From Eledone cirrhosa (lineage: Eukaryota), in NCBI GenBank assembly GCA_964016885.1, contig OZ024744.1:45074001-45138000 (forward strand): a DNA stretch of 64,000 bases, written 5' to 3'. Below, in pieces: positions 1 through 64,000 of the stretch. The translations under genes were made by a program, and so were the position numbers. How positions within the stretch are numbered: the stretch's first letter is position 1; every line of letters starts with the position of its first letter. The notes beneath the pieces are model-generated. The model saw only the letters and a program-made list of their open reading frames with translations. It was not told where the DNA came from and ran no database searches.

Positions 1-354
1 TATAGCTGATTTAGAGAACTCAACAATTCCTGAAGCAATTAAACAATGAAAATAAGCATTAAATCACTCTCTATCTAATTATGCATATACATACACATAT
101 AAATATATATATCTATACACACACAACCATACATACACACATATATACATACACATACATATACATATATATATATATTTACATATAGGAAAAAGTATGA
201 CCTCGACGGCAGAGATCAAGCCGTTTCTGAGGCTATTATATATACACACACAAACATAATATATAAAAATACATATACACACACATATCTACAAAAAGTT
301 ACGTCACCACCTTAATAAAAATACACACATATATATATACACACACACACACAC

Positions 355-389
<35 letters not shown>

Positions 390-718
390 TACAACAGATA
401 CATATAAAAATACAATTATATACAGACATACATATACATACAGATATATATAACTATATATACATATACGTATACATACATATATATATATATACATATA
501 TACACATATACACAACACACACAGAGAAATAAATATCTAAAAATACCCACCTTTTTAATTTTAGATATTTATTTCTGTGTTGTGTATATGTGTATATATG
601 TATATATATATATGTATGTATACGTATACGTATATATTGTTATATATATCTGTATGTATATGTATGTGTGTATATAATTGTATTTTTATATGTTTCTTCG
701 TTTTTAATTGTGTGCATG

Positions 719-777
<59 letters not shown>

Positions 778-1148
778 TTATATGTGAGTGTGTATTTTTA
801 TTAAGGTGGTGACGTAACTTTTTGTAGATATGTGTGTATATGTGTATTTTTATATATTATGTTTGTGTGTGTATATATAATAGCCTCAGAAACGGCTTGA
901 TCTCTGCGTCGGGGTCATACTTTTTCCTATATGTATATATATATATATATGTATATGTATGTATGTGTATGTATATATGTGTGTGTGTATGTATGGTTGT
1001 GTGTGTGCGTGTGTGTGTGTGTGTGTGTGTGAGTATATATATATATTTATATGTGTATGTATATGCATAATTACATAGAGAGTGATTTAATGCTTATTTT
1101 CATTGATTATTTGCTCCAGGAATTGTTGAGTTCTCTAAATCAGCTATA
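1..1148. repeat. Large imperfect inverted repeat (fold-back), arms ~1-542 and ~559-1148
   Basis: The window start TATAGCTGATTTAGAGAACTCAACAATTCC matches the reverse complement of GGAATTGTTGAGTTCTCTAAATCAGCTATA ending at 1148. The centre reads AAATATCTAAAA-spacer-TTTTAGATATTT. The left arm may extend beyond the window. Confidence 0.9.
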
Positions 1149-1965
1149 AACATTTATACCCTTATCTATTTATTTATTTATTATTTGCCGTATTCCCAAC
1201 TATTTGTTAACCCCTTTCACCTTTTTATTTTTATTTTTATATATATATATAATATTTATGTATTTTCTTGTATATATATATATATATATATCCAAAATTG
1301 ATCAACATATATATAAATAAATATAAACATGAATATATATATTATATTTATTTATATATATGTTGATCAATTTCTAGTTATTATTAAATGTTCGCACCTA
1401 CAAAGTCTTTGAGCTTACTTTCCGGGCGATATGGCGCACGCCGTTCAGGCATGACACCCAGAATTTCGATTTAGATTGAATTCATTTAATTTATCTTAAT
1501 TTTGGATATAGATATATAAATACGGTTCCTTAATTGTAGAGCTATCTCTGTTGAAGAGAATTGACTGCTATTTCTAGTTGTCGAATACCTATTCATGCCA
1601 CTGAGACGAAGCCGCTGTGATGTGTAAAAACAACACGTGGTAGCGGCCAGTAAACATTTTGACTCGAAGTGTAAACATGGATTGCTGTATATTGTTCTTC
1701 CTTGTTGATAATCCAATAATATCCACTTTCTGTGACTTACCATCTGATTAATTGGTGAAATATATTTCTTTAATGAAATATATTCAGGGAAGATTAATCA
1801 TTAAAAGCTATCTATTTTTGAAGTTCTAGTTAACTGTATTTATTTGTTACCTACTAGCTATGCGTGGTTACACGTTTGTAAAAATTATCACTTGTGATTA
1901 TTCATGTTTATATTTATTTATATATATGTTGATCAATTTCTAGTTATTAGTTATTAGTTATTAGT

Positions 1966-2290
<325 letters not shown>

Positions 2291-2395
2291 TTATTTATCC
2301 TTTCCTTCTTCCTTTTCTAGCCTCACTTAGTCTCATATAGATTATATTTTTGTTTTTAAAATCAACTGTCAATAAATACACCCGATTTTTTCTCT

Positions 2396-2442
2396 CTGAT
2401 GACTGAAAGCAAATTGTGTTTGCTTTCAAGAAACCACTAGTA
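2396..2442 (+). ncRNA. Hammerhead ribozyme-like motif (type I, stem I decayed)
   Basis: CTGATGA-c-TGAAAGCAAA/ttgtg/TTTGCTTTCA-a-GAAA-C-cacta-G-TA. Core boxes and a 10-bp stem II are present; stem I pairing is poor. Confidence 0.55.
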
Positions 2443-2576
2443 AATATAATAATTATCTTATGTTCTTTATTACATAACTAATAAGCTCTGTAACCTACTT
2501 AGAGCACTCTTTTTTCCAGGACATTTCCCACAGAATTACTTCACAAAGATATATATATATATATATACATAAGAAT

Positions 2577-2760
2577 AAGTATGACCCCGACGGCAGAGCT
2601 CAAGTCGTTTCGATGGCTATTTCAGAAATAACCGTCGAAACGGCTTGAGCTCTGCCGTCGGGGTCATACTTGTTCCTATTACCCACTCTACTACCCTAAG
2701 TATTGAGTACTTTGGTGCGTTATGGTGCATCTGGTTCCTCACCACAATTCCTTCGTTATA
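2577..2760. repeat. Short dispersed repeat with a ~95-bp palindrome (2577-2671) built from the 3' half of a hammerhead
   Basis: AAGTATGACCCCGACGGCAGAGCTCAAG...CTTGAGCTCTGCCGTCGGGGTCATACTT; a second, inverted copy lies at 62952-63141. Confidence 0.8.
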
Positions 2761-3111
2761 TATATATATATATACTTTTACTGTATTCTAACTTTTCCAT
2801 TTTTCATTTATATTTTTATTCTTTATTTTTATTTTTATATATATATTAACGGAAAAAATGAAACGAAATTTCATTTCCCACTCTTAGTACGGCTCTTACT
2901 TAAATATAAGTATGTACACGTACATACATATATGTATACATACGTACAGTAGTATGTATATATATATACATATATGCACATATATATATATGTACGTATG
3001 GATTCACCGAACATTTATTATAATGCTCGGTGTGTTTGTAAACAAACATCCCGTATTAAGCCGTAGTGTCTAGCAACCATCGTTGCTCGTTTGTTCAACA
3101 CTGACAAAGAA

Positions 3112-3154
3112 ACGCTGTACTAGTTTCAAGCTTATTAGCTATCGTCATCAACGT
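3112..3154 (-). ncRNA. Type I minimal hammerhead, unit A1 (core mutated: ATGACGA)
   Basis: Minus strand: ACGTTG-ATGACGA-tAGCTaataAGCTt-GAAA-CTAG-TA-CAGCGT. Confidence 0.7.
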
Positions 3155-3537
3155 ATCCCTTCCTGCCAGATTGTTGAACGTAAATACTTACCTTATGCAT
3201 ATCAACAGCTGAGTAGCCCAATTTGCATATCGAGTGGGTTAATCGGCCGGGTGCACCGAAAACGATAAACGGAAAAACTGAAACGAAATTTCATTTCCCA
3301 CTCTTAGTTCGGCTGTTGCTTAAATATAAGTATGTACACGTACATACATATATGTATACATACGTACAGTAGTATGTATATATATATATATACATATATG
3401 CACATATATATATATATGTACGTATGGATTCACCGAACATTTATTATAATGCTCGGTGTGTTTGTAAATAAACATCCCGTATTAAGCCGTAGTGTCTAGC
3501 AACCATCGTTGCTCGTTTGTTCAACACTGACAAAGGA

Positions 3538-3580
3538 ACGCTGTAATAGTTTGAAGCTTATTAGCTATCGTCAGCAACGT
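3538..3580 (-). ncRNA. Type I minimal hammerhead, unit A2 (GAAA mutated to CAAA)
   Basis: Minus strand: ACGTTG-CTGACGA-tAGCTaataAGCTt-CAAA-CTAT-TA-CAGCGT. Confidence 0.7.
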
Positions 3581-3953
3581 ATATCTTCCTGCCAGATTGT
3601 TGAACGTATATACTTACCTTATGCATAGTAACGGCTGAGTAGCCCGATTTGCATATCGAGTGGGTTAATCGGCCGGGTGCACCGAAAAGGGTAAACGGAA
3701 AAACTGAAACGAAATTTCATTTCCCACTGTTATGCGGCTGTTACTTAAATATAAATATGTACACGTACATACATATATGTAAACAGACGTACAGTAGGAA
3801 GTATATATATATATACATACTACGTTTAAATTTTTCCGTTTATCGTTTTCGGTGCACCCGGCCGATTAACCCACTCGATATGCAAATTGGGCTACTCAGC
3901 CGTTAATATGCATAAGGTAAGTATATACGTTCTACAATCTGGCAGGAAGGTAT

Positions 3954-3996
3954 ACGTTGCTGACGATAGCTAATAAGCTTCAAAGTAGTACAGCGT
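3954..3996 (+). ncRNA. Type I minimal hammerhead, inverted unit of array A (GAAA mutated to CAAA)
   Basis: ACGTTG-CTGACGA-tAGCTaataAGCTt-CAAA-GTAG-TA-CAGCGT. Confidence 0.7.
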
Positions 3997-4204
3997 TCCT
4001 TTGTCAGTGTTGAACAAACTAGCAACGATGGTTGCTGGACACTACGGCTTAATACAGGATGTTTGTTTACAAACACACCGAGCATTATAATAAATGTTCG
4101 GTGAATCCATACGTACATATATATATGTGTGCATGTATGTATATATATATACATACTACTGTACGTCTGTATACATATATGTATGTACGTGTACATACTT
4201 ATAT

Positions 4205-6627
4205 ATATATGTATTATTATATATGTATTATTATATATGTATTATTATATATGTATCCATACCTTTGACATTGTGTCTCACTATATCAAACACCCCTTAC
4301 CCCTTGCTCATCTTTCAAATGTTCATGTATGTATGTGTGTATATGTATATTTGTGTACGTCGCCATATATGTATGTCTGTATTTGTGTATATGTATATTT
4401 GTGTACGTCGCCATATATGTATGTATATGTGTATATGTATATTTGTGTATGTCACCATATATGTATGTATGTATTTGTGTATATGTATATTTGTGTACGT
4501 CGCTATATATGCATATATGTATTTCTGTATATGTATATTTGTGTACGTCGCCATATATGCATGTATGTATTTGTGTATATGTATATTTGTGTACGTCTCC
4601 ATATATGTATGTATGTGTGTACTGTGTGTGTTTAGCCCTAACTTTTTATGCTTTTCTCTGAGTGTGTTTTTTGTGTTTTAGTCTTTTTGTTTCTTCGCCT
4701 TTTGTTTATGTTTTTTGTCTTTACGTCCGTAAGTGTGCATGCTTGTTTTTATTTCATTTTTATTAATATATTTTTTTACATAAGTTTATTTATTTTTATT
4801 TTTAAGTTAATTTTTATTTTTATCTTTAATATTTATTATATTATTTTACCATTTCATTTTTATATTTTAATGTATGTATATATTCTTATTTATATGTGCG
4901 TATATAGTCGTCTATCAACTACTAAATACCTATTTTACTTCTACCTTCATTTATGTATACGTGTTTTCATTTGCGTACATACACATATTCTTTACTATAC
5001 ACATGCAATTGTATATGTAGATTTATCTATGCATGTATGTATATATAAAATATTGCCATATTTACAAAAATATTTTTCTAATATCGTGTTTAATATTTTA
5101 TCTTGTCGTCTGCTTCTCTGGTTACTTACTGTCTCACTCTCTCTTTCTTTCCCCTCTCACACAGCTTCTTCTTTCTCTCTCTTTTTGCCAGTCCCTTCTC
5201 TCACATAGCCTTCTCTCTCTTCGCCTTTTTTATTTGTCTCTTTCTTTCTGTCCCTGTTTCTCTCCTATAGACATTCTCTCTCTGGCACTACCATGCTATT
5301 AGCTGTCAGAAGTGAAAGTTTCGTCAACCTTCTCAATCGTAAACATCGTTTATTTCCGTATTACCACGCGTTATTTTAATAAAGCATATCGATGTAAGTG
5401 GAGTTACTTAAATGAACATATAGGTGGCCCTTAAAAGGGCCAAATTAGAAAACAAATTTAAGTAATTAGAAAACAAGTCATGGTTATCAAATAAATTGGA
5501 TTTAATCATTTATATTTTCATAGTCATGGTTATCAATGTAGAAAACAAGTCATTTTCACCAACAGTGGAGTTAACTTAAATGAAAATATATGTGGCCCTT
5601 AAAAGGACCAACTTTTTTTAACCAACCCTATACATTTATGAAGAAATATTTAGAAAACTAATTTTTTTCACCAACCTTATTCAAAAGCATGGATACAGTC
5701 CACATGGAGACAAGAGACAGTCCCCATGGAGACAATCCCCATGGAGATTGGTGGTATCTGCTGTAGTAGCGGTAGCGATGGAAAGATCGCGATGGTTAAT
5801 TCCATTAACACTTGGGTATATTGTAGAATTCATATTTTTCAACTTGCAAATGCGTGTATTATCACAAAGTAAAGCTTAAAGTTTCTTTATTTACACGTGG
5901 TGTTGGTGATGACTGTTGCTGATTGGTGGGGATTGTCTCCATGGGGACTGTCTCTTGTCTCCATGTGGACTGTATCCATGCTTTTGAATAAGGTTGGTGA
6001 AAAAAATTTGTTTTCTAAACATTTCTTCATAAATTTAGCCTTTTAAGGGCCACCTATATTTTCATTTAAGTTAACTCCACTGTTGGTGAAAATGACTTGT
6101 TTTCTACATTGATAACCATGACTATGAAAATATAGTTCATGGTATTAGCTGTCAGAAGTAACTCCACTGTTGGTGAAAATGACTTGATTTCTACATGACT
6201 ATGAAAATATAAATGATTAAATCCAATTTATTTTTTAACCATGATTTGTTTTCTAATTAACTTAAAAATTTGTTTTCTAATTTCTTCGCCTACTTTCACT
6301 TCTGACAGCTAATAGCATGGTAGTGCCTTCTCTCTTTCTTTTTCTGCCCCTCTCTCTCTTCTACTCTGCACTTTCTACTTCCTTCTCTTTCTCAACCGCG
6401 TTCCTGCTTACGGCAGTTCTAATGGAGATTTTGTTAACGCAAAGTCACACAAGGATTAGAAAAATGGCGATTATCACTTTGAAAGTAAAAATTATGCAAT
6501 AAATAGTTGTTATTGACACGTCTCGCATCCTCCTTTCGCAATGTGTAAAGTTTTAGCGAGATCGGGTGAACAATACGCAAGTTATAATACTTTACACACA
6601 CAAACAGAACGGGACTTATATAGTAGA
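4205..6627 (-). mobile_element. Helitron family A, 5' non-coding region (copy 1)
   Basis: Minus strand starts TCTACTATATAAGTCCCGTTCTG (5'-TC Helitron end). Colinear with 16079-17277 and 20590-22251, including the ~38-bp internal repeats (GTATATTTGTGTACGTCGCCATATAT...). A further piece lies at 2773-2845, beyond array A. Confidence 0.8.
5284..6327. mobile_element. Non-autonomous fold-back DNA transposon (MITE) inserted in a Helitron
   Basis: 36-bp TIRs GGCACTACCATGCTATTAGCTGTCAGAAGTGAAAGT; ~8-10-bp TSD-like TTCTCTCT; long internal inverted repeats (~5520-5740 / ~5925-6125); absent from the other Helitron copies. Confidence 0.85.
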
Positions 6628-7698
6628 CGAGTCCTGCCATTCAAGAACAATATCACGGTTTGAAGCACTCTCATTAGGACTTCTTATAAGCACCGCAACT
6701 TCATAGGTTTGAGGTCTGTTAAAGCAACCCTGATGCTGCCCTGGTGGAGCGTAGTCACCTCGAATGATTGGTGTTAGCATCTCTACGCTGAAAAGCAGTT
6801 TTGAAAATGGTGATGTAGAGGTTTATGGTATGAAGCATATATTGAAGGGACTGCAGAGGAAAAGGTATTGTTGCTTTAACAACTGAAGCTCTTCGTGCAG
6901 TTTCTTCAGGTCCGTTCCCCATAAAGTAAATCTGGAGAAAACTGTGTTCATCGCCATCTTGTGGAATAATGGAGCAAATTTGATGGTAAATTTGGCCTTG
7001 CACTTTGAATGTGGGCATATAATTTCCATGTTTTATTGGTGTATGACCAAAGCTTGTCATTTGGAAAGCCGAATTGTAGGCTCTTATATTTCTAAGAAAG
7101 TGTTTAGAATCAGGGTGTCTCCAAGCAGCAGAGAATTCAAAGGTTCGGCACCGACTTGTAAATGAGGCAATCTAACCGTTCCATTTGAGCAGCATATACC
7201 GGTAGATTCTGCTGGCCACCTCATTGCGTTACAATGGACGCAAACAGTTGACATACTATTAATGATGATATGTGGGTGGGATGCGTAGTCCTCTTCAAGG
7301 TTGTAATGAAAAGCCTTCTTAGACCAGTAACAGGAAGTAACCCTCGGAAAGACATGAGAACGCATTTTCCGTTGAGAATCAGCCGCAAGCCTTGTTGCCC
7401 TTTGGTCAACAGTCTCTAAAGCACGGCTATTTGAAGTAGAAGCAGCATCGCAAGCAAGCCGGAGTTCTGCTTGTTCAGCAGTCTGTAATGCTCTGGCCTT
7501 CGAAGTAGAAGTAGCATTGCGAGCAAGCCGGAGTTCTGCTTGTTCAGTTGTCTGTAATGCTCTGGCGATCGAAGTAGAAGCAGCATTGCGAGCACGCCGT
7601 AGCATACATTGTTCTTCTGTCTCGCTTGCGCGCAAAGAACGCAAAGCAAAAGCATTTCTTGTTTTTCTTCCAATGTGACTCTTGATTTTTCGAGGCAT
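6628..7698 (-). pseudogene. Helitron Rep-helicase N-terminal region (22-aa repeats, Zn motif), frameshifted and truncated
   Basis: MPRKIKSHIGRKTRNA..., repeats RLARNATSTSKARALQTAEQAE, CVHCNAMRWPAESTGICCSNG, MTSFG...FKVQGQIYH, RDIVL. A TTTCAG acceptor-like site lies ~30 bp upstream of the ATG. Confidence 0.9.
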
Positions 7699-8815
7699 TC
7701 TATGGAAAATCGGTAATTGAATAAATCTGAAACAAATCAAATCAAATAAATTTATCTCGTTGCTGTTTATGGGAGTTCTAATATTTGCAGGTATATATAA
7801 ATATACCTGTAAACATATGCATGTATTTATCTATGCATGTATGTATATATGAAATATATACATATATAAATATACCTGAAATATATGTATGCATTTATCT
7901 ATGCATGCATAGATAAAATATTGTCATATTTACAAAAATATTTTTCTAATATCGTGTTTAACATTTCATATTGTTGTCTGCTTCTCTTCCATTTCATCAC
8001 AACATGTGGTTACTTACTGTCTCACTCTCTCTTTCTTTCCCCTTTCACACAGCCTCTTCTTTCTCTCATTTTTTGCCAGTCCCTTCTCTCACACAGCCTT
8101 CTCTCTCTCTTCCTCTTTTTTCTTTGTCTCTTTCTTTCTGTCGCTGTTTCCCTCCTATAGACATTCCCTCTCATTTCTTTTCTGTCCCTCTCTCTCTTCT
8201 ATTCTGCACTTTCTACTTCCTTCTCAAATCATTAACTCTCAACCAGAGACTGACATACTACAGAACCTACTTCAAATGTTCAAAGAAAATATCATTACAA
8301 ACTGACTGATCACCGAGAAGAAATTGTGAAACGCAATGCTGTAAATGTTATGTATATGTCGTTAAGTAATTGTCACAACTATATTCCGTGACATCGGCAA
8401 TCAAATTACTGAGTACAATACTTGTCTACCTTGTAGGTTCTAGAAGAATTACAGTTCATCAGTGCTAATTAATAAAAGAGTCTTGTAATACACAATATGC
8501 AGCGTCATCTAAAGTGGTTATGTTTCTTTCATAAAAACATCTCGCATCCTCCTTTAGCAATGTGTACAATTTTAAGAGATGGGTGAATAATACGCAAGTT
8601 ATAATACTTTACACACAGACAGAACGGGAGTCGATCTCATCGAAAATCTGTATTTGAATAAATCTGAAACAAAATCAAATCAAAGAAATTTACCTGGTTG
8701 CTGTTTATAGGATTTCTAATGAAGATTTTGAATGCAAAGTCCCATAAGGATTAGAAAAATGGCGATATATATATATATATAAATATACCTGTAAACATAT
8801 GTATGTATTTATCTA
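7699..8815 (-). mobile_element. Rearranged Helitron family A 5' non-coding fragments
   Basis: 7900-8225 and 8535-8770 match parts of 5030-5280 and 6400-6615. Confidence 0.65.
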
Positions 8816-8829
8816 TGCATGTATGTGTA

Positions 8830-8869
<40 letters not shown>

Positions 8870-8892
8870 ATGTATAATAAACAATACAATAT

Positions 8893-8970
8893 AATTACCT
8901 CATTACCAGAGGTTTCCCGAATAAGACAAATACAAGAAACCTCCGCATTCGTTCATCAGACAAGGCAATT
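8893..8970 (-). ncRNA. Type I hammerhead ribozyme (intact core, long stem II)
   Basis: Minus strand: AATTGCCTTGT-CTGATGA-aCGAAT...ATTCGg-GAAA-CC-tct-GG-TA-ATGAGGTAATT. 11-bp stem I with G-U pairs; GUA cleavage triplet. Confidence 0.8.
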
Positions 8971-9533
8971 TGAAACAGTGAAATATTTGAAAAATCTCCT
9001 CAAGAAAGGCAAGAGTTTAACGGGCAAAAAAAGTAATAATACAAGAGATGTATAAAAATAAGATAAAAAAATATAGTAAGTGGATGTGTATAAATGTGTG
9101 TATATGCACCTACAAATGTACGTATGTGTGTATAGTGAAAAATGTGTGCGTAAGTACATACATGAAGGCAAACATCATAGTGTATGTGTGACCACAAATA
9201 CGTATATATATATATGTTGAAAAAGGAATTGTAAGATAATAGAGTTAGCGTACATACACACTCAGGGACTAAGAATTGAAATATATACACATACACGGAT
9301 GAAAGGACGCACACGTATAAACATACACACACGCGCAACCACATACATGTATGTGATATATACAGAGAATGGAGTGTATCAGTGAAAGCAGTGTCAGACT
9401 TAAGGTCGATACAGATATAAAAATATGAAATATGAAAAATTAATGAAATAATACATAAGATAAGAACAAAAATTAAGGCAAAGAGAAAGTAAGAGAGAGG
9501 GGTTATCAATTATAAAGTAACACTAGAAAAAAT

Positions 9534-9717
9534 AATTGTTTCTACTTTTTGGCACAAGGCCAGCAAATACCCAGTGTATTACTGGTACTTTATTTTATCG
9601 ACCCCATAAGGATGAAAGGCAAAGTTAACCTCGGAGGGATTTGAACTCAGAATGGCAAGGGCCGTAACTTTATGCGTCAAAGCATGGCGCCAGACCCTCT
9701 ACCGATACTGCCAATCC
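9534..9717 (-). mobile_element. tRNA-derived SINE (octopod-type)
   Basis: A box TGGCAGTATCGG, B box GAGTTCAAATCC, core TTTGCCTTTCATCCTTATGGGGTCGATAAAATAAAGTACCAG; TSD CACTAGAAA.AAATAA; empty site in the paralog near 56556. Confidence 0.9.
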
Positions 9718-10519
9718 ACTAGAAACAAATAATAAATAAAAAGTAGAAAGCATGCAGATATACGAACAAGCTCGTACGCACATATATATATATATATATA
9801 TATATATACGTACAGACAAAAACACATGCACAAAAGGATACATACACATACATGCATACTTACATACACATACATGCATACTTACATACAAAAACACGCA
9901 TACATACACACGATACACATATACATACATGTACATCTAATCACACGAACGCACGCGACCATCTATACACACACACACACATATATATATATACACATAT
10001 ATATAAGTATGTAAAAAACATATACGTAAAAGCACACATACACACACATATATACACAAACACGCACACATACGAATGCATTCGTATACATATACAAACA
10101 CGTATATACATATATGCACACACACAAGCATACATACATATATAAAAACCAGCCGTATGAATACATGGGTACAAGGTATACGCAAGTAAACATATATAAA
10201 AGCGGCTGAGGGACAACAGAAAATATCTGGAGTTAAAAACACAAGTGACATGTGATATCAGGTAGTGAAAGAAAAGGGGGAAGTAAAACATGTAAAATTA
10301 TTAAGATATAAAGTAAGTGAATCAAAAAGCAGGGGGAGGGGCGTCACTAGTGGATGTGAAGTAAAAATAAAAATAAAAATAAAAATAAAAATAAAAATAA
10401 AAATAAAAATAAAAATAAATCTGAAAGAGAAGTCTGTAAAGAAGGTAAGTTGAGGAAAGTGAAGAACAAGAGTTTGTGGAGGATAAGTGTCTGAAAGTGA
10501 GTTAAGTTTATATGAGCTG

Positions 10520-10851
10520 GAAACCAAGTGTGATTTCATATGTGGGCAACTGGGGAAAATTTCTGTTTTTGTATTTAGGCAGGTTTTGGTGATTTAAGGT
10601 TCTGTAAAATCCAATATTTTTCACTTATGCACAGTGTGCATATTCTTGTTCCTCTTGCATATTCTTTAGATTGGTTCAAAATTGACCAATCTAATTTATA
10701 TTGGATACCTTGGTCTTTCAAATCCCATATTCTGCTAGCCAGAGCTGTTGTAAATATTTTTTCAGGATGTCGGAAAGATGCGACATGTGAGTAATAACGC
10801 GTTTTGAATTTGTCTTGTGTCATACCCACATATCGTTCGCTGGTGGTTGTC

Positions 10852-10853
<2 letters not shown>
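10520..10853 (-). pseudogene. Penelope-like element GIY-YIG endonuclease fragment
   Basis: YVGMTQDKFKTRYYSHVASFRH...YKLDWSIL...CTLCISEKYWIL. Confidence 0.85.
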
Positions 10854-10930
<77 letters not shown>

Positions 10931-11425
10931 ACCTTAGGAACTTACCCACGGACATACACTAAAAAAAATGTTTTCGAACCACGCCACCTACATCCACAAA
11001 ACGTATAAACACCACACACACGTGCGTACCCCCACATATATACATACTCAGCCTCCGGATTCCTCTCCCTCACCCCCTCTGACCACTCCCCTGCACACGC
11101 ACACACACCGACCTACACCCCACCCCACACACACACCCTTTCCTGAACATGGAACCTCGTTCTTCCCCCAACTCTCACATTCACCCCTCCCCCACACACA
11201 CGTACACCTACACACATACACCCCCTTCAGCCCTCCCCGCTCGGACACCCCGCCTCCCTCTCCCCACTCCACCCGCCCCACACCCTTCTACCACTTGTTT
11301 ATCTTCATGTTTATTTCTATTTCTATTTTTTTTGTATCCGTTCCACCGTCCTCCCTTTTTTTTCTAAATGTCTCTCCTCCACTCCCCTACACACCCTCGG
11401 AACTCTCTTCCCACGCACCTTTCGC

Positions 11426-11453
11426 CTGAAGAAGGGATTATGCCCGAAACGTC
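11426..11453 (+). ncRNA. Minimal hammerhead core (stem I weak)
   Basis: CTGAAGA-aGGGattatgCCC-GAAA-CG-TC with palindromic ACGT stem III. Confidence 0.55.
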
Positions 11454-11541
11454 GTTCCCCACCCCCACCCCCACTCTCAAGAGCGTGAAACTAATAAACC
11501 TTTGTTCGTACTGCCTCTCTGTTTTGTTCCCGTTCCATTTT

Positions 11542-11624
<83 letters not shown>

Positions 11625-12078
11625 GAATAATCGAGTATCGAAAAATTGGCGCACGAGTTCACGATAAACAAAATTCGATATGAGCGGCAGAGGGCTCAAT
11701 AATTTAGATAAATCAAAGCTATAACTATCGTTAAAATACCGTCACACATAGAACAAGTCTATAATCAACCATACAACCGAAAAATTGCGATCTGGAAGAT
11801 TCGGGACACTCAGATAAAAAATCAATAAATCAATAAATCAAATGAATGTAAAAAGCATACCCGGACCCGCTAGAAAGATGGTAAATCTCTCTCTCTCTAT
11901 ATATATATATCGCGTGCGTGCGTGTGATTAGATGTACATGTATGTATGTATATGTGTATCGTGTGTATGTATGCGTGTTTTTGTATGTATGTACGCATGT
12001 ATGTGTATGTATCCTTTTGTGCGTGTGTTTTTGTCTGAGCGTATATATATATTTATATATAGTTTTAATATAGATGAG

Positions 12079-12125
12079 ATTCTACAGGACTAGAACTGTT
12101 TCAATCTTTAGAAATCATCAGGAAT
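12079..12125 (-). ncRNA. Type I hammerhead motif
   Basis: Minus strand: ATTC-CTGATGA-tttctaaagatt-GAAA-CAG-ttctagtc-CTG-TA-GAAT. Stems I and III pair; stem II is weak. Confidence 0.6.
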
Positions 12126-12204
12126 ATGGCTGTCCAAATAAATGTTGTGGTATTTATATCTTTTCAGGTGGTAGGAGAGGGTGGGGAGTGGGATGGGTGG
12201 AGGT

Positions 12205-12540
12205 CATTGGTTGAAAGAAAGGGGAATTCATTAAAAGCTAATTCTTTAAGGCTATAAATTATATTTAGAGTGACAAAGGCAGAAAGAATTCTATAAACAA
12301 GTTCAAATTCAAGTGCCACTCCTTATTTTTAAGTTTCTCTTAAGCTAACAATGCCTATATTTCAGATGTCTATAAGTTGGTTGGGGGTCGGTCATGGATG
12401 ATGGATTTAAAGAAAGGGGAAATTCTTTAAAAGCTAATTCTTTAAAGCTCTACTTAGAGTGACAAAGGCGAAGAGAATTATATAAACCAGTTCAAATGTT
12501 GGGTGCCTATCATTATTGTCATGTTTCTCTTAGGCTATAT
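12205..12540. repeat. Two-copy ~195-bp tandem duplication, possibly a PLE 3' end
   Basis: AAAGAAAGGGGAA..T..AAAAGCTAATTCTTTAA...TTAGAGTGACAAAGGC is repeated at ~12214 and ~12408. Confidence 0.6.
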
Positions 12541-13002
12541 GATCAATTTAATTCTTTAACTAGACGACATGAAGTCTTAGGCTATATGATCAATTTAATT
12601 CTCTTTAACTAGACGACATGAAGTCTACGTATCAAAACTGATTAAGGAATCCTTCCACCTCTACCCCTCCCTCCATCTCAGTTTGTCAATCTACTTCCTA
12701 ACTCTTCTCCCCCTTCCTCTCTCTCTATACTATTCCATTTGTCCCCTGACCTTCTAATTCCTCTTCCTCTCTCTATATACTAGTAAATACAATTCCAAAA
12801 TCATGTTTTTCTCTATATATTGAGAACTATTGCAAGAGTAACTTACTCACTATTTAGAAAATGTGGACATGAACAACAATTATAATTGAGTGGCTGCTAT
12901 TTGCAGTATAGCAATATAAGGTTGCCCTTACCAACGTGTTAATGCTTACCTGTGTTTTCTCTTTTATACTATGTATATATATATGTACACACACACACAC
13001 AT

Positions 13003-13125
<123 letters not shown>

Positions 13126-13129
13126 GAGA

Positions 13130-13350
13130 TACACGGGTCTATATGATTGTGTATAGAAGATTATATTACTAAAAGGAATTCCAACTTTGTCTGATTTACT
13201 CGTTATATTTGCAATCCTTTAAAATGTATAATGGTATTAGAATAAAATAGTATGGTAGAATATTAAATGTTAAGTGTTAATTGAACAAGTACTTTCATGC
13301 TTTCGCAATCTTCAGGTTCATAATGTGTGGTGAGAGTCGAGTTTGCAATT
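13130..13350 (-). repeat. ~220-bp HHR-bearing dispersed repeat; other copy at 55186-55408 (+)
   Basis: Reverse complement of 55186-55408 along its length. Confidence 0.8.
13282..13320 (-). ncRNA. Type I minimal hammerhead (intact core)
   Basis: Minus strand: TGAAC-CTGAAGA-tTGCgaaaGCAt-GAAA-GTAC-TT-GTTCA; palindromic stem III AGTACT. Confidence 0.8.
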
Positions 13351-13456
13351 TCCAACTGTATATGTATATACATATACACACATATACAAACACATATACA
13401 GATATACACATATATACACATATACATAAATACATAAATACATAAATATACATACC

Positions 13457-13483
<27 letters not shown>

Positions 13484-13492
<9 letters not shown>

Positions 13493-13725
13493 TAGAATAT
13501 TCGAAAATATTCTGTATGTTTATAATAAACATTTTGAAGACCTAATCGCTATAGAAGATATGTAGTCCTGAAGATTTCTAATAAGAATGAAACGCGTAGA
13601 TTACTTCCCTTGCTTTTATCGAGAATCTAATTGTAATACGTGACGTATTCTATTCTATAGCGATTAGGTCTTCAAAATGTTTATTATAAACATACAGAAT
13701 ATTTTCGAATATTCTATGTCTATAT
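13484..13725. repeat. Perfect 73-bp inverted repeat (13484-13556 / 13653-13725) enclosing a hammerhead
   Basis: The arms read as exact reverse complements. Confidence 0.9.
13562..13604 (+). ncRNA. Type I minimal hammerhead (intact core)
   Basis: GTAGTC-CTGAAGA-tTTCTaataAGAAt-GAAA-CGCG-TA-GATTAC; 6-bp stem I, palindromic ACGCGT stem III. Confidence 0.82.
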
Positions 13726-13762
13726 TCACATATATATCGCTATTTCAGAGCATTTATTCCAA

Positions 13763-13811
<49 letters not shown>

Positions 13812-14099
13812 CATACATACATGCCAATATGCAGGTACATATGAACGCACGTACACACAACGATACGCATGCAAACGAACGGCTACTCTTACAAATACAT
13901 ACAAACATGTACTCATACCTTTACGCATATACACAGGCACATAAAAACAGATCTACAAGCAGAAAATTCAGATAGGTAAGAGGTACTTACATAACCATAG
14001 TGCCGTGTTTCATGTTGAGAAGGGGTAGGGTGGGGTGGGAAGGAGGTAGAGGGGCTATTTTGTCGGGTGACGTTTTAAAAAAAAGGGGGGGGAGTCGTT

Positions 14100-14640
14100 T
14101 TTAGCCATCGGGCATTAACACTGGTTTAAGGTATTTGAAAGTTGCAAAGTTTTTGTGCATGCAGTTCGGGCAGTGTTCAGAGAATTTGTTCAGTAGCGGG
14201 CCCTTGGCGAATAATATTTCGTAGCTCTCTGAGATACAAAGGTCGCAGCACTTGTGCTCTCCGTTCTATGAGCGCGCTTACTGGAGTATTTTCCATTTAA
14301 GCGTGAAGGGGGTGGAGTTCCTTTTGGGGTCCCAAGCATAGGAGGCGAGGGTTGTCTGATTTGATTCGTCCGGTCTTTCTGAAGGAGTGGGTATGGGCAT
14401 ACCACCGGGTTTTAAAGTTATTGGAAGTCATGCCGATGTAAGTCTTTTTGTTGTTGCAATCATCGGTGCCTGAGATGACATCGCATTTGTCTACGATATC
14501 ATCTGTCAGGCATTTGTTTTCAAGTGGGCAGGCTTCCTTATTTAGGCAATTACACAAGGCCTCAGTCCGGGGATTGGGTTCGGAGGTGGTTGGCTTATTT
14601 AATTTTTTAGAATTGTAATTGGCTATATTCCTAGCTATGT
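14100..14640 (-). pseudogene. Penelope-like (Neptune-type Cys linker) GIY-YIG fragment
   Basis: CNCLNKEACPLENKCLTDDIV...KTYIGMTSNNFKTRWYAHTHSFR. Confidence 0.85.
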
Positions 14641-14650
14641 TAGGTGCAGT

Positions 14651-14811
14651 GGAGCAAGCCGGAGTTCTGCTTGTTCAGTTGTCTGTAATGCTCTGGCGAT
14701 CGAAGTAGAAGCGGCATTGCGAGCACGCCGTAGCATACATGGTTCTTCTGCCTCGCTTGCGCGCAAAGAACGCAAAGCAAAAGCATTTTTTGTTTTTCTT
14801 CCAATTTGACT
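14651..14811 (-). pseudogene. Helitron family A Rep N-terminal fragment
   Basis: Nearly identical to 7521-7680; directly abuts array B. Confidence 0.85.
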
Positions 14812-14953
14812 TTTCGTTTCATTTTTTCCGTTTATCGTTTTCGGTTCGCGCAGCCGATTAAGTCACTCGATATGCAAATTAGGCTACTCAGCCGTTAATA
14901 TGCATAAGGAAAGTATATACTTTCAGACGTTCAATCATCTGGCAGGAAGGTAT

Positions 14954-14996
14954 ACATTGCTGACGATAGCTAATAAACTTGAAACTAGTACAGCGT
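14954..14996 (+). ncRNA. Type I minimal hammerhead, unit B1 (core intact)
   Basis: ACATTG-CTGACGA-tAGCTaataAACTt-GAAA-CTAG-TA-CAGCGT. Confidence 0.8.
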
Positions 14997-15393
14997 TCCT
15001 TTGTCAGTGTTGAACAAATGAGCAACGATGGTTGCTAGACACTGTACGGCTTAATTCGGAATGTTTGTTTACAAACACACCGAGCATTATAATAAATGTT
15101 CGGTGAATCCATACGTACATATATATATATATGTGCATGTATGTATATATATATATACATATACATGCTACTGTACGTCTGTATACATATATGTATGTTC
15201 CTTTACATACTTATATTTAAGTAACAGCCGTATTAAGAGTGAGAAATGAAATTTCGTTTCATTTTTTCCGTTTATCGTTTTCGGTGCGCCCGGCCGATTA
15301 ACTCACTCGATATGCAAATTAGGCTGCTCAGCCGTTAATATGCATAATGAAAGTATATACTTTTACACGTTCAATCATCTGGCAAGAAGGTAT

Positions 15394-15436
15394 ACGTTGC
15401 TGACGATATCTAATAAGCTTGAAACTAGTACAGCGT
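15394..15436 (+). ncRNA. Type I minimal hammerhead, unit B2 (core intact)
   Basis: ACGTTG-CTGACGA-tATCTaataAGCTt-GAAA-CTAG-TA-CAGCGT. Confidence 0.8.
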
Positions 15437-15827
15437 TCCTTAGTCAGTGTTGAACAAATGAGCAACGATGGTTGCTAGACACTGTACGACTTAATTCGGG
15501 ATGTTTGTTTACAAACACACCGAGCATTATAATAAATGTTCTGTGAATCCATACGTACATATATATATATATATGTACATGTATGTATACATATATACAC
15601 ACTACTGCACGTCTATATACATATATGTATATACGTGTACATACTTATATTTAAGTAACAGCCGTACTAAGAGTAAGAAATGAAATTTCGTTTCATTTTT
15701 CCCGTTTATCGTTTTCGCTGCGCCCGGCCGATTAACTCACTCGATATGCAAATTAGGCTGCTCAGTTGTTAATATGCATAATGAAAGTATATACTTTCAG
15801 ACGTTCAATCATCTGGCAGGAAGGTAT

Positions 15828-15870
15828 ACGTTGCTGACGATAGTTAATAAACTTGAAACTAGTACAGCGT
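15828..15870 (+). ncRNA. Type I minimal hammerhead, unit B3 (core and stems intact)
   Basis: ACGTTG-CTGACGA-tAGTTaataAACTt-GAAA-CTAG-TA-CAGCGT; palindromic ACTAGT stem III, GUA triplet. Confidence 0.87.
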
Positions 15871-16078
15871 TCCTTAGTCAGTGTTGAGCAAATGAGCAAC
15901 GATGGTTGCTAGACACTACGGCTTAATTCGGGTTGTTGGTTTACAAACAAACCGAGCATTATAATAAATGTTCGGTTAATCCATACGTACATATATATGT
16001 GTGCATGTATGTATATATATATACAACTACTGTACGTCTGTATACATATATGTATATACGTATACATACTTATATTTA

Positions 16079-17277
16079 TATATTTATGTTTACCTTTATT
16101 GTTTTACTTCATAACACCCATGACTTTTTACTGTATTTTAATTTTTTCATTGTTCATTTATATTTTTATTCTTTATTTTTATTATTATATGTATCCATAC
16201 CTTGTCTGACATTGTGTCTCAGTATATCGCACACCCCTTACCCTTGCTCATCTTTCAAATGTTCATGTCTGTATTTGTGTATATGTATATTTGTGTACGT
16301 CGCCATATATGTATGTATGTATTTGTGTATATGTATATTTGTGTACGTTGCCATATATGTATGTATGAATTTCGTGTATATGTATATTTGTGTACGTCGC
16401 CATATATGCATGTATGTATGTGTGTATATGTATATTTGTGTACGTCGCCATATATGTATGTATGTGTGTACTGTGTGTGTTTAGCCCTAACTTTTTATGC
16501 TTTTCTATGAGTGTTTTTTGTCTTTACGTCCGTAAGTGTGCATGCTTGTTTTTATTTTATTAATATATTTTTTTGCATAAGGTTTTTTATTTTTATTTTT
16601 AATTTAATTTTTATCTTTAATTTTTATATTATTTTACAATTTCCTTTATATATTTTTATGTATCACATATATTCTTTACTATACACATGCAATTGTATAT
16701 GTAGATTTATCTATGCATGTATGTATATATAAAATATTGCCATATTTACAAAAAATATTTTTCTAATATCGTGTTTAATATTTCATATTGTCGTCTGCTT
16801 CTCTTCTCACAACATGTGGTTACTTACTTCTCTAAACTCTCTCTTTCTTTCCCCTCTCACACAGCCTATTCTTTCTCTCTCATTTTGCCAGTCCCAACTC
16901 TCACAGAGCCTTCTCTCTCTTTCTTCCCCTTTTTTCTTTGTCTCTTTCTTTCTGTCTCTGTTTCCCTCCTATAGACATTCTCTCTCTTTCTTTTTCTGTC
17001 CCTCTCTCTCTTCTACTCTGCACTTTCTACTTCCTTCTCTTTCTCAGCCGGGTTCCTGCTTACGGCAGTTCTAATGGAGATGTTTTAACGCAAAGTCACA
17101 CAAGGATTAGAAACATGGCGATTATCACTTTGAAAGAAACAATTATGCAATAAATAGTTGTTATTGACACGTCTCACATCCTCCTTTGGCAATGTGAAAA
17201 GTTTAGCGAGATCGGGTGAACAATACGCAAGTTATAATACTTTACACACACAGACAGAACGGGACTTTTATAGTAGA
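16079..17277 (-). mobile_element. Helitron family A, 5' non-coding region (copy 2)
   Basis: Minus strand starts TCTACTATAAAAGTCCCGTTCTG at 17277; colinear with copies 1 and 3. Confidence 0.85.
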
Positions 17278-17744
17278 CTAGCAAATGCCCCCCCCCCCCC
17301 TCCCCTGTCCATTGGACAGTGTTAATTCTTGGTAGGACTGCAGTCTTAATGGTGAAATTCCGTCTTGTCGATATTTAACATGGAGGGTAATTTTATGTGA
17401 TCAAATATTTCAGTCAAAAATGAGACGGTATTCAAATACTGCATGTTTTATTTACAGATATCTGTCATTAAAATGTGAAAATAGAGAAATATCGAAAATA
17501 TAAAATAGAGAAAAATGTGAAAATAGGGGAAAATGAAAATATCGTTTGGAATGTCGTTTAATTGACTGAATGGCTGAATAATCGGTACAAAAAGCTTAGA
17601 CGACAGTTTGGTTGACATGAAGGCAATCTGTAAGAAACTACATGTGTAATTGAATTAAGAAATAACCTGGGGCATGTGGAAGGCTGCCCATTGAAATGAA
17701 AAAATGGTTGATTTCATCAATGGCCATTTGTTGGAAGAGTAACA

Positions 17745-18790
17745 TTACCTATTGTGAAAAGTAAGTAATCGCAATAAGAACCCACCTAAAGGAGCGTAGT
17801 AAAATAGATTGGCCGAGTGTCCAACTCTTGAACATCCCACATACAGTTGCCTGTGTGAAAAGCATGGAGTACTGATGTCCATCCCAACCACTTTTAGTGA
17901 CTGCCCCTGGGCTTTGTTAATGGTTATTGCAAAACTTAATCGAATGGGGAATTGGACTCTTTTCATCGAAAAGACACAGTCAGTTGGAATAAGTGGAACT
18001 CTGTAAATAAAAACAGAGTCGCCAGCGCCTTTTCCCGTAATGATTGTAGCCTCGAGAACGTCACCTAACATTTGCGTTATAACCAAGCGTGTGCCATTGC
18101 AAAGCCGAGGAGGTTCCAAGTTTCTCAAGAGTATGATGGGACTTCCAAGTCTTAGGCAGAGTTTATGCGGTGGCATTCCTGATGGCTCTTGTGAGTTAAA
18201 AAACTCTGTTGGATAAAACGTTACTTGCGTCGGATCCGTAATCGAATCAATCGAAGCATAACATCGCTCTTGGGAAGGAAGTTGACGAAGCAGACATGTG
18301 TTAAGAGCTTGGACGGTGGCATTTGTAGGAGCTAAGATGGCCCTTTCACACATCCATTTATGACTGACGTAATTTGTTGAGAGGTTGGGGTAAACTTGTG
18401 CAAATGTCCTCAGGGCTGGAGACGTAGTTACCGATGGTACTTATGTCAACCAAACCGTTTACGTCGATTGGTAAGTTCCCATTACCCACATCCAATAACT
18501 TTGAAGCAAAGTAATTGTCACCGTCTTGTTGGTGGAGAATCGATCGCATGTTGATGGTTAACTTTCTCGACTGGACGAAGCGCCAAAGATGAGAATGTTT
18601 AATGCAAGCATCTATTTCATCAACTGGTTGGCTTTTGGGACAATGGGAAGAGTTTGACGAACATCTCCAGCAAGAAGCAGAACGACGCCACCGAACGGTT
18701 TAGAATTGGAGCGCAGGTCTTGTAGCGTTGTATTGATTGCATCAAGTGCTCTTGTGGGACATTTTTGCCTCGTCCCAGACAATCAATTTG
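17745..18790 (-). pseudogene. Helitron Pif1-type SF1 helicase, frameshifted
   Basis: CERAILAPTN, PPHKLCLRLGSPIILLRNL..PRLCNGTRL, RVQFPIRLSFAITINKAQGQSL, QLYVGCSRV. Confidence 0.93.
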
Positions 18791-18819
18791 CATTTTTGAA
18801 AGACAGCAGCCTCATCAGA

Positions 18820-19590
18820 ATTCTTCTTTGCCAACACCCGGAAGATTTATTCCACGTGTAGATTGTAGACAACTCCACATAAAGCAGTGTTCTGGCAAGA
18901 GAGTCAGAAGTACAAAGTTCAAAGAATCCGGTAAGGGTCGTTCTTCGAGGTTGTCTTGCACAGTCAAGCATATTTTGTTGGTTAAAATACACCCGTTAAC
19001 CATTCTCCAAATGAACGCTGATGTGAATAACTGCAGGTTCACGTTCATGGATCGGAAAACGGAATATGCGTCAAGATGCCTCGTTAGAACAGATGTAGCA
19101 TCCAGTTTGGAAAAATGTGACTTCATCTGTGGCGGCATCAGGGTTATCTGTCTTAGCCAACTCAATAACTGCTCGATCGGCTCCCTTATGAACATACTTG
19201 CAGATGTATTGGATTGATTTTACGGAGTTGCAGAATTCAACATTAAGTGGGCTGAAAATATTTTACAAAGCACCTTGTTATGTGGTACAACACATCGGTT
19301 GTCGATATTGAAATCTTGACCACCAACCATTGTTATAGTTGCCGTATGTCCACCCTCCTGTGGTGCCCTGCGACGGTATAAAGGGTAGCCATCATCACCA
19401 GTTTTGGTTTCATGGATACGTTTACGTGGGTAACGTACATTTCCCATTATCCATACATGCAGATTTTGGATTTAGGTGGCCTCACGGTCCATGGATCATG
19501 TTGCCTTTTATAATTTGAAAAAAGATAGGGGCTTCTTGGGGATTTGGCAATTCAGCATTTATAACGGATTCAACACCAGTTGACATGAGC
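18820..19590 (-). pseudogene. Helitron Rep (HUH) domain fragment
   Basis: MIHGP, YPRK...TGDDGYPLYRRR, IDNRCVVPHN, RTTLTGFFELC...YTWN. Confidence 0.88.
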
Positions 19591-19631
19591 CTTTTTTGAA
19601 GCCAAAGGAGAATATGGGAATCCTCTCCCAC

Positions 19632-19733
19632 ATGTCGCTGTTTCCCTCCTATAGACATTCTCTCATTTTCTTTCCCCTCTCACACAGCCTCTTCTTTCTC
19701 TCTCTTTTTGCCAGTCCCTTCTCTCACATAGCC

Positions 19734-19778
<45 letters not shown>

Positions 19779-19916
19779 TCTCCCTTCCGCTTCCTTTTTT
19801 TGTCTGTTTCTTTCTGTCGCTGTTTCCCTCCTATAGACATTCTCTCATTTTCTTTCCCCGCTCACACAGCCTCTTCTTTCTCTCTCTTTTTGCCAGTCCC
19901 TTCTCTCACACAGCCT

Positions 19917-19958
<42 letters not shown>

Positions 19959-20232
19959 GCTTCCTTTTTCGTCTCTTTCTTTCTGTCGCTGTTTCCCTCC
20001 TATAGACATTCTCTCTCTTTCTTTCCCCTCTCACACATCTTCTTTCTCTCTCTTTTGCCATTCCCTTGTCTTCCACAGCCTTCTCTCTCTCTCTCTCTCT
20101 CTCCCTTCCGCTTCCTCTTTTGTCTCTTTCGTTCTGTCGCTGTTTCCCTCCTATAGACATTCTCTCTCTTTCTTTCCCCTCTCACACATCTTCTTCTTTC
20201 TCTCTCTTTTGCCATTCCCTTGTCTCCCACAG

Positions 20233-20278
<46 letters not shown>

Positions 20279-20560
20279 CTCTCTCTTCCGCTTCCTTTTT
20301 CGTCTCTTTCTTTCTGTCGCTGTTTCCCTCCTATAGACATTCTCTCTCTTTCTTTCCCCTCTCACACATCATCTTCTTTCTCTCTCTTCTGCCATTCTTC
20401 TGCCATTCTCTGCCAGCCTTCTCTCTCTCTCTCTCTCTCTCTCCCTTCCGCTTCCTCTTTTGTCTCTTTCGTTCTGTCGCTGTTTCCCTCCTATAGACAA
20501 TCTCTCTCTTTATGTTTCTGTCCCTCTCTCTCTTCTACTCTGTACTTCCCTTTCTTTCTC
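19632..20560. repeat. CT-rich tandem repeat amplified from the Helitron non-coding region
   Basis: TGTCGCTGTTTCCCTCCTATAGACATTCTCTC recurs 6 times at ~150-190 bp spacing. Confidence 0.85.
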
Positions 20561-22399
20561 TTTCTCAATGTACCGCGTTTATCGGAGTGATGAGTAAAAA
20601 CATACACACGTATACGTACAGATATAAATATACATTTATATATTCATTTTTAGCTTTATTGTTTTACTTTATAACACCCTCTTACTACTTTTACTGTATT
20701 CTAACTTTTTCATTTTTCATATATATTTTCATTCTTTATTTTTATTATTATATATGTATTATTATATATGTATTATTATATATGTATTATTATATATGTC
20801 AAAGGTATGGATACATATATAATAATATATGTATCCATACCTTTGACATTGTCTCACTATATCACACACCCCTTACCCTTGCTCATCTTTCAAATGTTCA
20901 TGTTTGTATTTGTGTATATGTATATTTGATACGTCGCCATATATGCATGTATGTATTTGTGTATATGTATATTTGTGTACGTCGCCATATATGTATGTAT
21001 GTATGTGTGTATATGTATATTTGTGTACGTCGCCATATATGTATGTATGTATGTGTATGTATATTTGTGTACGTCGCCATATATGCATGTATGTATTTGT
21101 GTATATGTATATTTGTGTACGTCGCCATATATGTATGTATTTGTGTATATGTATATTTGTGTACGTCGCCATATATGTATGTATGTATTTGTGTGTACTG
21201 TGTGTGTTTAGCCCTAACTTTTTATGTATATGTATATCTTGCTTTTCTATGAGTGTGTTTTTGTGTTTTAGTTTTAGTTTTTTGTTTCTTCGCTTTTTCT
21301 TTTTTGTCTTTACCTCCGGAAGTGTGCATGCTTGTTTTTATTTCATTTTTATTATTATTATTTATTTTTATTCTTATTCTTATTTTATAATTATTTTTGA
21401 TCATTTTATGTTTGTTTTTATTCATTTATAATTTATATATATTTTTTTTTTGCATAAGGTTATTTATTTTTATTTTTATTTTTACTTTTATCTTTAATTT
21501 TTATTATATTATTTTACCATTTCATTTTTATATTTTAATGTATGTATATATTATTTATATGTGCGTATATAGTCGTCTATCAACTACTAAATACCTATTT
21601 TACTTCTACCTTCATTTATGTATACGTGTTTTCATTTGCGTACATACACATATTCTTTACTATACACATGCAATTGTATATGTAGATGTATATATGCATG
21701 TATGTATATATAAAATATTGCCATATTTACAAAAATATTTTTCTAATATCGTGTTTAATATTTTATCTTGTCGTCTGCTTCTCTTCTCACAACATGTGGT
21801 TACTTACTGTCTCACTCTCTCTTTCTTTCCCCTCTCACACAGCCTCTTCTTTCTCTCTCATTTTGCCAGTCCCTTCTCTCACACAGCCTTCTCTCTCTCA
21901 ACCTTTTTTCTTTGTCTCTTTCTTTCTGTCGCTGTTTCCCTCCTATAGACATTCTCTCTCTTTCTTTTTCTGTCCCTCTCTCTCTTCTACTCTACACTTT
22001 CTACTTCCTTCCCTTTCTCAGCCGGGTTACTGCTTACGGCAGTTCTAATGGAAATGTTTTAACGCAAAGACACACAAGTATTAGAAACATGGCGATTATC
22101 ACTTTGAAAGTAACAATTATGCAATAATTAGTTGTTATTGACACGTCTCGCATCCTCCTTTGGCAATGTGTAACATTTTAGCGAGATCGATGAAAAATAC
22201 GCAAGTTATAATACTTTACACAGACAGACAGAACGGGACTTCTATAGTAGATATACCTCCCTACCAACCCACCTATCTCAAAACTTTCTACAGCGTCCAT
22301 CTTATGACGTCACACACCCTACTCCTACTGTCACTTGTCTGTACTCTTCTTACTACCACAGCTCTCTCCCACCAACACTGCCAAAGTGAGATATGTATG

Positions 22400-22407
22400 T
22401 GTGTGTG

Positions 22408-22476
<69 letters not shown>

Positions 22477-22570
22477 AAGAGAGCGAGAAAGAGATGAGGA
22501 CCTGGAAGAGAGAGAGAATAGAGAGAAAGAGGCAGAGAGAGCGAGAAAGAGAAAGAGAGAGAGAGCGAGA
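22400..22570. repeat. (GA)n microsatellite
   Basis: Long GA run. Confidence 0.95.
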
Positions 22571-22623
22571 GGCTGTATATTTGCTTAGGGTTGAAGAGTA
22601 TTCGCTTTTAAAAGGTTCTGTAA

Positions 22624-22752
22624 ATAACTGTTTCTACATTTGGCACAAGGCCAGCAATTATCTCAGTGCATTACTGGTACTTTATTTTATCGACCCCGTA
22701 AGGATGAAAGGCAAAGTTAACCTCGACAGGATTTGAACTCAGATCATAAAGG
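22624..22752 (-). mobile_element. tRNA-derived SINE, 5'-truncated
   Basis: Same core as 9534-9717. Confidence 0.85.
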
Positions 22753-22809
22753 AAGGAGTACTCAATGCACAAGAATTAGGTAGGTGCTGTAATTTTACTT
22801 TTGTTGGAA

Positions 22810-23620
22810 GTCCAAGATATTGTCTCCGACCTGTTTCGCAGCCAAACAGCGATGCATTGCTCAAATCTGTGCTCTCCTCATCAACCGGTACCCTTCTTGA
22901 TGACGAGTGCACACACATCTGAGTGACCCAACGCCCTGGCCTCCACGTTTGGGGTTCACATAAATACTGTTGTGGGGCTGTTGTTGGTGGGTTTGGGCTG
23001 CATCCACTATCATGTCGCCAGAACGCAGGCCGGTACTCCCGACATGCCGATCTCAATGACAAATTAAGAAGGACCCTGGATTCAGCTGGTTTCCCATCAC
23101 AACTGGAGCCAGCAAGCCTCGGCAGCAGAGATGGCAAGCGCCCCGGCGGAATTACCCTCTTTTCATTGGAAGGAGGCAAATCCCTCATCTAAGATGCTAA
23201 ATGCTGTAATACGTTCTCCGCCCCTATTTTGTTTCTTTGGCCACAAACCCCGGTATTTCGGCCCACAATACAAAGGATAGGAAGACAAGTAAATACCGGG
23301 GCTTGTCTGGCCGCTTCCTCTCTGCACCGGTCACCGTCAAGAACTCAGTCGTCATCAGACCCCGTATTGCCAAGCTCCTCCGTAAAATCAGAACAGTAGC
23401 TCCTCTGAAGAAGGAGCTCCGCTAGGTGGGGTGGCTGTTGCAGCGGTGTCGCTGGCCATTGTCCGCGGAAATGACCTTGCAGTTTTGTCCGCGGTGTGCA
23501 GCCCAAACACCACCTGACCCCAGACATCCCTCCTATCCCTCCTCCCTCTTCCGTGACCTCATAGTCTTTGTTTTACCCTACGTTTCCTCTCATTTATAAC
23601 ATTTATAGTCCTTTCTCCTA
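22810..23620 (+). pseudogene. CRE-like non-LTR retrotransposon 3' region (Zn knuckle and restriction-like endonuclease)
   Basis: CCGAVVGGFGLHPLSC...RHADLND...LEPASLGSRDGKRPGGITLF (RPDG-type motif). Confidence 0.8.
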
Positions 23621-24235
23621 CTTTCCTATACAGTCAGATCTGCCCTTCTTTAATCCTTCCCCTCTGTTCGTTGCTTCATTTCGTTTGTATCTCATTTTTT
23701 TCTTTTTCCTTTATTAGATGACAACATTTTGTATACTGAATAAATTTCTTTATTTTGTTGTTGTTTGTGGTGTTGTTGTGTCACTGTTGTTGATGTTGTT
23801 TGTGGTAGTGGTGGTGGTTGTGGTAGTGGTAGTGGTGGTGGTGGTAGTAGTAGTAGTGGTGGTGGTGGTGGTAATGTTGTAGTTGTTATCAGTGGTGGTT
23901 TTACTGTTGTTATTATTGCTGATGCTAGTGCTGGTTGTTTAGCTGCAAGTCAACTAAGAACGAGAGTAGCTTAAAAGGTGTCCTAACACTGAACATAAAG
24001 TGTGTCCCCCACCAGAAAAAGCAGTGGATTCGGCTGCTATTTCTAGCAAGTGGACCATCTCATTCACTAGACTGAGACAAATTTCAATATTAAAACAGAA
24101 CACCCAGATATTTGAAGTGAAACTAGATTAGTAGTTGTTGAAAATAAATAGGACAGAATAGTTAATGTCGGTTAGATAAAAAATTTACTTCACTTCAGTT
24201 AGAAAAGGAATATGATTACTACTAATCATAAAAGT

Positions 24236-24551
24236 ACGTAAACATTCGTAAATGAATACCGTGTTGTTGAAGTTTTGTTGAAGATACTTTGTTTTATGTG
24301 TTATGCTGAAATAGAAGGTGGCAGGCTATCGTCCGTCATTACTATCACCATAGAAGTTAAAAGCCAAGTGACCAGGGAAGGTGTCGTCTCTTTTGTAACA
24401 GAAAATTCTCTCTCTGTCCTCGTTCCATGACAGCCTAGTTATCGAACGCTGGTTATTTTTTGCTCAAAGGTCGATGACCTCCCGCTGCGTTCTCTTTCAT
24501 AGGAATGGCTATGTCAGTGAGAGGAAACGCTGGAACATTTCATTCGCTACA
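24236..24551 (-). mobile_element. Probable solo LTR; inverted copy at 29300-29600 (+)
   Basis: Starts TGTAGCGAATGAAATGTTCCAGCG, similar to the sequence following the Gypsy polypurine tract near 24680. The + copy has AATAAA and ends TACA. Confidence 0.5.
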
Positions 24552-24679
24552 CACCATCATCAATTCAAGGGAATTAATTTGAAAAAATGTAGGGGAAAAA
24601 CTTCTATTTGACATTACGTTCTCTGACTACGGTTTAAACCTGGATTACAGAAGAAACGCTGGAACATTTTTTCGCCATA

Positions 24680-27600
24680 TTAGTTTCCCGCCCAGATCGA
24701 AACGGTAGTGAAATAGAGAACCAATAACCTCGGACCCAAAACTGTCACCTACTTACCTTGTAAATAGAGAGAGAGAGGATACTGTTACTCGACATATTGG
24801 GCATAGGAAGATGGCCAGTACACATGTCGACCGGATCTCGTTCTTGTTGTTGGCACAGAGTTAGGATTGCCGGTGGGTGGGAGCGTTGATGTTAGGTTAA
24901 CTTGGTACGGTTAGGGTCCATTGAAATCCACATGAGTTTTTTTAGCCGGTAGACACTGACAGTGTCCAAGATAAAATGCTTGGGTGTCTTTTTGAGTACC
25001 TGGTAGGGCCCTAGTTGCAAAGGAGCTCTGATAGTGTCCTTTCTGACAAAAACGTCTGTCCATTGCTGTATGTCAGATGGAATTTGAGTAGTGTTACTTT
25101 GAGGGCGAGGGGCAACAAATGGCAGGTTTGCCATGTGGGTCCACAGGTGATAGCGGAGCTGGCATAAAACCGAGTCCCTCTTTTACAGTGGAGCGAATTC
25201 CAAGAGTGATAAGGGGTAAAATGTCTAACCAGTTGCTGTTGTTGACATATGCTCTGAGAGAAGATTTTAATTGCCGATGGAAACGTTCCACCATACCGTT
25301 AGCTGTAGGGTGATAAGCAGTTGCATTTATTCGGCTACAACCTAGGAGGCGTGTCAATTTGTTAAAAAGGTTCGGTTCGAACTGGCCGCTTCTGTCCATT
25401 GTGTTGGTAGAAGGTGTGCCATAACGCGAAATCCAATGCTGTACTAGTGCCTTGGCAATAGATTCAGCTGTAGTGTCGGAAAGGGGAATGAACTCGGGCC
25501 ACCGGGAGAATCTATCCGCTCAGGTCAAAAGCTGAGTGCAACCCCTAACAGGAGGCAGTGGTCCGACGATGTTAATATGTTGGAAACGCGTATCTGGTGT
25601 TGCGAACGTTCCGAGAAGAGTCCTGACATCGTGGTGAATGTTTGCCTTTTGACACTGGACGCAACGTCTGACCCATTCGATAGGTTGTGCAGCGCAGAAA
25701 AAACCGAACGTTGATGCTTTAAAGGTACTTAAGGGCGCGCGTGGCCCGTAGACACATCACACTAAATACCACCAGGAGAAAAAAGTAGAGGGGGGAGTTT
25801 GAAAGACAAGGAAGAAGATGAAGAATTTCAGAGTTTCAGGAGCTCCCCATCCGCCTGTTGGCAATATATCGGAGACTGATGGAAAAAGAGGTGTGCAGTG
25901 CACCCAAGAGTTAGCGAGAAAGGGCATCGGCTGCAGAGTTGTCTATATGGCGAATATCTGTAGTATATTGGGATATAAAATCCATTTGACACACTTCTCA
26001 AGGTGAGTGGTGGTCAGGCTTGGAATATAAAGCGTACGTGAGAGGTTTATAGTCCATGTAAATAGAAAACACAGAACCTTCTAACATGTGCCGGAAATGT
26101 CTCACACTGAGGTACGCTGCCAAACATTCCCGACCGAATGTGCTATACTTTGTTTCAGCAGGTTTGAGTCGCCTAGAGAAGAATGAAATTGGTTGCCATG
26201 CATTGTCTACACATTGTTGGAGGACGCCACCGACCCCGACATCCAATATATCGACGAACAGACAAAGCGGTGCGTCAGGTTTGAGATAAACCAACATTGT
26301 GGACTCTGTCAAGACCCTCTTCATTTTAAGAAAAGCAGCTGCTTGTGCATCATCGAAAGTGATAAGCTGGTTCTTTCGATTGCACTGCCTTAGGATGTCT
26401 GTTAGCGGCTGGAGAAACTCTGCACAACGAAGTATGAATGGGCAGTAAAAGTTTATGAGGCCGAGGAGCTCACGTACTTTCCTCGGGTACGTTGGAGTGG
26501 GGAAATCTAAAATGGACTTAACTTTATCGTGGTGGGGGCGGATTCCTTGTTCGTCGATGTGGTGTCCCAGAAAATCAAGGGAAGAAACACTGAAAAGGCA
26601 TTTTCTGGGGTTGCTGATGACATCAAACTAAGAAAAATGCTCGAAAAGCAATTGTAGGTTCCTTTCGTGTTCCTCACGGGATGTGCTGGCTATCAGCATA
26701 TCATCAATGTACAAGTAGACGTAGGGTAAACCACGTACTACTGTGTCGATGAAACGCTGGAAGGTTGATGCAACATTACGTAAACCGAATGGCAGTCTAA
26801 GAAACTCGAATAGGGCGAAAGGAGTTGTAATGGCCGTTTTAAGTATGTCTTCCGGTTCAACAGGAATCTGGTTGTACGCCCACACGAGGTCAATTATTGA
26901 AATGATCCTAGCACCATGTAGGGTAACAGAGAGATTCAGTGAGGTACCGGGTACTTATTGTGTTTTCTGCGTGTGTTAAAAAACCGATAGTCTCCACACG
27001 GTCGCCAATCACTTACAGATTTCTGGGAACCATGTGAAGTGGGGAAGACCAGCTGCTACTGGATGGACGATCAATGCCCAGTTCCAACACATGATCGAAC
27101 TCTGCTTTAGCGATCTTAGCGTGGTCAGGAGCGAGTCACCATGGTTTAGCAGAACCCGGAGGGCCCTCGGTCACGATATGATGCGTAACACTGTGGGTCA
27201 CCAGCCGACTGTTAAAAATAGGGTGTGAGATGTCAGGATGCCTGCTCAGAATAGCGTCGTATCTGCCAGACTGCCTGGTTTAAAAAAAACAAGGTTGAGG
27301 GAGGCTGCCGTTGTGCTGATACCGCGATCATTCAGACCAGTGGTGGAATTAATCAGTCTGTTGTGTTTAACGTCCACCAGGAGGCCAAAATGGAGTAGAA
27401 AATCCGCTTCTAGCATCGGAGTCGACAACTTGGCGATGACAAAAACCAACTGGAAAATTCGGCGGAGCCCAAGATCCAGGGTTAAGGACTTTTCTCCGCA
27501 TGTGGGTATAGCAGAGTGGTTCAGCACCTTGAGAAGCATTGCTGTGGGTTCCCTACTGCCTGGCACCAGGGCAGATGGTATGACTCTAACCTCCACCCCG

Positions 27601-28340
27601 GTGTCCACCAGAAACCGGTAGATCGGTCGCTAATGTGGAACAAGAGGCTAGATTTGGAAGAGCCAGGTGTAGTTGCCATCGTTTGTACCTGGCCACGTCG
27701 TTACCCGGAACATGACGGGAATCCCTTCTAAAAGAACAGGGCAATAGGTATTTACGGCCTCTTTCACCGAATTTACTGTGTTAATAGCATAAGGGATAGG
27801 TCGCTCGGGTCTCCCGGGCGCTGATGTAAATCGTGCCGAGATGAGCTGGCGTTGCTGCGAGGCTGTAACTGCAGTTTAGCCATAAGTGCGTTCAATTGTG
27901 CCTTCTGTCTCATCTCCGAGACAGAAGACGAGGAAGGAGAAGAAGGAAAAAACGAGGAAGAAAGAGGGGAAGAAAATGAACTTATTAGTGGATGTGTGTG
28001 TCTCTCTTGGGCCACAAATGACCGTGGTGCTGCTACCTCCATTATTCTATCATCTGAATCTGCTAGCACCTCGATTTGGATGGATGCTTTACTGTCCGCC
28101 AAAATGCCGCGAGTTGCAGGCAGCAGCCTTTGTAGGAAAAGTTGTTTCAAGATGGCCGAATCCATGGTGTTCTCTCCCACAGTTGTTTTAACTGTCTTAA
28201 GAACTGTAACGGTTTCCTATCGCTTAACGCCCTCGAATAAAGAAGCTGGTTAATCTGGTGCTTCTGAGAGACGGATGTCCGCTTTACAAGTTTGGACCTT
28301 AAGGTGGCATATGAATATGTACCTGGTTGGGCTGTAAGCA
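24680..28340 (-). mobile_element. pol: Degenerate Gypsy LTR retrotransposon (gag-PR-RT-RNaseH-IN remnants)
   Basis: LKQLFLQRL (gag), DTG (protease), KTAITTPF...YIDD (RT), FFSRRLKPAETKYSTF (RNase H), TAYHPTANGMVERFHRQLK (integrase), GPY; PPT-like CTGGGCGGGAAAC near 24690; many stops and frameshifts. Confidence 0.92.
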
Positions 28341-28389
28341 AATCCTGGATCTTCTGCAGGATTTCAAGGGGAAGTGGCCAAACAAAAGG

Positions 28390-29210
28390 AGAAATTTTGG
28401 TCCTGTCTACCGAAACATTATGTGTTTGAAATTGGACCTCGATATATCTGAACCAAATCCTCCTCTAGTTAGAATGTTCTTCTTCTTGTTGCCTGACGTG
28501 GACTGTAGAGGCTCTGATTCATTGATCAACTCACGGTTAAGTGAAGTATTACTAGTGTTATTATTATCAATAGTTACTTTGGTATTACTAAAGAAATGCA
28601 ATATAGTCGCTTGCTTTTTCTCACTCATTATGGGTTTATTTCATTGGAATCTAAGAACAAACAAAGCTATCAAAGCCAAATAAAATAAAACAATCGGATG
28701 AGAATCGGTATTTGCGGAGCGGGATAACTGTTGTAATGGTAGAAACAATACTGAAGCATACATGCATCATATTGTCGATAGATGACACATATATGTAAAA
28801 TTCATGGATGTTAGTTCTTTACTGAGGAGAAACTTAGGGGAGGGGAGCGATAAAATATATTTTAACTTAATATTAATTTTGTTTTATTATTAATAAGACA
28901 TGGGGCTGTGGATTGGCAGTATAGGTAGAGGGTCGGAAGCCATGGTTTGCAGCTTAGAGTTACGGCCCTTTATAATCTGAGTTCAAATCCCGCCGAGGTT
29001 ACCTTTGCCTTTCATCTTTACGGGGTCGATAAAATAAAGTACTAATCACGCACTAGTGTCGATTTAATCGACTTTCTCCTCCCCCAAAATTGCTGGCCTT
29101 GTGCCTATATAAGAAACCATTATAAATAAGACATAGAAATTGCAAATAATGTCCAAATCTTTCTGCGGACCACCAACATTTTCTATCGGACCACTAGTTG
29201 GCCACCGCTG
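28390..29210 (-). mobile_element. hAT (Charlie/Buster-like) transposon 5' fragment
   Basis: Minus-strand end CAGCGGTGGCCAAC with subterminal GTGGTCCG motifs, flanked by GTTTAAAG; ORF MSEKKQATILHFF resembles a transposase N-terminus. Confidence 0.6.
28902..29123 (+). mobile_element. tRNA-derived SINE, full length
   Basis: A box TGGCAGTATAGG, B box GAGTTCAAATCC, TSD AATAAGACAT. Confidence 0.9.
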
Positions 29211-30049
29211 CTTTAAACTGTAGTCAGAGAAAGTAATGTCAAATGGAAGTTATTTCCCCTATATTTTTTCAAATTAATTCCCTTGAATTAATGATGGTGT
29301 GTAGCGAATGAAATGTTCCAGCGTTTCCTCTCACTGACATGGCCATTCCTATGAAAGAGAACGCAGCAGGAGGTCATCGATGTTTGATCAAAGAGTAAAT
29401 AGGCTGTCATGGAACGAGGACAGAGAGAGAATTTTCTGTTACAAAAGAGACGACACCTTCCCTGGTCACTTGGCTTTTAACTTCTATGGTGATAGTAATG
29501 ACGGACACCTGTCACCTTCTATTTCAGCATAAAACATAAAACAAAGTATCTTCAATAAAACTTCAAAAACGCGGTATTCATTTACGAATGTTTACATACA
29601 ACTTTGTACTTTTATGATTAGAAATAATCATATTCCTTTTTCCTTTTCTAACTGAAGTGAAGTAAATTTTATATCTAACCCAAATTAACCATTCTGTCCT
29701 GTTTATTTTCAACAACAACAACAACTAACTCCGTTTCACTTTAAATATCTGGGCGTTCTAGTGTAATATTGAAATGTTTCTTAGTCTAGTGAATGAGATG
29801 GTCGACTTGCTAGAAATAGCAGTCGAATCCACTGCTTTTTCGAGTGAGGGACACACTTTATGTTCAGTTAGGACACCTTTTAAGCTACTCTCGTTCTTAG
29901 TTGACTTGCAGCTAAACATAACCAGCACTAGCGTCAACAATAACAACAACAGTAAAACCACCACTAATAACAATTACAACACCACCAACAACAACAACAA
30001 TACCACAACCACCAGCACCACCACCACTACCAGAATCATAAAAAAAACC

Positions 30050-31720
30050 ATCAAAGTAGGACAAAGGGCTATAAATACTATAAATGAGAGGAAACGAAGG
30101 GTAAAACTAAGATTATGAGGTCGCAGAAGAGAGGAAGAGGGATAGGCTTTATGTCTGGGGCCAGGTTTTGTTGGGGCTACACACCGCGGACAATATTGGA
30201 AAGACATTTCCGCGGACAATGGCCAGCAACAGCGCCGCAACAGCCACCCCACTTGGCGGGGTTCTTGACGTTGACCGGTGCAAAGAGGAAGCGGCCGGAC
30301 AAGCCCTGGTATTTACTTGTCTTCCTATCCTCTGCAATGTGGACTGAAATACAGGGGTTTGTGGCGGCGAACGTATTACAGCATTTAGCGTCTCAGATTA
30401 GGGATTTACCTCTTTCGAATGAAAAGAGGGTAATTCCGTCGGGGCGCTTGCCGTCTCCACGGTCAAGGCTTGCTGGCCCCAGTTGTGATGGGAAAGAAGC
30501 TGAGTCCAGGGTCGTTCTCAGTATGTCGTTGAGGAGGGCATGTCGGGAGAACCGAACTGCGTTCTAGCGGCATGACAGTAGATGCAGCCCACCCTCGCCA
30601 ACGACAGCCCCCACAACAGTATTTATGTGAATCCCACACGTGGCGGCCGAGGCGTTGGGTCACACCGATGTGTATGCACTCGTCATCCAGAAGGGTACTG
30701 GTTGATGAGGAGAGCACATAATTGAGCCATGTATCGCTGTTTGGCTGCGAAAGTGATCGGAGGCAAGCGTGGCAGTGTTGATCGAAGCCAGACCCGTTCC
30801 GGCTGAAGGAAGATCTGCACTTGATTCCGACCCAGTTACTTTCGAACTTTGTATACTGCGAAACAAAGAGCCCTTCGCCTGTTCAGTCGTTCGCGGCCTG
30901 CTCTGGTTATGTAGTCACGTCAGATTTGGCTGTCTTGCTGAGAACTTCGCTGACGAGGATGTGACTAGAGGAGATTGACGAGAGGTAGGCCAGCAGTGCC
31001 AAATCCGAAGCGGATCGGAGGTCCAGGCCACCGAAGCTCGCTGGAAGCTTCACTTGTTCCCACCTGGTGTTGTCGAAACTGACATTGCAGATGAGTTTTG
31101 CACAGCGTCGGATGGTAGCATCGAGTTCCCCGAGGTTATCTGTGTGTGGGTAACAATGTGCACCACGCAGCGTCAACTGACATTTTGGAAGGGCGAAGCA
31201 GTTTCTCAATAAGGTAAGGTCGATGAGGCACAGGTTTGCATGCTTGATCTCCAGGCACTCTCTTATGGATTTCGAGAGAATTGGAGAGCCGAGAATGCAG
31301 GCGGCATCTTTGGGCGTTAGGAGAGCACTGGACAAGACGGAATTGATACTGAGTACAATGTCATGGAATTCCGCCTCCTCGTGGCTAATATTAATCACCT
31401 CGGACATGGGTGGGATGATCTCGAGTTCGAGGAGCTAGGCTGATTAGCCGAAGATCTTCAACTATCGTCTCAGCCGAGCCAAACATGGTCGAGTTTTTCA
31501 TAAACAAAAGTTGAAGGGCGCCGGACAGCGTGTGACGTGGTCAACTGCCAGTGCAAAAAGAGACGGGCTGAGTGTGTCTCCATGCTGGACACCCGTAGCG
31601 GAAGTAACCTTGTCAACGAACATGTGTATACTGGGTCTTCCGTACGGGAGATGAGCTAGAAGGTCAATTATGGGTGCTCGTCAGAGACACGTTTCTATGA
31701 CGTGATCTCGCCTAAAGCTT
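30050..31720 (-). pseudogene. CRE-like non-LTR retrotransposon (RT plus RLE), degenerate
   Basis: GVQHGDTLSPSLFAL (QGDPL motif), QVKLPASFGGLDLRS, RPDGITLF; inverted paralog of 22810-23620. Confidence 0.85.
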
Positions 31721-31779
31721 GCTTGGTATACTTACAGCTAGCTTCTACTAGGATCTTGAAGTGTTAAAACTACGTTCTT

Positions 31780-31966
31780 AATAATTGTTTCTACTTTTGG
31801 CACAATGCCAGCAATTATCCCAGTGTATTACTGGTACTTTATTTTATCGACCCCGTAATGATGAAAGGCAAAGTCAACCTCGGCGGGATTTGAACTCAGA
31901 CCATAAAGGGCCGTAACTCTTTGCTGCAAAGCATGACGTCCGACCCTCTACCGATACTGCCAATCC
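31780..31966 (-). mobile_element. tRNA-derived SINE
   Basis: Same family as 9534-9717. Confidence 0.9.
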
Positions 31967-32272
31967 AATAATGTAATACAAGTTGAATCATAGCGGTAAG
32001 TTATCAGTAGATGAGGAGACAAAAGTCTCTGATACACGTACAAATAATCACTTATATTTTCTATTAAAAACAACTCTAGTTATATCTACACCTAGTTTAT
32101 CTTAAATCTTGTAAAATAACATTGTTCTGTATATATTATATAATTATTGACATTTCCAAATAAATAATTGTCATACAATTTAGCCTGATATTTCATTTAT
32201 TCTCTGAAAACCAGTCCTTAGGTAATTAGTGCCCCAGTTGGCCGTAAACATAGCTCAGACTATTTTGAAGTA

Positions 32273-32603
32273 CAGTGTATGTCCGACATTCGCGGTCGCG
32301 GTTATTTTCCTGACAACCTAAATAATAATTGTTTGTGGAAACCACCGTATATTCGCGGAGTCGTAGATATCTGCCATGATGTTTTTATGGCTTTTTTCGT
32401 GGCAATATATATATTTTTAACTCTAAATTATCAAGAACATTATACCATATTGACCGGCCTATTGGACGCTCCCACTTTTTTTTAATTATATTGTACGTTA
32501 TATTTTGACGTTTATAGGGATTTTATGGACCACGTTCCATATTCGCGGTTTTCCACTCTTCGCGGGTGCTCTAGGAACGTAACCCCCGCGAATATCGGGT
32601 GAC
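32273..32603. mobile_element. Tc1/pogo (Tigger-like) MITE remnant
   Basis: TA|CAGTG...CCGACATTCGCGG versus CCGCGAATATCGG; internal ATTCGCGG motifs. Confidence 0.5.
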
Positions 32604-32635
32604 AAATTCATATAAAAAAAAACTGGTCACAAAGA

Positions 32636-33566
32636 AACACACCTACATATACATACACATCCAGACACTAAATATATACATATTACATACACATATCTAC
32701 ACCTACATATACATACACAGACACATCCAGACACTAAATATATACATATTACATACACATATCTACACCTACATATACATAAACAGACACATCCAGACAC
32801 TAGATATATACATATTACATACATACACATATCTACACATACATATACATAAACAGACACATCCATACACCAGATAGATACATATTACATACATATATCT
32901 ACACCTACATATACATACACAGACACATCCAGACACTAGATATATACATATTACATACACACATATCTACACCTACATATACATAAACAGACACATCCAG
33001 ACACTAGATATATACATATTACATACATACACATATCTACACCTACATATACATAAACAGACACATCCAGACACTAGATATATACATATTACATACATAC
33101 ACATATCTACACCTACATATACATAAACAGACACATACAGACACTAGATAGTTACATATTACATACACACATATCTACACCTACATATACATACACAGAC
33201 ACATACAGACACTAGATATATACATATTACATACATACATATCTACACATACATATACATAAACAGACACATCCAGACACTAGATATATACATATTACAT
33301 ACATACACATATCTACACATACATATACATAAACAGACACATACAGACACTAGATATATACATATTACATACATACACATATCTACACCTATATATACAT
33401 AAACAGACACATACAGACACTAAATATATACATATTACATATATACACATACATATACATAAACAGACACATCCAGACACTAGATATATACATATTACAT
33501 ACATACAAATATCTACACATACATATACATAAACAGACACATACAGACACTAGATATATACATATT
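32636..33566. repeat. ~60-64-bp minisatellite, ~15 copies
   Basis: ACATATACATAAACAGACACATCCAGACACTAGATATATACATATTACATACATACACATATCTACACCT repeated. Confidence 0.92.
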
Positions 33567-33569
33567 ATA

Positions 33570-35620
33570 CCAGGGTCTGGTGTGGCCCTCTGTGCCAGAG
33601 GAATCGTTCGATGACAGGCCACCAAACTCTGGGTAAAGTAAGGAAGGTAGTTTGGAAAGCAGGGGCAAATCATTACCGGGGCTAAACGTAATACCCTATC
33701 TATTGTACAAGGAATGTCCCAGAGTCCTTGACTTGCTCCACAAAAAGATAAGATCTGCCTGGAAGAGCTTCAAGATCAGTGACCAATAGATGAGAACAAA
33801 AGGTATGTACATTCTGAAAGAGCAGAACTCAAGCGGGATAAACCAATTCAGACCAAAAACACATCTGAACATTGAAGGAAGAACATTCTTCATTGTTATG
33901 GCAGCTAGGCTAACTAGAGACCTCACAGAGAATAAGTACTTGAATATGTCATGTCAGAAGGGAGAGTCATCCATGGAGAGTCTGGTTGTTCAGAGCATGC
34001 CTTAATAGTTTGGGAAGCAATCTAAGAACTAAAGCTGCTAAAGAGAGATCTTGATGAGGTGTGGATTGATCTGGCTAGTACCTACAGTTTGATCCCATAC
34101 AAGATGATCCAACTTGCTCTCAAGATGTATCATGTTCCAAAGAACATCAGGGAATTGCTAAAGAACTATTATCATGGGTTCTCAATGTGGTTCTTCTGGA
34201 TCAATTGAGAGGTTAGCAATAGGCTGTGTAATCTAACCTATACCATTTGTATTGGCAAAAGCCTCGGGAGATATTATAATGACTCTCTGAAGGCCAAAGA
34301 GAAACCGGAACCAAGCTGATGTTGGAAAAAGATCTGCATGTCATAGACCAATGTGACTTCTCTAGCAAACACGTGGTTTAGTGTTTGCAGTTTACGTTGA
34401 TCCCAAAGCTTCTCAGATATCTGCTAAAATATGATATTAGCTCCAGTACAGTGGAAGTTATGACGGTCAAAATCAACAAGGATACAAGTGGCTTGGTGTT
34501 CCACCAAGTCTCACAGATGTTGCACTCTACTGTCGCCAGGCCAAGTTGATGCTACATCTCAAAGCCATCGTTGAGGAATACAACGTCGGTAAAGCAAGGC
34601 TCTTGAGCAAGCTTGATGACTCGCAAGACAATGTCGTGAGAGCGATTTGGTGAAAGCTGATGGCAGGCAGTAAGTGGAAAGTTTATGAGACGGTAGATGC
34701 AAAGAAAATATGGGACACACTCATATTCATGGGCAGAGGGGTAAGAGGCTAGGGAAAAGATGAAGAGAGATATGATTTTACAGGGGGTGAACAAAGAAGA
34801 AGATCCCAGAAGACAGTACAGTAGAATCGACAGGGCCAATGGATGACGTGGGAATGTGCAATCCAGAGTATTTCGGAATGACGTGTGACATATAGCACAT
34901 CTTGTGTTCAATTTACTCCTCAGATCTCTCTATGGTATCCTGCCATCGAATATGGAGCTAGTGAAGTGGGGAAAATCAAATAACCTTGAGTGCCCACTCT
35001 GCCAGGGTAGACAGACAGTGGAACACATTCTGACCTAATACAGAGTAGCACTAGCCCAAGGAAGATGCACATAGAAAACACAATCTTAGGGAGATCGTAC
35101 ATGAGGTAAGTATAGCTAATGTAAAATCCGCAGTACCAGAATCTCCAACAACCTTCTACACGAGAGGGAGCAGAAAATCATGGCCAGGAGTAGCTCTATC
35201 ATACAGGGCACGGAAATAGAGTCTTCTGGGTGGTACAGAGGACTGGGTGTGTACAGCACACCTCACCGAATCGATAAAGCAACTAGAAATCACCAGAAAG
35301 AATGGCTTGAAGCTGGATATCATACTCCATTCCAGTTCATCAAAACATGTGATTTTGATTCAACTCACCTTGCATCAGTAGACTAGAAGAGGCACGTGTT
35401 TAACACCGAAAATACGTTGGGACAATAGCCAGGGGGAAGTCAATTTCTGGCTCAAAGTTATCACCATAGAAGTTGGAACCAGAGGTTTTGTAGGTAAATC
35501 TACCTACAATATCATGAAACAACTTTCAGGATCTGGGAATAACAGGACCAAAGACATAAAACCAGCGGAGAGGAGTTCCAGCTGGATATTGTCGAGGAAG
35601 AACAAAACAAACGTGAAATA
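33570..35620 (+). pseudogene. Degenerate RLE non-LTR retrotransposon (HERO/NeSL-like)
   Basis: LNIEGRTFF, VWIDLASTYSLIPYKMIQLAL..YHVP, CPLC...VEHIL, IEVGTRGFVG. Confidence 0.75.
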
Positions 35621-35769
35621 AAAAATTATTCAGTATATATATATGTGTGTATCTGACTGATAAAATGATAAGTGAGTTAATCATATCGGTGGCCTCCCCA
35701 CAGCCCCGGTGGACAGAATGGAGAAGGCGTTTTCCCGGACGACGGCAAGGGAGACGCGCTGGAAAAGCG

Positions 35770-37100
35770 TGGTGTGGTATATTGTAGTATAGTCTCGTTT
35801 ATTGAAGTGTAGTGTGGTGTGGTATATTGTAGTGTGGTGTGGTATATTGTAGTGTGGTGTGGTATATTGTAGTGTGGTGTGGTACATTGTAGTGTGGTGT
35901 GGTATATTGTAGTGTGGTGTGGTATATTGTAGTGTGGTGTGGTATATTGTAGTGTGGTGTGGTATATTGTAGTGTGGTGTGGTATATTGTAGTGTGGTGT
36001 GGTATATTGTAGTACGGTGTGGTATTTTGTAGTGTGGTGTGGTACATTGTAGTGTGGTGTGGTATAATGTTGTGTGGTGTGGTATATTGTAGTGTAGTAA
36101 GGTATAATGTTGTGTGGTGTGGTATATTGTAGTACGGTGTGGTATTTTGTAATGTGGTGTGGTATATTGTAGTGTGGTGTGGTATATTGTAGTGTAGTAA
36201 GGTATAATGTTGTCTGGTGTGGTATATTGTAGTACGGTGTGGTATTTTGTAATGTGGTGTGGTATATTGTAGTGTGGTGTGGTATATTGTAGTGTAGTAA
36301 GGTATAATGTGGTGTGGTGTATTGTAGTACGGTGTGGTATATTGTAGTGTAGTGTTGTATAGTGTTGAGTGGTTACGTATACTGTAGTGTGTTGTGGTAT
36401 GCTGTAGTGTATGCGGTATATTGTGGTGTGGTATATTGTATTGTAGTGTGGTGTGGTATTTTGTAGTGTGGAGTGGTGCAGTGTGGTGTGTTATATTGTA
36501 TGAGGTGTGGTATAGTGTAGTGTCATGTGATATCATTAGTGTGGGGTGGTACATTGTAGCGTGGTGTGGTATACTGTAGTATGGTGTGGTGTATTGTAGT
36601 GTAGTGTGGTATAATGTAGCGTGGTGTGGTATACTGTAGTATGGTGTGGTGTGGAATGGTGGCGTGTGATGTGGTGTGGTATATTGTAGTGTGGGATGGT
36701 ACATAGTAATTGTTTCTACTTTTGGCATAAGGTCAGCAATTATATCAGTGTATTACTGGTACTTTATTTTATCGACCCCGTAAGGATGAAAGGCAAAGTT
36801 AACCTCGGCGAGATTTGAACTCAGACTATAAGGGGCCGTAACTCTTTGCTGCAAGACATGGCGTCATACCCTCTATCGATACTGCCAATCCAATATGATA
36901 TGGTAAAGGGTAGTGTGGTTTTCTATATTGTAGTGTGGCGTGGGGTGTGGTAGTGTGGTGTGGTGTTGATATTGCAGTGTAGTGTGGTAATATGTACTGT
37001 GGTGTGGTATATTGTAGTGTGGTGTGGTATATTATAGTGTGGTGTGGTATACTGTGGTGTGGTATACTGTGGTGTGGTATATTGTAGTGTGGTGTGGCAT
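35770..37100. repeat. 20-bp minisatellite ATTGTAGTGTGGTGTGGTAT
   Basis: Dozens of copies; source of the HHTTIYHTTLQY pseudo-ORFs. Confidence 0.95.
36707..36891 (-). mobile_element. tRNA-derived SINE inserted in the minisatellite
   Basis: Same family as 9534-9717. Confidence 0.9.
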
Positions 37101-37920
37101 ACAGTTGTAGTGACCCCTTGGAGCGAGAAGGAGACTTAATGAGAGTTACGTCCCATGGAGACTATAAATTGAGAACATGAAAGTACCTCCTCTCTTACAA
37201 AGCTAGCCTTCCAGGAGTTAAGATGTAATTTTGCCTTCTCCCACTTTTCATTTTTACCACACCATGTGGAGTGAACATATTAAGAGCAACTCTCTCTCAG
37301 GCGACTTCAACTTCGGAACAGAAAACCAATAACACCATGTGGAGACTAACTTATTCTCTCACCCCGTCGCCAATTCTACAACTAATGATACCAATTATAC
37401 ATATTATATTATTTCAAAAGGTATGTCCTATTTCCAAGTTATAACAAACACTCATAACAATAAAGATGAGATAATTATAGACACTCGTGTGAGATATTTC
37501 ATCATGTCTCATTTAATTACTTTATTCCTAAATTTATGACCAAATAACGTAAACACTAAATAAAAATCGATGAACTTTTATGCTTGTTAAAGTGGTGACC
37601 CAGACGTGGGTATATGGAAAATATACCATTTAAAAAAAAGCAAGTGTTTGACGTTTTTTTTTTTCTTTGGTGAAATTTTTGAAGTTGTCAAGATGGCGGC
37701 TTTCTTCTTCGACAGTTTTTTTGGCCCGAAACCGTGCGCCATGTTGGTTTTTGCTTTAAGTTCTCTGTAGATGTATAGATAATGCCATTGTTTGCTTAGT
37801 CGCTCACTTATACAATATTTCGGATATTGAAGAAAATCAAAAAACAAACAAGCAAACAAAAACAAGTAGGTTTATTTTCTCTTTCCCTTGGGTTCGAAGT
37901 ATTTTTCTTTACGGAGACGC

Positions 37921-38436
37921 ATGTTGCCGCTTACTGAAATTGTACCAATGGGAGTTCAATCTATTCTCCCTACTTATACGGGTGACGTGAAATTATGGTT
38001 CGCTGAAATGGAAGCATTTTTCGAGGCTAACAATATCGCTGAGGCACAGCAACGTCCCCTCGTCCTTAGTGCCATTCCTCCGGCACTTCTCCCAATTATT
38101 AAGGATCTCGTATTGGAGACACTGACTGACACTACTTATAAGTCGTTGAAGGCGGAAATACTCAGCCGGACTGCACAGTCCGCCGAGGAACGCTTTAGAG
38201 CTCTGGTCCATTTAGAGCATATCGGGGATGGCACTCCATCGGACCTCTTACGTCCGATGAAAGACCTAACAGAGGGGTCGGTAGCGGAAACCGCGATGTT
38301 GAAGGAGTTGTTTCTCTCGCGGCTACCGACCAACGTTCAAGCAATTTTGGCCCCCATTAGGGATACATGTTCTGTGGACCAACTGGCCCTCTCTGCGGCC
38401 AAGGTTTTTGAGGTCACGGGTGCTGGAGGCAGCTAG
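37921..38436 (+). pseudogene. gag: Gypsy gag (premature stop)
   Basis: LWFAEMEAFF...YKSLKAEIL...IGDGTPSDLLR...LFLSRLP. Confidence 0.85.
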
Positions 38437-38779
38437 GCCCTTGCTACTGTTTCTCCCCCCAGCTCAGGCCACACCTGGCCATGCCACCTGCGCGGCATCT
38501 CATGCAGACAGCGCAGCTATGATGGCTATGCAAAAAGCTACTCAAGAACTCACACTGGAGCTACAGAAGCTGTAGGCCTCTGGTAATGTTCGTTCACGCT
38601 CACGCAGCCGCGGTAGATCTACCTCTTTCAGACACCGCCCCAGGTCACCAGCTTCATATTTATGCTGGCACCACGAGCCTTTTGCTGAGAACGCGAACCA
38701 CTGTGTACAGCCTTGTTCTTTTGTGAAGTCGGGAAACGACAGAGAGTTTCGCTGAGGGCGGCAGTCGACCTCAGCGTAA

Positions 38780-41700
38780 AGCACCCAAACCGCCACTTCT
38801 TCATCAAGGACCTCCTGTCTGAAAGAGCCTTCCTCGTGGATACAGGAGCCTCTGTCGTATTTGGCCGGTCCATGGCCTAAAGGATAGCCCCGCGGAGTCA
38901 TCCGTTACTCTGCAGGCCGTTAACTACTCGCCTATAAAGACGTACAGACAAATCTCGCTTCCCCTCAAATTCCAAAATCTTCGTAAGGATTTTAAATGGA
39001 TTTTTACGGTCGCTGACTTGCCATACCCAATCTTTGGAGCAGATTTCCTCCACAATTTCTCCTTGACTGTGGATGTCCGAGGCCAACGTCTAGTTGATGA
39101 CATCACAGGTTTCTCAATTCGGGGCCGAAGAGGCGGTGCTTCAACAGTTAACCCAACCTACTTCATCGCTGCCGCTGGAAACGCCTACCATTCGTTGTTA
39201 GAATCGTTCCCGGAGCTCATCAATGGAAATGTTCGAGTTACCGAGCCAACTCACTCAACCGAACATTTTATTTCCACAACCAGTGCTCCAGTATTTTCAC
39301 GTCCACGTCGTTTACCGGCGGACAAGTTAAAGGCAGCACGGTCCGAGTTCGACCATATGCCGCAGCTGGGCATTATTCACCCATCTGCAAGTCCTTGGGC
39401 TTCCCCGTTACATATGGTGCCCAAGACTTCTGGCGAATGGAGACCCATTGGGGATTATAGGAGATCAAACGCGATGACAGTCCCGGATAGATATCCTATT
39501 GCCCACCTCCATGATTTTGCAGGGTTGTAAGATTTTCTCCAAACTCGATTTAGTGCGAGCTTACCACCAAATACCAGTCAGGAAGTAAGACATCCCGAAA
39601 ACAGCTATTACGACTCCTTTCAGATCCTTCGAGTTTTTAAACATGCCTTTCGGACTCAGAAATGCCGCTAGCACTTTTCAGCGGTATCATAGACGAGGTC
39701 ACTCGTGGGTTGGAGTTCGTTTATGCATATATAGATGATCTTCTCGTCGTTAGTTCCTCTCCAGAAGAGCATATGCGTCACATGAACCTTTTATTTTGCC
39801 GACTCCAGAATTACCGCGTTCGAGTGAATCCCGCAAAGTGTGTTTTCGGATCCGCTTCACTGATTTTTTTAGGTGACATCATCGACGCCGAGGGTATTCG
39901 ACCCCTTCCACAGCGAGTTAAGGCTATACAGGATTTACCTCTGCCTACCTCACTTCGCCAGTTGCGACACTTCCTAAGCCTAGTCATTTTTTATAGACGT
40001 TTCGTTCTTCAATGTGCAAAATTACTGTTTTCCCTTACCGAGATTTTGAAAGATCGTCGTAAGAAGAATGATATTTCCTTGACACAAGCACAACTCGAAG
40101 ATTTCCAGACTGCCAAGACAACACTTGCTAATTCATCTTTGCTAGCCCACCCAGTACCCGATGCCAAGCTTTCGCTTTGTGTCGATGCATCTGATACCGC
40201 TGTGGGAGCAGTTTTACAACAGTATAACGCTGAACACAAACAACTTTTGGCATTTTTCTCCAGGAAGCTGAAACCGGCAGAAACCCGTTACAACACGTTT
40301 GGTCGGGAGTTATTAGCCATATATCTGTCTCATATTGTTGAGGGAAGAAATTTTACGGTTTTCATTGACCACAAACCTCTGACCTTCATTTTGAGGGCTA
40401 AAGCCGACAGATATTCGCCCAGAGAGACAAGGGACCTTTATTACATTTCGCAGTTTACCAATGATATCCAGCACATTTCAGGCTCACTAAATACAGCTGC
40501 AGACGCCTTGTCACGCTTGCCAATCAGCTCGATTTCGTCATCCCAGGAGATAGATTTAAGTCGTTTGGCAGCAGACCAACCTGCACTCGAATCGTTGGAT
40601 ACTTCATCAGCCGAATTTGCGACTTGCAACCTGAAATATCTGCCCTTGTCGACTACCGACAGGCAGATTCTCTGCGATGTATCTACGGATTCACCACGAC
40701 CTTATGTTCCCGAGACTCACCGTCGAATTGTGTTCCTTGCTTTGCACAGCATTTCTTACCCAGGATCTTCAGCCACAGTAAAGCTCATAACGGCTAGATT
40801 TTTCTGGCGAAATTATTGCTTGGTGCCGTTCCTGCATACAGTTTTAAAAAATCTAAAGTCCACAGACACATCCGGACTCCACTTGGTACTTTCAGTACTC
40901 CGGATGCTCGTTTTCGACACATCCATATCGATATCGTTGGACCTTGGCCAGTCAGTAGTGGATATTCTTACCTTTTGACCTGCATTGATCGTTTTTCGCG
41001 ATGGCCTGAAGCCATCTCCTTAAAGAACATTACCGCCGACACAATAGCGCGTGCCCACACGTGGATTGCCCGCTATGACGTGCCAACCACAATTACTACA
41101 GACCGTGGTAGGCAATTTGAATTACATCTTTTCTCGGAGTTAACAAAAATTATTGGCACTCAACGCATTCGGACCACATCTTATCCTGCTTCAAACGGAA
41201 TTGTGGAGCGTTTTCACCGCCAATTAAAGGCCGTTCTTCGTGCCTATCCAGACTCTCTACGTTGGAGCGAGTACCTTCCTATTGTGTTGTTAGGAATTCG
41301 GTCTTCAATAAAGGAGGACCTTGGGTTCTCCCCGGCTGAATTATTGTATGGTGCCCTTCTAGCGTTGCATGGGTAAATGCTTGCACCTGTCGATCTTACT
41401 AATCAAGTTCTCCTTTCCTACATATCTCGTTTGCGCTCATATTTTCAGGACTTACCGCCTATGGATACCAGGAAACAAACTATTAAAATTGCAGTCCCGA
41501 GGGATATTGCCTCGTGGACACATGTCTTTGTCAGAGACGACGCTGTTAGACCACCTCTCACAGAACCGTACTCTGGACCCTACCATGTGTTAGCACGTGC
41601 TGACAAACATTTTACGGTAGACATTAAGGGATCCAGAGAGACAATTTGGGTTGACAGACTGAAAAGGGCATTCACAGACGCTCATACGCCTGAGCCACTA

Positions 41701-41832
41701 ATACTCCCATCTCTCTCTATTGTACATACACCTGCTCCTTCTGTCCCACCTTCACCTACATACAAGACCACGACCCGTTCTGGTCGAAGAGTCCACTGGC
41801 CCAAAAGACTTTGTCAAACAGTTTTCATCTGA
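38780..41832 (+). pseudogene. pol: Gypsy pol (PR-RT-RNaseH-IN), frameshifted
   Basis: [70 protein letters not shown]. Confidence 0.93.
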
Positions 41833-42929
41833 ACTGGCCACTATGGAGCCTTTTTTGTATTGTGTATTACATGCTTTTCTTTATCTTGTTCCTAAACAGT
41901 TGAAAGTCTTCTTTAACTATAGAGTGTCTTTTTTGTGTATTGTATATGCATATACCTTTTTCATACCTTTGCCTTGATCCCATTCTTGCGGGTTCGCTAC
42001 AATTACCTTCGGGTTGTTCGCCTATCGTCTGGAGGAACGTATTGTAGTGACCCCTTGGAGTGAGAAGGAGAGTTAATGAGAGTTACGTCCCATGGAGACT
42101 ATAAATTGAGAAACTGAAAGTACCCATTCTCTTACAAAGCTAGTCGTCCAGGAGTTAAGATGTAATTTTGCCTTCTCCCACTTTTCATTTTTACCACACC
42201 ATGTGGAGTGAACATATTAAGAGCAACTCTCTCTCAGGCGACTTCAACTTCGGAACAGAAAACCAATGACACCATATGGAGACTAACTTATTCTCTCACC
42301 TCGTCGCCAATTCTACAACTAATAATTGTTTCTACTTTTGGCACATTCTACAACAAATAATACCAATTATACATATTATATTATTTCAAAAGATATGTCT
42401 TATTTCCAAGTTGTAACACGCACTCATAGCAATAAAGATGAGACAATTATAGACACAATAAATATCAGACACATTTATTTTTAACCATAAGAAGTATGTG
42501 TTGTTCGATGTAAAAACGGTAAAATGTTATGGCATATGAAAGGTAAATGAGTGTAAAAGTGTGAGGTTGACGCGGTGGAGCTCCAAACGCGAACTATGCC
42601 ACAAGGAAGTCAGCAGCCCAAAAGTGAGTCACATGGAATTTATGACAATAATGTAGGATGTTTGGCAATTCAGGGACTGAAGTCGTTGCGGGATGACGGA
42701 GATAATGTATGACGACTTTGAGTGAAAGGTACAAATGAGGCGGGTGCCATACGTTTGCTACAGTAGAAACATGTAAATTTTTCGTTATGCATTGCGTATA
42801 TGTAGGTATTCTAATGATTTATGTAGTTTGAAATGCTTACCATTCTGTATGGTTGTGGCAGCCAATAGAAACTGTGACGTTGCTTTCCTTAGACTGATTG
42901 CAGTGACATAGACCAAACATTAAGGACGC

Positions 42930-43460
42930 TCAAAATTCCTCAACACAAATTCTGCACCAACCTCGATTGCAAAAGTAACAGAGAATAACGAATAGCGATT
43001 ATTACGCCAAAAGAAAAATGCTGAAGCAACTTCTATTGCACGAGATGCAGAAAACGACACACAACGTTCGATGCGACAACAAATAAATGCTGAGGCAACT
43101 GCTGCTGCTTGAGGTGTAGAAAACGAATCTCAACCCTCACTGCGACAGAAAGCAAATATTGAGGCAACGTCTATTGCAGGAGATGCAGAGAACGAACCAC
43201 AGCATTCATTACGGTGGCATAGAAATGCTGAGGCAACTTCCGCAGCTCGAGCTGCATCAACCGAAACACAGCGTCAACTGCGGCAGCGAAGAACTGTGAG
43301 TCAACGTCTGCTGTTTGAGCTGTATCAACTGAAACACGGCGTCAACTGCGGCAACAAAGATATGTGAATCAACGTCTGCTGCACGCGCTGGCGAATCCAT
43401 GGAAAACTGGCTCAACCAACCAGAGGGGAACGTGCATTTAAATACCGTGCAGCTAAAAGT
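42930..43460 (+). pseudogene. Helitron-type N-terminal 66-bp/22-aa repeat region (different family, opposite strand)
   Basis: Repeats such as RQKKNAEATSIARDAENDTQ, followed by RAFKY; analogous to the repeats at 7400-7620. Confidence 0.55.
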
Positions 43461-43599
43461 GGTCACAACGTTTACAGTCGAAAAGTATGGTGTTATGAAT
43501 TTCAAAAAGGCAGTATGTCTACAATTTGGTAATTATTGAAAGCAGCGAGGTATTTGATTGTTAGAAGACGGTTTGTGTCGCAGTGTTGATTACAGAACT

Positions 43600-45390
43600 T
43601 AATGTTTTTGGTTTTACTGTTTGGAGCAAATGCATAAAGGTTTCTTTTGCTTCCCACTCTCGAACATCCAACGTATAGCTGACCGTGTGAAAAGCATGGC
43701 TCTTCTAGGTTTATTCCCGCGACGGACAATGTTTGCCCCTGAGACTTATTTATCGTCATTGCGAAACTAAAACGAACTGGAAACTGGAGCCTCCTAAATG
43801 AAAAGAGGATCTCTGATGTTGACGGACAAAGGGGAATCCTTGGGATAAAAACATGTTCCCCCTTCCCACACCCCGAGAGAATCGTCGCCCCGATCAAGTT
43901 TTGCGTTAGTTTATTTACTGTAAGGCGGGTGCCGTTGCAGAGTTTTGGTGGGTGTAGATTCCTCAAAAGCATAATTGGGCATCCTTGCTTAAGTTCCAAT
44001 CGATGAGATGGCAACCCGGAGGGGTTCAATGAGTTAAGAAACTCAATTGGGTAGTTAATGGGGTCTGTGACTGTATCGATGGACTTGTATGTACACGAAG
44101 CTGTAGGAAGAGACTTAAGCAGTTGTCCGTTGATGTTGTCGACAGTCTCATTTTTCGGAGCCAGTATTGCCCTTTCGCACAGCCAGTTTGGATTTTGGTA
44201 GTTAGTGCTCAACTCAGGGAATACTGCACCTGTCAAGTCGTCAGCACTCTCAACTAAAGTGCAGACCGGTTCGAGGGAGATTTTTTCATCTTCATCAAGT
44301 GGCACTTTGCCGTTCTCAAGTGTCAATAGGTTAGTAGTAAAATCTGATGACACTTGGTCACCAAGCATCCGAGCTCTCATGTTCGTAGAGAGCGTTAATG
44401 TTGTGACATAACGCCAAATCAGAGATGACTTTAAGCATGCTCGAATAGCATCAGCCATTGTTCCTTTGGGAATAACAAGGAGGGTTTGTCTAAAATCTCC
44501 GGATAAAAGGACAATCACGCTTCCCATGGGATCCTGGGAGTCTCTTATGTCTCTTAAAGTCCGGTCCAGTGCCTCCAAAGCTCGTTTATGAGCCATGGTA
44601 CATTCGTCCCTAACTATAAGTTCACACCTTTTTAAGCAGTTCTGCCTTTCTGATCCTTTGGTAATATTACAGCAGGGTGTGTCATTTGCTGTCATATTGA
44701 GGGGAGTTTGAAGGCTGAATGTGGTGTCCTGCCCCCAGGAAGCAAGCTTGCTGCAATACCGGAAGACGCAACAGCAAGTGCTATGTGTCTGTGTTGTCGA
44801 ACCTTGGCAAGGAGAAGCCGTATGACAAAAGTCTTCCCTGTGCTTCCAGGGGCGTCCAAGAAAAAGATTCCTCCCGTACAATGGTGGACACAGTCAGCAA
44901 TAGTGTTATATGCTCGTTCCTGTTCCTGCAGCAGCATTGGTTCATGCTCAGTGACATATGTAGCCAATCTGTCAGTGTCGTAGGATCATTCCCGAAGTAT
45001 TTCTGCGAAAATGACGTCGGAGCCTGTTCTGTTGGTTTGGGGCAGGCTATATGCCTGCAGTGCATTCCCACCCATTGCAGCAATCATATTTTCAATTTCA
45101 ATAAGTGCTTTGTTGTAGATTTCATCTGTGAAGCCTACTTCTATGCCAGGAAGTTGTAATTGTGATTGATGTCTGAAGTCCTCAGAGAGGTCATCTCTGT
45201 ACTTGAGCCACAAGAAGGAAGGATCGGGCAATTCACAAATCTACAGTAAGACAGCAAAAAGCTTCCTAAGCCTGTGTGGCATTTGTGAAACAACTGCTTC
45301 TGCCAAAATGGCATCCCACTGAGCACCATCTTCCAGTAGTCCACGCCTAAGGCAGGCCTCTCTGTACGTGTCGTCGCAAATTTGGCCATC
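43600..45390 (-). pseudogene. Helitron Pif1 helicase
   Basis: FLDAPGSTGKTF (Walker A), DECTM, SGDFRQ, RAILAPKN, FAMTINKSQGQT, HGQLYVGCSRV; frameshifted. Confidence 0.93.
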
Positions 45391-45635
45391 AACAGTTCTC
45401 AGACATATCTGATTGATTTAATAGAGTTGCACCATTCAACATTTATGTGGGAGTTGAACGCCTTGAGTAGTAATAGGCAGTACGGTACAATCTATCGGTT
45501 GTCAATTTCATGTTTTCCAACCAGTGCTGTTAATCCTCCGTCCTCAGGGCTCCTTCGTCTGTATGATGGGTATCCGTCATCAGCAGTTGGAGTTTCGCGA
45601 AGGAAGGCTTTTGGGTATTTTTTTGAGCAAATACC

Positions 45636-47557
45636 TGTAGCAGTTGCCTCCCTTGTTGTGACTCACAACCCCAATAGATTAACAACATCTAGACGGGAAG
45701 TAGAACCCTTTCTGTAACTTCCAGTCAGAACCCTATAAAACTAACAACTTTAAGTTCTCACTCTCTCATATGCCCTTCCGGCGCCTGGCCTTGGCCAGGC
45801 GTCTTCTGCCAGCCTGCGTTTGCCTGGCAATCAAAACGGTAACTACTAACTTTGCTTCATTCTTTCGTTTATTCATTGACATGTCAACTATACTGTTAAA
45901 TTGTTGATTAAATATTATACACACAAACCATGTCTCCTTGTTACATTTCATACTACACACTAATTCACTGCTATATTGGTGACCCTGACGTGATACGAAC
46001 ACGCAGCCGTTCATTGTTATAAGTAGTCACCCCGAAAAAAGAAAAAAATAGCAGAATCTGGTGTCGTGTAAGTAACATTAAGAATACACAGCAAATTTAT
46101 TGACAAACTATGAAAATACTCAGTCAAAGAAACGCACACACGCACATGCGAAACTTTCGTGCAGACAGACTTTTTCTCTCACACATCAACTAACTGTCGC
46201 ATTTCACGATATATACATATGTTTCTCCAAGAAACGAACACACCACGCACATGTGAAATTCGCGTTCAGACAGACTTTTTCTCTCACGCATCAACTAACT
46301 GTCGCATTTCACGATATATATATGTTTCTCGTTTCCTACAACGAACACTTTCAAAGAAAAAAAAAAAAAAGAAATTTGATATTTTTTTTTTTTTTGAGAA
46401 CATTTCAACAGGAACATTTATTTTCGATGAACCATTGCTTTTTTTTTTTCATCGTTTTCTTCATCGTTCAAGTTTTTTTTCAAAATTCACACCAATAATT
46501 ATGCTGATTGAAGCCTTTCTTTTTCATCATTGTCACTTTCACACTTGCACTATAATTTTCTCGCGCGGTAGAAATATTATTTTTTCAACCTAACTTAACC
46601 TTGTATTGGCACGTGTAGGCAGCACAAATTCTCAACTCACAGAGATATCTCGACTCACAGAGATAGCCGCACGCCAGAGATAACGTTTCTCGCCAAGGAT
46701 TCTTCAGCCTTAAGCTATATTCTCCTATTTGCCGGTTTAAAATTTTACCACGTAAATTTGCCGTTGAAATCTGCGCATTTATTCAGAATGCTTATTTCTT
46801 TGGTCGCTGGCCTCTTGACCCTTCCAGGTCAACGCATTCTCAACATCGACCATCAACTTCGGCTGTTATTTCTAGCACTTTGCGCAACTCATTTTTTCCG
46901 ATAAAATTTTTTTTTTACTGTGAAGTTAAACACCGAATACGCTCACTCCGCGAGACAACAACATCAACAACAACACAGCTTCAACAACCACCAAAACCAG
47001 CAGAACAAGCCAGAGAATTTATTTTTGCAGCACTCTTTCTGTGAGAAAATCCATTCGGAGGTTGGAAATTTCACGATATACCACAGAACAGAAACCACTT
47101 GCATTCATTCTCTGGAACACACTTTCTTTCCTGCTGTCATGTGATTGTACACCTGTGAACTATATTTTGTACATTTGAACTTTGAGCTCTTCTCTTACTT
47201 TATTACATTGTATCTTTGGGTGATGGATAGATAGATGTCCAGTCGTTCTCTGGCCAAGAGCGGTTGGCTACCTTGACATCTATCATTGATTTTTGCAAAC
47301 ATTCTTTTGTCGTAATTTTCATGCTTGTTACAACATTCTCGCCAACTTGCTACATATTTCATTCGATTTTTATATTCTAAAATTCTGGCGGGAGGTTATG
47401 TAGCAGTTGCCTCCCTTGTTGTGACTCACAACCCCAATAGATTAACAACATCAAGACGGGAAGTAAAACCCTTTCTGTAACTTCCGGTCAGAACCCTATA
47501 AAACTAACAACTTTAAGTTCTCACTCTCTCATTTGCCCTTCCTGCAGTTCTCCGCTA
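45636..47557 (+). mobile_element. Non-autonomous LTR retroelement (TRIM/LARD-like) inserted in Helitron Rep
   Basis: LTRs start TGTAGCAGTTGCCTCCC (45636-45975; 47399-47557, internally deleted); PBS TGGTGACCCTGACGTGAT at 45977; PPT CTGGCGGGAGG; TSD ATACC; non-coding interior. Confidence 0.88.
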
Positions 47558-47562
47558 ATACC

Positions 47563-48200
47563 GTTGTTCAAACACGGGGAGTTAGATTTGAAGCCACATC
47601 CACAAGGAGCGTGAACCATGTGCGCCGTAACCCTGTCGAATAGGGTTTGTCAGTTTGCGGGTTTAGAAGGTCTGCGGATATAATCTTGTCGATGTCGTCT
47701 GCTCTGATTTTTGTCGACAACCAAATAAGAATGTAAGCAAGGGGGAGTCCCCGCTTCTCCCATTCAATTGTGTACATGTAACATTGCACACGCCCTTTGT
47801 GATAAGGTCCATTAATTTGTATACTTTTAGCTCGAAGACTCTGGATGAGAGGTCATGGCGACCACTGGGATGTTGTCCTGGAAGGAGTTCATGGGCAATT
47901 TCTTGCCACGAAGGATTGCATGTAAAAGTAATAAATAGGTCTAGGTTGCCGTACTCGCGCACATACGTCATCGCGTCCTGAGTTCTTGAATGCACACAAC
48001 GGGGACTTCCTTCGAAGGTTGAAGGTAAAATGCAAACTTTTCCAATGTTATCTGGGTTTTCATTATTGTTCATTTCATCACGTAGGTGAATGTAATCGTC
48101 GCAGCGTAGTTTTGTCTGGTTTAATCTTATGAGGCACAGTCGTTCAGTCTCCATTTTAGGGGCCATGTCTACAGCAAATTGGTTGAATAATTGTCGTGAA
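47563..48200 (-). pseudogene. Helitron Rep (HUH) domain, continuing at 45480-45635
   Basis: ILPSTFEGSPR, DAMTYVREYG.LDLFITFTCNP.W, IEWEKRGLP, and GICSKKYPK...DDGYPSYRRR on the far side of the LTR insertion. Confidence 0.92.
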
Positions 48201-48709
48201 CGATCACACACACACTCACGCACGCAAACGCTCAGACGCACGCAAACTCACGCACGTGTGCACGTACACACACATGTTAATAGATTTAACTCTTACTGGA
48301 ACGCTGCACGAACTCACACACACGCGCACACATGTTAATTAGTTATAGCTTTCCTTCCCCTCTTCCACTGTCATGTATCAAACACAGCGTCTGTCGCTCT
48401 CTCTCCCGCCATCCCCCTCTTGTAGTGTGTCTGTTTCTTTCACACTCACTCTTTCTTTTTCATTTTTATAGATATAGAGATTTTTTTCTGTGCAAAGTCG
48501 TACCTATATTCAGTTTTATGGTTTTTTACCAAGACAAAGGAGGAGCCGATCATTCGCAATGGCGTGCCGGCCTGCCCTGATGAATTTGTGGTTGATTACA
48601 AAAATAAGTTTGAAAATCTACCATGCGTATCAAATGTTGTTGCGGAACAGACACACACGCACACACACACAGACAGACAGACAGATATTTTCATTTTTAT
48701 ATATATAGA

Positions 48710-51700
48710 TGGTGTGGTATATTGTAGTGTGGTGTTGTATATTGCAGCGTGCTGTGGTGTATTATATTGTGGTATGGTATATTATAGTGAGGTGTGGTAT
48801 ATTGTAGTGTGGTATATTGTCATGTGTTGTGGTATACTGTAGTGTAGTGTGGTATACTGCTGTTTGCCGTGTTATGCTGAAGTTGGATGCGGCATATTGT
48901 AGTGTGGTATGATATTGTGTAGTATGGTGTGGTATATTGTAGTATTGTGTAGTGTGGTGTGGTATATTGTAGTGTGGTGTGCTATACTGCAGTGTGGTGT
49001 GGGATATTGTAGTTTGGTATGGTATATGGTAGTGTAGTGTGGAATACTGTTGTGTGGTGTGGTATATCGTAGTGCATTGTGGTATACTATCGTGTGGCGG
49101 GGTATATAGTACAGAGCTGTGGTCTGGTATATTGTAGTGTGGTGTGGTATATTGTAGTGTGGTGTGATATATTGTAGTGTGGTGTGATATATTGTAGTGT
49201 GGTGTGGTATGTTGTAGTGTGGTGTGGTATATAGTAGTGTGTTTTGCCATATGTTAATGTAATGAATGTTGTAGCGTGGTGTGCTATAGTGTAGTGTGGT
49301 GCGGTATATTGTAGTGTGGTATGGTATATTGTAGTGTAGTGTGATATATTGTAGTGTGGTCTGGTATATTGTAATATGGTGTGGTATATTTTAGTGTGGT
49401 GTGGTATATTGTAGTGTAGTGTGATATATTGTAGTGTGGTGTGGTATAGTGTAGAGTGGAGTGATATATTGTAGTGTGGTGTAGTATATTTTAGTGTAGT
49501 TTGATATATTGTAGTGTGGAGTGGTATATTGTAGTCTGGTTTGGTATATTGTAGTGTGGTATGGTATAGTGTAGTGTGGTATGGTATATTGTAGTGTAGT
49601 GTGATATATTGTAGTGTGGGGTGGTATAGTGTAGTGTGGAGTGGTATATTATAGTGTGGTGTAGTATATTTTAGTGTAGTTTGATATATTGTAGTGTGGA
49701 GTGGTATATTGTAGTCTGGTTTGGTATATTGTAGTGTGGTATGGTATAGTGTAGTGTGGTGTGGTATATTGTAGTGTGGTGTGGTATATTGCAGTGTAGT
49801 TTGATATATTGTCGTGTGGTGTGGTATATTGTAGTGTGGTATATTGTAGTGTGGTGTGCTATAGTGTAGTGTGGTGTGGTATATTGTCGTGTGGAGTGGT
49901 ATATTGCAGTGTAGTTTGATATATTGTAGTGTGGTGTGGTATATTGTAGTGTGGAGTGATGTATTGTAGTGTGGTGTGATGTATTGTAGTGTGGTGTGGT
50001 ATATTGCAGTGTGTTGTGGTATATTGTAGTGTAGTGTGATATATTGTAGTGTGGTGTGGTATATTTTAGTGTGGTGTGGTATATTGTAGTGTGGAGTAGT
50101 ATATTGTAGTGTGGTGTGGTATATTCGAGTGTGGAGGGATATAGTGTAGTATGGTGTGGTATAGTGTAATGTGGTGTGGGATAGTGTAGTATGGTGTGGT
50201 ATATTGTAGTGTGGTGTGGTATATTGTAGTGTGGAGTGGTATAGTGTAGTGTGGTGTGGTATATTGTTGTGTGGTGTGGTATATTGTAGTTTAGTGTGAT
50301 ATATTGTAGTGTGGTGTGCTATATTGTAGTGTGGAGTGGTATATTGTAGTGTGGAGTGGTATATTGTAGTGTGGTGTGGTATATTGTAGTGTGGTGTGGT
50401 ATATTGTAGTGTGATATATTGCAGTATGAATTAGCATATTGTAGTGCGGTGTGGTATATTGTAGTATGATGTGATATATTGTAGTGTGGTGTGGTATATT
50501 GTAGTGTGATGTGGTATATTGTAACATGGAGTGGTATAGTGTAGAGTAATGTCGACATATTGCAGTGTGGTGTGATATATTGTAGTGTAGTGTGATATAT
50601 TGTAGTATGATGTGATATATTGTAGTGTGCTGTGATATATATTAGTGTGGTGTAGTATATTGTAGTGTGGTGTGGTATATTGTAGTGTGGCGTTGTATAG
50701 TGTAGTGTGGAGTTGTATATTGCAGTGTTATGAAATATATTGTAATGTTATGTGATATATTCTAATGTAGTGTGATATATTGTAGTGTGGTGTGATATAT
50801 TGTACTGTGGAGTGGTATATTGTATTATAGTGTGATATATTGTAGTGTTGTGTGGTATAGTGTAGTGTTGTGTGGTATATTGTAGTGTGATGTGGTATAT
50901 TGTAGTGTGGCGTTGTATAGTGTAGTGTGGAGTTGTATATTTCAGTGTTATGTAATATATTGTAATGTGCTGTGATATATTGTAATGCAGTGTGATATAT
51001 TGTAGTGTGGTGTGATATATTGTACTGTGGAGTGGTATATTGAGTGTACTGTGATATATTGTAGTGTAGAGTGGTATATTGTAGTATAGTGTTATATATT
51101 GTAGTGTGGTGTGGTATATTGTAGTGTGATGTGATATAGTGTAGTGTCATGTGATATATTATAGTGTGGTGTGGTATATTGTAGTGTGGAGTGGTATATT
51201 GTAGTGTAGAATGATATATTGTAGTGTGGTGTGGTATATTGAAGTGTGGTGTGGTATATTGTAGTGTGGAGTGGTATATTGTAGTGTAGTGTGATATTTT
51301 GTAGTGTGGTGTGGTATAATGTAGTGTGGAGTGGTATATTGTAGTGTGGTGTGGTATATTGTAGTGGGGAGTGGTATAGTGTAGTGTGGTGTGGTATATT
51401 GTAGTGTAGTGTGATGTAGTGTAGTGTGATATAGTGTAGTGTGATGTGATATATTGCAGTCTGGAGTGTTATAGTGTAGTGTGGAGTGGAATAGTATAGT
51501 ATGGTGTTATAGTGTAGTATGGTGTGAAATATTGTTGTGTGGTGTGGTATACTGTAGTTTGGTGTGGTATACTGTATTGCGGTGTGGTATACTGTAGTGT
51601 GATGTGATATAGTGTAGTGTAGTGTGGTATATTGTAGTGTGGTGTCGTATATTGTAATGTGGTGTGGTATATTGTAGTATGGTGTGATATAGTGTAGTTT

Positions 51701-51958
51701 GGTGTGATATATTGTAGTGTGGTGTGGTATACTGTAGTTTGGTGTGATATATTGTAGTGTGGTGTGATATATTGTAGTGTGGTGTGGTATAATGTAGTAT
51801 GGTGTGGTATAGTGTAGTGTGATTTGATATATTGTAGTGTGGTGTGATATATTGTAATGTGGTGTGGTATATTGTAGCATGGTGTGATATAGTGTAGTGT
51901 AGTGTGATATATGGTAGTGTCATGTGATATATTGTAGTGTGATGTGATATATTGTAGT
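48710..51958. repeat. 20-bp minisatellite ATTGTAGTGTGGTGTGGTAT (continuation)
   Basis: Same unit as 35770-37100. Confidence 0.95.
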
Positions 51959-52391
51959 AGGTTGTTGTGTATCTGACCTTGATCTACCCTGTGTTTTGTT
52001 TACATTGTATATCGTGGAACATTTGTTTCTGTAAATATCTATAACATACACCTCCTCATGTCAAGATTGCTTTTTCCTATTGGGACTTGGTACTCAAAAG
52101 GTCTGTTCTGGAATGTTCTGGTCGGAATCTCTGTTAGCTTTTGTCTAATTTTGTGTGTGTGTGTATTCTTGTGTGCGAGTCTGTGTGTGTATGTGTACTG
52201 GTGTATTTATATAACTGTGTGTCTTTGTAAAGACATATTTACATATATACATCGAAGGTGTGTGCGATGCTGATACCGCTGAGCCCTCTAAACTTGGGAG
52301 TACTGAATACTTTGATAGATTCAGAGTGGATATAGAGATGGATAAAGTCAGGACCGCGTCACCAGCCGATACCGCTTGGCACCACGTTTTG

Positions 52392-54997
52392 GCAGACTAC
52401 CTATAATAACACCATATCTGCCAGTATCAAAGACCGAATATAAGAAATTGACAGCGAAGATGCGCACGCATTGACACATCACCATCCCCACTACTCTGGT
52501 ATAGAAGAACTGCCTCGACCTTTGTCTGACTGTAGCTATTCTGCACGCACGCCCGCCCTACAATGTAGTTCACTTACCCGGAGATTTACCCATCTGCATT
52601 GTTGAGGCTTCCAAAACGACCAATTTTATTATTCTACAATCCTTCAAGTAAACTTCAAATCTCTCTTATCCCTACACCTGAGCCAGGAATTGTTTGCATC
52701 CGTAAGGGAAGGACGAGCTGGAACTCCTACGCCTCGGTCCCAAGTTCATCGTCACCTAGCGGCTTGATGAAAGACTTAACATCGACATCGAAGCCAACTT
52801 GTGCCAAATCGCCTACCAGCTTAAATGGGTGACCGCCATCAACAGCACCACAGAGAATGACGGCACCCACACAACCCGCCCCAAGTTCTCCACTTAATAA
52901 AGCCATTCAATCCCCACCTACCAACCACGAACTCGACACGAAACTCATCAGGTTGAAACATTCCATCTCTGAAATCCTACATAAACACACACACGCACAA
53001 CACACATCCTCACTAAATCTCAACTCACCACTCTCTCCAACATGAAATCGAGGACCTCATCTACCTCCCCCTTGACAAGGGAAAAGAATTTAGCATCATC
53101 AGCAGAGAGGCCTAAAACACCCTAGCCCTCCAACACCTTGACGATGACAGTCTGTACTCTAAAGTCACAGGATCACTCCCGCGCAGATCGAGGAGCACAT
53201 CAGCACCGCCTGGACCAACATGTGCGACTGGCAGAACCTCCCGAAGTAGCTTAAAAACAACCTCCTCACAAGGAACAGCAGACTACACGCCTTCTATCAC
53301 CTCGTGAAAACCCACGAACATGGACCCGACCTGAAAATTAGGCCTATTGTATCGAGCATGGAAGGACCGCTCTACAAAATTTCATGGCTTCTAGTCAAAA
53401 TATTTAAACCCCTACTGAACACCTTGCCGGGACACGTCAACAGTTCCGAGGAAGTGGTGGAGCGTCTACACCAAATGGATACCGACACCCGAAAGGCTAA
53501 CAGGTACGCCTTCAGCCTTGAGGTGGTCGCCCTCTAAGCCTCGGTCCCGGCCGTCGGCATACTGACAGAATGTGTCCAGTCCACCAACGTACACTGCTTC
53601 GAGCTTACCTCCACTGACATCCACCAGCTCCTATCCGTTGTCGTTGACAACACATATTTCAATTTTCTCGACCAAACATACCAACAGACCTTAGGGCTGC
53701 CCAAGGGCTCAAGACTGTCAGGTGTGCTAGTGATCTTGTACATGGACAGCTTCGAACGCAAGGTATTCAGCACCTGCCACCCCAACGCCGTCGCCTTCTT
53801 CTCAAGATACGTGGATGATATCCTCATCCTCACATCTTCCCAGGAGATAGCAAAAGGTATTTACGAGACGTTCAGCAACACGGACGAGAATATTGACTTC
53901 AGTGTTGAACACCCCAATGACGACGGGTCCCTTGCTCTCCTCGACTTCCGAATCAACATCACAGAGCATGGAGGTATCAACACCAACTTCTACCGCAAGG
54001 CAGCCTGTAGGGACTTGTTCGTCTACTACAAATCTGCCCTCAATGACAGTGCTAAAAGAGGGTACATCACGAACGGGATCATGCGGATTAAAAATAGATT
54101 CAGCGATCCCGTGAGTGGTGTCGCCCATACCAAGCGGTTCCACAGGGTGCTGGGGGACGAATGGATACCCAGCATCATTTACAAGCAGAATAAGGGACAC
54201 CAGACCAAAGAGGCATAGAAACACCCAAGGCAAGTGCTTCCTTAAAATCCTGCACCTGGGCGAGAAAAGCACCAACGCTATCCACAGAGCCATACGGAGG
54301 GAGGGTCTCGACATCTACTTGGCCCACTCGGGGCCCTCCCTACGGAGATGCCTCTCCAGGAAACCAGAAAAATTGGCTGACGCGTATTCCCTCAGCAACT
54401 GTCCGATGTGCCAGAGGAACTGTTGCTTACGCACGTACGTCGTATACAAGGTAGAATGTGACAAGTGTAACGTCTTCTACATCAGTAGCACCATCTGGCC
54501 ACTACATGTCCGGATCAAGGAACACATCAACACTAGGGCCTGGTCTTTCCGGAAACATATAATCAAATGCAGAAACAAAGACGGAAAGCCCATTGTCATA
54601 GTGTTAGCGACGGAACACAACGTCAGCTCTTTAAGAATCTAGGAAGCACATTGGATCAAACGCCTCGGACTACAAATAAATAACCGATCCGAGAAAAGTG
54701 AGGCGAGATGGCTGGTGTAACAAATGAAACAACAACAACACACACACAGTAGCAATCGAGAGATCGTTATTGTGTATATATCGAGTCCAGCACCCACCGA
54801 CTGACAGACAACAAGCAAGCAGACTACCTATAATAACACCATGCCTGCCAGTATCAAAGACCGAATATAAGAAATTGACAGCGAAGATACGTACGCATTG
54901 ACACATCACCGCCCCACTACTCTGGTATAGAAGAATTGCCTCAACCTTTGTCTAACTGCAGCTATTCCGCGCGCACGCGCATCCTACAGAGTAGTTC
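52392..54997 (+). mobile_element. Penelope-like element with direct terminal repeats (52392-52571 / 54819-54997), degenerate RT plus GIY-YIG
   Basis: KTH...IRPIVSS, GLPKGSRLS...YMD, RYVDD, LLDFRI, VVYKVECDKCNVFYI...RIKEH; ~180-bp direct repeats. Confidence 0.9.
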
Positions 54998-55215
54998 GGT
55001 CGTATGTATGCACACGGTAAACAACAGAGACCACGTGTTGACCCTCTCCGACAAAAAACAACAACAAAACTTTCCTCCTCGGAAAGCCCCCAGTTGATGG
55101 ATGCGAAATCCAAAATATAGGGACAATTAAATCACTTCCAAGGTAACTTCTCTACCTCTCCTTTTTTTCTTTCTCTCGATACGTAAATTGCAAACTCGAC
55201 TGTCACCACATATCA

Positions 55216-55254
55216 TGAACCTGAAGATTGCGAAAGCATGAAAGTACTTGTTCA
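55216..55254 (+). ncRNA. Type I minimal hammerhead (intact; identical to 13282-13320)
   Basis: TGAAC-CTGAAGA-tTGCgaaaGCAt-GAAA-GTAC-TT-GTTCA. Confidence 0.8.
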
Positions 55255-55668
55255 ATTAACACTTAGAATTTAATATTCTATCATACTATTTTATTATAAT
55301 ACCATTATATATATTTTAAAGGATTGTAAATAAAACGAGTAAATCAGACAAATTTGGAATTCCTCTTATTAATATAATCTTCTATACACAATCATACACA
55401 CCCGTGTATATTTACCTATCTATCTATATATATATATATATATAAACAATTAAGTTAAAAATGTACATCCGCATATGTATACTGAAATACTAGTATGCAT
55501 ATGAATACACACACGTATACATATGTAGATGTACCAAGTCTTTCACTGGTTACTTTACTGTGAGTATCCAGCTATTCTGTATGTAAACACACAGACAAAC
55601 CGGTTTTTAGAGTCATACTGGTTTTTGAGGAAACACCTTTCCTCTATTCTCCAGAAAGCCAGACAAGG

Positions 55669-55713
55669 AATATTGAACTAGTTTCGTTGTTGTTACAACT
55701 CATCAGCAATATT
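55669..55713 (-). ncRNA. Type I hammerhead (canonical core, perfect stems)
   Basis: Minus strand: AATATTG-CTGATGA-GTTGT-aaca-ACAAC-GAAA-CTAG-TT-CAATATT; 7-bp stem I, 5-bp stem II with G10.1-C11.1. Confidence 0.9.
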
Positions 55714-55889
55714 TACCTATCTACCGGCCTTTCTGGAGAATCGTAAAAGCACATATCGTTATATGCTTTTTCTATGAAAATTAGTATTGGGCAGACTAAT
55801 TTGCATATATAAGTATTGAAGTTTCCGTTGAAAATTGAAAAAATCAGAAGAATGAAGAGTGCTCTATGTAAGTTGCAGAGGTAAATATT

Positions 55890-56695
55890 TAATGTATAAT
55901 AAACAATACAATTTAATTACCTCATTACCAGAGTTTTCCCGAATAAGACGAATACTAGAAACTCCACATTCGTTCGTAAGGCAAGGCAATTTAAAATAGT
56001 GAAATATTTGAAAAATCTCCCCAAGAAAAGCTAAAAGTTTAACGAGCAAAAAAAAAAAAAGTAATAATACAAGAAATGTATTAAAATAAAAAAAGAAGAA
56101 ATATAGTAAGGGGATGTGTGTATATGCACATACATATGTACATGTGTGTGTATGTACAACTAAATGTGTATAGTGAAAAAAATGTGTGCGTAAGTACATA
56201 CATGAGGTCAAATATATTAGTGTATGTGTGATCACAAATAAATATATATATATATATTGAAAATAGAAATTGTAAGATAATGGAGTTAGCGTACATACAG
56301 ACTCAGGGACTAAGGGCAGAAATATATACACATACAAGGATGAAAGGACGCACGCGTATACACATACACACACGCGCAACCACATACATGTATGTGGTAT
56401 ATACAGGGAAGGGAGTGTATAAAGTCAACGCAGTGTCAGACACAAGGTCGATACAAATATAAAATATGATGAATAAATGAAATAATATATAAGATAAGAA
56501 TAAAAAATTAAGGCAAAGAGAAATTAAGTGGGAGGGGTTGTAATATATAAAGTAACACTAGAAAAAATAAATAAAAAGTAGAAAACATGCATATACGCGA
56601 ACAACTCATACACACATACATATATATAAATATATATACATACAGACAAAAACACGTGCAAAAAAGCATACATACACATACACGCATGCATACGT
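55890..56695 (-). mobile_element. pLTR-like repeat, paralog of 8865-9960, with decayed HHR (55915-55991)
   Basis: Colinear with 8865-9960; HHR box reads CTTACGA. Confidence 0.7.
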
Positions 56696-56699
56696 ATCT

Positions 56700-57975
56700 A
56701 ATAGGATCAGCCCTTTATCATGTAGTGAAGATATTTTCAACTCTAATGTAGATTATTATAATGTTGCATTAGCTAAGTCTGGATATAAAAATAAACTATT
56801 TTACGTACCTGCTAACTCCCAATCCACGGTAGCTAGGCATAATAATGTGATTACGCATAATATGTCTTTAAATTATAATTATAATGATAAAAGTAATAAA
56901 AATCTATATAGGAAAAATGTTGTGATTAGCTCAGCTCAGCCTAGACTGAATGGCCCTAATATGCATCCTCCAAATACTTCTAATGGTTACACTAATGGAA
57001 GTGCTGTAAGATTTGGAAAACACACTCATAGTAGAGTATTAGATAGACATATTGACCTATGTAATGGGAGAATTTCACCACCAATTTATGGTGGACTTAG
57101 TTCTGTATGCGTAGGGGAGAGTAGTAGCCCTGGTGTGAACCAGACTGTAGTGGGGAAAAATAGAAAAAATAGAAGAAGAATGAACACCTTTTTTTATGCC
57201 ACCATACAACTCTGAGGTCTTAACTAATATACCAAAAACATTCTTCTTAATCCCAGAAAAAAACTTCCCGCCGGGTAGCAGATACCATTGTATATTCAAT
57301 AAAAACACAATTAAATTATCGTACTCCACTACACCAAACCTAGCTTACCACCTGGCACGTACTAATAATCAGAAAATTAGTGTAGGTTTTGAAAATATTA
57401 AAACTGTGAGTAACCAACAGCAACCTAAACCATTGGCTAGTGCGGTACCGCAGATCGCTGACATCACATCTGTTGAACACATTACAAGTCAAATGGGTTT
57501 GAACAATAGGCCATCCCAAGGTATGAATAACGACACATACCGTAGTTGTAATTATAGAAGGAGTGGAAATTGCCCTTTAAAAGGCAATTGCCTTATGAGG
57601 AATATTGTTTATGCATGTGATGTTGTAACAACAACCTCAACTAAGACATATGTGGGTTCTACCTCTACAGCTTTTAAAAGTAGATTTAACTCCTACAATT
57701 ATACTTTTAGATATGATAGGCTTAAAAATGCTACCTTCCTTAGCTAAATATATTCACTCTTTAAAATATGATGGTATAGATTATACACTCAATTGGAGGT
57801 TGGTAACTAAATCGACACCCTACCGCCCCGATCAAAACTTGTAACCTCTGCCTGCTTGAGTCTCATGCCATAGTTTACTCTAACTGCGAATTACTGAATA
57901 GGAAATCTGAGATTTTCTCATCTTGTATTCACATGAAACTTCATTCATTTTACCACTATAAACCTATTACTTAGC
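56700..57975 (+). pseudogene. Penelope-like (Neptune-type) C-terminal region and GIY-YIG
   Basis: FFMPPYN, IFNKNTIKLSYS..PN, SCN.RRSGNCPLKGNCL..NIVY, YVGST...FKSRF, CNLCLLE. Confidence 0.88.
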
Positions 57976-58029
57976 TCTGCTGATGTATCACTCCTCCTTG
58001 TACAGTACCGCTGCTTAACCCTATTGAAT

Positions 58030-59600
58030 TCATAGTGTGTATATTGGTATAGTCTACTGTGGTGTGGTTTTGAATGTATGGGGTGGTGTAATTAGTGTGG
58101 CTCTGGTGTATTTTAGTGTGGGTGTATCTGGGTGTGGTCTAGTGTATTGTGGTATAATATGTGTGATATAGTGTAGTGTAGTGCGCGGTGATGAAGGATG
58201 GTGTGGAGAGGTGTGGTGTACAGAGGTGTGGTGTGATACTTGTATTTTATTGTGGTGTAATGATGTATTGAGTGGTGAACTGTGATGTATCTTATCGAGC
58301 TATTTGTGCTGTACTATGCTATGGACATAGGCGATGTTGTGTACTGAAGTGTAAGATAGTTTTATTTAGTTAGGTCCTTGTAAGGGATGATGTGGTGTTG
58401 TATATTTAGATACTGTATAGTGCAGTGTGGTTTGGTGTACTATCCAATGTTGCTTAGCATTATAGTTTAGTGTTGTGTAATGTAATACAGTATCCTGTGG
58501 TGTAGTTGATAGGGTCGTGTGACGTATGGCGGTGTACTTGATTTGATTTGTTGTGGAGTGTATAGGCGTACTGTAGTAGGGGGTGATGACATTGGTGTGG
58601 TTGAATCGAATGTTTGCAATTTGGTGGGATGTAGTGTAGTATAGCTAGGTGTTGGGTAGTATGAATAGGTGTCCAGTGGATTAGTAGGGTGGAGTGTAAT
58701 GTAGTGTTATGATGTGATGTGCTGTATCGTGATGATTGAAATAAGGTGTCGGACATTGTTGCCACTGGGGCAGCTTCAGTTGCTATACTCACTGGACTAA
58801 GGTGTGGAATAATATAGTCTGCAGTGGTGAGTTTTTGAGTTTGGAGGGGTGTGAGAAGTATGTGGTTGTGTTGTGTGGTAGTATAGTGTGGTATGAGGTG
58901 ATGTGGCTGTGTATGGTGAAGTGGGATCTAGTGTGTAGTAATGTAGTGCAGCGTGGTGAGGAGTGGGGTATTTTAGTGTGATGTGATGTATTGTAGTGTA
59001 GGGTGGTGTAAGGGAATTTGGTATGATTTGCTGAGGTGTGGTGAGGTGTAGTATTATGTAGTGTTTGTAATTTTGTGAGGATTGGGTATGGCGGTGGGGT
59101 GTTTTTAGTGTTGTAGTCTGGTGCACTGTGGTTTGGTGTGGTGTTGTGTGGTGTAACGCGGTCTAATTTTTCCCAATATTGAAGTGCGTAGTTTGAGGTT
59201 GGATATGTTGTACTGGTCCTGGGGCAGTGAAGTGGGATGGGGTATACAGTAGTATAATGCTTCTGGGAGTGGTAGTTTATAACGGTGTGTGGTGTGGCGT
59301 GGTATATAGTGATTGAATCGGTGGAGTGGTATGGCGTGGTGTGGTGTCGAGTGGTTTGGTTGTCTGAGGGATTGGTGTGGTGTGATGTGGTGTGGTGTGA
59401 TGCGGTGTCTATTGGTGTAGGGGTGATATCCTGTAGTTTAGTGTTATGGTGTGTATTGTATTGTAGTTTGGAGGGGGTGTGATGTGGTTAGATCTACCAT
59501 GGTATAGTGGGCTATGGGGTGGAGTGATGTGGTGGGATGTGTGTTAGTGCGATGTTGGTGGGGTAGGTACTGGGGGGAGGTAGGATGGGTGAAGTTACTG
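58030..59600. repeat. Decayed GTG/TAG-rich satellite
   Basis: Degenerate GTGTG/GTAGT pentamers. Confidence 0.75.
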
Positions 59601-59859
59601 AACTTATAATTTTACTACTTATATTCATTTCTCTTTAATCTGAATTTAGTCTGAATTAAATACCTATTAGATGAATAATCAGAGTTATCCCCCTTTCATT
59701 CACATCCTGAGTACAACGTCATCTCTTTAACAGCTGAAACATCATCATTTAATGTACACAGAGACCACATGAGAACTACGTTTTTCTGTAACACCTAAGA
59801 CGTCATCAATTTATGTACACAGAGTTCAGGGGCGCTAAATAAAGTAAAATGCTCTAAGC

Positions 59860-59985
59860 CAGTTACGGCCCTTGCCATTTTGAGTTCAAATACCACCGAG
59901 GTTAACGTTTCCTTTCATCCTTACGGGGTGATAAAATAAAGTACCAGTAATTTGCTGGCCTTGTGCCAATAGTAGAAACAATTAT
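59860..59985 (+). mobile_element. tRNA-derived SINE, 5'-truncated
   Basis: GAGTTCAAATACC...TAAAGTACCAG...GCCTTGTGCC..GTAGAAACAATTAT. Confidence 0.85.
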
Positions 59986-60413
59986 TTTAATTTAATTTTA
60001 GTGGTATGTAGACTATATTTGTAATTTTATCTTTATTTTGTATCTATTCCATTTCATCTCTGATTATATATTTGAATTTGACCATTTTTAGAAAACATGC
60101 TAAGATATTTAGTGTATTTAACAATTGGTACACGAGTGCTGATTTCCGTTTGTTTTGTTTAGACTCGTTGGTTGTGCTGATCGTTTTTGCTGTGACCTGA
60201 AGTTCTATTCACATGTTGGTGACAGAATTGTGTGTGGTGAATTGGCTTGAAATGATTCTTGAACAAGGTTTTAATGTTGACCTGTGATTTTCTGCATGGA
60301 GTGGTTGTTTATTGTAGTAATCCAGCATGCATTTTCTTGAGTTATGATGTAATTGTTACGCTTAATATACTACTACGTATATTTAACCAGTGACCATATA
60401 ACTGTATATGTAA

Positions 60414-60446
<33 letters not shown>

Positions 60447-60450
<4 letters not shown>

Positions 60451-61342
60451 TACTTGGGGAGGGTCATATTTGGGTAATAATATTGCCACAATTAATAACA
60501 GAACACACTCGCTGTTTGGTTGGTTTTCGCTTCTGTGTCTTTTATATCGGTTAATTTAATTTATTCGGTCCTCAATGTTACCATTGACTGACCAACGGTC
60601 AAACATACAGATACAATATAGACACAAACACATATATATAGTCTAAAAAAATTATTTGGTTGCACATCTGCAAAATCGTCAGTGGTGCCATTATGTTTCC
60701 TCCCGTTGTATTGTATGCCTACGCCATGTTTATTTAGTCTGTTTATTTATTTATTTTTTGTTTATTTCCGAGTGTGTATAGCGTTTTGTTTGATGTGTGT
60801 TCGTGTTTGGGTGACTGTGTGTTCGTTATTGTATTCTATCTTAGTTAACTAGTGTGTGTTTATATGTGTTTGTTGTTATTGTGCTTGTATATGTATTTAC
60901 TTATTTATTTATTTATACTTCTCTTAGGCCAGTGTTGTTTGTTTGGGTGTTGTTGTTATTCCATTCATTTTTCTGTTTAGCCTTGGCCTTCTAAGTTCTA
61001 TTTCGCTGGCCTCTCTGATTTGCCTATCTGCTGGATCATTTCTTTGTTTAGATATTATTCTAATTTCTATGTTGTCTGCCGTCGTGTTGTTGTCTGGCAT
61101 GTTCGTATAGTACTATACGAACATGCCAACGAAAGAACTTTGTTAGACTATATATATGTGTTTGTATCTATATTGTATCTGTATTTTTGACCGTTGGTCA
61201 GTCAATGGTAACATTGAGGACCGAATAAATTAAATTAACCGATGTAAAAGACACAGAAGCGAAAACCAACCAAACGGTGAGTGTGTTCTGTTATTAATTC
61301 TGGCAATATTATTACACAAATATGACCAACCCCAAGTATAAC
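60447..61342. repeat. ~200-bp inverted repeat (60447-60646 / 61143-61342) around a PLE 3' fragment
   Basis: Arms are near reverse complements; spacer minus strand encodes IEIRIISKQRNDPADRQIREASEIELRRPRLNR. Confidence 0.85.
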
Positions 61343-61419
61343 AATATTTGTTTCGACACACGATTTCATATAAAAAATCTCGCAAAACTAATTCATCGCC
61401 GTTATATCCAAATAAAAAA

Positions 61420-61642
61420 TCCAATATTTTTCACTTATGCATAGTGCGTATCTTCTTGTTCCTCTTGCGTATTCTTTAGATTGGTTGAAAATTGACCAAT
61501 CTCATTTATATTGGATACCTTGGTCCTTCATATCCCATATTCTGCTAGCCAGAGCTGTTGTAGATCTTTTTTCAGGATGTCGGAAAGATGCGACATGTGA
61601 GTAATATCTCGTTTTGAATTTGTTTTGTGTCATACCCACACA
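61420..61642 (-). pseudogene. Penelope GIY-YIG fragment, paralog of 10608-10832
   Basis: Closely matches 10608-10832. Confidence 0.85.
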
Positions 61643-61719
61643 CGAAATCACACTTATTTTTTTCTTGCCCGTTAAACTTTTAGCCTTTCTTGAGATTTTT
61701 AAAATATTTCACTGTTTTA

Positions 61720-61797
61720 AATTGCCTTGTCTGACGAACGAATGCGGACGTTTCTTGTATTCGTCTTATTCGGGAAAGCTCTGGTAAAGAGGTAATT
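61720..61797 (+). ncRNA. Type I hammerhead, family of 8893-8970
   Basis: AATTGCCTTGT-CTGACGA-aCGAAT...ATTCGg-GAAA-GC-tct-GG-TA-AAGAGGTAATT; one stem III mismatch. Confidence 0.7.
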
Positions 61798-61820
61798 ATA
61801 TTGTATTGTTTATTATACAT

Positions 61821-61879
<59 letters not shown>

Positions 61880-62501
61880 ATAAACAGAACATGATGGAGA
61901 AACAAAACACACTTATCAACATTATTTATTCTTTACATAATGTTTCATATATAAATATAATCTAACACAGCGAATTTTAAAATAAATAGATGAATGTATA
62001 AATATATGGAAAATCTGAAGAAGTATTAATGAATTTTATCTTCCATTTGTCGATATCTCAGCTCCTCTCTCTTTCAATCTCTCTCTCGCTTTTTGTCTAC
62101 TCGTCACGACCCCTCTCACTCACTCACTCTGGTGTTTGATGTTGATGAGAGTAGGAGGAGGTAAATGGTTTTCATGCTATCTTTCACCAATACTCAAATG
62201 AATTTATATATATACGCAAGGGTCAACAAACACACACCCCCAAAACAAGGTGCAACCCTCCTTACTTTAGCAAGGATAGAGGGGACCCTAACAAAGCAGT
62301 CGAAAAACAGAATGCTGGAGTCTGAAGGAAAGGACAATTAATGTTTAAAAGAAACTAAGAAAGCAAGTTACGCTAAACAACTTTTGGTCTATGTTATAAA
62401 GTCCTCTCATCTTTAAATTTATACAAGGTGCCTTTTCTTTTATTTCATACAACGTGATTTGTATAGAAAGATAGAACGTTTTGAAACGTCCACACATTTT
62501 T

Positions 62502-62555
<54 letters not shown>

Positions 62556-62951
62556 AAAAAAAATAAACACACCAATGGAAGGGGGACACGGGACAATGGT
62601 ACATGTAAGCAAGTAACCGAGAGAATGGAGATCAAGTTAAAAAAAAGCCGTTGGGTTTAAGCCCGGGGCCATAATAAAGCAGCTAGGTATTCCACGTCTG
62701 TCCTCAGCGAAAGCACAGCAGAAAGAGAGAAACGGAAGCGAGAGGGAGTAGAAGGCAGAGGGCGTGAGTGTGATTGGTAGAAAGGAGAGAGCGAAGGTCA
62801 CAGCAATAAATAGCATAAATATGAATGAGAGGAGGGGCTGTATGGTTACTGATAACGGGTGTTAGAAGGTAAGGAGACACAAACTAGAGGTGGACAGTCT
62901 CCCTTCCTATATATATGTGTGTGTGTGTACATATATATATATATATATATA

Positions 62952-63136
62952 TAACGAAGGAAATGTGGTAAGGAACCAGGTGGACCATAACGCACCAAAG
63001 TACTCAATACTTAGGGTAGTAGAGTGGGTAATAAAAAGTAAGAGCCCGACAGTTGAGCTCAAGCCGTTTCGACGGCTAATTCTGGACTGGTCAGAATTAG
63101 CCGTCGAAACGGCTTGACCTCAGCCGTCGGGGTCTT

Positions 63137-63141
<5 letters not shown>
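62952..63141. repeat. Second copy of the half-hammerhead palindrome family (palindrome 63035-63141)
   Basis: Reverse complement of 2577-2760 with a different central hairpin. Confidence 0.8.
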
Positions 63142-63194
<53 letters not shown>

Positions 63195-64000
63195 GAAAAA
63201 AACAAACAAAACACAGGAGAGGAACTCCAAGAGGGGGTAAGGAGGGAAGTAAAGAAGTAAAGCACACGAAAAGAAGGGGCAAAATAAAAATAGATATAAA
63301 AAGCAGATTTTAAATAAAAGTGAAAATAAAGTGGTGGGAGGAGTGTATAGGTCTAGGATGGGTGTGGTAGTGTGTATAGGGGTGGGTGGAGGCGAAGAGA
63401 AAGAGAAGGGGGAAGCAAGAAAATCAGAGTCCGGGCAGGGATGACGTATGGTAAAATGTGTGTGTGTAGAAAGCGTAGTGGTCATGCGAGGAGAGATAGT
63501 CGGTGTGTTTGGCAAGGCTCTGTCAATCACTCTTTTGATGGGTACATACGCGTATGTGAGCGTATATACTGGTATTTGTGTGTGTGTGTGTGTGTTTCAG
63601 GGTGTAGGTGCGTGTTTTTGTGGTATAAGGAGGGAAAGGACTAAACCAAGGGTGGGGTAGGGCCGGGGGTGGAGGTGTCTGGTGGTGAGTCAGTGGATTA
63701 GAGGGTGGCGGGGTGGAGGAAATGGGGTGAGATTAGGCGGTTACTGGTAGGTAGGTGTGCGTGGGGTGGCGTTATTAGTAGGTTAGTGATGGAGGGGATG
63801 GGTGTTAGTTGGGTGGCAAGGTGTGTGTGGTTATAGTAGGGGTAGGTGAAGGGAGAGAGGAAGGTGATTGGGTGGTTGGGGATGTTGGGGATGAGGTTAG
63901 TGTTAGGGGGGAGGTATGGGTGGAGGGTTTAGGTGGGGGTAGGGTGTTAGTTGTGTTAGTTGGGTGGCATGGTACGGGTGGGGGTGTATAGTTTAGATAG

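Follow-up and report, generated by a model that had tools for sequence, protein, structure and literature searches.

The window analysed here, a 64,000-nucleotide stretch of the Eledone cirrhosa genome, contains two arrays of a tandem repeat with a unit of ~434 bp (Tandem Repeats Finder and self-BLAST), termed array A and array B, which lie among several copies of one Helitron family (Table 1). Termini and domains identify the host as a canonical Helitron, which lies on the minus strand and whose copies in the window are broken. The 5′ ends begin with TC, the 3′ end carries a hairpin and CTAG (TTAG in one copy), insertion occurs between A and T, and genomic copies of the family match Helitron_like_N (E=6e-35) and PIF1 (E=3e-53). 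Copy 3 and the copy that holds array B are joined head to tail, the CTAG of one directly followed by the TC of the other. In all these respects, the family resembles canonical Rep/PIF1 rolling-circle Helitrons, from which it differs here in the broken state of the window copies and in bearing ribozyme arrays as secondary insertions, not as cargo. At least 40 and at least 36 candidate copies were found from the 5′ region, and at least 115 from the Rep start. The window belongs to a zone in which segmental duplications, direct as well as inverted, share ~95-97% identity; paralogous zones are at C28:43.11-43.14, 44.14-44.33, and 45.85-45.86 Mb.

Table 1. Features of the window, and insertions recorded at the 14-bp minisatellite of the Helitron
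Feature	Position or locus	Strand	Details
Imperfect 1.1-kb palindrome	1-1148		84%; present in the segmental duplicate too
Helitron 5′ non-coding, left of array A	2773-2845	-	alignment to copy 3
Array A, inverted arm	2846-3822	-	~2.3 retrozyme units; Tandem Repeats Finder and self-BLAST
Array A, direct arm	3823-4204	+	terminates at CATACTTAT within the 14-bp minisatellite
Array A, plus-arm predicted hammerhead	3954-3996	+	GAAAC mutated to CAAAG
Helitron 5′ non-coding, right of array A	4205-5283 and 6329-6627	-	another repeat in between; 5′ TC at 6627
Inverted-repeat-rich element inside the array-A Helitron	5283-6328		histone stem-loop-like matches under the Rfam cut-off at 5402-5446 and 5569-5614
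Rep N-terminal coding fragment, neighbouring Helitron copy	6640-7698	-	start codon 7698
GIY-YIG PLE fragment	10578-10856	-	87% alike in protein to 61415-61639
PLE remnant truncating the Rep fragment	13411-14650	-	GIY-YIG fragment ~14212-14650
Rep N-terminal fragment without first codons	14651-14811	-	~96% identical to 7521-7683
Array B	14812-16078	+	2.9 retrozyme units; Tandem Repeats Finder and self-BLAST
Array B, predicted type I hammerheads	14954-14996, 15394-15436, 15828-15870	+	motif and covariation
Helitron 5′ non-coding, right of array B	16079-17277	-	5′ TC terminus 17277
Helitron copy 3, internally deleted	17278-22251	-	5′ TC 22251; 3′ hairpin and CTAG 17278-17281
PIF1 helicase remnants, copy 3	17745-19632	-	domain search and open reading frame list
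Empty hotspot, copy 3	20743-20849		four TATTATTATATATG copies, then fold-back palindrome
Degenerate Gypsy-like gag, protease, RT/RNase H, and integrase frames	24900-28460	-	open reading frame list, by eye
Third hammerhead repeat family	55407-55807		467-bp unit
GIY-YIG PLE fragment	61415-61639	-	87% alike in protein to 10578-10856
Hotspot insertion	array A		family 1
Hotspot insertion	L199		family 1; 11-bp target duplication
Hotspot insertion	L190		related 466-bp family
Hotspot insertion	L189, C28:44.147 Mb		family 3, 467-bp unit, inverted; 12-bp duplication
Hotspot insertion	L192		fragment of a fourth hammerhead family
Hotspot insertion	L205/L206		truncated PLE 3′ end with GIY-YIG domain; target deletion as in array B

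A preliminary description had placed both arrays inside the 5′ region of the same Helitron family, with array B between the 5′ non-coding region and a Rep fragment and with the flanks of array A contiguous in the array-free copy 3; alignment of the flanks agrees on each point. Of the flanks of array A, the left (2773-2848) corresponds to copy 3 positions 20686-20761, and the right aligns to the 14-bp minisatellite of copy 3 and the sequence beyond it. At this site copy 3 has no array and shows instead a short fold-back palindrome of the flank (20796-20849), common to its duplicates, which is possibly the repair scar of a cut. The right flank of array B joins copy 3 at ~20632, placing the two Helitron sites ~125 bp apart, close to the earlier estimate of ~100 bp. 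In ten array-free comparisons with the same anchors, array B stands in place of ~1.1-3.3 kb of Helitron sequence that contains the Rep start codon, and its left join has a 5-nt microhomology. The right junction of array A and the left junction of array B each have exactly two genomic occurrences, one here and one in the segmental duplicate at C28:43.1 Mb; no contig piece spanned the whole stretch over the latter junction, an uninformative result. The remnant of a Penelope-like element (PLE) directly abuts the Rep fragment; the Helitron copy holding array B has thus probably also taken a PLE insertion on its opposite side. The GIY-YIG fragment of this remnant lies just under the curated cut-off (E=2e-4), and its inverted repeat (13411-13805) has a hammerhead-like core at 13568.

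The repeat unit is tandem and non-coding, without LTR or open reading frame, and contains CTGACGA-stem II-GAAAC-TA-GTA enclosed by a six-pair stem I, that is, one predicted minimal type I hammerhead, a motif defined by the core CUGANGA...GAAA...UH plus three helices. Across nine aligned units from three related families, picked for intact cores, the core bases are invariant, 92% of stem cells are paired compared with 23-46% in slid controls, and six stem pairs show two-sided changes. The catalytic bases are kept in all three cores of array B, and all three cores of array A are mutated (two in the minus arm and one in the plus arm). Rfam scans gave no hammerhead match on array A or B, and the folding of single cores did not surpass that of shuffled sequences (z-scores not significant), so the type I ribozyme carried by the units, with its self-cleavage, is a prediction. 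MicroRNA matches in the same scans were rejected as TA-repeat noise. A related family-3 core at 55653-55724 matches Hammerhead_HH9 at 38.6 bits, under the 52-bit cut-off; the family labels 1-4 are our own, arrays A and B belonging to family 1. A long run of the family-3 core word with 466-bp spacing is also present at C1:5.74-5.75 Mb. According to the available portion of 10.64898/2026.07.22.740005, one of nine predicted retrozymes cleaved.

In the 3.0-Gb assembly, the core 19-mer of the monomer has 9,617 exact matches, which, with the 62 clusters formed by the first 100 matches taken as typical, corresponds to ~6,000 loci. We inspected 44 of these loci outside the window: 28 independent loci among the best matches to array B (30 taken of 40 scored of 1,690 candidates, less the window itself and L019, which overlaps L006) and 16 consecutive loci along the first 14.3 Mb of C1. 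Helitron sequence was found within 1.5 kb of none of the 44, either by blastn or by tblastn with Rep and helicase, and weak Helitron-like matches at L131-133 proved to be TA/CA microsatellite. A monomer at L205:2223-2642, 2.2 kb from a Helitron, is excluded from these counts, yet bears the Helitron label in the tree discussed below. PLE RT or GIY-YIG fragments lie near five of the 44 loci, with continuity with the monomer seen at none of these five. Target duplications of 11-13 bp flank the insertions at L013, L029, L189, and L199, most others being masked by (TA)n; the family is therefore dispersed and high-copy with target duplications longer than 4 bp, the combination by which retrozymes are recognized. 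At L122 and L190, units are 99-100% identical in some arrays and ~95% in others, which suggests very different ages or recent local amplification.

The outer 3′ ends at the 44 loci (n=66) fall near CATACTTAT in 35 cases, near CCGTTTAT, ~60 nt further on, in 23, and elsewhere in eight, so that 58 of 66 lie at two sites; wide position bins were used, as alignments are blurred by TA repeats. Most ends adjoin (TA)n, and an inverted arm is present at 25 of the 44 loci. Genome-wide, CATACTTAT followed by ATATA has 5,126 matches, some of them maybe internal variants, against 22 for a reversed control. The right ends of arrays A and B both stop at CATACTTAT(AT), and the outer end of the array A minus arm is the second preferred 3′ end (...TTTTTCCGTT). 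The monomer junction common to both arrays, to which the preliminary description had drawn attention, is thus real but not specific to the Helitron: since CATACTTAT is the usual 3′ end of the family, the shared join base is uninformative about the host.

An inverted 5′-truncated arm, alternative 3′ ends, and TA targets are the traits expected of mobilization by PLEs, for which the available text of PMC8557442 describes a tandem or inverted structure, a tail, and a bias to (TA)n. In that of PMC11167929, an anole PLE cuts both strands at ATT in vitro and starts at two internal RNA sites, and the accessible parts of 10.64898/2026.07.22.740005 and PMC7229834 propose that animal retrozymes are non-autonomous PLE derivatives. 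Because its inverted arms, its pair of fixed 3′ ends, and its TA targets agree with PLE insertion, the unit of arrays A and B is, on structural grounds, a non-LTR retrozyme nested in a Helitron. Comparison by described features, not by clade placement, with the EN-bearing PLEs Neptune, Poseidon, and Naiad (names from PMC8557442 and PMC11167929, as far as these texts were available) shows that these, too, insert in tandem and inverted form, with alternative 3′ ends and at AT-rich or (TA)n targets, and carry a hammerhead in the repeat; a PLE 3′ end also occupies the same hotspot, and the window unit differs in encoding no protein. The ~60 nt between the two retrozyme 3′ ends exceed the 30-40 bp given there for the PLE tail, and both retrozyme ends finish in TTAT beside TA targets, whereas the in vitro PLE start site, as described, is not homologous to the cut. 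Metazoan non-LTR retrozymes, to the extent described in the portions of PMC7229834 and 10.64898/2026.07.22.740005 available, also have GC-poor tandem non-coding units a few hundred bp long, each bearing a single type I hammerhead whose helix III is very short, and also reach copy numbers in the thousands with target duplications longer than 4 bp; those descriptions include no inverted arms, two fixed 3′ ends, or Helitron hotspot, and RNA-level traits (circles and cleavage) are part of the class, whereas the window family is defined here by its sequence. Terminons, as outlined in the available part of PMC6431247, likewise have hammerhead motifs beside other mobile-element sequence, but are giant retroelements attached to telomeres, and nothing of this kind was seen at the window arrays. 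A search of the open literature by title and abstract opening, with subscription papers outside its scope, found no published link between Helitrons and hammerheads, in line with the preliminary description, which knew of none.

The array A site coincides with a 14-bp TATTATTATATATG minisatellite of the Helitron, in which six independent insertions of five hammerhead-bearing families were recorded (Table 1), four of them with the left join directly after TATATGTATT. Two adjoining copies of the 14-mer are present at just ten genomic sites, all within this Helitron. With duplicates counted once and truncated or site-deleted copies (L151, L154, and L193) left out, insertions are present in six of 12 alleles with at least two 14-mer units, some degenerate, and in none of 16 single-unit alleles (Fisher p=0.0025, or 0.006 without array A); these p-values are indicative only, because alleles were sorted by eye post hoc and many come from one duplicated C28 region. 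The data support the 14-bp repeat as an insertion hotspot and a modestly new target, and agree with the alternative raised in the preliminary description that the repeat targets this TA-rich site, several hammerhead families and a PLE having independently entered the same minisatellite in other Helitron copies. The multi-unit state may invite cutting, or may result from it. In the 5′ region of yet another Helitron copy, at L096-L097 (C28:89.727-89.735 Mb), lies an inverted PLE pair with a 409-aa RT-like frame, GIY-YIG, and hammerhead-like cores.

Duplicates of the region provide information on the order of events. The segmental duplicate at C28:43.11-43.14 Mb is ~96% identical to the non-Helitron flanks of the window and is without 7684-14811, whereas a third paralogue, at C28:45.857 Mb, matches the array-A Helitron on either side of the site (the left flank and, on the right, the Rep junction) but holds no array, so array A is most likely later than its Helitron. 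Two further filled/empty pairs are L189/L207 and L205/copy 3. Unit numbers differ between the duplicates (three versus six for A and three versus one for B), indicating DNA-level turnover after insertion. In a tree of 82 units, which is shallow and leaves many branches open, array A units fall in a supported 26-row subfamily and array B units outside it, and the nearest non-duplicate relatives of both are non-Helitron copies. In none of 200 bootstrap trees do the Helitron-embedded units group as a single clade, and they require at least three label changes on starred branches. Descent of both arrays from one local segmental duplication, also considered in the preliminary description, is ruled out, as sites and subfamilies differ and identity is 89-92% between the arrays versus 94-95% within them.

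Helitrons are known for sequence capture, and the preliminary description had suggested that such an element may have taken up the hammerhead repeat and multiplied it through rolling-circle transposition. Beyond this general propensity, family-1 units are embedded in five Helitron loci (A, B, L199, L200, and L201), above uniform chance, and the monomer base at which the window arrays end is the same in both. However, the five loci all differ in junctions and structures, and captured cargo would show the same junction in several independently transposed copies, whereas the tested A and B junctions recur solely in one segmental duplicate. The empty paralogue of the array-A Helitron, the lack of a single clade, and the deletion of the Rep start by array B argue in the same direction, as does summed contig depth, which, as a rough measure from three runs of one sample and not a copy number, is ~2,000,000 for the monomer versus 366-1,648 for the Rep fragment. 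None of the 44 other loci lies in a Helitron, the very outcome that the preliminary description had named as counting against capture, which we consider very improbable.

Chance co-location, in which an abundant TA-seeking element in a TA-rich genome struck Helitrons twice without a true hotspot, draws on the 40,541 core matches of related hammerhead families, to which the fourth family adds 3,564, and on the ~1,700 (TA)4+ tracts per Mb in the DNA retrieved for analysis, plain (TA)n holding most insertions. Such a process would nevertheless give only 0.02-0.14 insertions, on a rough expectation of uniform insertion at 5-35 loci per Mb, where six outside the window share the same 150 bp of ~26 Helitron copies, and it is also at odds with the concentration of insertions in multi-unit alleles; it is unlikely. 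Ectopic recombination, or break repair templated by an existing array, could have produced one or both arrays without reverse transcription. The right junction of array B lies within ~35 bp of partial monomer/Helitron similarity, through which recombination could have shaped it; the microhomology on the left, the wealth of duplications and fold-backs in the region, and the post-insertion turnover of units point the same way. Against this, both arrays end at the standard 3′ end of the family, the inverted form of array A matches that of 25 of 44 loci, and the PLE 3′ end at L205/L206 has the same insert-plus-deletion form, leaving recombination only a very small probability.

Arrays A and B are thus very probably two separate insertions of a high-copy retrozyme with a predicted hammerhead into Helitron copies likely already on the chromosome, likely mobilized in trans by a PLE endonuclease and RT. 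Observed support comes from dispersed non-Helitron copies, fixed ends, inversions, duplications, filled/empty pairs, and repeated minisatellite hits. In the proposed mechanism, a PLE protein would bind the retrozyme RNA and nick AT- or TA-rich DNA on one or both strands, and reverse transcription would start within the RNA, at either of two sites. If both nicks serve for priming, the inverted form of array A would result, whereas priming from one nick, with a join at the 5-nt microhomology 1-3 kb away, would give an insertion with deletion as in array B, thereby taking out the Rep start codon; later unequal exchange would alter unit numbers. A more far-reaching reading, which we regard as possible while leaning slightly against it, has two parts. 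Several unrelated PLE-driven families would use the 14-bp minisatellite, present in one Helitron subfamily, as a landing site specified almost to the base, so that PLE endonucleases would read beyond plain (TA)n; and the paired fixed ends of the retrozyme would record in the genome that priming took place on both strands, at two internal starts, giving direct evidence on the mode of animal retrozyme insertion.

A ribozyme spread by Helitrons would link a rolling-circle DNA transposon to self-cleaving RNA elements; this is not the case here, where the Helitron is the target of the retrozyme and not its vehicle. The retrozyme is a known type of element, and the Helitron itself is ordinary. What remains of value is a retrozyme family of thousands of copies whose insertion ends resemble the in vitro PLE reaction, along with a defined natural target that five families have hit and that is directly usable in a PLE cleavage assay.
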